Below are positions 1-64,000 of a stretch of DNA of 64,000 nucleotides, piece by piece; positions within the stretch are counted from its first letter, which is position 1, and each line of letters opens with the position of its first letter. The translations under genes were made by a program, and so were the position numbers. The notes below the pieces were generated by a model, which was given only the letters and a program-made list of their open reading frames with translations, had not been told where the DNA came from and ran no database searches. Source of the DNA: an uncultured Chloroflexia bacterium (GTDB lineage Bacteria; Chloroflexota; Anaerolineae; Anaerolineales; UBA4823); contig CAVVAJ010000001.1 of NCBI GenBank assembly GCA_963746255.1, positions 70,039 through 134,038 of the forward strand, in the 5' to 3' direction.

Positions 1-9096: not shown

Positions 9097-11060
9097 ATGG
9101 TACCAAAACTATTCGTTACAGGTCTGGTGATTATATTGGCTTTGTTGTTGGGTGTCAGTTCAGCGACGGGTCAACAGGAAGGGACTGCTAGCACCTTGAC
9201 TCCCTATAGCTTCGCCTTCACTTACCAGGGCCAGCTGCAGGATGCTGATGGCCCGGTTACCGGCACTTGTGACTTGCAGTTCAGGCTCTGGGATGCTGCC
9301 AGTGAAGGTCTGCAGGTGGGCAACCTGCTTGAGATCAACGGGATACAGCTGCAGGCTGGCCTGTTCACAGCTAAGTTAGACTTCGGTGCTGAAGCCCATA
9401 CCGGCGGTGCCCGCTGGCTGGAAATTTCCGTGCGCTGCCCGGCAGGGAGCAGCAGCTACGAGACTCTGGCACCACGGCAGGAACTGACGGCTGCACCGGC
9501 TGCCTTGTCGCTGGCGCTGCCTTTCCGCACTCAGGCAAATAACTATGGTCCGCTGATCTGGATTGAAAACACCAACACCAGCGGAACGCTATCAACTGGC
9601 GTATTTGGCAGCGGTTACGTCGGTCTGAGCGGCTACAGCAGCTCGGTTGGCGGCATGGGTGTGCGCGGCAGTGCCAACCCTGACAGCGGCGTTGCCTATG
9701 GAGTCTATGGGGAGAGCTCTTCACCTGGCGGTTTTGGCGTCTATGGCCAGGCGACTGCGGAAAGCGGGGCGACCCTGGGCGTATCCGGATACAGCAGCTC
9801 GACCTCGGGCACCGGTGTCTATGGCTGGGCTGGCGCCAGCAGCGGAGAGACCTATGGCGTCTATGGCAAGAGCAGTTCCGATACCGGCATCGGGGTCTAT
9901 GGGAATGCCACAGCCAGTAGCGGAGAGACCTATGGTGTCTATGGAGAGTGTAGTTCTTCCCAGGGCGCTGGGGTATATGGTACAGGCTATAAGGGTGTTT
10001 ATGGTGTGAGTAGTTCAGCTCAGGCACCGGTGTCACCGGTGTCGGTTTTAAAGGGATCTATGGCGTCAGCACCTCTGACCAAGGCACTGGGGTCTATGGT
10101 GTCGGTGAATATGGCGTTGTAGGTACGAGCAGCACCCAAGCAGGTACAGGGGTGTACGGCAGTTCAGACGCACTCATGGGCATCTGGTGTCTAGGTGTTG
10201 GTGGACCGCAGATAATGAATTCAGACGCTGGTGTGTATCGGAAGTAGTGAATTTACCCAGGCAGTGGTGTCATGGATGAGCTACCGGTCGAGCGGTTCGA
10301 CCAGTGGGGTCTCTGGCAACAGCTTCTCACCCTGCAGGAACGGGAGTTTCGGGTACGCCAGCGCCGTAGTGGTTCAACCACCGGCGTCTATGGCGAGAGC
10401 ATCTCCACTTCAGGCCGGGGAGTGATCGGCGATGCCACCTCTGAAACCGGCACAACTTACGGCGTGGTGGGCTACAGCGCCTCGCCCGATGGTTATGCCG
10501 GCTACTTCCGCAACACCTCCAGTGGTAGAGGTCTTTATGTCCAATGGCTGATACGGGCACGGGCAACATTATTGAAGCTCGCAGCAGCTTCTCGGAAAGT
10601 GTGTTCAGGCGTAGAACGTGATGGCGATGTATACGCGGATGGAAGTTTCACTAGATACCGGCGCGTGACTATGCCGAGCTGCTGCCTGCCAGCGCCGGCT
10701 TGCAGGCCGGTGACGTGCTGGTCATAGGTGCTGATGGCAAGCTCACCCGCTCGACAACACCTTCCCAGACCTCGGTCGTGGGTGTCTATTCCACCCAGCC
10801 CGGTTTCCTGGCCGGGGCAGGCGAGGACGGTGCCGTCTCCGAGGACCAGGTACCCCTGGCTGTCATGGGTGTAGTGCCCGTCAAGGTCACGGCGGAGAAT
10901 GGCCCCATCCAACCCGGTGACCTGCTGACCACCTCCAGTACCCTCGGGCATGCTATGCGGGCTGGCCCGGACCCCCTGCCGGGTACGGTGATCGGTAAAG
11001 CGCTCGAGTTCTTGGGAGAGCGGTGTTGGGGTCATCCAGATGCTGGTCATGCTGCGCTAG
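9097..11060 (+). pseudogene. Secreted protein with G(V/I)YG...SSS repeats and a conserved C-terminal domain. It is broken into at least four frames.
   Basis: Signal peptide at 9097. ORFs 9097..10122, 10272..10727 and 10700..11074. Frame hops near 10020, 10230, 10545, 10650 and 11018. Confidence 0.6.
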
Positions 11061-11073
11061 AGGAGGGAGACTG

Positions 11074-11355
11074 ATGAAAATCTTGAAGATCTTACCAGTC
11101 CTGGCAGCACTGCTGCTGCTCGTTTCGGTGGCCGGTGCCCAGGGGTACTACGAACTGCTGTGGTGGTCGGTTGACGGTGGCGGCACGACATCAAGCCAGG
11201 GTGGCGGCTATTTGCTCAGCGGTACCATTGGACAACCAGAAGGTGGCGAGTTGAGTAGCCCAAGCTATACCCTCGACGGCGGTGTCTGGCGCGGTGGTGA
11301 GGTGCTGGAGCCGCGGCCGACCCTACCGGTCTATTTGCCGTTGGTCGTACGCTGA
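11074..11355 (+). CDS. Small secreted protein (93 aa) ending in LPVYLPLVVR.
   Basis: RBS gaggaggga. Signal peptide MKILKILPVLAALLLLVSVAGAQG. GTIGQPEGG...YTLDGGVWRGG motif. Confidence 0.65.
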   Translation: MKILKILPVLAALLLLVSVAGAQGYYELLWWSVDGGGTTSSQGGGYLLSGTIGQPEGGELSSPSYTLDGGVWRGGEVLEPRPTLPVYLPLVVR

Positions 11356-11559
11356 CGAGTGTCGTTGAAGTTATTGCTTGTTGATTGGTTTGGTTGCCCT
11401 CAATTATTTACGGGATTAGATGGATTTGCTACCCGGGGCATCAACTTAGCTTAGAAATTATATAAGCGGTTTCGATATAGGGGTTTTTCCCAGGAGGGCT
11501 GGATCATAAAGAGGTTAAGGGATTTTCGTTGTCATCTGGAACAGCTGGCCGGTCAACGC

Positions 11560-14500
11560 TTGTTCGCTAGCGTCAGGCTGACTGAGGTCCTGCTCGGGCT
11601 GAGCATCCTGCTGGTTTTGATCCTGGTCTCAACCTCTCTGGGCGGTCGCGGCTGGTTGGCAGGTAAAGGTTTGGGTGTCTCCTGGGCAGCCCCATTATCG
11701 CCAGCCCCGCTCACCACCCTGGCCGGTGATGAGCTGCACCCCGCAGTGGCTTTCAGCCCTGAGGCCAATTCTTACCTGGTCGTCTGGGAAGACAACAATT
11801 ACTCATCCCCGACCTATCATGGCATCGCCGGTGTGCTCGTCGGGGATCAGGGCATCCCTTCACAAGAGCCAATCTACATATCCACTTACAACCTGAACAG
11901 ATGCCTGAACCCGGATGTAGCCGCTAACCTGCAGACCGGCAAGTTCCTGGTTGTCTGGGAGTACGCCTATGATGAATCCGTCGACCACAACATTCATGCC
12001 CGTCTGGTTAGCGCTGATGGCTCACCCGAAGGGGGCGTGATCGATATCTCAGTTGTCACCACATATGAAACCTCCCCGGCGGTTGCCTATAATTCGGCCA
12101 CGAATGAATGGCTGGTGGTTTGGGAATCCGCCACAGATGTCCATAACCGCGATATCAATGCCGCTGTCGTGGACGCGGATGGGGTTGTGCAGAACGAATT
12201 CACCATCGCTAGTGGTCTGGACGACCAGGCTAATCCCTCCGTCGCATTTGGCTCACTCTATGAAGAGTACCTGGTGGTCTGGGAGGACCTGGCCTATACC
12301 AGCGAGGACCTCAACCTGCTTGCCCGACGGGTGGCTGGTGATGGCTCTCCGATTGGGGAGGCCTTCCCGATCTCAACCGCGGCTTATGAGCAGATGCTTC
12401 CCGAGCTGGTATACAACCCGGATTATGACGAGTTTATGATCGTGTGGGAGGACCATCGTTGGGCCTGGGGTGATGCAGCCGATATCTATGGTCAGCGGGT
12501 CAGTGTGGAGGGCGCCCTGGTCGGTGGGAACTTCGGCATCTCCTGGGAGTCTGGTAACCTGCTGCTGAACCCTGAGGTGGCTTACAACACCAACACGCAG
12601 GAATATCTGGTGACCTGGGAATACGAGCACTCCCTCTTAGATCATGACATCTACCAGCGCCGCGTCAGCAGTACTGCTACCCTGCCGGGCGCCGAGATAC
12701 CGGTATCCATTGATGCCAGCTGGGAAGGCCTGCCAGCCCTGGCGGTTGGTAACGAATACGATTTCCTGGTCGTATGGGAGGATTATCGCGACCAGTCCAC
12801 CCAAAATATCAATATATACGGCGATCTGCTCGCACCGCTATCCCCACCATCGCCTGCCACCGCGACCGTCACCCTGACCCCCAAGCCTTCCTTGACCCCG
12901 ACACCAACGCCCACCCCAACGCGCACGCCAACCCCGACTCCAACGGCAACCGAACTTCCCAGCCTCGATTTGCAGATCGACTCGCTCGAGATCACCCAGG
13001 GGATCCAGTGCAAGGATAACGTGGAGTGTGAAGAAGGGGACAACTCGGTGCCGCTGATCTCGGGGAAAGCGACCTACCTGCGGGTATATGTTAATGTCCT
13101 CGGCAGTACCAACCCGATACTGGGGGTCTCAGCCAGCGCGGTCGCCAGCGTGGAATTTACCCCACCGGTAAATGGGATCGCCCTCAACGAGACGATTAAC
13201 GCCCCACTGGTCCCAGACCGGGCTAAATTCAATGATACGCTGAACTTCTATTTCTCTGCCGATGATCTGAATTCAATGGGATCAATCAAGGTGACCGTCA
13301 ATCCAAACCACACCATCCCAGAGACCGACTATACCAACAACTCCATGACGGCTTGGGTGGAGTTCGTCGAGGCTCCCCCGCTTAAGATCGTGCCGATCTG
13401 GATCCATTACAAGTACGGGACGAAGTCCAGCTTTGTCAGCCCGGACATGCCTTTTTGGTTGACCAACTACACCGAGAATATCCTGCCGGTACCGCAGGTG
13501 GACTGGTTGATCATGCCAGGGTCACTGGTGGAGTGGACAGAACCGCTTGGTCCAGATGGTGCCAGTTGGGGTAAATTATTGAATAAGATCAGGGATATTA
13601 ACAACAAGAATGTCTGGTGGGCTTATTTGGAGGGTGAGGTAGGGTTTGCCCATTTTTATGGCATGTTCCCTAACGGTGAGCAAGAAGGCGGCTCTCAATC
13701 CGGATTAGGTGATGTCCCCGGATATAATGCGGTCGGTTATGTGGAAAAAACACACCTCAATCTGGAAGACCTGGCGGACAACATGGTGCACGAACTGGGA
13801 CATAACTTTAAGCGAGCTCATGCACCTTGTGAGGTGGATCCCCCTTTTGATACAGACAATCCTTATATCGGTAGACAATTGGGGGATTATGGTTGGGATC
13901 CGCAGGGAGCTGCCGGCGGGAAAGTGCAGTCGCTCCCTGACGGGTGGGTTGTGCCTCAGACAACCGCAGATGTGATGAGCTACTGCCAGGATGAATGGAT
14001 CTCGGAATACACCTACCGTGCCATCCTGGATTACCGCCAAAATGTTGCTTCCAGTAGTTCAAACCTTTCACAGGGATTGGCCACCAAGCTGGCTGCTGAC
14101 CAGGATACCTGGCAGTACCTGTTCGTATCAGGCTACCTGAGCGATACACTGACGCTCGACCCCTGGTCGATCTTAGAGGCTCCCAGCGGTTATTTCAGCC
14201 AAACCGGAGCGGGTGAATACACCTTGCGCTTGATGGATGCAACCGACCAGGTCCTTTTCGAGCGGCATTTTAACATGCAGGCCAGCATGCCCACCTTCTT
14301 GCCAAATGCGCCCGCTGCCCCTGAAGTAAAACCTTCGTATAGCTTTTACGAGATCCTCCCCTGGAACCCAGCAGCGACTAATGTAGAAATCTGGCAGGGG
14401 AATGATATGTTGTACGAACGTACACTCAGCGCCATAGCACCGCAAGTGACCTTGCTCAATCCGCTGGGTGGTGAGACCTGGAAAGCAGACGGCGATTACA

Positions 14501-15030
14501 CCATCACCTGGCAGGCGAGTGACTCAGATGGTGACCCGTTGTGGTTCGATGTAGCCTTCAGCAGTGACGGTGGGGAGAGCTGGCAGGTGATCGCCACCCG
14601 TCTTCAAGCAACCGACCTGCAGGTCAGCGGTAATCAATTCCCGGGCACAACCAGCGCCCTGATCCGCATCTACGCTTCGGATGGCTTGCGCACCACCCAG
14701 GCGACCAGCGGGAATTTCACAATCGAGCATAAAGGACCTGCGGTCTATATCACACTCCCAGCCGACGGCTCTTCAGTTCCTCCCGATACGCCGCTGATGT
14801 TGACTGGTTCCGCTTTTGATTGGGAAGATGGTATCTTGTCTGCTGAATCCATGATCTGGCACTCTAACCAGGTGGGAAAGCTGGGTACTGGTAAGCAGAT
14901 ATTCGTTAACCTGTCCCAGGGCTGGCACACCATCACGCTGACGGTGACCGACAGTGATGGGACTGCTGCCAGCACCTCCATCGATGTGTACTCGGGATAC
15001 CAGCTTCACCTTCCCTTGGTGCGCAGGTAG
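11560..15030 (+). CDS. Large secreted multidomain protein: N-terminal TM/signal, seven ~50-aa (V/I)VWE repeats, Pro/Thr linker, metzincin-like zinc protease domain, Ig/PKD-like C-terminal domains. It ends in LHLPLVRR.
   Basis: Intact 1156-aa ORF (TTG start, uncertain). HELGHNFKRAH fits HExxHxxxxxH. Linker PTPTPTPTRTPTPTPT. GWHTITLTVTDSDG is PKD-like. Confidence 0.8.
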   Translation: MFASVRLTEVLLGLSILLVLILVSTSLGGRGWLAGKGLGVSWAAPLSPAPLTTLAGDELHPAVAFSPEANSYLVVWEDNNYSSPTYHGIAGVLVGDQGIPSQEPIYISTYNLNRCLNPDVAANLQTGKFLVVWEYAYDESVDHNIHARLVSADGSPEGGVIDISVVTTYETSPAVAYNSATNEWLVVWESATDVHNRDINAAVVDADGVVQNEFTIASGLDDQANPSVAFGSLYEEYLVVWEDLAYTSEDLNLLARRVAGDGSPIGEAFPISTAAYEQMLPELVYNPDYDEFMIVWEDHRWAWGDAADIYGQRVSVEGALVGGNFGISWESGNLLLNPEVAYNTNTQEYLVTWEYEHSLLDHDIYQRRVSSTATLPGAEIPVSIDASWEGLPALAVGNEYDFLVVWEDYRDQSTQNINIYGDLLAPLSPPSPATATVTLTPKPSLTPTPTPTPTRTPTPTPTATELPSLDLQIDSLEITQGIQCKDNVECEEGDNSVPLISGKATYLRVYVNVLGSTNPILGVSASAVASVEFTPPVNGIALNETINAPLVPDRAKFNDTLNFYFSADDLNSMGSIKVTVNPNHTIPETDYTNNSMTAWVEFVEAPPLKIVPIWIHYKYGTKSSFVSPDMPFWLTNYTENILPVPQVDWLIMPGSLVEWTEPLGPDGASWGKLLNKIRDINNKNVWWAYLEGEVGFAHFYGMFPNGEQEGGSQSGLGDVPGYNAVGYVEKTHLNLEDLADNMVHELGHNFKRAHAPCEVDPPFDTDNPYIGRQLGDYGWDPQGAAGGKVQSLPDGWVVPQTTADVMSYCQDEWISEYTYRAILDYRQNVASSSSNLSQGLATKLAADQDTWQYLFVSGYLSDTLTLDPWSILEAPSGYFSQTGAGEYTLRLMDATDQVLFERHFNMQASMPTFLPNAPAAPEVKPSYSFYEILPWNPAATNVEIWQGNDMLYERTLSAIAPQVTLLNPLGGETWKADGDYTITWQASDSDGDPLWFDVAFSSDGGESWQVIATRLQATDLQVSGNQFPGTTSALIRIYASDGLRTTQATSGNFTIEHKGPAVYITLPADGSSVPPDTPLMLTGSAFDWEDGILSAESMIWHSNQVGKLGTGKQIFVNLSQGWHTITLTVTDSDGTAASTSIDVYSGYQLHLPLVRR

Positions 15031-15192
15031 CGCATTTCGGCAGGCATCAACAAAGGTGATGATGACATCATGCTGGGTTCAGGTGCCGATCGATTGAATT
15101 CCAAAACGTCATCAAAGTACAATTTACCCCCTGAGGACGACATTATTGGGGTGCTTTACCCAAGTCTAAGGATTAACCACCATCCCCAATAT

Positions 15193-15335
15193 TCACAGTT
15201 CGCGCCCAGAGACGATGACCTGGTACCAGGATGACGATGTTTCCTGCAACGTAGAGAACTCTGCCTGGGTGTAAACAATCAGGTCAATCCCCACCGGGAA
15301 TCCCACTGGCAGGTAGTCTGGCAGACGGTCTCGCC
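15193..15335 (-). pseudogene. C-terminal fragment of a nucleotidyltransferase (MNT-like) gene.
   Basis: Minus-strand translation ...LPVGFPVGIDLIVYTQAEFSTLQETSSSWYQVIVSGREL*. The N-terminal part is missing at the repeat boundary. Confidence 0.35.
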
Positions 15336-15364
15336 GGGACTTATCGGAGCTGCTGATCACGATG

Positions 15365-15881
15365 CTTTTTGGGTGAGGTTATTTGATTGTGAGTGCATGC
15401 AGCCGAGTGAGCTATTGAAGCGCGCTATTTCTAACTGGGATGACGAAACTATCGCGATATTGACGCAATATCTGCTGTACCAGACCTTCAGCAATAGAAT
15501 CTCAATTTATCTGGATTGTTTAGAGTCGTTACCAACGAACCAATACAGCGATTTGAAAAAGATATTCCAAGGAAAAGATGGCCGGTACCTGAGGAGAACT
15601 GCGCTGCAAATCCCAGGGATGGGGGTGATGCAGGATTATGAGCAAAGAGTGACATTAAATCTTGGATCGTGTTTTCGGCAGAGGCCTTCAGGTATATCTG
15701 CGATGATAGAAACCTTGCGAAATATGCTCCGGACAGGATCGTAATAGCACTTGAAACTTATCATTCTGAACAGGATGATAGCAATTATTGGTCAGACCTG
15801 AGCGATTTAAAAAGGAAAGTGGATATCGATGGTTTGGAGATCGATGTCTATTTGGCGCTCATCGCACGAATGAAAAATTGA
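15365..15881 (+). pseudogene. 5'-truncated, frameshifted second copy of the MUG-like gene's C-terminal region (copy 2 of the ~590-bp repeat, 15340..15935).
   Basis: ORFs 15373..15744 and 15669..15881 align with 6236..6800 (RLFDCECMQPSELLKRAISNWDDETIAIL...). Confidence 0.75.
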
Positions 15882-15941
15882 AAAACCAAAGCGGGGGAGT
15901 ACTGCTTTACTGCGATGCTAGATAGGATGTGGAGTCGCATA

Positions 15942-16313
15942 ATGTCTGAACCGGCACAGTAACCGGAATACCATCGACCACTGCCCCCGGCGGTTTTTCA
16001 TATCCTGCTGGCTTTGACCGACGCCGAAAAACACGGTTATGCCATCATGCGAGAGGTGGAAGATACCACCGCGGGCCGCATGGAGCTGGGGCCTGGCACG
16101 CTGTATGGCGCTATCAAACGGTTGCATAAGACAGGCCTGATCGCCGAAACCGACGAACGTCCCGATCCCGCGCTTGATAATTCCCGCCGCCGTTATTATG
16201 CGCTTACGGACCTGGGCCGGCGAGTGCTGGCAGCTGAGACAGAGCGTCTGGATCATCTAGTCAAGGCGGCTCGCCGAAATGATATATTCAGCCCCGAGGC
16301 GGCAGAGGGGTAG
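15942..16313 (+). CDS. PadR-family transcriptional regulator with an in-frame TAA at 15960-15962. The alternative is a TTG start at 16014, which would remove helix 1.
   Basis: MSEPAQ*PEYHRPLPPAVFHILLALTDAEKHGYAIMREV...GPGTLYGAIKRLHKTGLI...RRRYYALTDLGRRVL. Confidence 0.75.
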
Positions 16314-16349
16314 GCATCATCCTAAGAATGACCTAAATACTGTCCAACT

Positions 16350-16700
16350 TTATGGGTCCACTACAACCCACCCCCACCTCCTCCCAAATGGAAGGAGGAG
16401 TATCATTGCTTCGCAATAACTCGGAGATTTCTTGCGAAATCTCCACTGTATAAGGAGGGTAAGTTATGGGGAAAAAGAACAAGGATTTGAATGTGGTAAA
16501 AAAGCTTCCTCCCCCTTAGGTGGATGACCAAGGAGGGGAAAAAAAACTTCCTCGCCCTTGCAGGGGGAGGACAGAGGTGGGGGTCAGACCGACCCACCCC
16601 CCAGCCCCCTCCCAGTTGGAATGGGGAGTGATGCACTCCATGGGCAGCCATCCTCCCCATCCAGGGGGAGGACCGAGGAGGGGGTGTGATGCAGCCGATC
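16350..16700. repeat. Cluster of the GC-rich repeat family. It includes a ~35-nt relic of the DUF559 gene's RBS and first codons (about 16455-16490).
   Basis: ggtaagttatggggaaaaagaacaaggat matches 7357..7386. cagggggaggacagaggtgggggtc units. Confidence 0.75.
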
Positions 16701-16851
16701 GCCGCAAGACGGCAAACTCACAGCAGCCCGAACCTACTCAGAGAGTTACAGCGTACCTACACTGAGAGCGGCCAGATGCAGCCAGGTAAAGACCGGCGGT
16801 CAAGTATGTTCGTTATTGAATATAATATATAGGTATATCGAGCATAGATCC

Positions 16852-16892
16852 GAACTGGATGTGAACCCATAACCGTTTGTTTGTGATTACCC
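16852..16892. repeat. Degenerate copy of the 55-bp palindrome-containing motif.
   Basis: gaactggatgtgaacccataaccgtttgtttgtgattaccc. Confidence 0.4.
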
Positions 16893-16996
16893 TCTTAAGA
16901 TCAGCGAACTGACTCAATATATTACACCGAATTAGTTATTTATGCAGAGGGTATTATGTACATTCAAAATTAGCTAGGACTAGCGATGGAGGTGAC

Positions 16997-17215
16997 ATGG
17001 CGCAGGAGAAGAAAGCAACTCAGGAGCAGCGTGCAGGCCACTGGTTGAAATGCCCAATATGCGGCGGCGAGAATTTTTGGCATCGCGAAGCACAGCTCAA
17101 TACTCGCATGATGACTTTGTTTGATTTGGACTGGATAAATCCTCGCGGCGACTGTTACATCTGCGAAAATTGTCGCCACATTCTGTGGTTTTATGGGGAG
17201 GACGAGAAACCTTAA
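16997..17215 (+). CDS. Small zinc-ribbon protein (72 aa).
   Basis: RBS ggaggtg. CPICG...CENC pairs. Confidence 0.6.
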   Translation: MAQEKKATQEQRAGHWLKCPICGGENFWHREAQLNTRMMTLFDLDWINPRGDCYICENCRHILWFYGEDEKP

Positions 17216-17375
17216 CAGTTGGCCAGCGAGCATGCGCATGCACCTAACAACCGCTGTTGCTGAGCTCTACCGATAAACTGCATTTCAATAGTCCATTTCT
17301 CCGAACCCCAGGTTAACAATGACATTCCAAATCGCTGGAACAATTTTTTATCAAACTGGCAGTATTATTTCATAT

Positions 17376-17430
17376 CCCAATTGGATTTGAAACTATAACC
17401 GTTTGGTTATGATAACCGCTCTGTTAATCA
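17376..17430. repeat. 55-bp motif with overlapping palindromes ATAACC-GTTT-GGTTAT-G-ATAACC.
   Basis: About 88% identical to 17826..17880. Confidence 0.7.
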
Positions 17431-17560
17431 TCATGATTGATTAATCCGTGAACCACCCAAAAATTAAATAAAACACAGTAATTAAACTATAGATCCAATC
17501 GATAGGTAGTAAATATGAAAGGCTATTTCAATTGCGTAAACTATTCTGAAGGAGAAAACA

Positions 17561-17818
17561 ATGTCTGACGAAAACAAATTCAACCTACTTTATTTTGAAG
17601 GCTGCTCCATGAAAGAATTATACGAAACGATGGAGAATTGGCAAATAATATATCGAAAGCGTCTACTATCAACCAATATCCAGAAAGACAAAGGGAAATT
17701 CTGCTGCATTGCCCTGAGCAATCCCACCGAGGTGGTTATATGTAACGGATCTGGTGGAACCCAGGCGAATGTATCTGGCGGAAACCTGGATGTAAAGATC
17801 CATGGTATCTTTGCATGA
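17561..17818 (+). CDS. Hypothetical small protein (85 aa).
   Basis: RBS gaaggag. ORF flanked by the 55-bp motif on both sides. Confidence 0.55.
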   Translation: MSDENKFNLLYFEGCSMKELYETMENWQIIYRKRLLSTNIQKDKGKFCCIALSNPTEVVICNGSGGTQANVSGGNLDVKIHGIFA

Positions 17819-17825
17819 TTTTGTA

Positions 17826-17880
17826 TCCCAACTGGATTTGACACTATAACCGTTTGGTTATGATAGGTACTCTATTAGCA
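17826..17880. repeat. 55-bp palindrome-containing motif, third copy.
   Basis: tcccaactggatttgacactataaccgtttggttatgata... Confidence 0.7.
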
Positions 17881-18069
17881 GCATAGTTCACGACTTCGTG
17901 ATATGCCCAAAATTTACATAATATTCTGCAAATACGTCATAGAATCATATGCTGGGCGGCAGAAGACGAACATTACATGCAGCGAAAACTTGGTTTGATT
18001 TAGCGTATACCCTCCTTGAAATTAACCCTGCCGGGAGATTGATCAAAAATGTAGTCACACTCCGCCGGC

Positions 18070-18217
18070 CGGCGTGCTCGCAGGAAGGCGAGCGTGCGCA
18101 CCCGCACCGCTGCAGGCTATTGGTTTTATCCCCTCGAATGATTTTCACTTAGAACAAATCCGAAAAACCACCAAATCTGACGTGATATACTGCAACCGCC
18201 GTAGAATCAATGGTTGG
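18070..18217. repeat. ~145-bp GC-rich intergenic repeat, copy 1, ending just upstream of the DinB gene.
   Basis: Aligns with 21085..21235. The shared 3' block is caccaaatYtgacgtgatatMctgcaaccgccgtagaatcaatggtt. Confidence 0.75.
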
Positions 18218-18263
18218 ACTAAGCGCTTCCGTCAATGCTAGAATGAACCTAATAAGGAGCTGT

Positions 18264-18752
18264 ATGAAACCTACCGATACACTCGCGACGCTCTTTAATC
18301 ACAACCTGTGGGCAAATCTGCGCCTACTCGAACGATGCGCTGCGTTGAGCAGTAAGCAACTCAATGCCAGCATTTCTGGTGCCTATGGTTCCATCCGTGA
18401 CACATTGCAGCACATCGTCACTTCCGAACAATCATACTTTTCGCGCATCTGCACCGGTCAACGGTACGACCGCCCGGAAGATGCAGCGCCCTTGACGTTA
18501 GCGGAAATGGTGGAATCGGCGCGTACTACTGGTTCTGGCTTAATTGAGTGGGCACCCAAGGTGCAGGCTGGCGATACGGTCCAACTCGACTGGAAGGGCA
18601 CACCACGTGACGTGCCGAAGACGATCATTCTTACCCAGGTGATCAACCACGCTACAGAACACCGCGCCCAGGTCATGACGATTTTGACGCAATTGGGAAT
18701 CCAGCCACCGGAGTTGGATAGTTGGACGTATTTCGATGAACGGGAAAAATAG
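18264..18752 (+). CDS. DinB-family (DinB_2) protein.
   Basis: LFNHNLWANLRLLERC...SIRDTLQHIVTSEQSYF...INHATEHRAQVMTILTQLG. RBS aaggag. Confidence 0.8.
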   Translation: MKPTDTLATLFNHNLWANLRLLERCAALSSKQLNASISGAYGSIRDTLQHIVTSEQSYFSRICTGQRYDRPEDAAPLTLAEMVESARTTGSGLIEWAPKVQAGDTVQLDWKGTPRDVPKTIILTQVINHATEHRAQVMTILTQLGIQPPELDSWTYFDEREK

Positions 18753-18935
18753 AACGCGTTGGAATGTCCCGTGGACTGATCATCTTCACGAGGCGGCCCA
18801 ACAACGGCTTACAATTACGTTGGAAGCTATCCACCCGAAACAGACCCTCAAATCTTCAGTCAAATTTCGCGCTTGCGCATAAACACGCGCTGTTTCAAAA
18901 ACTAATTAGTTATTTGAGGCTTGAGGAGAGTATTA

Positions 18936-19318
18936 TGAAGGCAACAACGCTTCCAGAGCATCCCGATGCGAAATCGCCGGCGGGTGCAGACATTCGTTTC
19001 ATTATGGATGGCGAAATGGGCAATATGATCCACAGTACTGTCCCACCGCATCAAATAAATAAAGCGACTGTTCACGCAACCGTCAGCGAATTCTGGTATG
19101 TGTTGGAAGGACACGGTGAGATTTGGAGAGACAATGGCTTAGAGAGCTGCGTCACAATTCTCGTTCCAGGCACTTCAATCGACATTCCGGCAGGAACAGC
19201 TTTTCAGTACCGAAACGTATCAGACTTAGACTTGAAGTTCATTTGTATCAGTATGCCGCCTTGGCCGGGCGACTCAGAGGCTACTTATCTCGATGGTATA
19301 TGGCAGTCAACTATTTGA
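18936..19318 (+). CDS. Cupin-domain protein.
   Basis: RBS gaggagag. HATVSEFWYVLEGHGEIW...IPAGTAFQYRN. Confidence 0.7.
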
Positions 19319-19825
19319 TGGCTGTTGGGTATTCATCCTTGGTAATTGGGAAATATTAAAGGGTCCGCTTACGGCTGAAAACGGATCTGAAGGGGCACCT
19401 GCATCAAGGGTCAGCAATTCAGTTGTGAGGCACCCCTATGTTCACTTCTGGAGTGGTGTACAGCTCTACTAAGGGCGTTTCAATTTTTTTCAGATGGGAA
19501 AATGGGGGAATATTCTCTAGATGGGGAATATATTCAAGTAATGTGATTTCAGGTAATCCCACTCCAACAATCTCAGGATTATTTTCTCCGTGGAAAATGC
19601 ACTAAGGAAATTTCAGGACTATAATACTATCAACAAGATTGCAGGATTTCAGGCTATCTTGATTACCACAAACCGTTCTGTATAAATCTACCATTTGGCT
19701 TTATATACGGAAGTATTCCGTGTATGTATTGTTGGAGCTACAGAGAGAACAACCAAAACCCTGGTGGTCTGAATGCGGGACTGTCCATTGGGGTAAACTA
19801 AATCCCGCAAATAAGGAGGTGCATA

Positions 19826-20267
19826 ATGGCACTAGTAAGACGGGATCCGGGGCGAGAGATGGAGGATATGTTCGACCGCTACACGAGAGCGGTGGGGCAA
19901 CCTCGGGCTGGAAGCCAAGAGGTCATCGCAACAGGCGACTGGGCTCCTCGGGTAGACATCGCTGAGACCGACAAAGCATTCGAGATCAAGGCGGAGATTC
20001 CCGAGGTCAATAAGGAGGATGTCAAAGTTACTGTACACAATGGTGTCCTGACGATTCGGGGAGAGAGAAAACAGGAAAAAGAAGAGAAAGGGAAAAAGTT
20101 CCATCGAGTCGAGCGATACTACGGGAGCTTCACCCGTAGCTTTACGTTGCCTGACAATGTCGATGAAACTAAAATTAGGGCTTCGTTCAAGGATGGCATG
20201 CTGAATCTCCAGATTCAAAAGACTGAGGAGGCAAAACCGAAAGTCCATCGAGGTCAAAGTGGAGTAA
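19826..20267 (+). CDS. Hsp20/alpha-crystallin small heat-shock protein. A 1-nt indel in an A-run near 20240 hides the natural C-terminus ...AKPKSIEVKVE*.
   Basis: WAPRVDIAETDKAFEIKAEIPEVNKEDVKVTVHNGVLTIRGERK...YGSFTRSFTLP. The shifted frame ends at the TAA at 20265-20267. Confidence 0.85.
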
Positions 20268-20375
20268 AAAGACAGAAGCTCCAACCATCGGCTAAACGCG
20301 GCCTGGGTCGTAGGGTGGCTCGCTGCGAACAGAGCAGAGCCCTGCCAGCGAGCGACTTCATCCTGGAGGTGGTTT

Positions 20376-20957
20376 ATGGATTTGCCACTACAACTCATTG
20401 TGTTCAGTATTCCATCCCTTATTTACATAGCTGTGCGCAGGCGGCGTGGGGAGAAATGGAGCGAAGTCCTCGAGAAGATCGGTTGGCAAGGTAGCCGACC
20501 AGTCTACTTCCTGTGGGCTTTAGGTGTGATGATTATCGTAGGATGGTTAGCATGGTTGGCCCTCCAGGTAGTGCCTGCGGAAGTTCTGCAAGATCCCAAT
20601 GTCAACATTAGTGACTACGCGGGGTGGACGTTGGGTGTATCCTCCTTCCTCTTGGTGTGGTTGCGGGAGGCTGTATACGTTGCCCTCGGGGAAGAGATTC
20701 TCTTCCGTGGATTCCTGGGTGGCTGGTTGATTCGGCGGCTTGGCTTCGCAATTGGCAACGCACTTCAGGCATTCGTCTTTATCTTGCCACACTTGCTTCT
20801 GCTTCTGGTTAGCCTGAGTTTGTGGCCCGTCATCATCGTGCAGTTACTTGCAGGCTGGCTACTTGGATGGCTGCGGTATCGCTCGAATAGTATCTTGCCC
20901 GGATGGATAGCGCACAGTCTCACGAATGCAATCGGAGCTCTATCAGTAATGGGATAG
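20376..20957 (+). CDS. CPBP-family intramembrane glutamic endopeptidase (CAAX protease-like).
   Basis: EEILFRGF, FILPH and HSLTNA motifs. Multiple TM segments. Confidence 0.8.
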   Translation: MDLPLQLIVFSIPSLIYIAVRRRRGEKWSEVLEKIGWQGSRPVYFLWALGVMIIVGWLAWLALQVVPAEVLQDPNVNISDYAGWTLGVSSFLLVWLREAVYVALGEEILFRGFLGGWLIRRLGFAIGNALQAFVFILPHLLLLLVSLSLWPVIIVQLLAGWLLGWLRYRSNSILPGWIAHSLTNAIGALSVMG

Positions 20958-21084
20958 TGCCAGGTTATACCTGAGCGGCCGACAACTCGCTGCAGCTGAT
21001 CCATTCGGTGAGGTGAGCGGCATTCCAAAGCAGAGTTAGACCGGTTCAAACAAGCTCAACATACCAGGACCACCACGCATCTGA

Positions 21085-21235
21085 GCTTTCTCGTTAGGCG
21101 GTGCGGGAAGGTGAGGGAGCGCTCCCACGCCGCTGCGGGCTATTAGTGCTATCCGCTCCAATGAGTTTCACTTACCGCATAACCACCAAATTTGACGTGA
21201 TATCCTGCAACCGCCGTAGAATCAATGGTTGTGCG
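21085..21235. repeat. ~145-bp GC-rich intergenic repeat, copy 2.
   Basis: Aligns with 18070..18217. Contains TTGACG-19 nt-TAGAAT. Confidence 0.75.
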
Positions 21236-21339
21236 GCTAAATATGTGGATTTCTTATGAGAAAATGTGGTGGGGTAACAGGTACATGCTACAATTATTAG
21301 CAGTGAGTTGATCCTATTCATGATATTTATGGAGGAACC

Positions 21340-22209
21340 ATGAACGTTATTCGTCGCATTCTTGGCGTGTTAGTGATGATTGCCGGGATACTGGGATTGT
21401 TGCTCAGTTTGGCTGGACTGGTCATGGTTTGGGTGACGAAACCCGCTGTAACCACCTATGCAAATACTACCATCGACACGCTCAACGAGAGCGTTATTAC
21501 CAGTCAAAGTGTTATGGAAATCACCGGTCAGGCGTTGGGAGCCACAATTGATAGTGTGGATGCACTCTCGATCATGTTGAGGACTACAGCAGTTACAGTG
21601 GAAGATACTCAGCCGGTACTCGATGAAATTGACACAATCATGGCCGTTACGCTGCCTTCTACTCTTGAAGCAACCACAGTCTCGCTATATACTGCCCAAG
21701 ATGCCGCTAAAGTTCTGGAAAGCACCATCCAATCGTTGGATGCTTTTCGTTTTTTATTGAGCGCTACACCGCTAGTGGGAGATTTAGTGAATCAGACAGG
21801 AGAATCCTACAACCCAGAGAAATCTCTGGCCGATTCATTAGGTGAGTTGGCCGGAAACTTGGAAGGTTTACCGGATACATTTGTCGAAATGTCGGTTAAC
21901 CTCAGTGCTACCGATGACAACCTGGTATCCATTCAAGAAAACCTGATCACTATGTCAGATAGCGTTGGATTTATCTCATCTAGTCTGAGTGAGTACCAGA
22001 AGATGATCAATCAATCTCAATCATCCATGGATAATTTGACATCAATCCTCACGAACATTCAGTCCAACATGGCAACCATCCTGAAATGGGTGGTGATTGT
22101 ATTGAGTTTGTTTTTCGTATGGCTGCTGGCTGCCCAAATCGTCATCCTCAGTCAAGGATGGGAGTTATACCAGGGCACAGCAGACCGCATGGAAAGTGAT
22201 GATGAATAA
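21340..22209 (+). CDS. Hypothetical membrane protein (TM at each end, long helical middle).
   Basis: RBS ggagga. 289-aa ORF. Confidence 0.6.
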   Translation: MNVIRRILGVLVMIAGILGLLLSLAGLVMVWVTKPAVTTYANTTIDTLNESVITSQSVMEITGQALGATIDSVDALSIMLRTTAVTVEDTQPVLDEIDTIMAVTLPSTLEATTVSLYTAQDAAKVLESTIQSLDAFRFLLSATPLVGDLVNQTGESYNPEKSLADSLGELAGNLEGLPDTFVEMSVNLSATDDNLVSIQENLITMSDSVGFISSSLSEYQKMINQSQSSMDNLTSILTNIQSNMATILKWVVIVLSLFFVWLLAAQIVILSQGWELYQGTADRMESDDE

Positions 22210-22296
22210 ACCGATAAATTTATGCATCTCATACTAAAATAGTCTTAGAATCAAAAATTCCTATTTTAACTAAGTTACGAAAAAAGGAGAAATACC

Positions 22297-22518
22297 ATGA
22301 CATTTACACTTGATACAACCCTCGGTACACTTTTAGATGATCCGAAAGCTAAAGCTGTGCTGGATCAGTACGTGCCCGGCATCTCTAGCAACCCCATGGT
22401 AGCGATGGTAAAAGGCATGTCCCTGACGCAGCTGCTCGCCACACCTCAGGCGGCCCAATTTGGTCTGACCAAAGAAAAGGCTGAACAGGTCTTGGCAGAA
22501 ATCAATAAACAACTCTAA
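22297..22518 (+). CDS. Hypothetical small protein (73 aa).
   Basis: RBS aaggag. Followed by a strong terminator. Confidence 0.55.
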   Translation: MTFTLDTTLGTLLDDPKAKAVLDQYVPGISSNPMVAMVKGMSLTQLLATPQAAQFGLTKEKAEQVLAEINKQL

Positions 22519-22598
22519 GATGCATATATAAACAATGCCATTCCAAGGATGATTTTCACCAATTGCTCAGTTGTCCCACACGGGTGATAAGAGTAGAA

Positions 22599-22646
22599 GA
22601 AATCACGGTCGAAAATAATCCCTTTGACCGTGATTTCTATTTTTAG
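22599..22646 (+). terminator. Rho-independent terminator.
   Basis: Perfect 12-bp stem gaaatcacggtc / gaccgtgatttc followed by tattttt. Confidence 0.8.
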
Positions 22647-22931
22647 GCTTGAGCTGCGCTGTAAATACGCAAATAGATTCAAGCATAAACAATAGTATAT
22701 ATCAAGACCGCACAACCCCACATAAAGCGGACCGAGCTATACGCCCGGAGGGAACGCGGCGCAAAAGTCCAAGTTTGGTTCGGGTTATTGAAGCGTTCGG
22801 GGCCAACCCGTCCCGCCGGTGAAACCCCCGTTGGGCGGCTGTCCAGCTTTTATTTTTCTGTTATTTTGCGAATTGATTTTTTTAACGAGTAAGACGGCGC
22901 ATTTAGTCATTGTGACACTAAAGGGAAAGCA

Positions 22932-23153
22932 ATGGTTGAGAGCAAAAATCCGAGTCCAATCAATTGCCTCCGTTGTAACCAGTCACTCAAATATATTGGG
23001 GCTAGAGAATTCCATGAGGGACCTGGAGGCGGATTATTTTCAGATTTGGCAGAATTGTTCATGAATAAAGAGAGATTCGATGTGTACGTGTGCCAACATT
23101 GTGGTCGAGTAGAGTTTTTTGTGGAGGGCATCGGAGACCAATTTCGTTCATAA
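22932..23153 (+). CDS. Small zinc-ribbon protein (73 aa).
   Basis: CLRC...CQHC pairs. Confidence 0.5.
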   Translation: MVESKNPSPINCLRCNQSLKYIGAREFHEGPGGGLFSDLAELFMNKERFDVYVCQHCGRVEFFVEGIGDQFRS

Positions 23154-23541
23154 GAGTCTACCGGTTTAAGATGACTGTAAAGCATTGGCGAGGAAAAAAA
23201 GCCGCCCAACCCTGCGTAGAGCACGACTCGGCTATGCCGAAAGGTCAACGCCGCGATTTTTAGCAATTTAGCTTTTGGCGAACTGTAGGAACAAGTTTAA
23301 GGAATTAGCGGGGGTTAGTGACTTTGATCGATGCCCTCACAGCCGGGTTGGCAGCCGCGCCTCCGCGCTGCGCAGCCGGCTTGGGCGCATGTCGCGTACC
23401 TGCGCGGGCGCAACCTGGGTAAGGAGTCTTTTTTCGGTGCAAGCAGGGCAGCCTCGTTGTATAATATTTATTAGGCCTGAATATAGCTAAATATACCGCA
23501 AGGTGGCGTGGTACGCACTTGGTAGAACGCAGAGGAAAGAA

Positions 23542-24726
23542 ATGAATAGTTCACAAGAGACGTTCATAACAAGATTTTTGAAGCTAGAAACATCTGGCGG
23601 TATTGTTCTCATGGTTGCTGCTGGGGTAGCTTTAATTCTAGCCAATACCCCATTAGAGCCTTTTTACGCTTTGCTAATTGACACCCCCGTAGAAATTCGA
23701 ATTGGAGGATTAGAGATAGCAAAGCCTTTCGTGCTATGGAACAACGATGGGCTAATGGCAATCTTCTTTTTTCTAGTAGGGTTGGAGTTAAAACGGGAGC
23801 TTATTGAGGGTGAGTTATCGAATAAAAGAAACATAATCTTGCCAGGCGTGGGAGCAATTGGCGGTATGCTAGTTCCAGCGCTGATTTATAGCTATTTCAA
23901 TGCTGGTGATGCAGTGGCCATGAAGGGCTGGGCTATTCCGGCAGCAACTGACATTGCATTTGCTCTGGGAATATTATCCTTATTGGGCTCGAGAGTTCCT
24001 ACAAATATAAAAATATTTCTCACATCGTTGGCGATTTTTGATGATATTGGAGCGATAATCATCATAGCACTATTCTACACTGAAAAGATTTCTGTTGCCG
24101 CGCTTGTAGTTGTTGCATGCTGCATTCCAATTTTGGCGATAATGTACAGGCGAAATATTGAATCAAAAAGTGCGTATGTAATGATCGGGGTTGTAATGTG
24201 GGTTGCGATGTTGAAATCGGGTGTTCATGCAACATTGGCAGGAGTGATCTTAGCAATGTTCATTCCAATGAAGTCGAAAAAGAGAATTGATTATTCCCCA
24301 CTAAAGAGCATGGAGCACGATTTGCATTTTGCAGCAGCGTACATAATCTTACCAGTCTTTGCATTTACTAATGCTGGCATACGCGTTATTGGTCTAGGAG
24401 TGGAAGAAATCTTTCACAGTGTGCCACTGGGTATTGCACTTGGCTTGTTTTTTGGAAAACAGCTGGGGATTTTTAGCCTCTGTTGGTTCGCAATAAAGGT
24501 TAAGGTCACCAGTTTGCCAAATGGAATGTCTTGGAGTTCATTGTATGGTGCAGCTGCATTATGCGGTGTGGGTTTTACCATGAGCCTTTTTATTGCTTCT
24601 CTTGCGTTTGAGGAAACCGGAGTGAATCTGTTATTTGATGAACGATTAGGCATCATATTAGGATCATTGGCATCAGGTGTTTTCGGGTATCTTTTACTGC
24701 GTAGGAGTTTGCGTTCTACTGATTAA
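23542..24726 (+). CDS. nhaA: Na+/H+ antiporter NhaA.
   Basis: Close match in pattern to E. coli NhaA (WNNDGLMAIFFFLVGLELKRE, GWAIPAATDIAFALG, FDDIGAIIIIALFYT, KSGVHATLAGV). ATG at 23542 after the RBS agaggaaag. Confidence 0.9.
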   Translation: MNSSQETFITRFLKLETSGGIVLMVAAGVALILANTPLEPFYALLIDTPVEIRIGGLEIAKPFVLWNNDGLMAIFFFLVGLELKRELIEGELSNKRNIILPGVGAIGGMLVPALIYSYFNAGDAVAMKGWAIPAATDIAFALGILSLLGSRVPTNIKIFLTSLAIFDDIGAIIIIALFYTEKISVAALVVVACCIPILAIMYRRNIESKSAYVMIGVVMWVAMLKSGVHATLAGVILAMFIPMKSKKRIDYSPLKSMEHDLHFAAAYIILPVFAFTNAGIRVIGLGVEEIFHSVPLGIALGLFFGKQLGIFSLCWFAIKVKVTSLPNGMSWSSLYGAAALCGVGFTMSLFIASLAFEETGVNLLFDERLGIILGSLASGVFGYLLLRRSLRSTD

Positions 24727-25243
24727 CTGAAGTGTCAAGAGGGGATGGAGAATCTTCATCGTCGTCGCCGTAGAGGCTGTGGATAAGTTCCCTCGAGGGC
24801 ATAATAAAGGGCAAAAGAGCAGCGGTGTCCACTTTTCCACATTCTAGTCAGATAAAAGTGGATACCAACCAGTCAATTTTTCGTACAATAACAAGTATCC
24901 CCCATCCTTAGCCAACGCTGAACTAGCCAGGCTGAAGTCAAAGGAAGGAAAAATCGTTAGCTTCCCAACTCAGGGAAGAGTGCCCGGACTTCGTCCATAC
25001 TGGCCAGACGGTGCGGATGTTTGGGATTGAGTGCCTCGCGTTTTAATTTGTCTCCGACGCCTAGGCGCATTAAGTAATAGCGTGCGGACTGAGGGCGGGT
25101 CAAGTTGCCGCCTATGGGTCCTAGAATCCGTCGGGTTACTTGGCCGCCCGGTGGATTTTTGTCTGGGCTGCGAGCTCGTATCGGTGTGTATCACTCCTTG
25201 TCCAAAAAACCACGTCCCAAACCACCATTAAGGAGAGTGCAGC

Positions 25244-25336
25244 ATGAAACCCATTCCCAGTTCAAGTACCCGTTACATAACCCTCGATATCCACAAACAT
25301 TATGCCTTGGTTGCTGCAGTGGACCGAGAAGGCTAA
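25244..25336 (+). mobile_element. N-terminal fragment of an IS110-family transposase, ending in an in-frame TAA.
   Basis: MKPIPSSSTRYITLDIHKHYALVAAVDREG* after the RBS aaggagag. Confidence 0.5.
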
Positions 25337-25594
25337 GGCCTGCTGGAGTACAGAATTGGTCAGGCGATCCCCGATCAACGCTTCTATCTGGCGGCGGCAT
25401 GCGGCAGTTAACCTACCCCCCAGCCCCCTGCCAGTTATAAGGGGGAGTGATGGCGCCGATCCCCCCCCGAGATGATAAACTAATATCAGCACAAAACTAC
25501 TCGCAGAGCCGCAGTTTACTTACCCGCATGCGGATAGGAGCAGCCGGTTTAGAATCACTCCGGGAAAAGCCTACCAAAATAAGGAGGATAATTC

Positions 25595-26638
25595 ATGACA
25601 AACCATCCAGAATTCACCCTGGCTGCCGTGCAGGCGGCGCCGGTTTACTTCGACAGGGAGGCTTCCACAGAGAAAGCTTGCCAGCTTATTTTGGAGGCGG
25701 GAAAAAAGGGGGCAGATCTTGCCGCCTTCAGTGAAACTTGGCTGCCGGGCTACCCATTTTTCCACTCCTCTGCGCTCGTAGATCAAGGGCGGGTAACCTA
25801 CCTGTCCAACGCGGTGGAAATCCCCAGCCCAACAACGGACTACCTGTGCGCCGCAGCTAAAGAGGCTGGCGTGGACGTTGCCATTGGCGTGGCCGAACTC
25901 GATCCGATAACGAGAGGTACAGTTTACTGCACGTTACTTTTTATCAGCCAGGATGGGGAGATACTGGGACGCCACCGCAAACTCAAACCTTCCATGGGGG
26001 AGCGCACTGTGTGGGGAGAAGGAGACGGCCTGGGACTGGTAGTGTACGAACGCCCTTACGGTCGCATCAGCGGCCTGAACTGCTGGGAACACAGGATGCT
26101 GCTCCCCGGGTACGCCTTGATGGCGCTTGGAACTCAGATCCATGTGGCGACCTGGCCATTCTCTTGGCATTTGGATCCTGACCTCAACAAAGCCCCGCTC
26201 CTCTCACAGGCCTTCGCTGCCCAGGGGGGATGCTACGTGATCGCGACGAGTGCCCTAATGAGACCCGAGGATGTCCAGGAGGCATACCGCGACCTGGCAA
26301 TAAGCAGGATCGACGAATGGTCTAGCGCCAAGCAAGGGGGCTCCTGCATTATCTCTCCTGCAGGTGATGTAATCGCGCAGGCGGCGGTAGGCGAGGAGAC
26401 GGTCCTGACAGCCTCTGGATCACTGGAAGAGGTGCTGATGGCCAAGGGCTTTATCGACGTCGGCGGGCATTACTCGCGCCCGGACGTGCTGCAACTACGA
26501 GTCAACCGCCGCCCTCTCGAGCGCCTCGTTGAGACGAGTCCCAGTGACCCAATTACCTTCGTTACCAAGGGCGATGTCGCTGCGCATGATTATGCAGATG
26601 GCAACGCATCCAAAGGGGCGGAAGAAGATTCCAGGTAG
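25595..26638 (+). CDS. Nitrilase / carbon-nitrogen hydrolase family protein.
   Basis: AAVQAAPVYFD, FSETWLPGYPFF, HRKLKPS and GLNCWEH (catalytic Cys context). RBS aggagg. Confidence 0.9.
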   Translation: MTNHPEFTLAAVQAAPVYFDREASTEKACQLILEAGKKGADLAAFSETWLPGYPFFHSSALVDQGRVTYLSNAVEIPSPTTDYLCAAAKEAGVDVAIGVAELDPITRGTVYCTLLFISQDGEILGRHRKLKPSMGERTVWGEGDGLGLVVYERPYGRISGLNCWEHRMLLPGYALMALGTQIHVATWPFSWHLDPDLNKAPLLSQAFAAQGGCYVIATSALMRPEDVQEAYRDLAISRIDEWSSAKQGGSCIISPAGDVIAQAAVGEETVLTASGSLEEVLMAKGFIDVGGHYSRPDVLQLRVNRRPLERLVETSPSDPITFVTKGDVAAHDYADGNASKGAEEDSR

Positions 26639-27012
26639 AATTCGTGCTGAGCGAAGAAGCTGGCCCATGCCATAGCATCCCGGGCAAGTCTTGGCAGCTG
26701 GTGACGCAGGAGCAGCATTAAACAGAGACACCCTGGGGGGGACAGGGTGTCATAGGGTGATCTTCCTCAACAACTTAGAGGAGACAATACCAGGATAGCA
26801 GAAAATAAAGAACAATGCAATAGCTTGTTTCGTGAAAAGATGCAATTAAAAGGTTGGCGGCCTGGAACGCCTCTTGCCAGACCGTCAAAAGCGAAGTGAT
26901 TTTCTAGCAAGTTTCCCGCCGCTTACCAGGTCTAAAGGCGGCCAGGTTGGCAGCCGCTCCTCAGCGCTGCGCATCCGGCCGGGTGCAACCGCATGTTATG
27001 CGGTAAGTGAGA

Positions 27013-27531
27013 CTACTCAATGCCCGGAAGTCGGCTAAAGCCGACGAATAGAGGTGTTACGGAAATGACAGCCCCCTGGGAGGAGAGTCGTCGCATCCCT
27101 TCCATGACGGCCTCGTTTGGCTGGCCGTAGATATCGACACGCGTGGTTGTGATGTACTGCATCACATCGCGCATGTGTGGATCGGCGAGTTGCCAATGAG
27201 CCAGGATTGATTCTGAGTCTCGATGTATCTGGACTCCGTGTGCACGCATCTCGTTCTCATGTATGCAGACCTCTGCCTCTGGCGCCCGCACCTCCAGTCG
27301 TTTCCGCGCCTCGGCAATGAAGAACGGGGAGAGATCGATGCCCAGGCAATTGACTCCGTAGGCCTCGGCAAGACGAATGAGAAACTCGCCCTTTCCGCAA
27401 GCGATATCTATCACGCGCACACCGGCGGGGAGCCGCAGCTGTTCCACAAGGTGCCCCAGCTTCTCCCCGCTCGTGGGATTGCAGATCACATGATTGCGAT
27501 GGGTGATGTCGTAGAACTTCCACATGTCCAT
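27013..27531 (-). pseudogene. SAM-dependent methyltransferase paralogue with an internal deletion of roughly 100 aa relative to 55539..56297.
   Basis: MDMWKFYDITHRNHVICNP...VIDIACGKGEFLIRLAE matches the N-terminus of the 55.5-kb paralogue. The central region is missing. Confidence 0.6.
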
Positions 27532-27628
27532 AGATCAGTTCCTCGGGCTGCCTAACGGTGCGGCGGAAGAGCTCACCCGCTGCCGGGCGGGCATTTAATG
27601 ATTATAGGTTAAGAACCAATAAAGGGAA

Positions 27629-27859
27629 ATGAAAGGTCAAATCGCCAACGTGGCAGGCTGGCGGGTGGAGCGGGGCACGAATGAAAACATGAATGGGTTG
27701 GTCCGCCAATATATTCCCAAAAATCGAGAGCTAACTTCGGTCACAAATCATGAGCTGGTACAGATCATGAATAAGCTAAACCATCGTCCAAGAAAGGTTC
27801 TTGCTTTCAAATCACCTTTTGAGGTATTCTATAAACAGTCTGTTGCACTTGTGAGTTGA
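27629..27859 (+). mobile_element. C-terminal fragment of an IS30-family transposase.
   Basis: GTNENMNGLVRQYIPKNRELTSVTNHELVQIMNKLNHRPRKVLAFKSPFEVF. Confidence 0.75.
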
Positions 27860-28024
27860 ATTCAGGATCCTTGGATTCGTCTTAGTGATGGGTAAAAGTG
27901 AGCTTCAAATTTGTGTAGCTAATAATGCACCCCAGAAAGGATCTCACTCAAGTTTAGTATATCAGACTTGTTTTTTTGCTGCGAATATCAAGGAAATACC
28001 CATCAAGATTTATCACTGTTTGGT

Positions 28025-28060
28025 AATAAGAGCTGGCACGGTGAGGTGCCAGCTCTTATT
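28025..28060. terminator. Perfect 15-bp stem hairpin between convergent units.
   Basis: aataagagctggcac-ggtgag-gtgccagctcttatt, followed by a T-rich stretch on the plus strand. Confidence 0.55.
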
Positions 28061-28098
28061 ATTTGTAATAGTGATCTTCCCGCTTTATATAATACTTG

Positions 28099-28821
28099 TT
28101 ATTTGACCCTGGCGAACAGGATAGGGGTTTTATCAGCAGTCAGTTTGGCATTGATGATAATATCGGCACCGGCGGGGATCTCTACATCACTCAAGGACAT
28201 GCTGGGCAGCGGGGTGCCATCTGCTAATGTGACAGCAATGTTATATGTACCGCCACGCAAGGAAGTTTGAACCTTGTCGCCAAACTCGAAGCCGGGGATT
28301 GCTAAACCGCCATTGATATATACATTGACGGGCAGGGCTTTGTTGAGACCCAACCTGCGGCCATCGATGCTGTGGCGAACGGTGACATCAAAAGTGCCGT
28401 CACTGGGCATTACGGGTTCGGAGGCAACACCATTCACCTTCAAGTAAGGGGTATTCATGTTATTCAAACGGGCTTTGATCGTAACATCCATACCAGCAGG
28501 AATATTGACCGGGCCAACCGTCATGCTGGGTAAGGGGGTGCCGTCGGTCAGGAATACGCTGATCGTGTACCAGCCAGCGGCCAGAGAGGTTTCTACTTTT
28601 TCGCCGAATCGGAAGTCGGGGATTGTCAGACTGCCGTTGACATAAACGTCGACGGGCAGATCGCGGTCAAGGCCCAGCTCGTTGCCGTTGATCAGGTGGC
28701 TGACTTCCAAATTGAAGTTGTTGCTTGCGGAAGCGGGTTGGGCACTGAAGGCTGTTACGAATAAGAGCGCAGCCATAATGCCGATGATGGTCCAATTTTT
28801 GAGGGAGAGAAGCTTATTCAT
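28099..28821 (-). CDS. Secreted protein with two DUF4397-like repeats.
   Basis: Signal peptide. Internal duplication (LPVDVYVNGSLTIPDFRFGEKVETSLAAGWYTISV / LPVNVYINGGLAIPGFEFGDKVQTSLRGGTYNIAV). Confidence 0.55.
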   Translation of the reverse strand: MNKLLSLKNWTIIGIMAALLFVTAFSAQPASASNNFNLEVSHLINGNELGLDRDLPVDVYVNGSLTIPDFRFGEKVETSLAAGWYTISVFLTDGTPLPSMTVGPVNIPAGMDVTIKARLNNMNTPYLKVNGVASEPVMPSDGTFDVTVRHSIDGRRLGLNKALPVNVYINGGLAIPGFEFGDKVQTSLRGGTYNIAVTLADGTPLPSMSLSDVEIPAGADIIINAKLTADKTPILFARVK

Positions 28822-29218
28822 TTTTTGTCCTTTTGTTGAACGAATTTTGATTTGGGAAGATCTTGATTGTCTTCAATCGTTCTATCTGGACAAAGTTTAC
28901 CCAACAACCAAGATATTGTCAAGGGTTTGTACAGGTATTGCACATTAGTATTTCGTGAGTAAGGTTCAGCCGTTTTCTAAAATTCGGCTTTCCAACGTAT
29001 CGAACAAAGCCACCATCTATTATTGGTGTTTTGGGGAAGACTTGGATGTGACGGAGTTCGCCATCTTGGTCAGTCAGGCTGCGCAGATCCAGGTATAGGG
29101 CAGTAGATAGAAACCAACAATAAAAACATGCCCAGATTTGGAAACTAGGTTTAGCCTTAAATCCAGATCGCAAATTTTAATTGGCCCCCTGAATTGTTTG
29201 AACTTAGAATCTTTCTGG

Positions 29219-30443
29219 TCACTCCATGAACGGATCAATTTTTTCTTTGATTGCTCGAATAACGATGGGATCATCATTCCAGGCACCCAGATCAATAATA
29301 GGAAACCCTTCTGGATACGTTGCATCATAAACCAGCTCAGGAATATCGTATTGACTATGGATAGCATCAGCGCTAATAGCTGCTGAAAAGAAGAGCAGTT
29401 TTTCAATTCCATTATCGAGAAATTCTTCAACTTTGGCTGCTGGTTTTGGTTCTTTGAAGGACATCCAAGCTAGGCTAAGATTTGTCAGGCTGGTAACCAT
29501 CGGCCGCAAAAATATCCAGCACATCGTAGCGGAAACCCAGTTCATGTTCCGTTTCTGTAGGCCACTCAACATCCCATTCATCTGGTTGGCCATGACCCAC
29601 AAGCAAAACCCCCACGTTGGATTTATCGGTATCACCAATATTGGCGTTGGCTCTCTCAATAAACATGCTTTTCAGAGTCTCAGAGTCATATAAAGGGCCA
29701 GTGTATGCAACTGGAATGCCAAAGGTTTCCTCAATATTTAATGCCTCAATCTGGTGCTCTCCCTCGGCAGTGTGATTTGATATTGTAAGAAAAACCTCGC
29801 TGACAATGATCTTGCTGGCTCCCTCATTGAGCGCTTGTATAGCCGCAGCATCTGGTCGGGGATTATCATCTAAAAAGGAGAGATAGAATTTCGTCGTGGT
29901 GTCTCCCTCGGCCCGATATGCTTCTTCTAGGCTGGCGATCATCCGATAATGCATTGCGCGGTGATTGCTGGTACCAACCTCCAGGTATTTATTCCTCAGT
30001 TCATTGAAGAAGAAAGGTCGCGCCAACATGGGGATAAAGGCAATACCTTGTTCATCAAATTCATTGAATTGATTGATCCAACCGATAGGGTTATAGGTCA
30101 CAGGTTCACCATGAGTAAAGTACACGACCGCAGTATGACCCAACCCCGGATCACCTGGAACTCGGGTCAATTCAGGCACAGGTCGTGGATCATCTCTTGC
30201 CAGAATGATCTTTGTCATCGCAAAGTTACCGATGAGAAACAAACTCAAAGATAGAAGAACCGCGATCAATAGTGATTTTCCTCTAAACCCAACTACCAAA
30301 ACAACAATTAATACGAAGAGCACCACACAAGTGGCAAAAAGATAAATGCTCATTTGAAGCGGATGAACGGATAAATACTGGACAAATAGACCCCCAAGTG
30401 AGCCCGCTAAAAATCCAACAGCCAACCATTTTAAATATTTCAT
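29219..30443 (-). CDS. Membrane-anchored class-II chelatase-like (ferrochelatase/CbiX-fold) protein. Frameshift near 29480-29500.
   Basis: ORFs 29475..30443 and 29219..29659. Two N-terminal TM helices. VLLVGHGQPDE. The second half reads ...FFSAAISADAIHSQYDIPELV. Confidence 0.4.
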
Positions 30444-30499
30444 ATGTTCAGATCCTTAACCAATATTATGTAGAACCGTAGCATGATTACTTAGAATCT

Positions 30500-33085
30500 T
30501 TATTCATAATGCAAGGCTTCCAGAATGCGCGTCCGGGCAGCTCGAAGAGCTGGTGAAATCGCAGCGAGCTGGGAAACGATCAGTGCCATTACCAGACTGA
30601 CGGCAACACCATCGGAAGGAATAGTAAAGGTCAGCCTATAGCCCGACATGGTCGTCATACCAATAAAGAGGATGCGAGCCAAAATAACACCGGTAGCGAT
30701 CCCCAAAACACCGCCGATCACCCCCATTAAGCCCGATTCCGCCAGAACCATGCGGACAATTTGACCTCGTGAGGTACCAATAGCACGCAGCATACCAATC
30801 TCCTGGGTGCGTTCAATAACACTCATCGTCAGGGTATTGATAACACCTAACGATCCCACCACAATTGAAATCAAAGCCATGACATCGAACATACGAAAAG
30901 CCTGATCCATCAAACTTAAGGCTTGATTGCGAATGGTTGTATTTGACTCCAATGTGAGATGATAGCGATCCCCATACAAAGTTTCGATATCATTCTGTAC
31001 TTGTGAAATTGTCGCCCCGGGTTGAATCTTAACCAGCAGGGTACTGGCGTCATCAATCCGAAAATGCCGCCACATGGTATTCCAATCACCCTGGACTACC
31101 AAGCCCTGATTATAGAAATCCACCACAACCCCAGCAATTGTGAAATCGGCTAGACCACGGCGAGTTTTCAGTCTGATCGATTGGCCCGGTGAAAGATCAT
31201 ATTTCTCAGCCAACACACTGGAGATAAAAACCGTATGTTCATCTTTAAGTTGCTCCATGGCCCGTTGAGGGTCTACCTGCTCCCCACTGAAGATAAAACT
31301 GGTCACACGGGAGTATTGTTCAATATCAACCGCCATAAATTGTAATTTTTCGCGTTCATCGTCCGGCGTTTGCCAATCAACCTCGAAATAACGCAGCGGG
31401 CTCACAGCATAGACACCATCAAACACGCGGATGCGCCTCTCGATATCGCTACGCAAGCGGATCGAAGATGTAACGTAGATATCGCCCCCCAAAAAGGCGC
31501 TGATCCAGGTTTGTAAGTCGGAAGAAAAGGAAGCTGTCATGCCACGCACCATGATGATCATAGCGACCCCCACCATCAGCGCAGCAACTGTCAACGTGGT
31601 ACGCAGCTTTGAGCGCTGCACATTGCGACTGCCCAAAGCACCGCTGGACCCGTAAACCCGCTTGAGAATTGGGCGGGCAATCCGCTCCCAAATTCCCACT
31701 GTCACTGGAATCATTAGCGTTACACCGGTAAACAGTCCAAAAACCGTCATACTACCCAATCGAAATTGAACATCATACGGAAACGGGTTAATCAATAATA
31801 GGATCAAGGAAGCTGCTAACAAAATCAATCCTACTGTCCAACCAAACCGGATGAACCAACCTTCTTTAGATTTTCCGCGCACCCGCAGCGCCTCGATAGC
31901 CGAGATTCGTCCCGCCTGCCAAGCTGGGATACCCGCGGCTAAGAACGTCACCCCCACGCCGATCAACATACTAAAGATGATATCATCAGCCGAAACCCGC
32001 ACATTGCCCAGGTTTTGGTTTAAAAATATTTCCATGAAACGCGTTAACCCTTGCGCCATCAGGATGCCTAATCCAACCCCCAGCCCCGAACCGACTACAC
32101 CTAGCAAAGTGGCTTCAATAAATACCTGCCCCGTGACTTGTTGCCGGGACATGCCAATGGTGCGCAGCAAACCGAATTCGCGCGTGCGTTCAATTACTGT
32201 CATCGCAAAGGCATTGTAGATCAGGAAAGCACCAACAAATAGCGCAATTCCACTCATAAAATTGAGGCCTATCTGGTAATTTTGCAGCATTTGTGTCATG
32301 CGTTCTCCCTGACCGGAGGGATAGGTCACTGAGTAGTCTTCCCCCAAACTATTCTGGAACGCTAAACGCAGTGCTGCAAGCTCATCGGTGTCGGGATTAA
32401 GGGCAGCAGGCACAATATCAATCTGATCAATCTCGTCCCCTCGATCAAAGATTTGTTGTGCAAGTTCGAATGGGATGACCCCAAAAGAGCCATTATTGGT
32501 TTGACCGGGGCCTTCCCTCGCAATCAATCCGACCACCTTGAGTTTTTCAACACCATTGGGGGTCAGGAAACCAATACGGTCACCAACACTGATTTTTTCA
32601 TCTTCCGCCAAATTCTCAACTAACACGATTTCTCGGATGGAAAGATCATCCGAAAGGAAGCTGCCAGCCGTTAAGTTGTAATCACGTGTTTGGGTTTCTA
32701 AAGAGGGGATAATACCGTGTAGAACAATTCCACCTCCGCTGGTGCCAAAGAAACTCATCTCAATCCCTCCGGATGGCTGGCTGTCAGCCAGATCCGTTTG
32801 GGCAATCACATACGGGTTGGCGACCATCACGCCAGGTACTTTTTGCACCTTCGATAAAACCTGATCAGAGAGGCCACCTTCATCCAAGCTGGAAGATGTG
32901 ATGGTTAATTTCGCCCGGCCAGAGGTGCTCTCGAATAGTTCCACAATGGATATCAGGGCAGTTTGATTGGTTGCCCGGATGGAGAGTAATCCGGCTACGC
33001 CCAGAATGATGCCAAAGGCACTCAGGATGAAGCGTGTTGAGCGGGCCCGTATTGAACGAAAAGTAAGTAACCGAGTTAAACGCAT
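30500..33085 (-). CDS. ABC transporter permease with two FtsX-type domains (MacB-like).
   Basis: 861-aa intact ORF. Its start lies 1 nt after the ATPase stop. Confidence 0.85.
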   Translation of the reverse strand: MRLTRLLTFRSIRARSTRFILSAFGIILGVAGLLSIRATNQTALISIVELFESTSGRAKLTITSSSLDEGGLSDQVLSKVQKVPGVMVANPYVIAQTDLADSQPSGGIEMSFFGTSGGGIVLHGIIPSLETQTRDYNLTAGSFLSDDLSIREIVLVENLAEDEKISVGDRIGFLTPNGVEKLKVVGLIAREGPGQTNNGSFGVIPFELAQQIFDRGDEIDQIDIVPAALNPDTDELAALRLAFQNSLGEDYSVTYPSGQGERMTQMLQNYQIGLNFMSGIALFVGAFLIYNAFAMTVIERTREFGLLRTIGMSRQQVTGQVFIEATLLGVVGSGLGVGLGILMAQGLTRFMEIFLNQNLGNVRVSADDIIFSMLIGVGVTFLAAGIPAWQAGRISAIEALRVRGKSKEGWFIRFGWTVGLILLAASLILLLINPFPYDVQFRLGSMTVFGLFTGVTLMIPVTVGIWERIARPILKRVYGSSGALGSRNVQRSKLRTTLTVAALMVGVAMIIMVRGMTASFSSDLQTWISAFLGGDIYVTSSIRLRSDIERRIRVFDGVYAVSPLRYFEVDWQTPDDEREKLQFMAVDIEQYSRVTSFIFSGEQVDPQRAMEQLKDEHTVFISSVLAEKYDLSPGQSIRLKTRRGLADFTIAGVVVDFYNQGLVVQGDWNTMWRHFRIDDASTLLVKIQPGATISQVQNDIETLYGDRYHLTLESNTTIRNQALSLMDQAFRMFDVMALISIVVGSLGVINTLTMSVIERTQEIGMLRAIGTSRGQIVRMVLAESGLMGVIGGVLGIATGVILARILFIGMTTMSGYRLTFTIPSDGVAVSLVMALIVSQLAAISPALRAARTRILEALHYE

Positions 33086-33086
33086 C

Positions 33087-33836
33087 TCAGGTTTCTAATT
33101 TTTCCATGGTGGCCATAATGCCGCGCAGCCTTTCGGTGAAAGGCATCTCGGGGTCGGGTTCGAATTCGTGTACGATATCTCCATCGCGTAAAAATATCAC
33201 CCGGTCTGCATATGCAGTTGCCTTGGGATCGTGCGAAACAACGATCACCGTTTGGCCTAAATCATCACAAGAACGGCGCAACAAATCCATAATGGCGGTA
33301 CCCGTCTTCGTATCCAGGTTACCGGTGGGCTCATCCGCCAGCAAAATAGCCGGTTGCGTGATCAGGGCACGAGCAATGGCAACGCGTTGCTGCTCACCGC
33401 CTGAGAGTTGATCGGGCTTATGGGAGCGGCGCTCTACTAGACCAACGAGTTCTAAGAGATTGGTCAGTTGTTCTTCATATTTACGAGGATCCTGACCATC
33501 AATAATCACTGGCAAAAGGATATTTTCCTCAGCAGAGAGCGTAGGCAAAAGATTGAAAAATTGAAAGACAAATCCAACGTTGTGGCGGCGCACCAGCGTA
33601 GCTTGACGTTCAGATAATTCTGCCAGGGGTTCGCCGGCTAAGATAACATTACCGTCCGTAGGTGAATCCAGGCCACCTAATAAATGTAATAGGGTTGATT
33701 TTCCACTCCCCGATGGCCCCATGATGGCAACAAACTCTCCCTTTGCAACCTGGAAATTGACCCCAATTAGCGCGCTAACGTGATGCTCCCCCAATTGATA
33801 CTCTTTCCGCAGTTTAAGCGCTTCTAAAACATTCAT
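33087..33836 (-). CDS. ABC transporter ATP-binding protein (MacB/LolD type).
   Basis: Walker A GPSGSGKST, signature LSGGEQQR, Walker B ILLADEPT. Confidence 0.9.
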   Translation of the reverse strand: MNVLEALKLRKEYQLGEHHVSALIGVNFQVAKGEFVAIMGPSGSGKSTLLHLLGGLDSPTDGNVILAGEPLAELSERQATLVRRHNVGFVFQFFNLLPTLSAEENILLPVIIDGQDPRKYEEQLTNLLELVGLVERRSHKPDQLSGGEQQRVAIARALITQPAILLADEPTGNLDTKTGTAIMDLLRRSCDDLGQTVIVVSHDPKATAYADRVIFLRDGDIVHEFEPDPEMPFTERLRGIMATMEKLET

Positions 33837-33837
33837 A

Positions 33838-36210
33838 TTATTGCTCCTGGGATTCTACGTGCTCATGAATCAACACTTCACCCTTATGCCCATTAACTGT
33901 AACGATTGTATTATCTTGCAAACGGGTGGCCCCTGGCACCGAAACAACTGCAGGGATATTATATTCTCGGGCGATTATCGAACTATGAGAAAGCATTCCG
34001 CCTGACTCTGCAACCACCGCACCTGCCCGGGCGAATAGGGGTGTCCATCCTACTTCGGAGTAGGGGATAACAAGCACATCACCCTTTCGAACCTTATTGA
34101 AATCACGGATACCACGCACCACAGTAATTTTTCCAGTGTAATGCCCAATAGATGTTGGCACCCCAAGCATCTTCTCCAGAGATGCATCTTCAACCGGTGG
34201 TGGTTCATCTCCATAGATCACAGTTGGCAAGCTAATATTGCGGAAACGTTCAATATCTTCTTTGTGCTGGGTAATCACGCTACGAGTATCCGGGGCAGGT
34301 TGTGAACCTTTGACCAACTGTCTTATCTGATCATCTCGCAAATAATAAATGTCGGTTGGATCATCGATCAATCCCCGGCGTGTAAAATGCGAGCCCAGTG
34401 CCAGGTAATAATAGCGGAACAGCCCATAACCATAAGTATAGGCTGCGCCAATGCGCTCGCGCAACAAATGAAATTCGCGAGCACGCTGATAAAAAAGCAT
34501 GAATCTCCATCGGGAAATCCCGGTCAAGTTTAGATCTGCTAAACGGATTTTCGTACTTAAATCTTCAGATGATGGCGTGAAATTTACGATCAAATCCAGA
34601 ACCATATCCGGTGTTTCCCGCCAGGGAACGGTAGAAAAATCATTGCCATTATCGCTCAAATGGCCAAATTTGTTTAGAAAATTGCGAACTTGTTCCTGGA
34701 ATTCAGCAATACTCCGTAATTCGATAAACGCTGGGTAAGAGCAAGTCCGGATTGCATCCTGAGTGGCCGGTTCAATCAGGAGAAATTGTTCATGCAGGCG
34801 ATGCAGATGAAACGTGGGATCATATTCCAGAAGCTCCGTAACATCTGCCATTAAATCGAATTTGGAGAATTCCACGCCCTGGTTGGCCAACTGCCGTTTA
34901 AGAACCTGATTGTACATCGCCATCAAGAGCGGTCCAACGATATTGTAATATGCAGCCTCCTGGACAGCCTCAAAAAGACGCTCAATTTCCCTGAGCAACT
35001 CATCTTCCGGCAAGTTTTTAGCATTTTGATAATCGAATTCAAGAAAGCTCTGTTCAATTTGAGGCAGGGCTTTCCACATTTGTTTGGAAAAACGCCACTT
35101 TTCAAAAAAGAAGTTCGACATACGTGGCAAACGAAAAAATGTTTTCGGTGTGGGCTTCATCGATGGTTTCTTGACATTATCAGGGAAAAGCCCCATTAAC
35201 GTTTCTACTGAGTCCGCTGGAAATCCGACCTCTTCAAAGATCTGCCCCAGGGTCCCCATATTGAAATAAACGCGATAATAAAATGCCCTGGCCAAATCTT
35301 CCGGCTGCACCCTGGTATTTCCCAACATTTCGGTCAATAACCGCACCCACATGGAGCAAACCAGCGGAATATTTATCGAACCGATTAATGGCTTGATCAG
35401 GCCCGGAACCATCTCTTTGGAGATATGATTTGAGTAAATATTATGTTGATTAAGAGTAGTAATCTCGCGCACCTGCAGCCAATAAATCTGATGGCCATCA
35501 TAAACCCACTCCAAATCAACGTGTGATTTTAGTTTCCGGGAAATCAGGCGGGTTTCGGTAACAATCTGGTCAATTACACTCAACGGAATTTGATTTTCCC
35601 TGGGCTGCAAAATCCAGTTTTCCCACTTGTTGATCCAGCGCATGGGATTGACCCCCGATTGCACAAGCGCCTCCCCCGACCCTTCCACTGCTTCTACGAC
35701 GACCTCATCAGCACCTGTAACCGGATTACGACTCAAGGATACACCCGCAAAGACAGGCCGAACCATATCCTGGATGATCACTCCCATAGAAAGATCATCT
35801 GAAGCGATACCATGTTTTTCGAGATACGAAATAACTCGATCTGACTGTGCTGTCCCCCAAATCGACCAGATGGCCTGAAAGACTTCATTCACTCCCTGGA
35901 CATCTAAAACTGACTTAAATTGTCCTGCAAAGGAACGATCCATACTATCCTCGATATTGGCCGATGAACGGATCGCATAAGTAGTATCCGGGTTCAAAAA
36001 TTGAGAAAGTTCGAGACTCAATTCTTCGACTAATTCCGTGTCATCCTGTAAATAGCGCCGATAAGCATTCCAAGAGACTACATAAGTTTTAGGAATACGC
36101 ATCCCCATCTTGGATAGGCGGCGCAAGTTGTGCGCTTTATTACCGATATCAGCAGGCGTTTTTCGACTTTCTAAATCAACCAAGTATCTCATCGGATTTA
36201 TTGTCAACAA
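33838..36210 (-). CDS. PEP-utilising enzyme family protein (PEP synthase / rifampicin-phosphotransferase-like: N-terminal ATP-grasp, C-terminal mobile His domain).
   Basis: GNKAHNLRRL near the N-terminus. C-terminal GDVLVIPYSEVGWTPLFARAGAVVAESGGMLSHSSIIAREYNIPAV. Confidence 0.8.
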   Translation of the reverse strand: MLTINPMRYLVDLESRKTPADIGNKAHNLRRLSKMGMRIPKTYVVSWNAYRRYLQDDTELVEELSLELSQFLNPDTTYAIRSSANIEDSMDRSFAGQFKSVLDVQGVNEVFQAIWSIWGTAQSDRVISYLEKHGIASDDLSMGVIIQDMVRPVFAGVSLSRNPVTGADEVVVEAVEGSGEALVQSGVNPMRWINKWENWILQPRENQIPLSVIDQIVTETRLISRKLKSHVDLEWVYDGHQIYWLQVREITTLNQHNIYSNHISKEMVPGLIKPLIGSINIPLVCSMWVRLLTEMLGNTRVQPEDLARAFYYRVYFNMGTLGQIFEEVGFPADSVETLMGLFPDNVKKPSMKPTPKTFFRLPRMSNFFFEKWRFSKQMWKALPQIEQSFLEFDYQNAKNLPEDELLREIERLFEAVQEAAYYNIVGPLLMAMYNQVLKRQLANQGVEFSKFDLMADVTELLEYDPTFHLHRLHEQFLLIEPATQDAIRTCSYPAFIELRSIAEFQEQVRNFLNKFGHLSDNGNDFSTVPWRETPDMVLDLIVNFTPSSEDLSTKIRLADLNLTGISRWRFMLFYQRAREFHLLRERIGAAYTYGYGLFRYYYLALGSHFTRRGLIDDPTDIYYLRDDQIRQLVKGSQPAPDTRSVITQHKEDIERFRNISLPTVIYGDEPPPVEDASLEKMLGVPTSIGHYTGKITVVRGIRDFNKVRKGDVLVIPYSEVGWTPLFARAGAVVAESGGMLSHSSIIAREYNIPAVVSVPGATRLQDNTIVTVNGHKGEVLIHEHVESQEQ

Positions 36211-36212
36211 AC

Positions 36213-36936
36213 TTATTTGATTTCTACCCGGAAAAATTTTGCAATCTTGATCATGCCGCGCCCCATTGGGTTAGATTTTAGAGAACCCATGCCAAATTCC
36301 AGATATTTCCCTTCTTGCTCATATTTTTGCGCCATTCTGATTTCTGGAATTATCGCCAGGACAAAGAATATATTCAGTGCCAGGGCATATAAGATATAAG
36401 TCCAATCTCCACCAGACCGCCACCAGAACCAGGGGATCAGCAACCAGATCCATGACACACTGGCAACAATCATATTCCGAAAAAATACCATCCCCAACAG
36501 CAACCCTGCGATCGGGCAAACCAATACGGCCAGCCAATCAATGGCCAGCAAGCCGCCCATAATGGCAGAGAATCCTGAACCACCATGAAATCGATAGTAA
36601 ATCGGCCAGACATGCCCAATCAATCCTCCAACAGCAGCAAGCAGCGCATACGCTGGCTGCTGTGGAAAGAGCAACTTCAGCAATAGAGTTGGCAAGAAAA
36701 CTTTAAGGATATCCAAAACCCCGACAGTCATACCAGCTTTAGGTCCCAAAACCGAGCTAACGGAATTTCCACCGATCGATAAAACTTTGTAACTTTCTTC
36801 CGTTCCATCAATAGAAATTTCAAAGTCAGTTACATCTTTGTCACGGGTCCACCAACGAGTAACCAAACGCGCAAAAAGAAATGGAACCAAGCAGATAAGA
36901 AATGAACAATATTAAAATAATAAACCCGATATCCAT
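36213..36936 (-). CDS. Divergent PlsY-family (glycerol-3-phosphate acyltransferase-like) membrane protein. A 1-nt indel in the A5/T5 run at 36873-36877 separates the ATG and RBS from the body.
   Basis: MDIGFIILILFISYLLGSIS(F)ARLV... and GHVWPIYYRFHGGSGFSA parallel E. coli PlsY YLCGSISSAILVCRL and GHIWPVFFGFKGGKGVAT. RBS ggaga before the ATG at 36936. Confidence 0.7.
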
Positions 36937-37682
36937 ATGCGTCTCCAAATTCTAAAGCATTGTAATCTCGCTGGGGTTATTTTTTGAGTGACTTATCTGA
37001 TAAGTTGTTTAGCTTTACGGAAAGCTTTCATATTTCATCAATTTTGGGTGATTAAATCTTATTATTTATATTTAGTGTGGATGGATCGCACGTCTATTTC
37101 GTTATATTCCTATCGATTATGGGGAAATGTCCAGCAGATCGTTTCATCAATAATATGGTTATCAACCCGTTGGACCGCCTGCAGCAAAAACCAAAAAAAA
37201 CAAACAATAATTGCAATTACCTCAAGCGGTACAATGCTACAGGTATGGCCATCTTCGACATTGATATGCACTAGCTTGGCCTTGCGTGCGCTCATTTTAC
37301 CAGATGTATCTCAGCCTACTTATGGCGTCAATTCTTATTTCCCTATAGCAATAATTTTTTGTCAGATGTGGGTATTATTTCGTTGGTCGTTGTACCCAGA
37401 TTAAATGACGCCCCGCTCAAAACAACCATGCTATGCGTAGCGCTGTTTGGTTTAATCAGGTATACTAAATACGAGCTAACCCTGCAACCATAAAAGCTTC
37501 TCATCGTGGTAGAAATGATTTGGGGATCACTCTAGAAGATTTCCGCAATGCTATCGGCTTTATTGTTGGAACGTTGCTACATCCATAAAATAAGTAGTAA
37601 CCATCTATAACCTGCAGCGAGCACAAATGCTCAGGCTAATTATGCGAATGACCAGGTCATTAGCGTAAAAGGAGATAATGAA

Positions 37683-38489
37683 ATGACAGTCGAAGGTGCC
37701 ACAAAAGTCAGTTCAACAAGCGAAATGGATCGCAATTACAGGGGGCTGCGGCGCTTCAATCTCATCATGGGATTCCTGCACCTAATCCAGGGTGTTTTCA
37801 TGATCCTGGTCAGCAATGACACCACATACCCCATCTTTACCAATTACCTGAACTTCGATCCTGCCACCCGCTCGTTGATACCGAACTCACAACTATTCTA
37901 TGAACTACCTTTTGGCCCGGCGGTGGCGATGTTCTTGCTCATCTCCGCCGTGGCACACTTCTATCTGGCAACTATTGGCTATGGTCGCTATGTGGAAAAC
38001 TTGAAGAAAGGCATGAATCCAGTCCGCTTTTATGAATATGCTCTCAGCTCTTCGCTGATGATTGTGCTGATTGGCATGCTGATTGGGCTTTGGGATCTGG
38101 GAGCCATCATCCTGATCTTCACGCTCAATGCCACGATGAATCTATTTGGCATTATGATGGAGTTGCATAACCAACACACCCAAAAGGTAAACTGGACAGC
38201 ATTCATTTACGGCTGTATTGCCGGGTTCGTCCCGTGGGTGGTCATCATGCTGTACTTTGTGGGTGCGGTTAACTCCGGCGATGCCAAGCCACCAGATTTT
38301 GTGTACGCCATTGTTCCGACACTGTTTGTTTTCTTCAACATTTTCGCGATCAACATGGTTTTGCAATACAAAAAAGTGGGCCCTTGGAAGGATTACCTGT
38401 TTGGCGAACGTGTCTACATTATTCTGAGCCTTTCAGCCAAATCCGTTCTGTGTTGGCTGATCTGGACTGGTACGCTCGCACCAGTCTAA
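37683..38489 (+). CDS. Heliorhodopsin.
   Basis: Collinear with heliorhodopsin 48C12. GFLHLIQG (His23 context), SAVAHFYLA (His80), RFYEYALSSSLMIVLIG (Glu107 counterion), GERVYIILSLSAKSVLCWLIWTGTLAPV (retinal Lys). Confidence 0.9.
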   Translation: MTVEGATKVSSTSEMDRNYRGLRRFNLIMGFLHLIQGVFMILVSNDTTYPIFTNYLNFDPATRSLIPNSQLFYELPFGPAVAMFLLISAVAHFYLATIGYGRYVENLKKGMNPVRFYEYALSSSLMIVLIGMLIGLWDLGAIILIFTLNATMNLFGIMMELHNQHTQKVNWTAFIYGCIAGFVPWVVIMLYFVGAVNSGDAKPPDFVYAIVPTLFVFFNIFAINMVLQYKKVGPWKDYLFGERVYIILSLSAKSVLCWLIWTGTLAPV

Positions 38490-38514
38490 GGCAAGAAGCA
38501 GTCAAACGTGGAAC

Positions 38515-38685
38515 CCAGACGGGTCTGAACCAATTATCCTTCGCATTTCCAGCAGGCAGCCATCCATCATCTATTGGAGGGTTGCCTGCTTGTTTTTTTT
38601 CACCTTCTCAATCACTCAACTCCGGAATTACGTCTCCCACGCAGACTGTCAATCGTGATTATGTGGATCAAGGTGGATCAGGAAC
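38515..38685. repeat. Copy 1 of a ~170-bp direct repeat (terminator hairpin plus the junction into a truncated glycosyltransferase).
   Basis: Aligns with 40933..41103. Confidence 0.8.
38551..38600 (+). terminator. Rho-independent terminator of the heliorhodopsin gene.
   Basis: Stem agcaggcagcc / ggttgcctgct followed by tgtttttttt. Confidence 0.8.
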
Positions 38686-38950
38686 AACTCATTCGGCACT
38701 AAAATATGGTTGTCCAACAATGATTATTCCCCATATAATTGACCAGTTTGTGTGGAGTAAAAATACTTCTGATATAGGCGTGGGACCTCACGGAGTAAAA
38801 GTGGGTAAAATCACCACTAAAAATCTTGAACCCAAAATTCTCGAATTAATGAATAATATTTCCTTCAAAAAGAAGGCAGAGCAGATGGCAACCGTAATAG
38901 AAAAGGAATATTTTTGCGAAGAAATTTATAAAGCAATAATTGAAGAATAA
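38650..38950 (+). pseudogene. 3' fragment of a GT1/MGT-family glycosyltransferase.
   Basis: DQGGSGTTHSALKYGCPTMIIPHIIDQFVWS... (the HHGGxGT...DQ C-terminal signature). No N-terminal domain. Confidence 0.7.
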
Positions 38951-38955
38951 GAGCC

Positions 38956-39087
38956 GGCAAACAAAGCGTGCACTGGACGCTGGGGATTCTACGGCACTTA
39001 CGATAAGCATTTTTCTGGCTTTGAGTTTTTTCTGCTCCCAAAAAATAGTTCCACCCGCCCCAGCGCCAGTAACACAAATCGTTGGGC
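38956..39087 (+). mobile_element. attC-like recombination site (132 nt).
   Basis: Starts 6 nt after the stop codon. Ends are GGCAAAC...GTTGGGC. Arm GCGTGCACTGGACGCTGGGG pairs with CCCCAGCGCCAGTAACAC, leaving unpaired bases on the 5' arm. Confidence 0.6.
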
Positions 39088-39173
39088 GGCTAAGTTTCAA
39101 CTAGCGTTTAACGCCATTATCCACTTACCGCATCGAAATGCTGTGCAATGGTTGATTTTTCAGCAGGATCGAC

Positions 39174-39776
39174 ATGAGAGAACGTCCACAGCCGAAGGTA
39201 TGGACGAAAAGAACGTACAACGGCCTCGCCAAATACTACGATTTGTTCATGAGGGTCTCTTTCCCTATTGGGGAAAAGGGAATAGAGAGAATTGTTGAGC
39301 GATTGAGCTCCGGTTCGGTACTGGATGTTGCTTGTGGTACAGGGACGCTTCTGAACTTGGCACACAAAAAGGGTTTGGAATGCAATGGTATCGACAATTC
39401 TCAAGGGATGCTCAACCAAGCGAGAGACAAGGTACCGAGTGCTGAATTGATCAGGGCAAGTTACTGCGAAATACCATATCAGGATGGACGGTTTGACTAT
39501 GTTGTGGCAACCAATGCTCTAAGCGGGACCTGCATAGATGCGACACGTGTGATCTCAGAGATGACAAGAGTGTGTAAGAGCGGTGGTGGAATCTTCATAG
39601 CGGAGTGGCCCAAAGCGGTGACAGAAACCTTGATAGAACGACTTATGGTGTGGCTGGCAAGTCTGAGCGAAGATGCTCCCAAGGATTACCAGGCGATTTT
39701 CGCAGGATTGGGATACGAGCCAGAAGTAGAGGTTCTTAGCAAAAGGTACAGCATTTTCGGAATAGAGAAGCAGTAG
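39174..39776 (+). CDS. Class I SAM-dependent methyltransferase.
   Basis: VLDVACGTGTLLNLA motif I. Methyltransf_11-like. Confidence 0.8.
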   Translation: MRERPQPKVWTKRTYNGLAKYYDLFMRVSFPIGEKGIERIVERLSSGSVLDVACGTGTLLNLAHKKGLECNGIDNSQGMLNQARDKVPSAELIRASYCEIPYQDGRFDYVVATNALSGTCIDATRVISEMTRVCKSGGGIFIAEWPKAVTETLIERLMVWLASLSEDAPKDYQAIFAGLGYEPEVEVLSKRYSIFGIEKQ

Positions 39777-39821
39777 GACTGAGATAGTGGTCAAATAGTC
39801 CGTATTTGCTCAAACATGGCT

Positions 39822-39945
39822 GCCCAACACAGCGTGCAGCGGATGGTGGAGAGGTTGGCGAGCAATCGTGCTCTCTGCGCCCCGGTCGGATTGGGGCGCA
39901 GCGGCTTCCCTGTCCACCCACCGCCGCTAATGAAAGCCGTTGAGC
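39822..39945 (+). mobile_element. attC-like recombination site (124 nt).
   Basis: GCCCAAC...GTTGAGC termini. The 5' arm AGCGTGCAGCGGATGGTGGA pairs imperfectly with TCCACCCACCGCCGCTAAT. Confidence 0.55.
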
Positions 39946-40000
39946 GGAATACTTAATGGGTAATACCAATTTTTGACCATCATTATATTGGGAGAAGATT

Positions 40001-40783
40001 ATGGACCCCAAGCACATTTTGGCTCTTTACGACCAAGATCGAAAAGGTGTCAGTCTCTATGGTATGCAACGAGAAGAGACTTCTCACCTTGTTCGGCATA
40101 TATCTCCCAGTGGTGAAGGGGTGATTATTTATTCCAACCTTAATTCTACTAATGTCGAAGAAGTCATTCATGAAGAGATTGCCCACTTTGAAAGCAGGGG
40201 ATACGATTTTAGCTGGGTCGTATTCCGACACGACACTCCCGCGAACCTAAAAGACCGTTTACTCGCAAACGGATTCCTAAATGAAGAGTCAGACGCGATT
40301 ATGATCCTTGACATCGAAGATTTATCCCCGGTCTTAGTGAAACCGATTTGCCATGATGTACAACAGATTACCGATCCCAACAAAATCGATGATGTCCTCA
40401 CCATTCGTCAACAAGTGTGGCAAAGTGATTATTCGTCGATGGCTCAGTCCCTTACCAAACGATTAATAGACGCCCCTGAAAGTCTGGGGCTTTATGTAGC
40501 CTACATAGATGGAAAACCGGCTAGCACAGCTCAAATCAGCTTCTATCAAAAAGGGCACTTCGCTGGTCTTGTTCAGGCAGCTACATTACCTGGCTACCGG
40601 GGGCGTGGTTTATACACCGCTTTAATTGCGATGCGAGTTCAAGAAGCAAGGCGGCGGGGAATACGTTTAGTGGATGCAGACGCCAGTCCCATGAGCCGCC
40701 CCATTTTAGAAAAGCTTGGTTTTCAATGCCTCACAGAGACCTATTCTTGTGAGTGGCATGTCAAACAGGTATCAACAGGCTAA
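40001..40783 (+). CDS. GNAT-family N-acetyltransferase.
   Basis: LPGYRGRGLYTALIAMRVQEARRRG acetyl-CoA motif. RBS gggaga. Confidence 0.8.
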   Translation: MDPKHILALYDQDRKGVSLYGMQREETSHLVRHISPSGEGVIIYSNLNSTNVEEVIHEEIAHFESRGYDFSWVVFRHDTPANLKDRLLANGFLNEESDAIMILDIEDLSPVLVKPICHDVQQITDPNKIDDVLTIRQQVWQSDYSSMAQSLTKRLIDAPESLGLYVAYIDGKPASTAQISFYQKGHFAGLVQAATLPGYRGRGLYTALIAMRVQEARRRGIRLVDADASPMSRPILEKLGFQCLTETYSCEWHVKQVSTG

Positions 40784-40932
40784 TTACCAATAGATATCGA
40801 CCTTGTCTCCAAAAATCCACCCAGCGCACTGTAACTCGAGATATAGACACTATGACTGAGCATGAAGGTAAAGAGTATTACCTGGCTAGCAAGTCAGAAA
40901 TCCTGAGGTAGTTGGACGTCTACGCGAGGGAG

Positions 40933-41103
40933 TGGAGGCCAGACAGGTCTGAACAAATTATCCTTCGCATTTCCAGCAGGCAGCCATCCATCAGCTATTG
41001 GAGGGCTGCTTGCTTATTTTTCCCCTTCTCAATCACTCAGCCTGGGATAAACATCTCCCAAGAAGACCGTCAATCGTGATTATCTGGATCAAGGCGGACC
41101 AAC
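40933..41103. repeat. Copy 2 of the ~170-bp direct repeat.
   Basis: Aligns with 38515..38685, including the hairpin. Confidence 0.8.
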
Positions 41104-41226
41104 TTGATACAAGCACCGGCGAGTAATTCCACCAACCAACCTTAACAACACCTACCCAGAATCCAGGCAGCAGGGCAACACATATGCGCTTGAAGAGACG
41201 CTATCCCTTGCTTGCCTTGAATCCGT

Positions 41227-42537
41227 TCAGCTCAAAAACACGGGGGTAAATTCAGGACTGCTAGAAGTCGATCTACTCATAGGACAATCCGAAACCAAAG
41301 GGATAGAGTGGGCTGTCCACGGAAAAACGACGTTGATGGCTGGTACACCCGATTTAACCAGTTTTGTGTAGAGTGCACGGGTATCTTTTGCGGGAACAGC
41401 GAAGTCTTGCTTCCCATGCAGGAGCAGCGTCGGCGGACAACCAGCAGCAACATGGGTGATAGGCGATGTTAGTTCATATGCATTAAGCGCATCCTGGGGA
41501 TGGCCGCCCAATAAGACATCCAACCGGCCAGCATCACGGAAATTCTTCTTGTATTCGGGATTTTCGCCGATATATATTGGGGGCAAACCTACCGTTTGTT
41601 GCAGATTCCAATGTTGATATACAGCCAGCAAGTCTGTGGGACCATAGTAGGAGATTACGCCGCACACGGATAGATCGGTACTTTTGAGTTCATCTGGAGT
41701 TAACTCAGGATGTTCAGGGGTATATCCAGCCAACAGGGCGATATACCCTCCTGCTGAACCACCCCCTAAAACAATTTTCTCAGGATTCACACCATAATGG
41801 GATGCATTAGCCTTCATCCAGGCAAGCGCGCGTTTGGCATCAGCGACCATGCCGTAGATATCCACTTCAGGGCAAAGGCGATACGATACATCCATCACGG
41901 TATGTCCCTGTGCTGCCAGGTGCCGGAAGAAGGGCCGTGTTCCTAGATCTTTATCAAACAAGTACCAGCTGCTTCCGTGAAAGTAGACAAAGGCCAAGCC
42001 GGAAACATCACCATTGGCCGGACGCCAGAGGTCGCAGAGCAGCTGCCGGTCCGTACCGGGAATGGTCCAGAACGGGACATCGCGCTCCCAGATAGGCTCC
42101 GGAGACGCTTTCATCTTCAAATACATTGACCAGCGCCGCTTGACCATATGCTTGGACTGCCCAGGAGGGATCTGGTCTGACCAGCCGGTACCAAAGGCTT
42201 TTTCAAAACCATCCTGAGCGCGAGTGCACGCCCAGACATACCAGACCATTGTAATTGCACCAATGATCCCCATCGGAACAGCACCGAGAGCACCATATAC
42301 CCACCCAAGGACAGCTCCTGCTGCACCTACAACAGCCCAAAACGGAGACAAAGATACTGCCAATAGTTTTGGAAGCAAAACAATCCACCCAAAAGGAAAC
42401 TTCGATTTTATTACCAGCAGACCACTCATCAGCAGTGCGAAACCTGAAAGGGTGTAAGCTAGAATAATCATGATTCCCTCCAAAATCGTTATCAGAGAAA
42501 CGCCCGTATCCTCAGTCCAAGCATTACTCACAAACAT
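41227..42537 (-). CDS. Membrane-anchored alpha/beta hydrolase (esterase/lipase, HSL-like), paralogue A. Its last ~35 codons are replaced by unrelated sequence.
   Basis: N-terminal TM bundle. YFHGSSW and GGGSAGG motifs. The C-terminus diverges from paralogues B and C after FPWTAH. Confidence 0.75.
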   Translation of the reverse strand: MFVSNAWTEDTGVSLITILEGIMIILAYTLSGFALLMSGLLVIKSKFPFGWIVLLPKLLAVSLSPFWAVVGAAGAVLGWVYGALGAVPMGIIGAITMVWYVWACTRAQDGFEKAFGTGWSDQIPPGQSKHMVKRRWSMYLKMKASPEPIWERDVPFWTIPGTDRQLLCDLWRPANGDVSGLAFVYFHGSSWYLFDKDLGTRPFFRHLAAQGHTVMDVSYRLCPEVDIYGMVADAKRALAWMKANASHYGVNPEKIVLGGGSAGGYIALLAGYTPEHPELTPDELKSTDLSVCGVISYYGPTDLLAVYQHWNLQQTVGLPPIYIGENPEYKKNFRDAGRLDVLLGGHPQDALNAYELTSPITHVAAGCPPTLLLHGKQDFAVPAKDTRALYTKLVKSGVPAINVVFPWTAHSIPLVSDCPMSRSTSSSPEFTPVFLS

Positions 42538-42547
42538 TGATCACATA

Positions 42548-43843
42548 TCAATCCTTGTTTACCAATAGTGCCAAAAATCGATCCACATCGTACAATGCCG
42601 ACTGGGAGGCCGGGTTTATCTGCGGTAAAAGCAAGTCAAACCCATGGGGTGTCCACGGAAAAACGACGTTAATGGCTGGTACACCGGATTCAAGGAGTTT
42701 GGTGTAGAGTGCACAGGTGGCGTCCTGGGAAGTAACGTGGTCTTGTGCCCCTTGCAAAAGCAGCGTGGGCGGGCAACCAGGATGAACATGGCTGATGGGT
42801 GAGGCTAATTGATACATGTGTGGTGCGTCCTGGGGCCAGCCGCCCAACAAGATATCGAAACGGGCTGCGTAACGCATTCTTTTGGAAGGAGCAATCACTG
42901 TTCCAAGAGGTACTGGGGGCTCGCCTTCCAATTTTTGTAGTTTCATATATTCAAATAAGAACAGCAAGTCTGTTGGCCCGTAGTGGGAGATGACACCGCA
43001 CACGGATAGATCGGCACTTGTGAGGTCCTCTGGTGTTAACTCAGGATGTTGAGGTGCGTAGCCTGCCAATAGGGCAAGATGTCCACCTGCAGAACCGCCC
43101 CCTAAAACGATCTTTTCAGGGTTCACACCATAACGGGATGCATTGGATTTCATCCAGGCAACCGCTCGTTTGACGTCCCCGATCATGCCATAAATATCAA
43201 CTTCGGGACAAAGGCGATACGATACATCCATCACGGTATGTCCCTGTGCTACCAGGTGTTGAAAGAAAAGCCTTGTATACATATCTTTATCCCCGATAGC
43301 CCAGGCGCTTCCATGCAGGTAGATGTATGCCAGGCCGGTAGTATTGCCACCTGCCGGGCGCCAGAGGTCGCAAAGCAGCTGACGGTCCGTACCGGGAATG
43401 GTCGAGAATGGGACATCGCGCTCCCAGGAAGGCTCCGGAGAGGCTTTCATCTTCAAAAATACTGGCCAGCGCTTCTGAACCATTTGCTTGATTTGGTGAG
43501 GCGCTATCTGGTCTGACCAGCCAGCACCAAAGGCATTATCAAAACCGTCGTGATCCCGAGTGCATCGCCAGACATACCAGCTCATCATGCCCGCACCAAA
43601 GATCCCCATTGGAACAGCCCAGAGAGCGCCATATCCCCACCCAAGGACAGCTCCAGCTGCGCCCAGGATTGCCCAGACTGGCGACAATGCTCCTGCGATC
43701 AGCTTTGGCATCCAAACGATCCATCCTAAGCTACTCTTTGCATAAATCAAGAGCAGAACACTCATTAGAAGGGATAAACCTGAGAGGATGGTTGCCAAAA
43801 TAATCATGTTGCCCTCCAAAATCGTTATCAGAGAAACGCCCAA
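42548..43843 (-). CDS. Membrane-anchored alpha/beta hydrolase, paralogue B (intact).
   Basis: 431-aa ORF. YLHGSAW and GGGSAGG. Confidence 0.8.
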   Translation of the reverse strand: MGVSLITILEGNMIILATILSGLSLLMSVLLLIYAKSSLGWIVWMPKLIAGALSPVWAILGAAGAVLGWGYGALWAVPMGIFGAGMMSWYVWRCTRDHDGFDNAFGAGWSDQIAPHQIKQMVQKRWPVFLKMKASPEPSWERDVPFSTIPGTDRQLLCDLWRPAGGNTTGLAYIYLHGSAWAIGDKDMYTRLFFQHLVAQGHTVMDVSYRLCPEVDIYGMIGDVKRAVAWMKSNASRYGVNPEKIVLGGGSAGGHLALLAGYAPQHPELTPEDLTSADLSVCGVISHYGPTDLLFLFEYMKLQKLEGEPPVPLGTVIAPSKRMRYAARFDILLGGWPQDAPHMYQLASPISHVHPGCPPTLLLQGAQDHVTSQDATCALYTKLLESGVPAINVVFPWTPHGFDLLLPQINPASQSALYDVDRFLALLVNKD

Positions 43844-43884
43844 CAGTGTGTGTTGCTGGCGGCGGGATCGTTAGTGCTGATGCT

Positions 43885-44782
43885 TCAGTTGTCGTTCAGG
43901 AAATCGAGCACTCGCGCATCGACGATTCGATACTGGCTGCCGCACATGTTGTGACTGGACTGTGGCACCAGATCCCCTTCGAAAATCGGGAAGGAGCGCC
44001 CGCGCCCGGGCCAATGCCTTTGCTGGGTCATAGATGACCTCGCGGTCGCCAATGAGCAGCAGCACGGGTACATGCACTGCGCGCAGTTCGTCATCAGAGA
44101 ACACACTGGGCATGATACGCGCTGTCTCGGGCGGAAATCGAAAATGCTTCATACCGAGATAGAACAAGTCAAGTAAGCGCCGAGAAACCGTGTCACCGGG
44201 CGTATCTTTGATTCCCATCCATCCCATGAATGAGTCCGCTGTGAGGCGTGTTGGGAAGAGCGTCATCAGCATCACGCGCAGCATGAACTGTTTGACAATC
44301 GGCAGGAAGCTGGCTCCCGGTGATAGCAGCACAAGTTTTCGAACGCGCGCCGGCTCTACCATAGTGAAGTGGAGGGCCAGCCACCCACCGTAGGACATGC
44401 CCACCAGAGAGATGCGGTCCAGGTTCAGCCCGTCCAAGGTCTCGCGCAACCAGGCGACGAAGTCTCCCGCTTCGCGTATCGGTTCATCGGGATTGGGGAT
44501 GCTCTTGCCTGGTTGACCCATCACATCGATGGCATACACCCGGTAGTCCTTGCTGAAATCGGCGACATTGGGTGACCACATATTCAAAGTCATCGCCATT
44601 CCGTGCAAGAGTACCAACGGTGGGGCATCTTTCGGACCAGTGACGACGACATGCGTGGTCCCAAACCGACTTGGGATCTCTACTTCTTCATACGGAACCG
44701 GCCATAACTTCATGGCGGCGTCATACGCCGCGAGATACGCAGCTTCACCTTCGGGAGTCTTGAAAGCAGATATGTGAGTCAT
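43885..44782 (-). CDS. Alpha/beta-fold hydrolase of a different subfamily. A 1-nt indel in a CCC run near 43990 affects the frame.
   Basis: LVLLHGMAMT and LVGMSYGGWLAL. The natural C-terminus ...SSHNM...VDARVLDFLNDN* is in ORF 43885..44106. Confidence 0.75.
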
Positions 44783-44785
44783 TGT

Positions 44786-46046
44786 TTATCCTTTGTTTAA
44801 CAATAGTGCCAGAAATCGATCCACATCGTACAGTGCCGACTGGGCTGCCGGGTTTATTTGTGGAAGCAGCAAGTCAAAGGCGTGCTCTGTCCACGGAAAA
44901 ACGACGTCGATGGCCGGTACGCCTGATTCAACCAGTTTTGCGTAGAGCTCCTGGTTGCCCTCCACGGGATTAAGGCAGTCTCTGTCCCCTCGCAGGCTCA
45001 GCGTGGGCGGGGAACCAGGATGAACATGGGTGGTTGGGCAGGCCAATCGATACATGTCAGGTACGTCTTCGGGATAACCGCCCAACAGGATATCCAACCG
45101 GCCAGCATAAAGCATTGGATTTTTGGGATCGGCTTTTGTGCCAAGGGGCACTGGGGGCTTGCGCTCGTTGTTATATCGTTTAGCGCCAGCCACCAGGTCT
45201 GTGGGAGGGTAGTAGGTGACCATGCCGCACACGGACAGGTCGGCACCTTTGAGTTCCTGCGGTGTTAACTCAGGATGCTCAGGCGTATAGCCTGCCAACA
45301 GGGCGATATGTGCCCCTGCAGAACCGCCTCCTAAAACGATCTTTTCAGGGTCCACCCCATAACGGTCTGCATTGGCTTTCATCCAGGCAACCGCGCGTTT
45401 GGCGTCTCCGACCATGCCGTAGATATCCACTTCGGGAATAAGGCGATAGGCAACATCCATCACCGTATGTCCCTGTGCTACCAGGTGTTGAAAGAAAGGC
45501 CTTGTGTACATATCTTTATCCCCGATAGCCCAGGCGCTTCCGTGCAGGTAGATGTATGCCAGGCCGGTAGTTTTGCCATCGGCTGGACGCCAGAGGTCAC
45601 AGAGCAGCTGACGGTCCGTACCGGGAATGGTCCAGAAAGGGATATCGCGCTCCCAGATAGGCTCTGGAGAGGCTTTCATCTTCAAATATCATGACCAACG
45701 CTTTTTGACCATAAGCCTGGCTTGCTCTGGCGTTATTTGCTCTGCCCAGCCGGCACCAAACGCATTTTCAAAACCGTTGTGATCCCGGGTGCACCCCCAG
45801 ACATACAAGATCATCAGTAACAGCACCAAGGATCCCCATGAGCACGGCCCAGGGAGCGCCATACACCCAGCCAAGAAGAGCGCCAACTGCGCCCATGATC
45901 GCCCAAATCGGTGATAATGCGCCTGCGGTCAGAGGTAAAAATAATACGAGCAGCAGCGAAACCTTAGGTTTAATGAGGAACAAGACACTCATTAGAAATG
46001 ATAGACTTGAGAGTGTGGTTGCTAGAATAATCATGATTATCTCCAA
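44786..46046 (-). pseudogene. Membrane-anchored alpha/beta hydrolase, paralogue C. The N-terminal TM region is split over three frames.
   Basis: ORFs 44786..45685, 45689..45886 and 45768..46046 are collinear with paralogue B. Confidence 0.7.
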
Positions 46047-46171
46047 AAATTGTTATTTGAGTAACGTACAACGGATAAGCTCACCCAACGGGTGCTTTTG
46101 CGATCGAGACTTGCCGGTCGTAGCCAACTGCGCTGTCCCATGCGCCGCGATTTGTCCCAAGCGAGCCCTGG

Positions 46172-46552
46172 TCAGCGTGCAGTGGGGGTTGGGCGCAACC
46201 CACCCTTTGTACTTCCTATATGGATACCCAGATGCAAGAAACGGATGGCTACCCAGCACGCCGGGTAGAAGAGCGGGATAAGACATCCCACACCTACCAG
46301 CGTTCCATACTCCCTCCACCATGAGGAAGCCTCCAACCAGGGATACGTACTACCCCGGAGGGAAAGGAAAACTACCAGCGCTTGCACGATCAGCCCGATG
46401 ACAGTACAAGACGACAACATGATCAACGGCTCAGCCCAAGTAATCGTGCCTGCTGAAACCTGTTGATGGAGCTCAACTTTTGAATTAGGGGATGTTTTTT
46501 CGGGAGCGTTCATGGTCATACTCCTTTCTGTGGGCACGTGCTGCGTCATCAT
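46172..46552 (-). pseudogene. Fragment of a membrane protein (possibly the N-terminus of a CPBP-like protein), frameshifted and truncated.
   Basis: ORFs 46172..46552 and 46053..46322. Weak pattern only. Confidence 0.25.
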
Positions 46553-46797
46553 TTGGATCCCGCAGCCTCGACACGGTTGACGGAAATGAGATTCAGACCC
46601 AGGTCGCGGATTTTCACCAAGACCCCGTGCATGGCAGCCTGATCGAGTATACCGGACAGCACCGTTTCCCCTTCAGGTTCGTGCCGCATGGACAATCCCT
46701 CAAACCGCGCGGCCCAGTTCGCGCTCAGATGACCCGCCACTCGGATCTCGTACAACTGGGGTGCGTTCATTTTTCGTTGGGTTTTCATAATAAACAA
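46549..46797 (-). CDS. Small conserved protein of unknown function (82 aa).
   Basis: YEIRVAGHLSANWAARFEGLSMRHE...LSGILDQAAMHGVLVKIRDLGLNLISVNRVE, a pattern I recognise from many actinobacterial and Chloroflexi hypothetical proteins. Confidence 0.6.
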   Translation of the reverse strand: MFIMKTQRKMNAPQLYEIRVAGHLSANWAARFEGLSMRHEPEGETVLSGILDQAAMHGVLVKIRDLGLNLISVNRVEAAGSK

Positions 46798-46824
46798 TCC
46801 TTTGTATGCAAAACTTACTCAGCT

Positions 46825-48377
46825 TTACGCTTTCCCGTTGGATTCCACCTCGAGGCCGCAGTTGTTGATGACCAGCTTGCCATCCATGAACAGGGCGTCC
46901 ACCCGGCTGCCGATCAGGCGGAAATCCTCCAGCGGGTCGCCGTCCAGGATCACCAGGTCGGCTGTCTTTCCGCTTTCGATGGAGCCGAATTCCTCCTCCA
47001 GTCCCAGGGAGCGGGCGCTGTTGATGGTGGCGATCTTGACTGCCTCGGCGCCGCTCAGTTGCTTTCCGTCCGGCTTGCCCTTCAAGACATGATCAAACAT
47101 GAGCAATTCGAGGTCCATCATAGCCGGCGTACATGGAGGTATGGTGTCGTTTGCAGTCGTCATGGGAACGCCATGTTCGTAGAGCAGACAAAAATTTTCG
47201 AATGCAGTGGCAGCTTTGGTGTCCCATGCAAACATCCCAGACATATCTATGATGCCCATCATTTTGGGTTTGCCGCTGGCGCACCTCTTGTAGCCGTTCA
47301 TCACACTGGCTCTCAATTCAGGGATATAGTATTCATCTGCAATAGCCGCAAAGGTATAGGTCTTGTCCCTGAACTCTGTTAACCTGTCGAGCTCCGGATG
47401 GCCGTTCGAACGATCTCTCGCCAACTTCCAGGAAAACATTGCGTAGAATACAGAGACCGTAGGGTCATTGATGCAACCAGCTGCCTTGAAAGCCTCCACA
47501 TCCGCCTGGGTGAGCAGGGCATCCCAGGGCTCGTGCTCCAGTGATGACACACCGGCCTTTACCCCACGCCGAAAGGACTCAACCGATGAATGGTGCATCA
47601 TCGACTGCACCCCGCGACGCCGCGCCTGGTCTGCCACGGCGCTGAGTTGTTCGATGGTCATGATCGGTATGGGCTTACCGAGTAATGATGCTGGTGGCCT
47701 CATCCCCAATCTTGATCACATCTGCCCCACGCTCATCGATGGCGATATCAACGGCATCCCTGACCTGTTCCTTCCGTCGCGTCTATGGGGAATGCCACGG
47801 ACCCTCCATAGTCTTTTGAAGGGTCAGCACTTGGCATCAGGAGCTTGGACATCAGAGAAGCTTTCTCCTGCAAATAAGACCCCGGCAGACCGACAGCAAC
47901 GGCCTGCAGGATGCGCGGGCCCGGGATTTCACCCTTTGAAATTCGTTCCTTTAGGGCTCTGTTTTCACGCAGGTCTGGCCGACCACGCGTCCCTGATGTG
48001 GGTGATGCCGTGAGCAAGGCATTCCGCCATATTCTTATCTTTCTGCTGTCCTGTGTGTCTTTTTATAAGCCCCCGCTCGCGCAGACCTGGAATCATTGTA
48101 GGTCCAACCGCCATCAGGTGACAGTGGGTGTTGTACAGACTGGGAAGCACGGTCTTGCCCTGCAGGTCAATGCGTAAAGTCAGGCTTGATGCTGGTCGGC
48201 TCGCCTGCAAGACCCGGCATGGACTCGATCTCCCCGCCTTGCAGAATGACGCTCGTTCCCGCATCGAAGTAGCGGCCATTGACCACGTCCAGGATGCGGC
48301 CATTCACTCAGCTCCACCCGGGCCTGGTTACCCGGCTCGTACTGCTTGACGAAATTGGTTTTAGAAGTCTCCATCAT
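46825..48377 (-). pseudogene. Amidohydrolase-family metallo-hydrolase, split over four frames.
   Basis: ORFs 48180..48377, 47965..48303 (YNTHCHL), 47748..48017 and 46825..47709 (GSIESGKTADLVILDGDPL). Confidence 0.75.
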
Positions 48378-48559
48378 GCTCTTATCTCCTTACTATCGCT
48401 GATTTTGCTGTGCTTTCCTACCCTAAAGTATAGATATCCAGGGCAGCTTTGTCGCCATGCTGTTGAGTAATCTTTAGCAAGTCCCTTTAGATTTGGGTGA
48501 TTACTCAAAGGTAGTAGACGAATACTTTGTGTTCGTTTGGGAAAAATGATAGGGGAAAA

Positions 48560-51242
48560 TTAGAGCAGGTTCAATTCGTGGGCACGCGCGATCGCCTGGG
48601 TGCGGCTGCGAACCCCCAGCTTGCCGTAGATGTTGCTGGTGTGTTTCTTGATCGTGTTTATGGTGACCACCAGTTCGCTGGCGATCTCCGGGTTGGAATA
48701 CCCTTTGCAGATCAGGCGCATGATCTCCAGTTCGCGCGGGGTGAGCGGGTCAAGCAGCTCTCCCGGCTGGGGTCGTGTCGATTCCCCAAATGCGGCCCGG
48801 CAGGCATCCAGCAAGGAATCCAGGTAGGGGTGGAACGCCTGAGGCGTGTCGCGATCGCTTCTCAGGTCGCGCAGCAGCGGCTCGATCCCCGGGCCAGCAT
48901 CCAGCCATCGCCAGATGTAGCCTCCAGGTGCGCCCAACGCCAAGGCCTCGCGCAGCGCAGAGCGGGCAGGCATACGGTCTCCCAACGCGTCCAGGGCCAC
49001 GGCCTGCAGCGCCAGCAGGTGGATCAATTCGCCATTGCTGTTCACAGCCCGGGCGCGGCGGATGGACTCGTCCAGCGCTGTGAGTGCTTCCTCGTAGCGT
49101 TCCTCGGCACACAGCAGGCGTGGGAACAGCCACCTCCGCCAGAGCAGCAGGTTGGCGTGCTGTGTGGCCGCGATCTTCTCTTCCAGGATGTGCAGCTTCT
49201 CACGTGCGGCATCCAGGTCGCCTGCTTTGAGGCACAGCTTGGCCCATTCCCAGTTGAGCTCGCCGGTCAGGTAGGGGTCATCCATGGCGTTTACGATCCG
49301 CTCAGTGTCTTGAAAGATATCCACCGCAGCGTCCAGGTCGCCGCGTGCGGCGGCCAGGTGCGCACGAAGGTAGCGGCCTGTACGCACCGCTTCGCTGAAA
49401 CCACCAGGGCGGGCGATGCGCAGGCCGGTGTTCAGATACGCCTCCGCTTCGTCCAGGTGATTCCGCTCCAGCTCGATCCTGGCCATGGTAATGTACAGCG
49501 ACCCCGCGGCGGGGAAATCTCCGTGACCTTCGCTCACGGCACGATCGATGGCCGAACGGCAGAGCTCCTCAGCCTCGTTCAGCCGCCCCTGGACCAGCAT
49601 GTACATGGCCTGCCCATAGGTGCATCCGTATGCGCCGATCAGGTTGCCCTCTGCGTACGCCAGCGCAATACCGCGCTCATACGCCTCGATGGCGCCATCA
49701 AAATCACCTGCTCCGGCGCGTGCCGCGGCCAACATGTTCCACGCTGTACCAATGCCCTCCAACATTTCCTGACGGCATAAGACGAGCGGCTTCCTCAGCG
49801 TGAGCCACGGACCTGGCGTGCTCGCCCCGGCCGCGCGCCAGCACAGAACGCATCATCGCCAGCTGCGCAGCGACCAAGTCCTGCTGCGCACCGCTCAAGG
49901 ATCCTTCGTCCACCAGCCGCTCATAGGCGTTATCGGCCCGTTCCAGGTACGGCGCGATAGCCGGAATTTGCCCGCTGAGGAACAGCGCCCAGCAGCTCGC
50001 CAGGGCCACGAACGGATCGTCTGCCTTCATTTCCTCCGGCAGCGCATCCAGCCAGCGCAGCACGGTGGCAACCTCGCCCCTATGCAAGACCGGAAGCCAG
50101 TGTTTGAGGACCAGCTCCTTGGCCCGGGCCATGTCACCAGAGCGCAACGCATGGTCCACGGCTTCGCCGGGATGCCCCTCGCTCTCGAACCATGCCGCCG
50201 CCTTCAGATGGAGCGCACCTATCTCGCCGGGATGATCGCGCTCCAGCAGTGCATACAGGACTTCGGCGAACAGATGATGGTAGCGAAACCAGCGTCCATC
50301 GGTATCGAGGGGAATAAGAAACAGGTTACTCTTCCGGATCTCGTCAAGCATCTGTTGACTGGATGGATCGCCCGTGACTGCTTGGCATAACTTGCCGCAG
50401 AACCTCTCCAGGATTGACGTGCGCAACAGGAACTCACGCTGCGCATCTGGCAACGTAACCAGGACTTCTTCGGTAAGGTAATCCAGGATGAACTGGTGTC
50501 CCCCTGTGAACTCCTCGATGAAGGTGTCGTAAGAGGGCTGTCCTTTCAGGGACAGGGCTGCCAGCTGCAAACCAACAACCCAGCTCTCGGTATGTGTATT
50601 CAATGCTTCGATATGCTCGGGCTTGAGGTTCAAGCCCATCTTTTCGTTGAACAGGGTCGCGGCTTCCTCTGTGGAGAACTGGAGATCTTCAGCCCTGATC
50701 TCGATCAACTGGCTGTGTGCCCGCAGGCGGGCCAGTGATATCGAGGGATCGACACGGGTGATCAATACGATGTGGAGATTTGGGGGCTGGTGTTCCAGAA
50801 GATAGCTCAGGCCCGCATGAACCTGTCCTGCCTCGATGACGTGATAGTCATCCAGGACCACGATCAGATCGTGGGCAAGTTGGGAGATGTCATTGATTAG
50901 GCTGATCGCCACAGGCTCGGTGCTGCGCAACTGGGGTGCACTGACGATCTGGCGCGCTTCTACCCCCATCTCCTGGTGGATGGTTTGAATGGCTGCGATG
51001 AGGTACGTCCAGAACCTGACCGGGTCGTTGTCACCCTGGTCAAGGGAAAGCCACGCTGCGGGTTGATCACGCTCGGAAAGCCAGCCTGTCACCAGGGTGG
51101 ATTTTCCAAATCCCGTTGGAGCAGAGACCAGGGTCAACTTGCGCGTCAAACCTTCGTCCAGGCGCTCATAAAGGTGTGGGCGTGGGACAAGGTCGACGCT
51201 AAGTTGGGGAATATAGAGTTTGGTGGTGAGAAGCTGTTCCAA
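48560..51242 (-). CDS. MalT-like LuxR-family regulator (STAND NTPase + TPR + LuxR HTH). A 1-nt indel lies near 49765.
   Basis: LVSAPTGFGKSTLV P-loop. C-terminal LTPRELEIMRLICKGYSNPEIASELVVTINTIKKHTSNIYGKLGV. The two ORFs overlap at 49704-49765. Confidence 0.85.
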
Positions 51243-51780
51243 TTTTGACCTTGAGAAGCGTGGTTATCGAACAAAAAAGAACCAACTCCATGTTGGTTTA
51301 TCGTTAGATCGTTACTCAGGAAAAAGAAACCTCCTCATGCGGGGTCGCTGCCTTATAGCGTTGAAATTATTGATACTCAGGTTTGACCTCATTCATTATA
51401 GCATGATGGTTCTTTTCTGGATTGCCTGGCAATATTTCGGTGGGAAATTCGAGCTACACAGGGTTATGAACCCATATATCCTTGCATAATGGTGATCTCT
51501 GGGAATTGGGCTCGAACCGTTATTTTTCCGTTTTTTGTATCCAAAGGACCGATTTCAATACCCGATTGATCAAATTTACTCTAGTGTTCAAAGGGAACGG
51601 AAGCCAAAAACTGATCGACAGGAACGTCAAGCGGTTCGAGTTGACCGAGTGGGCGCAGTTGGACACGAACCTGCGACCTCTTCTGTGTAAGAGATATCTC
51701 GTAAACATCCATAACGTCCAACCCGTACAGGTGGTGTTATTTTCTCCATACTGTCGCCACCTGTGGGGGTAGTTTATCCA

Positions 51781-51969
51781 TCATGTCCATATTTTCCATG
51801 CCGTGTTACTGTGGTTGCAGCCGGTTGCAGCAGGATCACTAATCCGCGGCATGAAGTAAGGAGAACAGGCTTGTGTCCAGTTCCGAGTTGGTAAGGTAAA
51901 GGATGTATCCCCGAAATAACCGCATGGGTAGGCGTGTGGTTCATAACTACGGCGGGTTGAAGATTGCAA
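51781..51969 (-). pseudogene. Degenerate relic related to the ComM/YifB-like fragment at 62.5-62.7 kb.
   Basis: SYEPHAYPCGYFGDT... A 17-nt identity (51933-51949) with 62722-62738. Confidence 0.4.
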
Positions 51970-52039
51970 GGAAGTGAGAACAGCACTGATGGATGTGTTC
52001 TACTCCCACCGTTTTTGCTCCTATCGCTACTCTATGTGT

Positions 52040-52110
52040 AACCAACATTTGCAAATCGCGCCGCATACCCCGAGGGCGATAGCCCCGTCTGCGTTTACAC
52101 GGGGTTGGGC
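52040..52110 (-). mobile_element. Possible short attC-like site.
   Basis: Minus strand reads GCCCAAC...GTTGGTT with partial arm pairing (TGTAAACGC / GCGATTTGCA). Confidence 0.3.
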
Positions 52111-52218
52111 CGCATCACACTCAATAATTATTGTAATTTTCGAATTCGCGTGAAGCACCTGCTCGTAATCTCACAAATGAAATGTTATTGTGGTTTTCGA
52201 AGGGTTAATTATTTACAC

Positions 52219-52659
52219 TTACCTTGAACTTAATCTGGCCAGTAACGCATCCGACCAGGGACTTAACAATGCAACCAGGATGATGATATCTACCACTACT
52301 GCAGATACCTTCGACATAATTCCCGGCGTAAAGGTATTCCACCATGGAATGACGGCTAGCAAAGACAGAATCGATGCGATTATTGCAATCGACGGCCACC
52401 AAGATTGGTTTGCTATCAATCTGACCGCCGCAGTAAAAAATCCGATCATGGCTAACAGCCAAAAGATACCAAAAACCTTACCAAGAGCTGATTGAATGAA
52501 TACACCATTGGAAAACATCCATGGCAATTTGTTGAATGAAGGTTCGGAAAAAGGTTGCCAATTCGTCCAGGTTCCCACAAAACCCATTATGTGCCCGATG
52601 CCATGACCAACCAGGATGATGGCAATTATGATGCGAAGAATCATCAATTTTCTCCTCAC
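52219..52659 (-). CDS. Hypothetical 4-TM membrane protein.
   Basis: 146-aa hydrophobic ORF. Starts about 50 nt after an attC-like core site. Confidence 0.6.
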   Translation of the reverse strand: MRRKLMILRIIIAIILVGHGIGHIMGFVGTWTNWQPFSEPSFNKLPWMFSNGVFIQSALGKVFGIFWLLAMIGFFTAAVRLIANQSWWPSIAIIASILSLLAVIPWWNTFTPGIMSKVSAVVVDIIILVALLSPWSDALLARLSSR

Positions 52660-52710
52660 TTCTCAATTTACTTTAATTTATATGAAATTTGTGCGCGATA
52701 TTTTGAGGCT

Positions 52711-52809
52711 GCCTAACGTTCCGCTTCAGCCGCGGGCTTCGCTGGCGCGGACCTTTCCCAAGCAAGGGCCGTGACAGGGAGAACCGTCTGCTGCAAACAG
52801 TGGTTAGGC
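52711..52809 (-). mobile_element. attC-like recombination site (99 nt, top strand minus).
   Basis: GCCTAAC...GTTAGGC on both strands. The TAA stop of 52804..53532 lies inside GCCTAAC. Confidence 0.45.
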
Positions 52810-53532
52810 TGAAGCCAGCTCAATTACATTGGTACCATCATAAAACAAAATGCATTTATCATACGTGGTTCTAAATAAATTAGTGAATATTCCTTCATCC
52901 AAATCGGAATATGAAGCTACATTGTCACCTCGTATCTCAATAATTAAAACAAGTTCATCACACTCGTACTTATCTGGTGGGACTTTGAGATCCTTTCGAG
53001 AGATTTCATCTTGAATATGTTTTGAATTAATCATTGGAACCCATCCTGATGTGATTGGTTTGCATGAATGACTTGTTATTACGGGAGAACGCATAAGCTT
53101 AACGATTCGAACTTGAGATGAATATGGAATATCTATAGAGAGGACTTCAGAGATCGGTATCCTTTCATCATTCTGTATCACAGTTTGAATAATTTCTTCA
53201 GCTAAAGATGGCAATATTTTTTTCGAAAGGGGATTGTTACGAAAGTGAAGGAATATTTTGGTTGGAATGAAAGCAATATGTGTTAATTTGCTCTCAACAA
53301 GATTACATAATTTATTTCTAAGCCCCTCCTGCTCCACCCACAAAACTCCATCATGGTCATGTGTTTGATAATATGTTGTCAGTTCAATTCCAATTTTGAT
53401 CCCTTCTGGTGTTGTCAGTATAAAATCTGGTGGATCTTCGTCTACAATATCTCCAGTGGGGAATTTGCTCCATATTTCTTTAACTTTCGAAAGAACTTGT
53501 TTTTCGCGTTCTTTTTTATGTACTTGATTCAT
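52804..53532 (-). CDS. Hypothetical protein (242 aa), low GC. Weak PD-(D/E)xK-like motif.
   Basis: DPPDFILTTPEGIKIGIELT. Otherwise no family recognised. Confidence 0.5.
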   Translation of the reverse strand: MNQVHKKEREKQVLSKVKEIWSKFPTGDIVDEDPPDFILTTPEGIKIGIELTTYYQTHDHDGVLWVEQEGLRNKLCNLVESKLTHIAFIPTKIFLHFRNNPLSKKILPSLAEEIIQTVIQNDERIPISEVLSIDIPYSSQVRIVKLMRSPVITSHSCKPITSGWVPMINSKHIQDEISRKDLKVPPDKYECDELVLIIEIRGDNVASYSDLDEGIFTNLFRTTYDKCILFYDGTNVIELASA

Positions 53533-53610
53533 AATTCACTTTTCTTGCTGGCGAACCAGCCCAACTCGTGATCCGAACGCCTTAGGCACACTAGAACTTA
53601 TAGATTCCAG

Positions 53611-53802
53611 TCAGCCCAAAATATTTAGGCCGCCAAAGATTAACAAAACCGCCCACGCAAACAGTTGCATGAGCGGCTCCAATGTTATTCTATGATTGCC
53701 ACGCACCCGCCTGCGTGTGCCATAACGGACATACCAATAGCACAGCCCGTTTTTGTTGTTATTCAAAGTATAGATGATATTTTCAATCCTCACAAGTAAC
53801 AT
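53611..53802 (-). CDS. Small tail-anchored protein (63 aa) inside duplicated unit A.
   Basis: C-terminal TM LFAWAVLLIFGGLNILG. Copy B carries a premature stop. Confidence 0.35.
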   Translation of the reverse strand: MLLVRIENIIYTLNNNKNGLCYWYVRYGTRRRVRGNHRITLEPLMQLFAWAVLLIFGGLNILG

Positions 53803-53825
53803 TCCTCCAATTCATCAAGTCGTCA

Positions 53826-54107
53826 TTAGAATGTCACATCCCCATCAATTGACTCCCACTTATCCTCATCCCACGACTGCTCTACAGGCAGCGGCCACAA
53901 TCGCATCATCTCCATCTGGGGGCAAGTTATAACCAATGTATTCACAGGTTGAGCGGGTGGGGTGTAATATTGCAACTCGCAATTACCAGGGAGATGCATC
54001 GCTGTAATGCCTTCTGCGACATGGAACGTCCTTTGGGCCATTACAGGGTAGGCCTGCAGGAAGGTGAGTAAAGCGATGACAAGTACTAAAATAACTGCAT
54101 CCCACAA
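53826..54107 (-). CDS. Small secreted protein (93 aa, two Cys) inside duplicated unit A.
   Basis: Signal-like N-terminus ...LQAYPVMAQ. TTG start. Conserved in copy B. Confidence 0.5.
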   Translation of the reverse strand: MWDAVILVLVIALLTFLQAYPVMAQRTFHVAEGITAMHLPGNCELQYYTPPAQPVNTLVITCPQMEMMRLWPLPVEQSWDEDKWESIDGDVTF

Positions 54108-54347
54108 GTCGGGTGCACGCTATGTTAGGCGGCTCTCACCTGCATAGCCAAGCCGTACAATCCTTTCAACTGTCGGGCAACAGTGAGCGAAATGAGCTGA
54201 ACCGTGAATGACCAGTTAGGCGTAGTGCTGCGTAGCATCGTAACCTTAGGTATTTTGGGAGAGCATATGAAAAGCGATAGCAGTCCCAATAAAAATTAGG
54301 TTTATTCGTGCTCAACAAGTATAAAATTTGTGTTTGCCAATGCAGAA

Positions 54348-55251
54348 TTATATAAGCTTACCGGCGATTTGAACTGTTTTTTCGTCTTTGCATAAATCCA
54401 GGCTGATGTTCCATAATTTATCTTGCAGTTTTTTGTCAGTCGCGTAGTCATCTTGTTTCATCTCGGTAAACTTATTGTTTTTCCAGGTGATAAATTTTCC
54501 AGATTTCTTCAGAACTCTCTTCCTGGCTTTCTGTGAACAAAGGGGACATGATCGTTCCGCATTCCTCAATGGAAATAAATGTGCCGAAAAGTTTCATCAT
54601 CGTTGCCATTGTTTTCATGAAAAATGGAATAATATTGATTTGATTAGTCCACACAGTTTTTGAGATTTCAAATCCAATGAAAGACACTCTTGAGTCATTT
54701 GTTTTCTTATAAATATTATGCATGCGATCGCAAAACATTCTTTTAGCAACCATTGCCTGATGGATACCATCTTCATAACCCCATTTTTTCTTCATCTGCA
54801 TGTCATCCCAAAATATTTCGCCCCCCTCAGTGACGTTGAAGATCACCCTGCCTCCAAATTCGGATTTCTCCAATAGATCCAACAAGTTCAAAGTCAACAT
54901 GAATTGAGACAAATAATTGACCTGGAAATGTGGATCCAATCCATCTTCGGTTTCTATACGTTTCGCAGCGTAACCCAAGCCGGCATTGACGAATAAGCCG
55001 TCTAGAAACTCATGTTGACTATGAATCTCCTTGATTGCATTTCGAACTTCACTGAGTTTAGTGAGATCACATAAAACCATGGATATCTTATTGTTTTTAG
55101 TAGTGGCTTCAAGTTCTTTGATCGTAGCTTCACCACGTTCTTTGGATCTGCACAGTATGATGATTTCATGAAGTTGATCGTCAATTCCAGCTAAAACTTG
55201 TGCAACTCCTTTCCCCATTCCATTGGTGCCTCCCGTTACTAATACTTTCAT
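54348..55251 (-). CDS. SDR-family oxidoreductase. Frameshift near 54480-54560.
   Basis: VTGGTNGMGKG. The C-terminus continues in ORF 54348..54569 (SGKFITWKNNKFTEM...LWNISLDLC). Confidence 0.75.
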
Positions 55252-55407
55252 GTTGCAATCTCCTCTGCTGCGTTTCTTTTTATGCTATGTGTGCCTACTG
55301 GACCTCCGACTCCGCCCAAGTTGGAGTTGGGGGACATGTAGCGACTAGTGTAATCTGATGTCAGTATGGACATATGTTACCTCAAAATCTTTTACATAAT
55401 CAAAATG

Positions 55408-55532
55408 GCCTAACGAGCTATTCAGCGGCTTGGCGTTTTGGCTCCGATTGAATTTTACACCCAATCCAAACTTAGATTTTAGCGCCGCTTATCACCTTGG
55501 CGTAGCCAAGTCGGCTGCAATTTGGGTTGGGC
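55408..55532 (-). mobile_element. attC-like recombination site (125 nt, top strand minus).
   Basis: Minus strand reads GCCCAAC (6 nt after the stop) ... GTTAGGC. Arm ATTGCAGCCGACTTGGC pairs with GCCAAGCCGCTGAAT, leaving an unpaired A. Confidence 0.55.
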
Positions 55533-55538
55533 CGCCCG

Positions 55539-56297
55539 TTATCTACCAAAACCAGCCTTCTTGAACACATAAATCGACCACCCAATTGTCTCCCGCCCCC
55601 ACCTCAAGTAGTTCTCCCGATTCTCCCCTACTCGCTTCAACACCTCTCCCACGTCAGGATCGTCCGGATGCTCACTTGCCCACTCCGTCGCCGCATACCA
55701 CTGCAATCCCTCATATCTGTCCCAATCATCCTGGTTGCTTACCAACGTGTAGACCAGCTCTAGCCCGAGCTTTTGTCCTGCCTCCACATTCTCGTAGTGC
55801 GTCCCAAACGTGCTCCGTTCTTCTCCGATGGCTTCCAAATACTCTGCTACTGGTTCTTGTCGCCAGTATGGTTCCCCCACGACCACCCAGCTTCCGAGGG
55901 CTGCCATCTCGTTCAGCGCCTTGAGTGTTCCTTCGTGGCTGCCATAGATCCAGCTCGCTCCAATGCAGGCTACTAGATCAAAACTCTCCGGCTCCTCCAC
56001 CTCATAATCCGCCCCATCCATTTCCAAGAACGTCAACTGAGCATCTGGAACACGTTCTTTATACTTTTCCTCGGCATCCGAAACACAGTACGGCGAGAGA
56101 TCGATCCCTATTCCTCCAATCTTATACCGTTCCGCCAGCCGGATGATGAACTCACCCTTACCCATGGCAATCTCAAGCACTTGTGCTCCAGGCTTCAACC
56201 GCAGCAGAGCAATGAGTTCCTCAAATTTCTCAACACTCATCGGGTTACAGAGAACGTGTTCCCGATGTGTTATATCAAAATACTTCCATCGGTCCAT
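55539..56297 (-). CDS. Class I SAM-dependent methyltransferase.
   Basis: RBS caggagg. MDRWKYFDITH...VLEIAMGKGEFIIRLAE. Paralogue of 27013..27531. Confidence 0.85.
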   Translation of the reverse strand: MDRWKYFDITHREHVLCNPMSVEKFEELIALLRLKPGAQVLEIAMGKGEFIIRLAERYKIGGIGIDLSPYCVSDAEEKYKERVPDAQLTFLEMDGADYEVEEPESFDLVACIGASWIYGSHEGTLKALNEMAALGSWVVVGEPYWRQEPVAEYLEAIGEERSTFGTHYENVEAGQKLGLELVYTLVSNQDDWDRYEGLQWYAATEWASEHPDDPDVGEVLKRVGENRENYLRWGRETIGWSIYVFKKAGFGR

Positions 56298-56327
56298 CTT
56301 CAACCTCCTGTCAAATGGGCGGCCCAA

Positions 56328-56943
56328 CTCGTGATTAGAACGCCTTAGGCACACTAGAACTTATAGATTCCAGTCAGCCTAAAATATTTAGGCCGCCAAA
56401 GATTAACAAAACCGCCCACACAAACAGCTACATGAGCGGCTCCAACGTTATTCTATGGTTGCCACGCACCCGCCTGCGTGTGCCATAACGGACAGACCAA
56501 TAGCATAGCCCGTTTTTGTTGTTAGTCAAAGTATAGATGAAATTATCAATCCCCACAAGCGACATACCTCCAATTCATCAACACGTCTTCAGAATGTTAC
56601 ATCCCCATTAATTGACTTCCACTTATCCTCATCCCACGACTGCCGCACAGGCAGCGGCCACAATCGCATCATCTCCATCCCAGGGCAAGTTAGCACCAAC
56701 GTATTCACGGGTTGAGCGGGCGGGGTGTAATATTGCAACTCGCAATTGCCAGGGAGGTGCATCGCTGTTATGCCTTCTGCGACATGGAACGTCCTTTGGG
56801 CCATTACAGGGTAGGCCTGCAGGAAGGTGAGTAAAGCGATGACAAGTACTAAGATAACCGCATCCCACAAGTCGGGTGCACGCTATGTTAGGCGGCTCTC
56901 ACCTGCATAGCCAAGCCGTACAATCCTTTCAACTGTCGGGCAA
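56328..56943 (-). repeat. 616-nt duplicated unit, copy B.
   Basis: See 53565..54180. Confidence 0.85.
56589..56870 (-). CDS. Small secreted protein (93 aa), copy B.
   Basis: 88 of 93 residues identical to 53826..54107. Confidence 0.5.
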   Translation of the reverse strand: MWDAVILVLVIALLTFLQAYPVMAQRTFHVAEGITAMHLPGNCELQYYTPPAQPVNTLVLTCPGMEMMRLWPLPVRQSWDEDKWKSINGDVTF

Positions 56944-57355
56944 CAGCTACAGCTCAAGAAGCAATTAGAGCCGAACAAGAGGCACTTGAGAAAAGGTATG
57001 AGAACCTATATTCAACGGCTAAAGATCAAGGCATAAATATTATCAAATCTTCCGACTTGATTACCAACGACTCCAGTGTAGTTAAATTTCATTATTCAGA
57101 AAAGATGTTTAATTTAATGAAAGTAAGTAGACCCGGGATTCCACGTCGCAATAATTATACTTATATTTTCATCCAAACAGGTGATAATGTTGGGTGGGAC
57201 TTGCTTAAGTTTTGTGTTGTTTTCACCATTTTCGATAATTTTTTAGCGATCAATTTCATGTATCGTTTCAGAGCCCGTGAGACAGATTTAGAGGGAAAAA
57301 GAATGGAGACTTCTTAGCCAAGGAACTCAGGTAAGATAAACAGAAGGAGACCAAA

Positions 57356-57475
57356 ATGGCTAAGAAGAAAGAGAGTGTAGAACAAACAGTCCGCAATATT
57401 CGGAGGAAAACGCGCAAGCAGTATTCGTCCGAGGAGAAGATCCGCATAGTCTTAGAGGGCTTGAGAGGGGAGAGG
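57356..57475 (+). mobile_element. N-terminal fragment of an IS3-family transposase OrfA.
   Basis: MAKKKESVEQTVRNIRRKTRKQYSSEEKIRIVLEGLRGE, then unrelated sequence. Confidence 0.65.
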
Positions 57476-57773
57476 GGTATATATGCTATAATATTTCTCG
57501 TGAAAGAAAAACCGGACCGTGGAGCCAGTGGGACTGGTTTTAACAAGCCCGGAACGGCACACGCAGAAGGGTGCGTGAATGTCCTAGAAATGGTACTGAT
57601 ACGCTATTCCATCCCAGATTTTTTCCGGTATGCTTTTTATAACGGCTCTTTGATAAGCAATTATTTTTTGGATAATAGCGGAGGTTTGGAGGATAGAAAA
57701 ATATCTGTTTGGTAAGTCATGTGTCGGATGATAATGAATTGAATTGCCAATTCGATTTGTGGAGGAGTCGAAA

Positions 57774-59072
57774 ATGTTTCGTAAAAAAGTTTCTTTTGTT
57801 ATTATGTTCGTCTTGTTGGTGATACTAGCTGTCGGCATTGGCTTGCTAAAAGTCTCAACTTCCCAAGCGGCAAGGCTGTGGGGAAAGGAGGGGCAGTTGA
57901 ACGCACTCTTATCTCCGCCGTTGAGCGATTTTCTTCATATCTGGACCGGCGATGGCGTAGACAACTTGATGCCAGCAGTCGCATATAACAGCAAGCATGA
58001 TGAATATCTGGTTGTCTGGGAAAATGACCGTGGGGCAACCCGGGATATCTATGCCCGGCGCGTTGCCGGCGATGGAACTTTAAGAAGCTGGTTCACCATC
58101 GTTTCAGATGCGAACAAATGGAATTGGTTGCCTGATGTGGTTTACAATCCGGCTGAAGACGAGTATTTGATTGTCTATACTTATAAATACAACACAAGCG
58201 AATATGATATTTACGCTAGGCGCGTTAAGTGGGATGGAAGTTGGATGAGTAATGAATTTGTCGTTAATTTGGACCCCGGTATGCAATGGGAACCTGCCGT
58301 AGCGTACAACAGCCAGAATAACGAGTATCTGGTGGTTTATGAGAATTATTGGTCCGGCACTATGCGCGATATTGCCGCCCAGCGTGTAGCCGCGGATGGA
58401 ACCTTGTTAAGCTGGCGTAATATTTCCTCCGCGGCGAATACGGTGCGCCGCCTGCCTGATGTGGCTTATAACGCCACAAACAATGAGTATTTGATTGCCT
58501 ATACCTATCAGTATCCTACGGAAGGGGATATTTTGGGCAAGATCAGTTCAGCCAACATGGGAACTCTTGGCAGTGAAATTAAAATTGTCGATAACACAAA
58601 TGATCAGGATAGCGTTGCCTTGACTGCGGCCGCAGATGAGTTTTTTGCCGTTTGGAATGATGGAACACCTACGCAAGGAACAATCTACGGCAGACGAATT
58701 AGCGGAACCTACGCTCTGCAACCCTATATCCCCATCGCCAATCATTCCGGCAAGAATGATGTTGAACCGGATGTCGCTTTTGGGCCTGCTTATGGGTATC
58801 TGGTTGTTTGGCGACATATGCCGTCGTTAACGGAATGGGATGTATATGGACGTTTTGTGGAGGTTGGGCAAAATATAGCCGCGGGGAGCGAGTTTGTTAT
58901 AGATAATGAAGTGGGGACTAATCAAAAATCTCCTGCAGCTGCTTGTGCCGCTTCTGGCCAATGCCTTGTGGTTGAGGAGGATAATTCGTCCATGGGCGGA
59001 CCCGTTGATTATGAGATTCGAGGGCGTTTTATTGAGTTGTATTCGATTTTCCTACCAGTTGTGGTGAAATAA
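57774..59072 (+). CDS. Secreted protein with seven ~50-aa VVWE-type repeats (paralogous module to 11560..15030). It ends in IFLPVVVK.
   Basis: RBS ggagg. Signal/TM MFRKKVSFVIMFVLLVILAVGIGLL. Repeats PAVAYNSKHDEYLVVWEND...DIYARRV. Confidence 0.75.
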   Translation: MFRKKVSFVIMFVLLVILAVGIGLLKVSTSQAARLWGKEGQLNALLSPPLSDFLHIWTGDGVDNLMPAVAYNSKHDEYLVVWENDRGATRDIYARRVAGDGTLRSWFTIVSDANKWNWLPDVVYNPAEDEYLIVYTYKYNTSEYDIYARRVKWDGSWMSNEFVVNLDPGMQWEPAVAYNSQNNEYLVVYENYWSGTMRDIAAQRVAADGTLLSWRNISSAANTVRRLPDVAYNATNNEYLIAYTYQYPTEGDILGKISSANMGTLGSEIKIVDNTNDQDSVALTAAADEFFAVWNDGTPTQGTIYGRRISGTYALQPYIPIANHSGKNDVEPDVAFGPAYGYLVVWRHMPSLTEWDVYGRFVEVGQNIAAGSEFVIDNEVGTNQKSPAAACAASGQCLVVEEDNSSMGGPVDYEIRGRFIELYSIFLPVVVK

Positions 59073-59145
59073 CTTGATCGAGTTTTGGGATTATGATTCT
59101 TCCAAGTGGTAATTCGGCCGAATTCACGACGCCCGTCGCCGTGAG

Positions 59146-59549
59146 ATGACCCCTCCACCTCCACTTCCTAGTCCCACCCCACCCACGCCTGAGCCATCCC
59201 CTGAACCCGAAGTCGATGTCCGCATTTCCTTCATCTTCTACGACGGCGTTGTGCCCTATGTTGAGAGTGATGAGTATGCCCAGATCACGAACAATGGGAC
59301 AGGGATCGTGGACTTGCAGGGCTGGCGATTGAACGCAGGTGACCCAGGGCAGGACTTCGTCTTCCCCAGCTACATACATCCAGCCAGGGCAGTCCTGTCG
59401 GGTTTACACCAACGAGTACCACCCTGAATCTTGCGGATTTAGCTTTGGTAGTGGCACCGCGATTATGGAGTAACAGCGGAGACTGTGGGTACTTGTATAA
59501 CGATGATGGGGGTCTTGAGGACGAGTACTGCTATAATCAATTATCGTGA
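59146..59549 (+). pseudogene. Lamin-tail-domain (LTD) protein, frameshifted twice and lacking a signal peptide.
   Basis: SDEYAQITNNGTGIVDLQGWRLNAGD..., then by frame hops ...CRVYTNEYH...IWSNSGDCGYLYNDDGGLEDEYCY. Confidence 0.6.
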
Positions 59550-59551
59550 TG

Positions 59552-59711
59552 GTTTAACGGATAAGCTCCAGTATTTCACATTATCCACAGAATTTGTGCT
59601 GATAATATTCTTCTGAGAGACATTATCCAAATCTTATACCGATTTTGATTCGTATAAAATCTATTTGGTTGATTTCGCGCATTAAGCTGTTGGGTTATCA
59701 ACCCGTTAGGT
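59552..59711 (+). mobile_element. Possible attC-like site (AT-rich, weak arms).
   Basis: GTTTAAC 3 nt after the stop ... GTTAGGT. Only R-box and short arm pairing. Confidence 0.3.
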
Positions 59712-59745
59712 GCACGAAAGAAATCACGCAGAAAAAATCTACCAT

Positions 59746-60657
59746 ATGTCAAAAAATATTCGGGAGGGACTTACTCTAGCAGGAATTCGATTCTGGACAG
59801 CTTCATTACTTCCAGCTTTCGTTGGTACAACATTACCTTTTTGGCTTCAGCCACCCAATTTTTCTTTTAGGCTTCCCGCAGCAATCGAATTTCTTTTAGC
59901 AACTGTGTTATTTCATTCAGGCTTTTCTTTTCTATTAGCCTGGTTTGAAGGTAATCACCCTGAAAATTGGTCAAAAGAAAGAATCCTTGTATCTGCAGGA
60001 GTTTGTATTAGTTTAGCGTGCATAATTGGATTTCATATCAATTTCAACCTACAACTCAATTCAAATGTATATGACGGTATTTTTCTGGTTTATGGCTTTT
60101 GTGCACTCCTTGTAGGTGTACTCTATGTTTTCCCACCAATTATCTTTTATCGTCAAGTCGGTGGAGAAATTGTTATCTCTTACAGCCTGGGATTGTTGCC
60201 AATTCTAGGAGCCTATGTTGTCCAGGCTGGTGATATTTCTCGCACAGTATATTTGGCGGCATTACCCATAATTGTTATTACGGGTTTATGGATTTGGATC
60301 AACGAAATGGCAAATTACTCAATAAGTGAGAAATCTGGACGCAAAACATTGGTAACTTACTTTGGGCTCCGCTTCTCTGGACGGGTTGGGGTTCTTTTAA
60401 TTGCCATGATTTATTTTCTCGCTTTGTTGCTCGCGGTGTTTTCCGCTTCGGTAAACCCCTTGACACTGGTTTCTTTGCTATTCATTGTACCTATCTGGAA
60501 AATTGTAAAAAAAGCAAGGCACAATTATTCAATTTTGGATCAAATGCTTCATGCCAGAAATAATACCGCTGTTTTACATGCGGCAACTTGCCTCACCATT
60601 GCATTAACTTCCCCGATCACCTGGATTTCGGTCCCGATCCCTGTTTTATCATGGTAG
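59746..60657 (+). CDS. UbiA/MenA-like polytopic membrane protein lacking both Asp-rich motifs.
   Basis: RFWTASLLPAFVGTTLPFW and WINEMANYSISEKSGRKTLVTYFG parallel MenA segments, but NDYxD and NxxRDxxxD are replaced. The start is uncertain (GTG at 59710 is possible). Confidence 0.45.
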   Translation: MSKNIREGLTLAGIRFWTASLLPAFVGTTLPFWLQPPNFSFRLPAAIEFLLATVLFHSGFSFLLAWFEGNHPENWSKERILVSAGVCISLACIIGFHINFNLQLNSNVYDGIFLVYGFCALLVGVLYVFPPIIFYRQVGGEIVISYSLGLLPILGAYVVQAGDISRTVYLAALPIIVITGLWIWINEMANYSISEKSGRKTLVTYFGLRFSGRVGVLLIAMIYFLALLLAVFSASVNPLTLVSLLFIVPIWKIVKKARHNYSILDQMLHARNNTAVLHAATCLTIALTSPITWISVPIPVLSW

Positions 60658-60686
60658 GATGAGAATCAAATACCAGATACCTATGC

Positions 60687-60808
60687 ACCAAACCCCGCGT
60701 TAACCTGACCTGCTGCGCAGCGAGAACCGGCGCGGCAAAATGCAATCCTTGGCACTGAATAAACAGCTTTCGGAGCTAAAACGCAGGCAGGTTACGCCCT
60801 CGTTAGGC
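60687..60808 (+). mobile_element. attC-like recombination site (122 nt).
   Basis: ACCAAAC...GTTAGGC. Arm GCGTTAACCTGACCTGCTGCG pairs with CGCAGGCAGGTTACGC, leaving three unpaired bases on the 5' arm. Confidence 0.5.
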
Positions 60809-60899
60809 TGCAATAGCACAAGCGAATATTAATAATTTCAGAACTGCAGGAGGATACACCATTGGGAACGTGGATTAGTCATCGAAATGGGAGTGCATT

Positions 60900-61655
60900 A
60901 TGCCGGGAGTAGAAGGACGGGTGGCGTTGGTAACGGGTGCTGGACGTGGAATTGGGCGGGTGGCGGCTGATCTGCTGGCCTCACGCGGTGCTCGGGTGAT
61001 GGCCGTTGCGCGCAGCGAGAATGAATTGCAGACGCTGGGCCTGGACTACGTTGTGGCGGATCTGGGTACACATGACGGCTGTACACTTGCGGTGGAGGAA
61101 ACACAGGATCGCCTGGGGCCGGTTGCAGTCCTGGTGTGCAATCACGGTATTGGTTCGGCCCATGAGCGGGTGATCTGGGAGCAGGAGCCGGAGGTCTGGC
61201 GCGAAACAATGCGCATCAACCTAGATGGTCCTTATTACCTGTCACAGCTAGTTGTCAAAGACATGATTGAACAGGGTTATGGACGGCTTGTGTTCACGAG
61301 TTCGACAGCCGGACAGGTGGCGGAATACGCCGGCAGCGCTTACAACAGTTCAAAACACGGTCTTCTGGGCCTGATGCGCTCGGTTGCCCAGGATGCTGGG
61401 CCGCATGGCGTGACTTCCAACGCGGTGCTGCCCGGCTGGGTGCGAACACAAATGGCTGAGACTTCGGCCAAAGTCGAAGCCGAGCAGCGTTGTATCACCC
61501 CGGACGAGGTGTGGGCGGAAAGGGCTGCGCTTTACCCGGTGGGCCGGGTGGTGACACCCGAAGAAGTGGCCGAGGTGATCGCCTTCCTGGCATCCGAAGA
61601 ATCCAGTGGCGTCAACGGGGAGGCCATAACCGTAGCCCTTGGAAGCATATGGTGA
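60900..61655 (+). CDS. SDR-family oxidoreductase (FabG-like).
   Basis: VTGAGRGIG and YNSSKHG. RBS gggag. Confidence 0.85.
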   Translation: MPGVEGRVALVTGAGRGIGRVAADLLASRGARVMAVARSENELQTLGLDYVVADLGTHDGCTLAVEETQDRLGPVAVLVCNHGIGSAHERVIWEQEPEVWRETMRINLDGPYYLSQLVVKDMIEQGYGRLVFTSSTAGQVAEYAGSAYNSSKHGLLGLMRSVAQDAGPHGVTSNAVLPGWVRTQMAETSAKVEAEQRCITPDEVWAERAALYPVGRVVTPEEVAEVIAFLASEESSGVNGEAITVALGSIW

Positions 61656-61777
61656 AAATGAAATCGGCGGACGGGTGGATGGACCATGAAAAAAACCTTG
61701 GTTTTCTAGTCGGGGGATGCAGTTCGCGTAAGTTTTGGGTTTGTTTATTTGTTGCACACTTTTACAACCAAAATGCC

Positions 61778-61908
61778 GCCTAACATCGCGTGCACCCGAC
61801 AGGTGGGATTCGCCCCGCCAAAAAGAGTTGCTTCTGTACTTGAAGGTTTTCCGTCAAAGCAGTCCCTTTCCCGTCCCGCCCACCTGCGGGTAACGCAAAC
61901 CGTTAGGC
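61778..61908 (+). mobile_element. attC-like recombination site (131 nt), the best example.
   Basis: GCCTAAC...GTTAGGC. Arm GCGTGCACCCGACAGGTGGG pairs with CCCACCTGCGGGTAACGC, with a GC/A mismatch-bulge and an unpaired A on the 5' arm. Confidence 0.65.
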
Positions 61909-61983
61909 AACCAAGTGGTGTAGGTGAAATTCGTTTGAAAATGGCGCACAGTCAATAAGCACTAATCTGCTGAAGGAGATAAA

Positions 61984-62148
61984 ATGGGGCTGTCACTCAC
62001 ATCGGCGGTTATTGGTTTTGGGATGGTAATATTCGGTGTAATACTTCTAATCATTCGGAAGCAGCGAATATTTGCCATGTTGTTTCTGATCGTAGGCTTC
62101 GTGTTGATTGTAGTACCTTATAGTTTGATTTATTTCTTTCTGGATTGA
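61984..62148 (+). CDS. Small 2-TM membrane protein (54 aa, below the ORF-track cutoff).
   Basis: RBS aaggag 6 nt upstream. MGLSLTSAVIGFGMVIFGVILLIIRKQRIFAMLFLIVGFVLIVVPYSLIYFFLD*. Confidence 0.5.
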   Translation: MGLSLTSAVIGFGMVIFGVILLIIRKQRIFAMLFLIVGFVLIVVPYSLIYFFLD

Positions 62149-62432
62149 GTAGTAGTGCGAGCTGTAGGGAATGTTTCCCCTGGAAAATAGTCGGTTTGGG
62201 AGCTGTTTACAAGTTCAAAGATACGGGTATGGGATGTAACAGGATTGGTTTAAGGATCGAGACGATGCCTCAAAGAAATTGCATCGCGTGGCTTGAAGCA
62301 ATAGTTTGACTGATTCGTATGATACGAATGGACGAGAGCAGAGTCCTAGAGTAATCTTCACCTTTGTGCACAAGTTTGTCTTTCAGGGTTTATTCAATTT
62401 TGAAAGCGAAGGTTTTGGTCAGTGTAAAGGTT

Positions 62433-62475
62433 GCCTAACATAGCGTGCACCTGACGCTGGGGATTCTGCGGCGTT
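62433..62475 (+). mobile_element. 5' half of an attC-like site of the same family. The 3' arm is absent.
   Basis: GCCTAACATAGCGTGCACCTGACGCTGGGGATTC, then unrelated sequence. Confidence 0.45.
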
Positions 62476-62488
62476 TTTGGGCTTTTCT

Positions 62489-62725
62489 CTACGCCTTAGC
62501 CTTTTTCTGTTCGGACGGCTCTTCAACGCGCTTTTGGATGGCAATTGAAGGTTCTCCCAATCGATCTTCGCGCAGCTTGTCACAGTCCACACGCGGCACT
62601 TCGACATGGATATCGATACGGTCTAACAATGGTCCAGAGATGCGTTTTTGGTAGCGGGTGATGACCGTGTTTGAACAGGTGCACGGCTTTGCTGTGTCGC
62701 CGTAATAGCCGCAGGGACAGACGTG
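62489..62725 (-). pseudogene. Internal fragment of a ComM/YifB-family (Mg-chelatase-like) ATPase gene.
   Basis: CPCGYYGDTAKPCTCSNTVITRYQKRISGPLLDRIDIHVEVPRV...GEPS. Both the N- and C-terminal parts are missing. Confidence 0.7.
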
Positions 62726-62818
62726 TGGTTCATAACTATGGCAAATAGGCATTATGGAGAATGTCGACAAATGGCACAGGGTTTTGACATTTCACGTGAA
62801 GGATGAACTCAAAGCATA

Positions 62819-62846
62819 TTGATACATAAATTCAATGCAATAGAAT
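62819..62846 (+). promoter_or_regulatory. Sigma-70-like promoter candidate.
   Basis: TTGATA-16 nt-TAGAAT. Confidence 0.35.
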
Positions 62847-62926
62847 TTAGTTCGAGGCTATTATATGATCATGTAGTGGACAACAACCCGGTTACTTCTC
62901 TATCTCTCTTCCTTGAGTTGTAAATT

Positions 62927-62975
62927 AACACCTCCTGCTTCTATATTTTGAGAGGTGTTTTAATTTTTGTGTTTT
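62927..62975 (+). terminator. Rho-independent terminator candidate.
   Basis: Stem aacacctc / gaggtgtt followed by ttaatttttgtgttttg. Confidence 0.5.
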
Positions 62976-63281
62976 GTGTTTGGGTTCAAATATAAGTAAT
63001 AACAGATGATACTTGTAGTTAATCCAATGGGGGAGCCAATGGTGGGGTTAGCGGTGAATGTGGATGTCTTGCTTTTATGGAGAAACACTCGTATCACTTA
63101 ACTATCCTGCTAAAAGAAGGGCATTTTACTTGCGCAAGAAAGAAAATATCTATATACTGATATTGGAACCCAGTAACAAATAGTTCCCATTCTCTTGTCA
63201 CTTCGGAGAGTAATATCAGTCACTCATCGCCCTCCCGTCAAATTTTGGCAGGGCGTTTATTTTTGTAAATAGCAGTTGCTA

Positions 63282-64000
63282 ATGTCTGAACAAATACAAT
63301 CCGACCATAATTTTCCCGATCTGCCCGAAGGCACAGTCACTTTCCTATTCACGGACATCGAAGGTTCAACCTCACTACTCAAAAAACTGGGCGACCAGTA
63401 TGCTGCATTTCTGTCCGAGCAGCGCCGCATCCTTCGCAAAGCCTTCACTAACTGGCAAGGGCAAGAGGTCGATACCCAAGGTGATGCATTCTTTGTGGCT
63501 TTCCCGCGCGCCACGGGAGCTGTTTCCGCCGCGGTCGAGATTCAGCGCGCCCTGGCAGCACACCAGTGGGCTGAAGGTGTTTATGTACGCGTACGCATGG
63601 GTCTGCATACCGGCGAGCCTTTGAAAGCCGAAGAAGGCTATGTTGGCATGGACGTGCACCGGGCAGCACGCATCGCCCATATAGGTTATGGGGGGCAGGT
63701 GTTGCTCTCGGAGACCACCGCCCCGCTGGTTAAAGGTGAGTTGCCTGAGGGAGTTGACCTATTAGACCTAGGTCGCCACCGAATGAAAGACATGCCTTAT
63801 CCTGAACATATCAACCAGCTGGTTATTGAGGATTTACCCTCTGAGTTCCCACTCTTGAAATCCTTGGAAATGCTACCTCCTGCGATCTCACTAGAGGGAA
63901 AAGCGATCAAACTGCCGGCTTTCCTTGAAGAAGAAGTAGAAGAAGTACCCGCTCAAGTATTCGTCGGGCGGGAGCGAGACCTGGAACGAATGGATGTTTA
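63282..64000 (+). CDS. Class III adenylate/guanylate cyclase domain protein (partial, continues beyond the window).
   Basis: GTVTFLFTDIEGSTSLL...DTQGDAFFVAFP...VRMGLHTGEP...GMDVHRAARIAHIGYGGQVLLS. Open to the window end, so absent from the ORF track. Confidence 0.8.
   Translation, partial: MSEQIQSDHNFPDLPEGTVTFLFTDIEGSTSLLKKLGDQYAAFLSEQRRILRKAFTNWQGQEVDTQGDAFFVAFPRATGAVSAAVEIQRALAAHQWAEGVYVRVRMGLHTGEPLKAEEGYVGMDVHRAARIAHIGYGGQVLLSETTAPLVKGELPEGVDLLDLGRHRMKDMPYPEHINQLVIEDLPSEFPLLKSLEMLPPAISLEGKAIKLPAFLEEEVEEVPAQVFVGRERDLERMDV

Follow-up and report, generated by a model that had tools for sequence, protein, structure and literature searches.

Two imperfect hairpins on the plus strand of a 64-kb stretch of an Anaerolineae chromosome (hereafter the window) are, with a probability of about 0.88, attC sites of integron gene cassettes, and the short array to which they belong (38.6–40.9 kb) is a stranded, probably decaying CALIN, that is, a cluster of attC sites without an integron integrase, in the sense used by IntegronFinder (Cury et al. 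2016, PMC4889954). The type of element is already known: it is an ordinary, partly decayed CALIN in an Anaerolineae chromosome. In integrons, the bottom strand of an attC site folds into a hairpin in which R'' pairs with R' and L'' with L', with extrahelical bases on the '' arm. A cassette is released as a circle when two attC sites recombine and is inserted when attC recombines with attI. Such recombination of a folded bottom strand, established for integrons, would by extension apply to the two hairpins described here.

The two hairpins and the cassettes of the mini-array

The first hairpin, hp1 (38956–39087, +, 132 nt), starts 5 nt past the stop codon (38948–38950) of a glycosyltransferase fragment and the second, hp2 (39822–39945, +, 124 nt), 45 nt past the stop codon (39774–39776) of a methyltransferase gene, in each case on the strand of the gene. 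A hairpin behind each of these two genes had been claimed in a preliminary description of the sequence, and both are present. From start to start, they are separated by 866 nt on the plus strand, and their lengths fall inside the known attC range of 57–141 nt (PMC5027507).

In hp1, the boxes are R'' GGCAAAC (38956–38962), L'' GCGTGCAC, L' GTAAC, and R' GTTGGGC (39081–39087). In hp2, they are R'' GCCCAAC (39822–39828), L'' GCGTGCAG, L' GCTAAT, and R' GTTGAGC (39939–39945). The outer heptamers had been said to fit RYYYAAC...GTTRRRY; this holds for both boxes of hp2 and for R' of hp1, but not for R'' of hp1, which differs from RYYYAAC at positions 2 and 4. Since a site near-identical to hp1 on a metagenome contig (L088) has GCCCAAC as R'', the R'' box of hp1 is judged to be mutated. 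Altogether, mismatches affect two positions of R'' and one of L' in hp1, which, on its sequence, may no longer be recombinogenic. The predicted crossover points (G|TT) are at 39081/39082 in hp1 and at 39939/39940 in hp2.

The spacers between the R and L boxes measure 5 nt on the 5' arm, in agreement with the attC layout described in the literature (PMC5027507), and 7 nt on the 3' arm. Two bases of the top strand, C16 and A22 (G and T of the bottom strand), are unpaired and occur on the 5' (R''–L'') arm only; these two positions and the inner-arm architecture shared by the hairpins are as previously described. The interval between C16 and A22 holds five Watson–Crick pairs, and a sixth step would be present only if a bottom-strand G16.T24 wobble forms. 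In attC sites, the extrahelical bases are a bottom-strand G at about position 16 and a T at about 23–24, with a 6-bp stem between them (Nivina 2016, PMC5027507), and six pairs between the unpaired positions are reported as required for IntI1. Folded as single-stranded DNA and compared with shuffled sequences, the plus strands of both hairpins and the minus strand of hp2 do better (z about −2.8), and the minus strand of hp1 weakly so (z −1.6). Between bottom and top strands, the folding energies of hp1 and hp2 show no consistent difference and are uninformative on the strand. The earlier assignment of the plus strand as the top strand was borne out.

The two sites would delimit, from left to right, a truncated glycosyltransferase cassette, a complete methyltransferase cassette, and the start of a GNAT cassette devoid of attC. 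The first is the 3' fragment of a GT1-family glycosyltransferase gene (38657–38950, +), a pseudogene without about 300 N-terminal codons; it matches PF06722 (EryCIII-like_C, E 2.6e-10) only at profile positions 52–142 of 145, and its GC content is 33.8% versus 49% for the window. The methyltransferase cassette (39082–39939, +; 858 bp), bounded by the G|TT of hp1 and that of hp2, carries an ORF of 200 aa (39174–39776) for a class I SAM-dependent enzyme (Pfam Methyltransf_25/11, E about 1e-18). The third cassette (39940–40835, +) carries a GNAT acetyltransferase ORF of 260 aa (40001–40783; Pfam Acetyltransf_1) and no intact attC. A remnant of a 3' arm had been suspected behind this gene at about 40825–40850; a candidate is indeed seen, but at 40806–40835. 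It is possibly left from the 3' half of an hp1-like attC, ends at GTAAC, and has no R' box; its pairwise alignment with hp1 scores 27, a value reached by 8 of 2000 shuffles, and it gives no profile match. On a metagenome contig (L069), a GNAT homologue (48% identical) occurs downstream of an attC of the same family (713–866) and is followed by a marginal short attC-like match (13.8 bits, E 0.39). The glycosyltransferase fragment at 34% GC, the mutated R'' of hp1, and truncated attC sites elsewhere in the window are signs of decay or foreign origin.

A family of attC sites of about 130 nt and its integrases

The sites related to hp1 and hp2 make up a homogeneous family with a length of about 130 nt. 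They occur as co-oriented arrays with cassette spacing on at least 120 metagenome contigs and at three loci of Chloroflexota MAGs (L004, L021, and L026). The commonest length among 191 unique sites is 129–130 nt. [quoted passage not shown] All 175 family sites with a length of 100–150 nt have AAC and GTT, AAC being set by the search pattern and GTT by the end-finding rule. Similarly, positions 15, 16, 22, and 24 were fixed by the search patterns, and their conservation throughout the family is not evidence.

The stem covaries. The number of compensatory cells is 127 versus 51.5 in shuffles, and the covariation score is 0.288 versus 0.106, values reached in either case by none of 500 shuffles; with the partners slid along the stem, only 18%–43% are paired. 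RNAalifold applied to 45 sites from outside the window recovers the L box and the stem. The variable positions of the R boxes are complementary in only 53%–73% of the sites, or 55%–74% in a larger set (versus >90% in the stems), as expected if a crossover at G|TT makes each R' a hybrid. None of the 11 published taxon-specific attC models (PMC8352920) represents the family, which is typical of Anaerolineae/Chloroflexota integrons. In a pattern scan of genome contigs, 3 of 29 matches were true members of the family, the rest being a conserved coding motif or chance.

A sequence profile (nhmmer) of 170 related sites from outside the window matches hp1 with E 1e-25 and hp2 with E 2e-8, both over the full length. 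A family-specific covariance model (R2), built from 45 non-window sites with those of the window left out, gives 104 bits for hp1 (E 2e-29) and 46.6 bits for hp2 (E 4e-12). The gene-cassette array first proposed from the hairpins is upheld: models of the family made from independent sites match both hairpins, the family adjoins integron integrases, the sites are spaced as cassettes would be, and the ORFs are oriented along the top strand. A proxy for a general attC model (R1), built from 12 class 1 cassette sites, has as its top four matches in the 64-kb window hp2 and three further sites (see below), each of which directly follows a gene of its own strand on the 3' side. With R1, hp2 ranks third in the 128 kb searched (12.1 bits, E 1.3), and hp1 is not reported in the 64-kb window at E ≤ 10. 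Because R1 also misses sites of the family that adjoin IntI, it is insensitive to long sites, and its negatives carry no meaning for them. An Rfam gathering scan of the window gave no match to any family. One candidate site from a simple box scan (46083–46194), unsupported by R1, the nhmmer profile, or R2, was dropped.

Full-length IntI homologues stand beside sites of the family, in divergent layout, on L086 (TIGR02249, 457 bits for a cutoff of 265), L088, and L057. The homologue of L088, on the same contig as the site resembling hp1, is 49% identical to IntI1 by tblastn. In an Anaerolineales MAG (L170, GCA_028715805.1), intI is again divergent and accompanies a family attC at 82.8 bits, and in L021 family sites flank a truncated intI. 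Among named sequences, the family-linked IntI is closest to integron integrases of Chloroflexi/Anaerolineae MAGs, and the Anaerolineae IntI clade is large.

The isolation of the array and how it may have arisen

In the window, there is no match to Phage_integrase or IntI among the main ORFs (Pfam), and tblastn with IntI1 and with the Chloroflexota IntI of L086 yields only matches with E > 1, hence no pseudogene either. Neither attI nor a Pc promoter was found in the window, and the array starts on the left with a truncated gene instead of attI. Since the window lacks intI, attI, and Pc, the array is classed as a CALIN and not as a complete integron. Its cassettes would be movable only by an integrase encoded elsewhere and would be transcribed only from local or read-through promoters.

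Three attC clusters, the mini-array among them, lie in the interval from 38.9 to 62.6 kb. The best match of R1 (21.2 bits, E 0.0075) is a shorter site of a different type (52711–52809, −; 99 nt, GCCTAAC...GTTAGGC), 3' of a 242-aa ORF (52804–53532, −). Its fourth-best match (11.9 bits, E 1.4) is a site of 125 nt (55408–55532, −), 3' of a methyltransferase ORF (55539–56354, −; Pfam). An intact attC of the family, 131 nt long and with the ends GCCTAAC...GTTAGGC (61778–61908, +), sits 3' of an SDR gene (60900–61655); it scores 94 bits with R2 (E 2e-26) and 16.3 bits with R1 (E 0.12), and its nhmmer E is 5e-19. Further family sites are truncated. At 62433–62529 (+), only the 5' 97 positions are present (nhmmer E 2e-19, profile 1–97), joined to a Mg-chelatase-like gene fragment on the minus strand (Pfam, 62489–62770). 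At 56832–56896 (−; nhmmer E 5e-8, profile 1–66) and 54069–54133 (−; nhmmer E 6e-8), a 5' half stands each time at the head of a module of about 575 nt that is present in two copies (repeat D1, inverted repeat I1); 3' partners were found neither for the site at 54133 nor for that at 56896. In the housekeeping-like part of the window (1–38 kb), the nhmmer profile and R2 detect no site of the family.

Three attC clusters within 24 kb could suggest that the mini-array belongs, as a still active outlier, to a large sedentary chromosomal integron, with intI outside the window and cassettes still moved in trans. That hp2 and the site at 61778 have kept their R and L boxes intact would suit this reading, as would the size of the Anaerolineae IntI clade and the frequent sharing of a replicon between CALINs and IntI: about half of the CALINs are in replicons that encode IntI, and rearrangements split arrays (Cury et al., PMC4889954). 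We consider it possible but unlikely. The flanks of hp1 are free of intI for at least 38 kb on the left and 24 kb on the right, and the clusters have opposite orientations with non-cassette genes between them. Decay is apparent in the mutated R'' of hp1, the lost attC of the GNAT cassette, the three truncated attC sites, and several gene fragments.

The mini-array is bracketed by direct repeats, which are not an integron feature. Copy 1 (38508–38681, +; 174 nt) begins 18 nt past the stop codon of a heliorhodopsin gene and contains a terminator-like hairpin followed by a T run; its right end covers the first 8 codons of the glycosyltransferase fragment. Copy 2 (40932–41102, +), to which it is 87% identical, closes a unit of 2424 nt. 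The heliorhodopsin gene adjoining the array has its closest named relatives in Anaerolineales and Bellilinea. On the contigs of heliorhodopsin relatives, the homology ends at the stop codon, with no conserved synteny downstream and no empty site.

These repeats, spaced by 2424 nt, and the end of the homology at the heliorhodopsin stop codon are what could be expected if the 2.4-kb unit were a separate mobile or duplicated module set by the repeats, moved by homologous recombination or tandem duplication and carrying old cassettes. The repeat also spans the junction into the truncated glycosyltransferase gene and, because it includes it, the junction predates the duplication. Such a module is, however, rather improbable: neither the rest of the window nor about 170 other loci contain a further copy of the 174-nt repeat, there are neither terminal inverted repeats nor a transposase, and the sequence past copy 2 has no similarity to the 2.4-kb unit, the tail of which is thus not repeated. 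It would, besides, account for the arrival of the array and not for the identity of the hairpins. As remains of integron cassettes in a CALIN, the array would have come to lie beside the heliorhodopsin gene through rearrangement or homologous recombination, not through an attI x attC insertion.

A more far-reaching proposal, which we regard as doubtful, is that the 130-nt family constitutes the signature attC of an uncharacterised and very abundant class of Anaerolineae sedentary integrons. Its sites would have one step fewer between the unpaired bases, regaining the canonical spacing only through the bottom-strand G.T wobble, and would be co-adapted to their own integrase clade; the 2.4-kb repeat-bracketed unit may show that fragments of these arrays move by homologous recombination and not by the integrase.

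Finally, that the hairpins are REP-like or terminator palindromes of Chloroflexota, merely resembling attC and unrelated to integrons, is hardly credible: they do lie just downstream of genes, in a window without integrase, and have no Rfam match, but four loci have family sites next to integron integrases and one more has them next to a remnant of intI, the ends are RYYYAAC/GTTRRRY with a complementarity relaxed beyond GTT and with asymmetric bulges, the spacing is that of cassettes with strict co-orientation with the ORFs, the copies in the window are confined to the accessory 38.9–62.6 kb region with none in 1–38 kb, and no T run follows the hairpins, which a terminator scan does not call as plus-strand terminators. 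Palindromes of the REP-like or terminator kind would be short, GC-rich, and dispersed behind core operons, with a T run after terminators; the two hairpins measure 132 and 124 nt.

Relation to known attC sites and significance

As in CALINs generally, the array comprises two or more attC sites of one strand at a spacing below 4 kb (866 nt from start to start), no intI or intI pseudogene within 10 kb, and cassettes that encode accessory functions other than resistance; the assignment comes from the family-specific and proxy models and not from IntegronFinder itself. Unlike the usual CALIN, it is bracketed by the 174-nt direct repeats, and its first cassette is a truncated gene.

The family recalls the Vibrio cholerae repeats (VCR, about 123–133 nt): both are long (about 130 nt) and homogeneous within a lineage, with a long, partly conserved variable terminal structure and, in the related arrays, cassettes of about 0.8 kb that share one orientation and adjoin a divergent intI. 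The sequence differs, however (GCCYAAC-A.AGC-GTGCAC..GAC ... GTAACGCAAACC-GTTRGGC), as does the lineage, Anaerolineae. The window family has two unpaired positions and VCR2 three and, in the window, the family is present only as scattered remnants without integrase.

With the class 1 attC sites (59-base elements; aadB, aadA1/2, blaVIM-2, cmlA1, estX, and others), the window sites share the order of the boxes: R'', a 5-nt spacer, L'' (GTNC/GTTG...), the unpaired position 16, an unpaired A 6–7 nt further on, L' ending in TAAC, a spacer, and R' GTTRRRY. The resemblance of hp2 extends to the 5' arm of the cmlA1 site. On the other hand, the window sites are twice as long, their 3' spacer is 7 nt and not 5–6, and they have five instead of six Watson–Crick pairs between the unpaired positions, the top-strand C/A possibly corresponding to a bottom-strand G.T wobble; R1 gives the family sites of the window only 12–16 bits. 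The integrons of Anaerolineae/Chloroflexota MAGs and metagenomes (L170, L086, L088, and L057) have the same attC family (83–135 bits with R2); those carry intI in divergent layout, whereas the window has none.

For annotation, three genes next to the heliorhodopsin gene can be labelled as integron cassettes, one dead, one complete, and one without attC, and the 38.9–62.6 kb region is a graveyard of cassette arrays and not core genome. Knowledge of how integrons work is unchanged by these findings. The analysis delineates a homogeneous attC family of Chloroflexota, represented by at least 191 different sites, provided with a covariance model, and tied to a named Anaerolineae IntI clade; the family could serve to assign metagenomic cassettes to Chloroflexota.

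Hairpins and genes of the mini-array

Directly downstream of a heliorhodopsin gene (37683-38489, + strand; PF18761, E 5e-101), the cassettes of the mini-array carry, on the same strand, the 3′ fragment of a GT1 glycosyltransferase gene (38657-38950; about the last 95 codons, with PF06722 matched at profile positions 52-142 of 145 only), a SAM-dependent methyltransferase gene (39174-39776, 200 aa), and a GNAT acetyltransferase gene (40001-40783, 260 aa). As in the preliminary description, the first two are each followed on the + strand by an imperfect palindrome, one of 132 nt (hp1, 38956-39087, 5 nt past the glycosyltransferase stop codon) and one of 124 nt (hp2, 39822-39945, 45 nt past the methyltransferase stop codon). 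The outer 7-mers (R″ and R′) had been fitted to RYYYAAC...GTTRRRY. In R″ of hp1, GGCAAAC is off at two positions; the rest of that description of the hairpins is accurate. Folded as single-stranded DNA and compared with shuffled controls, the + strands of both hairpins and the − strand of hp2 reach z about −2.8, and the − strand of hp1 folds more weakly (z −1.6). From G|TT to G|TT, the methyltransferase cassette covers 39082-39939 (858 bp).

A 3′-arm-like remnant had also been described after the GNAT gene. A candidate vestige does occur, but at 40806-40835 and weakly: its pairwise score against hp1 is equalled by 8 of 2000 shuffles, and it does not match the family profile. On a metagenome contig (L069), a family attC precedes a GNAT homologue (48% identical), and a marginal, short attC-like match (E 0.39) comes after the homologue. 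The methyltransferase has a weak homologue in another locus (L085).

Two direct copies of a 174-nt repeat, at 38508-38681 and 40932-41102, bracket the whole mini-array within a 2424-nt unit (38508-40931); they are 87% identical and lie 2424 nt apart, and the repeat holds a terminator-like hairpin and a T run. At its right end, the repeat extends over eight codons at the start of the glycosyltransferase fragment, and thus the junction into the truncated gene is older than the repeat duplication. Neither the window nor the fetched loci showed a further copy. In the heliorhodopsin relatives, homology ends at the stop codon, and the sequence after the second copy does not resemble the 2424-nt unit. 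This bracket would be compatible with a circle having integrated by a single crossover in the repeat, or with a tandem duplication and a later deletion; an insertion by an integrase would not generate a repeat of this kind.

The attC family and its integrases

A pattern scan with each species represented by one genome yielded 29 stretches, of which only three are true relatives, all from Chloroflexota MAGs (L004 and L021, Chloroflexia; L026, Anaerolineaceae, with an array of sites on one strand spaced by 560-720 nt). In metagenomes, at least 120 contigs match, many with two to six same-strand matches. At least 191 distinct complete sites were extracted from these loci, with a sharp length peak at 129-130 nt. 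A nhmmer profile built from 170 sites outside the window recovers hp1 (E 1e-25) and hp2 (E 2e-8) at full length, together with a site at 61778 (E 5e-19). With a covariance model of 129 positions and 23 pairs (R2), built from 45 diverse sites outside the window, hp1 scores 104 bits (E 2e-29), hp2 46.6 bits (E 4e-12), and the 61778 site 94 bits. The window sites score within or close to the range of those family sites that adjoin an integrase (83-135 bits).

Three family-bearing metagenome contigs (L086, L088, and L057) contain full-length homologues of IntI1 (47-50% identity, E ≤ 1e-98, tblastn with a query 100% identical to annotated intI1). In each, the integrase gene is divergent from the attC top strand, which is the integron layout. 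The L086 protein scores 457 bits against NCBIfam TIGR02249 “integron integrase” (cutoff 265), and its closest named relatives are integron integrases from Chloroflexi, Anaerolineae, and Anaerolineales MAGs (76-84% identity). Among them is the integrase of GCA_028715805.1 (L170), where a HigB/HTH cassette and then a family attC (82.8 bits) directly adjoin intI. In the Chloroflexia MAG locus L021, intI is truncated after about 98 residues (4985-5434, − strand; TIGR02249 positions 1-84) and sits between family attC at 3590-3750 and 6035-6189 (+ strand) with decayed 3′ arms; this is a second degrading integron of the family. The site at 4129-4256 of L088 is nearly identical to hp1 from end to end, loop included, except that GCCCAAC replaces GGCAAAC, and R″ of hp1 is therefore a mutated copy.

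Cassettes taken as the intervals between consecutive family sites in the fetched loci (n = 85) have a median length of 863 bp, and 81 of them, versus 4, have their longest ORF on the attC top strand. Sites on both strands occur in only 2 of 121 loci. Family models, integrase linkage, cassette spacing, and ORF co-orientation support the proposal that the hairpins are integron attC delimiting gene cassettes and that the + strand is the top strand.

Structure and anatomy of the sites

From 45 sites, RNAalifold independently predicts a GCGT-ACGC pairing, then a 5-bp stem, then a bulged A and a further stem, with compensatory changes in 7 of 16 predicted pairs. Over the full structure, pairing reaches 91.7% of cells versus 81.3% in shuffles, compensatory cells number 127 versus 51.5, and the covariation score is 0.288 versus 0.106, a value reached by none of 500 shuffles. 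With the 3′ partners shifted by 1-3 columns, pairing falls to 18-43% of cells. In 175 sites, positions free of the search pattern are 94% paired, the maximum among 1000 shuffles being 66%. The hairpin structure is under selection.

The variable R-box positions 1, 2, and 4 are complementary to 40, 39, and 37 in only 53-73% of sites (55-74% in a larger site set); in family alignment A4, the variable R″/R′ positions (columns 1-4 and 136-139) are unpaired in 27-47% of sites, with stems about 95% paired. Since crossover occurs at G|TT, the 3′ part of each R′ comes from the neighbouring cassette, and this mixing of cassette ends would be expected to lower R-box complementarity. In a few family sites (for example L062, and L144 7971-8099, − strand), the 5′ and 3′ arms are mutually non-complementary (in L144, ACTAG-A-CGCTGGGG vs. 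CCCACACG-CGGGT). They look as if the conserved loop had linked arms of different sites, suggesting that attC have recombined homologously with one another.

Published attC (57-141 bp) contain R and L boxes, a 5-6-nt unpaired spacer, a variable terminal structure, and extrahelical bases on the ″ arm (the 5′ arm of the top strand), usually a G at 16 and, at 23-24, a conserved T, both on the bottom strand; a 6-bp stem separates the first extrahelical base from the last (Nivina et al. 2016, PMC5027507). In the window, the sites are laid out in a similar way: R″ at 1-7, spacer at 8-12, L″ GTG at 13-15, unpaired top-strand C16 and A22 (bottom-strand G and T), and L′ ending in GTAAC, followed by a 7-nt spacer and R′. 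Unlike the published 6-bp stem, only five Watson–Crick pairs separate the two unpaired positions. In a possible alternative register, G15 would be extrahelical and C16 would stand mismatched opposite A24; on the bottom strand this would become a G·T wobble, and only there would six steps be formed. The top strands of family sites have a GC skew of −0.12 and an AT skew of −0.08, in agreement with the negative top-strand skews reported for attC sites.

REP or terminator hairpins are rejected on integrase linkage, cassette spacing, ORF co-orientation, and R-box behaviour, and because no copies occur in the housekeeping half of the window.

Extent and decay of the cassette region

As a stand-in for a general attC model, a proxy built from the attC of 12 class 1 cassettes from annotated plasmids was run unfiltered over the whole window. 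Its four best matches are 52809-52711 (−; 21.2 bits, E 0.0075), 61778-61908 (+; 16.3 bits, E 0.12), hp2 (+; 12.1 bits, E 1.3), and 55532-55408 (−; 11.9 bits, E 1.4), all with ends exactly as predicted and each 3′ of a same-strand gene. The proxy leaves hp1 unreported and also misses family sites adjoining IntI; because the long loop is too costly in this model, its negatives carry no weight. Rfam has no match for the hairpins.

Outside the interval of hp1 and hp2 there are three more intact attC, each 3′ of a co-oriented gene, so that the cassette region spans about 38.9-62.6 kb. The two on the − strand are of a shorter, different type; the 61778 site belongs to the family. Three further family attC are truncated to 5′ parts; scanning for the boxes in a simple way and searching with the common 5′ arm also recovered these three and the 61778 site. 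The first (62433-62529, +; profile E 2e-19) ends after position 97, joined to a Mg-chelatase-like gene fragment (62489-62770, −), and scores 40.7 bits with R2, its 3′ part forced; there is a related fragment at 51904-51953 (82% identical over 50 nt). The other two start at 56896 and 54133 (−; E about 5e-8, positions 1-66) and are unreported by R2.

The sites fall into three clusters that alternate in orientation: 38.9-40 kb (+), 52.7-56.9 kb (−), and 61.8-62.5 kb (+). Ordinary-looking genes lie between these clusters. Directly right of the mini-array are four tandem α/β-hydrolase genes (41227-45685, −; 436, 431, 303, and 299 aa), three of them clear paralogues, with no attC between them; the 436-aa product matches BD-FAE (PF20434), and the 299-aa copy is without the N-terminal membrane part. 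An amidohydrolase ORF (46825-47709, −) matches the C-terminal part of its Pfam profile only (positions 133-345 of 345) and shares its sequence with a long antisense ORF that overlaps it; this too is probably a fragmented gene of the degraded region. A module of about 575 nt is duplicated at 53559-54133 and 56322-56896 (−), the two copies lying 2763 nt apart with 92% identity over the 300 nt reported. Each of them opens with the attC 5′ half, which has no matching 3′ half in the window, and continues with a 93-aa ORF that has no Pfam match.

There is no integrase gene or fragment in the 64-kb window, and hp1 and hp2 are a CALIN in the sense of Cury et al. (2016, PMC4889954), a cluster of attC sites lacking an integron integrase; the same paper records integrons in Chloroflexi. 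Signs of decay are the first cassette, a 3′ gene fragment with 33.8% GC (49% in the window), the mismatches in R″ and L′ of hp1, the GNAT cassette with at most an attC vestige, and, rightward, the three truncated attC and the gene fragments (amidohydrolase, Mg-chelatase-like). Among named relatives, those closest to the heliorhodopsin come from Anaerolineales and Bellilinea, which places the window in Anaerolineae; relatives 85-96% identical occur over many Anaerolineales metagenome contigs, with downstream synteny unconserved. The evidence supports an element of known type, a partly degraded CALIN, without an integrase, from an integron family of the Anaerolineae type.

Follow-up and report, generated by a model that had tools for sequence, protein, structure and literature searches.

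Organization of the segment

Between 52 and 57 kb of the window, by which we mean the whole 64-kb stretch of DNA analysed here, the minus strand carries a series of short genes, attC-derived sites and two nearly identical units, A and B. The order and coordinates that a preliminary description gave for them were correct on re-reading of the open reading frames (ORFs). In the direction of the minus strand, the features are as follows (R1 and R2 are covariance models and L numbers are loci in other genomes or metagenomes, both introduced below):

56894-56946, minus strand: start of unit B, the last 53 nt of an ORF ending in VARQLKGLYGLAMQVRAA, with its TAA in the following GCCTAAC; the alignment of units A and B starts here
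56861-56893, minus strand: attC stump of unit B (33 nt), with R'' GCCTAAC, a spacer, L'' TGCACCCGAC and the first bases of the stem, but without the 3' half
56589-56873, minus strand: gene of unit B, joined to the attC stump and without its first two codons, for a predicted small protein (96 aa in relatives) that is secreted or membrane-anchored
56407-56588, minus strand: non-coding but conserved stretch of unit B, containing the hairpin CACACGCAGGCGGGTGCGTG and, at 56444-56407, a terminator-like stem with a T-run
56322-56406, minus strand: attI-like segment of unit B, with TTAATCTTTGGCGGCCTAA ... TGGAATCTATAAG, 31 nt and GTTGGGC; the methyltransferase cassette joins at the core, 56328-56322
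55408-56328, minus strand: complete methyltransferase cassette, core to core (ORF 56297-55539; Pfam; metagenome loci; breakpoints at 56328 and 55407/8)
55408-55532, minus strand: attC site a (125 nt), with R'' GCCCAAC, L'' TGCAGCCGAC, L' GCCGCTGAA and R' GTTAGGC (R1, R2, DNA fold)
54184-55407, minus strand: remnant of a short-chain dehydrogenase (SDR) cassette, with no attC of its own (ORFs; Pfam adh_short)
53559-54183, minus strand: unit A, with stump 54130-54098, gene 54110-53826, terminator-like element 53681-53644, attI-like segment at about 53643-53559 and core 53565-53559
52711-53565, minus strand: complete cassette with a 242-aa ORF (53532-52804), its stop codon inside R''
52711-52809, minus strand: attC site b (99 nt), with R'' GCCTAAC, L'' TGCAGCAGAC, L' GCGGCTGAA and R' GTTAGGC (R1, R2, breakpoint in L205)
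52047-52717, minus strand: cassette for a 4-TM protein (ORF 52644-52219, 141 aa) with a truncated attC (44 homologues; L205; L206)
52047-52110, minus strand: site c, a truncated attC that retains R'', a degenerate L'' and the first part of the variable stem but lacks L' and R'
51904-51953, minus strand: ComM-like relic (50 nt), 82% identical in blastn to a ComM/Mg-chelatase fragment at 62693-62742

The segment is thus two short arrays in tandem. The first runs from unit B with its attI-like end, through the methyltransferase cassette with attC site a, to the frameshifted SDR gene without attC; the second runs from unit A with its attI-like end, through the 242-aa cassette with site b and the 4-TM cassette with its truncated attC, to the ComM relic. 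Two of the five attC-derived sequences are complete and three are truncated. The initial view of single-gene units separated by attC-like sites therefore needs amendment: sites a and b are intact, but the duplicated units are not cassettes and the SDR unit is a pseudogene without attC. Likewise, the distance of 20-60 nt proposed between each box and the gene downstream applies to the methyltransferase (24 nt) and the 242-aa ORF (26 nt), but not to the 4-TM ORF (66 nt) or the SDR, whose ATG lies 157 nt after GTTAGGC.

The SDR gene is split by a frameshift, read by eye from two overlapping ORFs, into 55251-54472 and then 54569-54348, the second of which has no SDR domain in Pfam. Ahead of it, a 41-codon ORF (55373-55248, minus strand) begins 34 nt after GTTAGGC. 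Neither R1 nor R2 has a match in 54348-54184, so the SDR and unit A are not separated by an attC. At the far end of the segment, the ComM relic itself has no Pfam match, and the larger ComM fragment (62489-62770) matches Mg_chelatase at 2.8e-15.

Two complete attC sites of an integron-linked family

Model R1 was built from 53 attC sites, taken exclusively from other genomes and in part located beside integron integrase genes; its matches were reported at E<=10, those of the second model, R2, at E<=1. The attC covariance-model search, which the preliminary description had named as a check on its reading, found sites a and b on the minus strand. Site a scores 23.7 bits with R1 (E 4e-4) and 36.5 bits with R2, site b 31.4 bits (E 5e-6) and 44.2 bits (E 6e-9). 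Both models detect them on the gene strand only; on the opposite strand, R1 gives site b just 5.9 bits and does not list site a at E<=10. The recombining bottom strand of site a would be the plus strand.

Both sites have the architecture of attC: an R''/R' box pair 50-150 nt apart, an L''/L' stem with the extrahelical bases on the R''-L'' arm, which gives the site its polarity, and a match to a model not trained on their own sequence (R1). As previously described, the 125-nt site a (55532-55408) extends from GCCCAAC, 6 nt past the methyltransferase TAA, to GTTAGGC, and in the 99-nt site b (52809-52711) the TAA of the 242-aa ORF (52806-52804) lies inside GCCTAAC. They fit the structure of their family with one non-standard pair in site a and a few in site b. 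They nevertheless diverge from its 130-nt consensus, scoring 24-44 bits versus about 100 for typical members, and their hairpins are modestly better than those of shuffled sequences (DNA fold z-scores of -2.1 for a and -1.7 for b). Recombination may still be possible at both.

The family itself is widespread. Its R''-L'' 23-mer motif is present at more than 119 genome loci, mostly in Anaerolineae and other Chloroflexota MAGs, often three to five times per 8 kb on one strand, and occurs five times in the window versus zero times in 100 shuffles. The modal length of the sites is 130 nt. The canonical structure, which leaves two positions unpaired, is 92.6% paired in the 53 non-redundant sites, a value that falls to 28-43% once the partners are slid, and 130 double-change cells, versus 47 in shuffles, provide compensatory support. 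Five of the more than 119 motif loci carry integron integrases (430-485 bits on TIGR02249, cut-off 265), and in three of them, L033, L023 and L036, the coordinates show integrase and attC motif in divergent orientation, the layout of a canonical integron. The attC family of the window is real, canonical and linked to integrons. R1 and R2 also find five further attC sites elsewhere in the window. Other attC sites of the window lie at 38.9-39.9 kb and 60.7-62.5 kb in the R1 search, a family-typical one being 61778-61908, and sites occur on both strands of the 64 kb at several places.

It is extremely improbable that the hairpins are instead ordinary intergenic palindromes, either REP-like or intrinsic terminators, whose RYYYAAC and GTTRRRY ends arose by chance and which have no tie to integrons. 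The sites do lie just past stop codons, as terminators would, a and b have modest fold z-scores, and site c and a candidate at 46083-46194 fold no better than shuffles. However, none of the three sites is among the terminator-like sites of our scan, and sites a and b are detected strand-specifically by models derived from integrase-linked arrays in other genomes. The compensatory changes and conserved unpaired positions of the family are typical of attC, and changes in gene content break exactly on the cores.

Site c is a different case. The weaker site described at 52040-52110 is indeed attC-derived, but corresponds to the first ~64 nt of an attC and is detected by neither R1 (E<=10) nor R2 (E<=1). 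The attC sites of L062, L073 and L014 align with it solely over their first ~64 nt, so its GTTGGTT is probably fortuitous. With no model match, a fold z-score of -0.6 and an alignment confined to this 5' part, we rejected it as a complete R''-L''...L'-R' site.

Cassettes and their breakpoints

The methyltransferase unit behaves as a gene cassette, being found in different contexts with boundaries at G|TT. Its ORF encodes a class I SAM-dependent enzyme of 252 aa (Pfam Methyltransf_25) and is preceded by the ribosome-binding site GGAGG. Copies of the cassette occur at 80 metagenome loci with 74-100% identity, in many of them flanked by attC sites on the same strand. In 39 loci, the homology starts exactly at 56328, the G of GTTGGGC, and at least 28 distinct upstream contexts are represented. 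The copy in L123 is 99.3% identical over 922 nt, core to core, and ends just past GTTAGGC at 55408; in L145, an intI fragment adjoins the cassette. The same-strand attC sites bear out the earlier suggestion that this gene family travels as a cassette. That suggestion had drawn on a paralogue at 27.5 kb, for which the GTTAGGC 20 nt before the gene is real and is itself preceded by the 3' remnant of an attC; this paralogue is 36% identical over 158 residues and matches mostly in the N-terminal part.

The 242-aa ORF has no match in Pfam or PADLOC. In L203, a homologue with 55% identity is flanked by two weaker attC candidates (E 0.05 and 0.02), the downstream one of which begins 5 nt before the end of the gene, so that the stop codon again falls within R''. 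This array comprises six same-strand model matches, three of them with E<0.001.

For the 4-TM cassette, the relative L205 is 88% identical from the cassette into a MalT-like gene and has the same cassette, truncated site c, ComM relic and everything downstream. Upstream it has a different cassette, and the high identity begins at the GTTAGGC of attC b. In L206, the same 4-TM cassette starts directly after an attI-like GTTGGGC. The preliminary description had staked its reading on variation breakpoints coinciding with the core sites, and the gene-content changes in relatives and metagenomes do end on cores.

The duplicated units and their attI-like ends

Units A and B are 93.6% identical over 625 nt without indels, and their identity ends right after GTTGGGC. 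The stump of unit B matches the 23-mer and gives a partial match of 17.6 bits with R1. The 96-aa gene that follows has 13 homologues with 48-90% identity (80-88% for the eight closest). Those retrieved begin with M(D/E/K/N)DL, tblastn homology starts at residue 3, and in other contigs the homology begins at GACTTG within the attC stump. Between A and B, the gene differs mostly synonymously, with five amino-acid changes in 93 residues. For the non-coding part (RNA fold z-score -3.0 in unit B), nhmmer detects copies in L120, L121 and L206, along with a partial one on the plus strand of the window at 57479-57589.

In L109, 146 nt separate the start codon of intI from the first core, and the unit ends have sequence blocks in common with this intI-proximal region, identically spaced, as they do with the starts of the arrays in L053 and L088. 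A profile made from these three loci matches 56396-56358 (E 0.012) and 53634-53595 (E 0.1), both of them weak values, obtained in a 1.2-Mb search. Seven loci carry the motif upstream of their first attC; in five of them, the sequence fetched contains no integrase. The GTTGGGC of the unit end is the junction for four different cassettes, those of the methyltransferase and the 242-aa ORF in the window, that of an FGE-sulfatase in L120 and that of the 4-TM gene in L206. Judged by its sequence, each unit appears to be a chimera, in which the 96-aa gene follows on a 33-nt attC stump and precedes a hairpin of the terminator type and some 85 nt similar to the attI region beside the integrase of a related integron, and the unit ends, which look like attI, may have served as attI-type insertion points.

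Two integron-associated insertions were considered as sources of the units and rejected: a group IIC-attC intron, as Rfam, searched up to E<=5, gives no group II match, and an IS1111-attC insertion, as the unit contains no transposase and has no attC 3' half at its end.

The units might also be ordinary cassettes with unusually long attC sites of about 270 nt, rather than remnants of an attI platform. This would explain why GTTGGGC is at once the end of the unit and the exact start of the next cassette, why L206 has a cassette-type gene with similar long elements on both sides, and why the 96-aa ORF ends in an R''-like ATGTAAC. We nevertheless consider it improbable, given that the 279-nt region, folded as plus-strand DNA, is no better than shuffles (z -0.86) and that neither attC model exceeds 7.4 bits (E 3.7). 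Moreover, the final 85 nt can be aligned to the intI-proximal region of L109 as well as to the array starts of six other loci, which lack an upstream attC, and the contig of L121 has no attC model site at all, including upstream of the two-gene module.

Somewhat more plausible, if still doubtful, is an origin of the units by integrase-independent segmental duplication or unequal homologous recombination, in which their right end at the core would be secondary. The left boundary, CTG|TTGCCC, is a poor core site, the units have no foldable attC, and the same contig apparently carries a third copy from the 96-aa gene family, in truncated form (P0013). The difference of 6.4% between the copies, without indels, would make such a duplication old. 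Against this stand the identity in both copies ending immediately after GTTGGGC, with only weak similarity going on for ~16 nt past it in L120, and the three different cassettes that follow, as core recombination predicts.

State of the array

Within the 64 kb, we found neither intI nor an intI pseudogene: tblastn with five integron integrases returned nothing below E 0.01, and Pfam found none among the larger ORFs. Consequently, current activity is unproven. The window does not contain a complete integron, in which intI is adjacent to the array and divergent from it. Promoter-like sites, sought as candidates for a Pc promoter, number 12 versus 11.2 expected from shuffles. An IS fragment adjoins the array. 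Truncated sites, a frameshift, an IS fragment and the lack of an integrase all suggest that the array is mostly fossil.

Going by established integron biology, the bottom strand of an attC, here the plus strand, would fold into a hairpin in which R'' pairs with R' and L'' with L', leaving two bases extrahelical. The G|TT of the R' box would then be cut by an integron integrase whose gene lies elsewhere in the genome or which is supplied from outside, and cassettes would leave as circles and re-insert, preferentially at an attI-type site.

Alternatively, the array could be part of a complete, active integron, with its integrase outside the 64 kb or elsewhere on the 1.1-Mb contig and acting in trans. 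Sites a and b are intact, the window has the other attC sites at 38.9-39.9 and 60.7-62.5 kb, and the methyltransferase cassette has copies of 99-100% identity in other metagenomes, which suggests recent movement. Furthermore, about half of all CALINs, clusters of attC sites lacking an integron integrase, are located in replicons that encode IntI (PMC4889954). On the other side are the absence of intI within 64 kb, the frameshifted gene, the truncated attC sites and the IS fragment in the segment, and the distal array end, which is fixed in the relative L205. We regard such an active integron as possible, though rather unlikely.

We conclude that the segment is very probably a partly decayed chromosomal integron cassette array without an integrase gene in the window, belonging to the CALIN class, and that its host is probably a bacterium of the Chloroflexota (Anaerolineae-type). 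The integron reading of the preliminary description is thereby upheld by the models and site structure, by the integrase link of the attC family in other genomes and by cassette-precise breakpoints at the cores, all of which were observed directly.

Comparison with known integron systems

CALINs were defined by IntegronFinder and are proposed to originate through loss of intI or rearrangement (Cury et al. 2016, PMC4889954). It shares with them a spacing of attC sites below 4 kb on one strand, a and b lying 2.6 kb apart, and the absence of a nearby integrase; its cassettes are mostly of unknown or non-resistance function, and an IS fragment lies beside it. It is therefore a known kind of element. 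It differs in the truncation of three of its five attC-derived sequences, and has one unusual feature, an attI-like landing site in two duplicated copies without an integrase beside them, which head the array twice and are ignored by the CALIN definition.

Sedentary chromosomal integrons, such as the Vibrio cholerae superintegron, have homogeneous attC sites, the ~125-nt VCR repeats. The attC family described here is similarly lineage-specific and is conserved in sequence and in its length of about 130 nt, and the relatives L049, L088 and L041 have arrays of many cassettes with unknown functions. By contrast, the window has short fragments only, with heterogeneous attC sites on both strands and no integrase.

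Among attI sites, attI1 has a simple site, consisting of an L box, a short spacer and a GTTRRRY R box, and lies next to intI. Like attI sites, the units end in a GTTGGGC at which different cassettes join, and share blocks at conserved spacing with L109. Unlike them, they have no adjacent intI and carry a co-directional small-gene module and a terminator-like hairpin upstream; their putative attI-like end, recognized by sequence, is present in two tandem copies.

These features would be combined if the units were an integrase-less platform, that is, an attI-type site downstream of a conserved two-gene module and a terminator, which can be duplicated and collects cassettes with the help of an integrase acting in trans. 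We consider this an unlikely reading. AttI-like array heads with no intI in the 1-5 kb fetched upstream are also found in L053, L088, L030, L116 and L019. Were the platform reading true, these would represent a recurrent arrangement in Anaerolineae rather than simple decay.

Layout of the array between 52 and 57 kb

Read along the minus strand, the units, genes and recombination sites between 52 and 57 kb follow one another in the order given in the preliminary description, which we checked on the sequence.

Elements of the array in minus-strand order
56946-56322, minus strand: unit B
56297-55539, minus strand: class I SAM-dependent methyltransferase, 252 aa
55532-55408, minus strand: site a, attC of 125 nt, GCCCAAC to GTTAGGC
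Between site a and unit A, minus strand: short-chain dehydrogenase (SDR)
54183-53559, minus strand: unit A
Next, minus strand: 242-aa ORF, TAA inside the GCCTAAC of site b (attC of 99 nt, 52809-52711)
Next, minus strand: gene of a 4-TM protein
52110-52040, minus strand: site c, a weaker site
51904-51953, minus strand: ComM-like relic, last element

The observation is thus confirmed, and its interpretation as an integron array is supported, with corrections. The embedding of a stop codon in the inverse core was borne out at site b, where the TAA of the 242-aa ORF lies within GCCTAAC; ORFs that extend into attC are a familiar feature of cassettes. Genes had also been described as starting 20-60 nt after a GTTRRRY box. 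This applies to the methyltransferase (24 nt) and the 242-aa ORF (26 nt), but not to the 4-TM ORF (66 nt) or the SDR, whose ATG follows at 157 nt; a 41-codon ORF begins 34 nt past GTTAGGC, ahead of that ATG. No intI gene was found in the 64-kb window, either with tblastn or with Pfam.

A 130-nt attC family

The sites in the window have in common the motif GCCYAAC, 6 nt, TGCA(S)C(N)GAC. Five copies of the 23-mer GCCYAACAYNGCGTGCASCNGAY occur in the window, against none in 100 shuffles. When one genome per species was scanned, the 23-mer turned up in more than 119 loci, mainly in MAGs of Anaerolineae and other Chloroflexota, frequently three to five times per 8 kb and on a single strand. From the modal spacing between the 23-mer motif and the GTTRRRY box, the element measures 130 nt.

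Canonical attC pairing (R''/R', L''/L' and a longer stem, with two bases of the top strand unpaired, a C beside a mismatch and an A) was tested on A2, an alignment of 53 non-redundant attC sites. It was found in 92.6% of cells, compared with 80.6% after shuffling and 28-43% with the partners slid, and double-change cells numbered 130, compared with 47 in shuffles. In the textbook attC, a G and a T of the bottom strand are extrahelical; the family's two unpaired positions correspond to these. Integron integrases are present in five of the 23-mer loci, scoring 430-485 bits with TIGR02249 (cut-off 265); in loci L033, L023 and L036, the integrase is, by coordinates, divergent from the attC motif, the arrangement of canonical integrons.

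Two covariance models were used in the window: R1, built from A2 only and run with filters off, and R2, built from metagenome sites.

attC matches in the window
61778-61908, plus strand: attC, R1 100.8 bits, R2 77 bits
38956-39087, plus strand: attC, R1 80.1 bits, R2 62.5 bits
39822-39945, plus strand: attC, R1 57 bits, R2 37.6 bits
62433-62539, plus strand: attC truncated after ~93 nt (62433-62525), R1 35 bits, R2 29 bits
52809-52711, minus strand: site b, R1 31.4 bits (E 5e-6), R2 44.2 bits
55532-55408, minus strand: site a, R1 23.7 bits (E 4e-4), R2 36.5 bits
60687-60808, plus strand: attC, R1 21.8 bits, R2 36.5 bits
Units A and B, minus strand: attC stumps, 5' part only, R1 ~18 bits, R2 none listed at E<=1
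46194-46066, minus strand: weak attC candidate, R1 none, R2 19.6 bits (E 0.007)
22710-22836, plus strand: weak attC candidate, R1 none, R2 18 bits (E 0.017)

Both models detect sites a and b. Scores on the reverse strand are near zero, so that polarity is clear: at 52-57 kb, the minus strand is the top one, in agreement with gene orientation as proposed, which leaves the plus strand as the bottom strand that would recombine. The 'weaker site' c fared less well; its sequence corresponds to the first ~64 nt of an attC subtype (seen in L062, L073 and L014), but is without L' and R', and neither R1 nor R2 matched it at the thresholds used. The candidate first picked at 46083-46194 by a regular-expression scan was set aside, as it was undetected by R1 and weak with R2.

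Cassette mobility and breakpoints

The methyltransferase gene had been suggested to travel as a cassette, with variation breaking at the core sites, and both points hold. A metagenome scan returned 80 loci with 74-100% identity, in many of which R1 places attC sites immediately 5' and 3' of the gene; in a default-filter run, all 31 matches lay on the strand of the gene. In 39 loci, the first homologous base in blastn is 56328, which is the G of GTTGGGC, and among 34 loci the upstream 200 nt fall into 28 unrelated clusters. The metagenome locus L123 is 99.3% identical over 922 nt, from GTTGGGC to one base beyond the GTTAGGC at 55408, with flanks unrelated to the window on either side, and in L145 the cassette adjoins an intI fragment.

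At the other end of the array, L205 is 88% identical to window positions 52813-50494 and has in common with it the 4-TM cassette, the truncated site c, the ComM relic and a MalT-like gene. Near-perfect identity starts at the GTTAGGC of site b; upstream of the 4-TM cassette, both the ORF (70 aa in L205) and the attC body differ from those of the window. A homologue of the 242-aa ORF (55% identical) is found in L203, in a same-strand array of six model matches, three of them with E<0.001; it is flanked by two weaker ones (E 0.05 and 0.02), the downstream of which begins 5 nt ahead of the gene's end. In the loci retrieved before L203 and L205, neither the SDR gene nor the 242-aa or 4-TM gene had a close relative, and the SDR had no match in a viral_contigs scan. 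L203 also holds, at 2144-3888, a CBASS pair (CD-NTase and Cap15) with an attC after it and, beyond that, an array of five or more further attC model matches; here, a phage-defence system is a cassette in the same array as the 242-aa homologue.

At 27550-27600 (minus strand), an attC 3' remnant (CCCGCCCGGCAGCGGGTGAGC...CCGTTAGGC) lies 20 nt ahead of the truncated methyltransferase paralogue, an arrangement resembling that of a cassette left behind, remote from any array.

As for the products, exact-sequence look-ups returned no database record for the window's 242-aa protein or methyltransferase. The 242-aa protein has no Pfam, PADLOC or PDB sequence match, and its AlphaFold2 model from a three-sequence alignment has a mean pLDDT of 43.5, too low for a fold search. 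The methyltransferase matches PADLOC mad2 (E 7.8e-12); the match is confined to the generic methyltransferase domain and was not counted as evidence of a role in defence.

The duplicated units and their attI-like ends

Units A and B align over 625 nt without indels at 93.6% identity, which stops directly past GTTGGGC in both.

Composition of the units, in order
Part 1, minus strand: 53-nt end of an ORF, TAA in GCCTAAC
Part 2, minus strand: 33-nt attC stump
Part 3, minus strand: gene of a small protein with a hydrophobic N-terminus
Part 4, minus strand: non-coding, with hairpins and a terminator-like stem plus T-run
Part 5, minus strand: last stretch of ~85 nt, ending in GTTGGGC

Relatives of the small protein have 96 aa, and those retrieved start with M(D/E/K/N)DL; the window copies are without the first two codons. 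The gene meets the attC stump at the common bases GACTTGxGGGAT, which points to a putative illegitimate or microhomology junction. In L120 and L121, the 96-aa gene is intact and preceded by a gene of 65-92 aa; synteny with the window past the unit is not supported for these loci, the MalT-like match being 34% and the LTD-protein match 25% identical. Protein records P0013 and P0014 bring in a 57-aa truncated relative (P0013) on a contig of 1,102,625 nt, equal in length to the one bearing the window's own 242-aa protein and apparently the same, so that the genome probably holds a third copy of this gene outside the window. The unit hairpin region has a third copy, incomplete and diverged (GGCACACGCAGAAGGGTGCGTG), at 57479-57589 on the plus strand, opposite to the units and just upstream of the gene of a 442-aa repeat protein.

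Group IIC-attC introns were considered as an identity of the units. Rfam gave no match across the window at gathering thresholds, and at E<=5 only four weak, presumably chance matches within 51.4-57.8 kb (E 1-1.4; CRISPR-DR4, DicF, sR32), with no group II intron among them, and the idea was therefore dropped. The 279-nt 3' part of the unit was likewise rejected as one long attC; its DNA fold is no better than that of shuffles, and there is no significant model match. Separately, L206 (1-5070 and 7560-8790) has ~230-nt repeated elements with ends like those of the units on both sides of its 4-TM gene, and two group II intron reverse-transcriptase genes close to an attC array.

Two blocks of the ~85-nt unit end, TTAAYCTWTGGCGGCCTA and TGGAATCTATAAG, recur in L109, L053 and L088 with unchanged spacing to the core. 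The counterpart of the unit end in L109 is the 146-nt region from the intI start codon to the first cassette, and in L053 and L088 the heads of arrays. A profile built from these three loci also matches L116, L030, L019 and the intI-adjacent region of L033, and in the window 56396-56358 (E 0.012) and 53634-53595 (E 0.1). The motif precedes the first same-strand attC in all seven loci, and no attC lies ahead of it. Furthermore, four different cassettes join the unit at its GTTGGGC; those of the methyltransferase and the 242-aa ORF do so in the window, that with an FGE-sulfatase in L120 and that with the 4-TM gene in L206. Given the common blocks, the profile matches, the position of the motif and these four cassettes, we interpret the ends of the units as putative attI-like landing sites whose adjacent integrase was lost or never present, an assignment moderately supported by sequence comparison. 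A promoter scan gave no excess over chance.

Other loci in the window

A second complete cassette, at 38956-39945 (plus strand), closely follows a glycosyltransferase-like ORF and a heliorhodopsin gene (37683-38489); it carries a 200-aa methyltransferase (39174-39776) between strong attC sites (80 and 57 bits). A third short array, at 60687-62539 (plus strand) and opposite in orientation to the 52-57 kb run, comprises the attC at 60687-60808, a FabG-like SDR (60900-61655), the window's best attC (61778-61908, R1 100.8 bits), a 54-aa TM ORF and a truncated attC. The latter is abutted by a ComM/Mg-chelatase fragment at 62489-62770 (minus strand; Pfam E 2.8e-15), to part of which the 50-nt relic after site c is 82% identical; both distal array ends thus meet same-strand ComM-like debris. 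At 41227-45685 (minus strand) are four consecutive alpha/beta-hydrolase genes, three of them BD-FAE-type paralogues.

State and significance of the array

The array bears marks of decay: the SDR is frameshift-split and without attC, truncation has affected three attC-derived sequences, a fragment of an IS3-type transposase and a partial copy of the unit hairpin lie just upstream (57.3-57.6 kb), and the distal end is fixed in a relative (L205). It also bears marks of recent movement, with sites a and b complete and the methyltransferase cassette nearly identical to copies elsewhere. The transposase fragment (57285-57470, plus strand) was recognized by eye as an N-terminal fragment with its upstream end, like IS3-family orfA (MAKKKESVEQ...), and has no Pfam match; L120 closes with the same end sequence at its contig's end (4378-4468).

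The array belongs to a known kind, the CALIN (cluster of attC sites lacking an integron integrase). CALINs are common, and integrons have already been reported in Chloroflexi (PMC4889954). Less ordinary are the tandem heads, attI-like by sequence and without an integrase, and the well-defined 130-nt attC family of Anaerolineae. As a worked example outside the Proteobacteria, the array shows to the single nucleotide how integron cassettes are arranged in a Chloroflexota-type chromosome, with a single methyltransferase cassette circulating in at least 28 contexts in environmental metagenomes. The lineage-typical attC family, now defined, could serve to assign cassettes to Anaerolineae hosts. Finally, should attI-like heads with no integrase close by be confirmed, they would help to account for the way in which integrase-less arrays originate and continue to gain cassettes, a question left open by the CALIN literature.

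Follow-up and report, generated by a model that had tools for sequence, protein, structure and literature searches.

A divergent cassette run in an Anaerolineae-type genome is probably the head of a decayed chromosomal integron that retains its attI

The window analysed here, a stretch of 64 kb, holds two runs of gene cassettes that lie on opposite strands and point away from each other, which raises the question of what the plus-strand run is and why it faces in this direction. We consider it very likely that this run represents the attI-proximal part of a sedentary chromosomal integron that has decayed and belongs to a class found in Anaerolineae-type genomes and in sediment metagenomes. Along the plus strand the order is attI, a UbiA-like cassette, an SDR cassette and a cassette for a 54-aa peptide, with a lamin-tail-domain (LTD) pseudogene in the place of intI. 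The earlier note, made from the letters alone, had read the genes in the right order (LTD pseudogene, UbiA/MenA-like protein, SDR, 54-aa ORF), as Pfam and NCBIfam searches confirmed, and its plus orientation agrees with the direction of the ORFs, the common 5' arm and the bulged bases of the '' arm of the sites. This type of element is already known, as a degraded integron or a CALIN, and it is the details that are informative; the element itself is ordinary, and the genome around it has unusually many orphaned attI sites.

At the left end of the run, a weak attC site had been proposed at 59552-59711, which gave no match at E<=10 to R1, our attC covariance model, formed no end-to-end hairpin (a z of -1.7 came from local stems) and lacked the attC features. 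The sequence is instead an attI of type 1 in the Anaerolineae-type integron class, at 59526-59711 on the plus strand (nhmmer profile E 8e-46), with the core GTTAGGT at 59705-59711, the crossover assigned to G59705|T59706, and an invariant TGnTATAAT at 59529-59537, on the intI-proximal edge. In the metagenome contigs L025 and L026 this element of about 185 nt stands immediately ahead of an intact gene for a 322-aa IntI, with 2-5 nt between it and the start codon, and the L025 protein scored 449.6 bits on TIGR02249 (cut-off 265). Homologous elements also lie directly upstream of intI stubs in L001, L008, L009 and L016, with L009 and L016 as the closest IntI/attI relatives, and from these two the host genome would appear to be that of a member of the Anaerolineae (Chloroflexota). 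The nhmmer profile found about 19 copies of the type 1 attI in the genome. At least six of them adjoin a divergent 5' stub of intI, and attC sites follow on the same strand within 8 kb downstream at 11/11 of the best copies. The alignment of the copies is kept through GTT and diverges beyond it, so that the similarity always ends at G|TTRGGY (GTTRRRY). Metagenome depth on the attI was 25-100 times that of the flanks and collapsed at 59707, from where several different continuations were seen in four metagenomes. The variable sequence past the core, in the genome copies as well as in the four metagenomes, suggests that 59526-59711 served as a recombination site.

The attC sites were examined with R1, for which 14 attC sites from the genome itself were used and the plus-strand sites left out. 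R1 thus tests family membership and is a different model from that of IntegronFinder. As RNAalifold on a MAFFT alignment gave only the R box and four L-box pairs, R1 models mainly sequence and has 11 pairs. An attC was taken to be an imperfect hairpin, about 57-141 nt in length, in which R'' (RYYYAAC) and R' (GTTRRRY) are accompanied by an unpaired spacer, by an L box and by extrahelical bases on the '' arm. A scan by regular expression (RYYYAAC...GTTRRRY) and folding found the best sites, missed degenerate ones and returned many chance matches outside C1:8-176 kb (C1 being the 1.1-Mb contig that includes the window), and the covariance model was therefore used in its place. R1 had 54 matches in the genome, 37 of them in C1:8-176 kb, and in other genomes it also picked out attC sites next to intact IntI genes. 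A loose count of R''+L'' motifs was uninformative, and an Rfam search of 51-64 kb gave no match.

The site at 61778-61908 (+), the attC of the second cassette, is the best preserved and had been singled out rightly before: it scored 68.5 bits (E 1.2e-22), has R'' GCCTAAC and R' GTTAGGC, and shows every attC feature named above. Its DNA fold had z = -3.6 on both strands, and 0/200 shuffles were equally stable. The attC of the first cassette, at 60687-60808 (+), also held as an attC (59.9 bits, E 1.4e-19). Its R'' ACCAAAC is degenerate, with two mismatches, and AAC/GTT is present, R' being GTTAGGC at 60802-60808. Its fold was not above the shuffles (z -0.1 and -1.2), and we recognise it as an attC because of its homology to the family, including 84.6% identity to the attC at C1:41885-42006, and its L-box stem with two bulges on the '' arm. 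A half site placed at 62433-62475 is indeed an attC (32.9 bits, E 7e-10); the extent given was too short, as the homology continues to about 62509, and only the 5' part of this site, 62433-62510, is present.

Three cassettes thus follow the attI in the canonical arrangement, each with an ORF and then its own attC, and their boundaries fall at G|TTRRRY at 59705|59706, 60802|60803 and 61902|61903. Contigs from the metagenomes break at these boundaries. The first cassette (59706-60802, +) carries the ORF 59746-60657 for a UbiA/MenA-like membrane protein (Pfam UbiA E 2.8e-7, with NCBIfam MenA-type matches, all far below cut-off), and metagenome contigs begin at its left edge, at 59704-59706. The second (60803-61902, +) carries an SDR oxidoreductase (ORF 60900-61655, Pfam adh_short E 6e-45) and shares 98.1% identity over 997 nt, as well as its left boundary, with C7:971971-972967. 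At C7 the SDR cassette comes first after a sister attI, giving attI|SDR there and attI|UbiA-like|SDR in the window; the UbiA-like cassette therefore sits exactly where insertion at attI would put it. It would be the latest arrival, placed ahead of the SDR cassette by the IntI-catalysed attI x attC recombination at G59705|T59706 through which cassettes would have been inserted. The untranslated parts of the two SDR cassettes are 100% identical, compared to 92% for the attI and 87% for the LTD part. After their first 20 nt the attC sites of the two copies differ, a difference that a simple transfer of the cassette leaves unexplained, and the high identity could alternatively come from gene conversion and not from cassette movement.

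That no tyrosine recombinase lies in the window, as the earlier note had stated, was borne out by TIGR02249 and PF00589 searches. The whole-genome search for intI that it had recommended brought up stubs, and the TIGR02249 search of the whole assembly (about 97% complete) found no intact intI. The best TIGR02249 match scored 119.6 bits against the cut-off of 265 and is a frameshifted N-terminal stub (C1:157540-157975); PF00589 had six matches in the genome, none of them within the window. The nearest relic of intI is at C1:139864-140037, 5.8 kb past the end of the window, and with a completeness of about 97% an intact gene could be located in an assembly gap. In the place of intI lies the frameshifted LTD pseudogene (59146-59540, +; Pfam LTD E 2.7e-5, below the curated cut-off), the last codons of which are fused to the left edge of the attI. 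We ruled out that this ORF is an antisense relic of intI, since it has no TIGR02249 or blastn similarity to it. Other LTD copies adjoin attI at C5:478890-478515, C7:970300-970661 and C9:531714-531955, and the C5 copy retains about 105 nt between the LTD stop and the attI, including a stub of intI of five codons. The integrase gene was probably lost by a deletion that brought the LTD gene beside the attI, and in the window copy a further deletion of about 105 nt at a short repeat would have taken the last intI codons. The cassettes would now be immobile unless an integrase comes from elsewhere. They are possibly still transcribed from the conserved extended -10 at the left edge of the attI, where the TGnTATAAT, which has no -35 box, is a candidate cassette promoter. 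A promoter and terminator scan performed no better than on shuffles and did not pick up this candidate.

The minus-strand run has a head of its own, an attI of type 2 at 56322-56419 on the minus strand (nhmmer E 5e-29), with a tandem-duplicate copy at 53560-53656 (E 1e-28). The 22-nt core of type 2 occurs in 24 metagenome contigs, and in at least 11 of these an IntI gene starts about 99 nt from the core in the divergent direction. The integrases tied to the two attI types are only 53-57% identical to each other. Since two attI types stand at the two heads, the divergence probably reflects two separate platforms set back to back, each with its integrase lost, and not one broken array as had been suggested. 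Nor are the runs separated by a gap of about 800 bp: the heads lie about 3.1 kb apart, and the 442-aa gene and the LTD pseudogene between them are not cassettes. The outward-facing pairing of type 1 and type 2 occurs again at C1:31.4-32.2 kb, rotated by 180 degrees, with both intI stubs surviving. In the window the missing integrase genes would have pointed at each other across the centre, where an IS relic and unrelated modules are now found. This centre (56944-59145, no strand assigned) is a patchwork of non-cassette DNA with no family matches, comprising a high-copy element of 126 nt (57133-57258), a relic of an IS3 OrfA (57356-57470, assigned from N-terminal sequence only) and a 442-aa repeat-protein module (57468-59154). 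One further segment has no assignment. Each module has its own contexts in the metagenome contigs, and a tblastx comparison of the centre with the genome found no intact IS3 and no other coding relatives.

The element of about 185 nt could be taken for a generic dispersed repeat, a MITE or a regulatory repeat, since the genome has about 19 copies, many times the single attI that an integron usually has, and the depth on it is very high. We give this explanation almost no credence, because its place and orientation to the intI start codon are constant in complete integrons from other samples, its similarity stops at GTTRRRY each time, each of the 11 best copies precedes attC-bearing cassettes of its own strand, and it has neither terminal inverted repeats nor target duplications. 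A better case can be made for the earlier view that one large ancestral array was split by inversions or IS activity, leaving the two runs as headless pieces. Sites of both orientations are scattered over C1:8-176 kb, an IS3 relic lies in the centre, and metagenome contigs join two attC 5' arms, 56859-56896 (-) and 61775-61812 (+), that show 89% complementarity. However, each run begins with its own attI, the types differ and are linked to such dissimilar integrases, and the same outward pairing with both intI stubs recurs at C1:31.4-32.2 kb, so that we regard a single split array as unlikely.

Repeated attI, attC and high-copy modules might also have led the assembler to a false join at 56.9-57.8 kb, which would make the back-to-back position an artefact. 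The centre consists of short modules, each in several contexts at very high metagenome depth, its junctions had no support among the public runs examined, where the modules occur in other contexts, and any indexed public run contained at most 55% of the words of 56880-57480. Against this, a 1.1-Mb C1 in an assembly of nine contigs suggests long reads, the repeats involved are all shorter than 650 nt, and the mirror-image arrangement exists elsewhere on C1. We hold such an artefact to be quite improbable, and the reading of the plus-strand run as attI plus cassettes is independent of this junction.

Clusters of attC without an integrase have been proposed to arise via integrase loss or rearrangement, and Chloroflexi are listed among the phyla with integrons (Cury et al. 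2016, PMC4889954; IntegronFinder 2.0, PMC9024848). The CALIN reading stands in so far as the run has three attC in 1.9 kb, clustered with no integrase and with no intI within 7 kb, as judged by R1 and not by IntegronFinder's attc_4; it fails in that the run is not a headless fragment. Unlike such internal fragments, it retains its attI and is the head of an integron: an attI heads the array, as in a complete integron, which is seen from its match to the element upstream of intact IntI in L025 and L026, and what is absent is a TIGR02249-type IntI adjoining the array, the window having no match. L025 (JGI Ga0617968_000336) and L026 (Ga0452210_002838), from sediment metagenomes, share with the run its attI element (nhmmer E 3e-43 and 7e-33) and its attC family (R1 E down to 2e-23), have intI and cassettes in divergent directions, and differ from the window in encoding an intact 322-aa IntI. 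When Cury et al. looked around CALINs for C-terminal intI pseudogenes, only 15 of 279 had any nearby (PMC4889954), whereas the surviving relics here are N-terminal stubs beside attI. The attI search of IntegronFinder accepts exact matches to class 1-3 sites only (PMC4889954).

The attI1 of class 1 consists of a simple site and accessory integrase-binding repeats, and its Pc promoter lies within or near intI1. By analogy, the window attI appears to be a double-stranded site beside the intI start that ends in GTTRRRY, where cassettes insert, and its short repeated motifs upstream of the core seem comparable to those of attI1. It seems to lack sequence similarity to attI1, and its candidate promoter, an extended -10, lies at the edge nearest intI. 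With Vibrio-type sedentary integrons it shares a chromosomal array, cassettes of mostly unknown function and attC that are alike within the genome. The Vibrio system has a single platform, its integrase functional, and a single long array, whereas here short arrays are numerous, the attI copies that carry them are likewise many and of two types, and all intI genes found in the assembly are relics.

The genome's stock of about 19 type 1 copies, 11 of which head cassette arrays, together with a second type, invites the idea that orphan attI sites are working parts of a distributed integron system, served by an integrase in trans, and not debris. We regard this as a tentative and rather doubtful proposal. 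Sister platforms with similar LTD/attI junctions carry different cassettes, and one cassette is 98% identical on two platforms at different positions, which would fit cassette traffic after local integrase loss. In such a system the integrase would once have been encoded elsewhere in the genome, on a phage or on the DNA of another cell. The recurrent outward pairing of the two attI types might likewise be a functional twin platform and not an accident. Having about 19 attI copies but no integrase that works, the genome would lend itself well to testing whether integrases serve attI in trans. A run that seemed headless and oddly oriented can now be read as an attI with three cassettes and a visible point of latest insertion, and two usable attI sequences are gained for integron classes beyond the clinical ones. 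The elements that are scored as CALINs include some integron heads in which deletion has left only a few codons of the integrase, and such stubs are undetectable by C-terminal intI profiles.

At its distal end the array is cut off. The third cassette (61903-62510, +) encodes the 54-aa hydrophobic peptide (ORF 61984-62148) and ends in the attC truncated near 62510; a contig of X1 spans it from 61880 to 62470, with variable flanks. The truncated site is fused to an internal fragment of the Mg-chelatase-like gene comM (62521-62742, -; Pfam Mg_chelatase E 2.8e-15), which is 88% identical to the intact comM at C9:1349676-1349875. A 50-nt copy of the end of this fragment lies at 51904-51953; a mirror duplication behind the two comM relics was ruled out, as they are direct and not inverted repeats.

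The plus-strand cassettes at 59.5-62.5 kb fall within the definition of a CALIN, a cluster of attC sites without an integrase, and the run belongs to an already known kind of element. CALINs have been proposed to be degraded integrons (PMC4889954; PMC9024848), and Chloroflexi are listed among the integron-bearing phyla (PMC4889954). Our locus fits this proposal, but it differs by its retained attI site and also by its host genome, which carries two attI types in many copies and lacks a working integrase. The earlier note, which had read the region as a fragmented or rearranged CALIN, was right in kind. However, the architecture is another one: the window consists of two integrase-less platforms back to back, in which attI type 2 (attI2, 56322-56419) heads the minus-strand run at 52-57 kb and attI type 1 (attI1, 59526-59711) heads the plus run.

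The assembly (5.0 Mb, 9 contigs, among them C1, C5, C7 and C9) was searched alongside the window, which spans C1:70039-134038. A first scan for RYYYAAC...GTTRRRY pairs and hairpin energy singled out 61778-61908; further sites, on either strand, came up in other parts of the window and over C1:8-66 kb. A covariance model (R1) was built from 14 clear, oriented sites of the genome, excluding those of the plus run, and searched with filters off. The training sites have an attC-like fold: an R box of 7 bp, an internal loop of 3/5 nt and an L-box stem whose 5' arm has extra bases. Both full attC sites proposed for the run, at 61778-61908 (68.5 bits, E 1.2e-22) and 60687-60808 (59.9 bits, E 1.4e-19), are real, having been matched by a model from which they were left out. 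The fold of the former was far above shuffles on both strands (z -3.6), unlike that of the latter (z -0.1 and -1.2). Site 60687-60808 has ACCAAAC as its R'' box, but its L stem, whose '' arm carries two bulged bases, is intact. The supposed half site at 62433-62475 is homologous to attC (62433-62542, 32.9 bits, E 7e-10) and is longer than thought, its homology to other attC sites stopping at ~62509. Because the attC sites adjoining intact integron integrases in other genomes also match, R1 is not peculiar to this genome. Additional R1-positive sites, absent from the earlier note, were found at 22710-22836 (+), 23204-23386 (+), 46083-46194 (-) and 52004-52110 (-).

The observation was thus far largely right, but the weak site at 59552-59711 is not an attC. 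R1 gave no match there at E<=10 with filters off, and it lies within 59526-59711, which we conclude, on comparative sequence grounds, to be an attI with its crossover between G59705 and T59706, because of its intI-adjacent position, conservation ending at the core, downstream attC sites and variable continuations. In a BLAST search of the genome with 57744-59720, the segment 59526-59710 came up repeatedly, and an nhmmer profile found ~19 copies at E<1e-5. The copy at C1:157979-158162 begins precisely where an intI relic has its start codon, and at least six copies (C1:157975, C1:416259, C1:710178, C5:475177, C7:705677 and C7:783054; tblastn with the intI stub) abut a 5' relic of intI in the canonical divergent arrangement. 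Eight aligned copies are conserved up to ...GGTTATCAACCCG followed by TTAGGC, the boundary beyond which they are unrelated, and a same-strand attC lies within 8 kb downstream of each of the 11 best copies.

The start of intI is preceded by the same element in two further Anaerolineae/Anaerolineales MAGs (contigs L009 and L016), and metagenomes hold intact 322-aa members of the attI1-linked integrase class. In the metagenome contigs L025 (JGI Ga0617968_000336) and L026 (Ga0452210_002838), attI1 is separated from the integrase start codon by 2-5 nt, and the cassettes that follow it have attC sites recognised by R1; the L025 integrase scored 449.6 bits on TIGR02249 (cut-off 265). When the window, own-genome and foreign copies were aligned (A2), the mean column identity was 76% and TGnTATAAT at 59529-59537, on the cassette-ward strand, was invariant, making it a candidate cassette promoter. 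In four unrelated sediment/permafrost metagenomes, contig depth over 59518-59706 was 25-100x that of the flanks and collapsed at 59707, several different continuations started at 59707-59711 in each run, and some contigs had an intI start left of 59526. No paper on Anaerolineae attI sites was found by literature search. The IntI proteins of L009 and L016 are the closest foreign relatives of those in this genome and are likewise defective: the former (505-1305) has an internal deletion and no catalytic region, and the latter (550-846) ends after ~88 residues.

In the minus run, a 98-nt element (56322-56419 and 53560-53656) forms the end of the 616-nt units; another copy, at C1:32061-32156, lies 42 nt away from an intI stub of a second kind. 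The element's 22-nt core was present in 24 metagenome contigs, at least 11 of which have a divergent IntI gene, with 53-57% identity to type 1, starting ~99 nt away; most of the others end too near the core to tell. Judging from this divergent IntI start, the 98-nt element is a second attI type. The same attI1/attI2 pairing, rotated 180 degrees, was found at C1:31.4-32.2 kb, with just ~260 nt between the two converging intI stubs and long arrays leading outward on either side. An outward-facing attI1 lies within ~3 kb of both independent attI2 loci, which would rarely happen by chance given the number of attI1 copies (~19 in 5 Mb). The contigs with intact integrases have no such pairing, which suggests that it is particular to this genome or its lineage. 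The metagenome contigs L037 (SDBU01173664.1; 370-552 and 1624-1712) and L035 (3111-3182 and 5281-5366) have attI1 and attI2 in the same orientation, separated by 1-2 kb that contain no integrase, so attI elements also travel inside arrays. Among the first genes after the attI2 copy on C1 is an ORF (C1:32545-32847) that by eye resembles a RelE/ParE-like toxin.

The absence of a tyrosine recombinase from the window was confirmed, as neither TIGR02249 nor PF00589 had a match there. A whole-genome search for intI, which had also been suggested, found no intact gene, only surviving N-terminal stubs; the three intact tyrosine recombinases of the assembly reached at most 27 bits on the IntI model. 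In the window, a frameshifted lamin-tail-domain (LTD) pseudogene stands in place of intI. At three further loci (C5, C7 and C9) the same LTD sequence is found a short way upstream of attI, and in the C5 copy ~105 nt, including five intI codons, are left between the LTD stop and attI. Because this stretch is missing from the window copy and the junction there falls within a short repeat, CTGCTAT[A/T]A, we infer that another small deletion occurred at the LTD/attI junction. Integrons are common in this order, since IntI scored above the cut-off in 8 of 31 related genomes and fragments were found in several others.

Cassette 1 (59706-60802, +) encodes a UbiA/MenA-like protein (59746-60657), for which every family match is far below cut-off. 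By eye, it has no Asp at either expected position of the family's Asp-rich motifs, and it probably does not function as a prenyltransferase. Cassette 2 (60803-61902, +) encodes an SDR oxidoreductase, and cassette 3 (61903 to ~62510, +) a 54-aa hydrophobic peptide followed by the truncated attC. The SDR cassette has a copy at C7:971971-972967 with 98.1% identity; the untranslated parts are 100% identical, and the ORFs differ by 11 synonymous and 6 non-synonymous codons. Gene conversion could be behind this high identity. On C7 the cassette directly follows a sister attI, 92% identical to that of the window, whereas the window has the UbiA-like cassette interposed between attI and SDR. This pattern would be expected from insertion of the UbiA-like cassette at attI, or from excision of a cassette on C7. 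The attC sites of the two copies (60803-61908 vs C7:971971-973070) are unrelated past the first 20 nt, a pattern suggestive of recombination inside the conserved 5' arm of attC.

After cassette 3, an internal fragment of comM begins at 62521, 88% identical to the intact comM of C9. A small insertion common to both comM relics of the window (51904-51953 and 62521-62742) marks them as copies of a single truncated fragment; they are direct repeats on either side of a 10.8-kb cassette-rich segment, and the attC at 52004-52110 adjoins the left one. On C9 (C9:1348642-1354449 region), the intact comM is followed by two relics of its 3' end (family-model positions 404-499 and 439-499), which suggests repeated integrations there.

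The centre between the platforms (56944-59145) is a patchwork of a segment without assignment, a 126-nt high-copy element, what we take from N-terminal sequence alone, without a family match, to be an IS3 OrfA relic, and a module for a 442-aa repeat protein. Any one public run holds at most 55% of its words, and metagenome contigs break at the module borders; the reading of attI plus cassettes is independent of these junctions. In metagenome contigs the repeat-protein module forms a discrete unit whose connection to 57318 has the reverse orientation; the segment has thus been inverted in some lineages. This module (57468-59154), whose secreted product has no family match, was found as a unit in contigs from three studies at ~98.9% identity. 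The 126-nt element (57133-57258), with no Rfam match, recurs at C9:537239-537364 with 93% identity; its depth in metagenomes is very high, with several different flanks.
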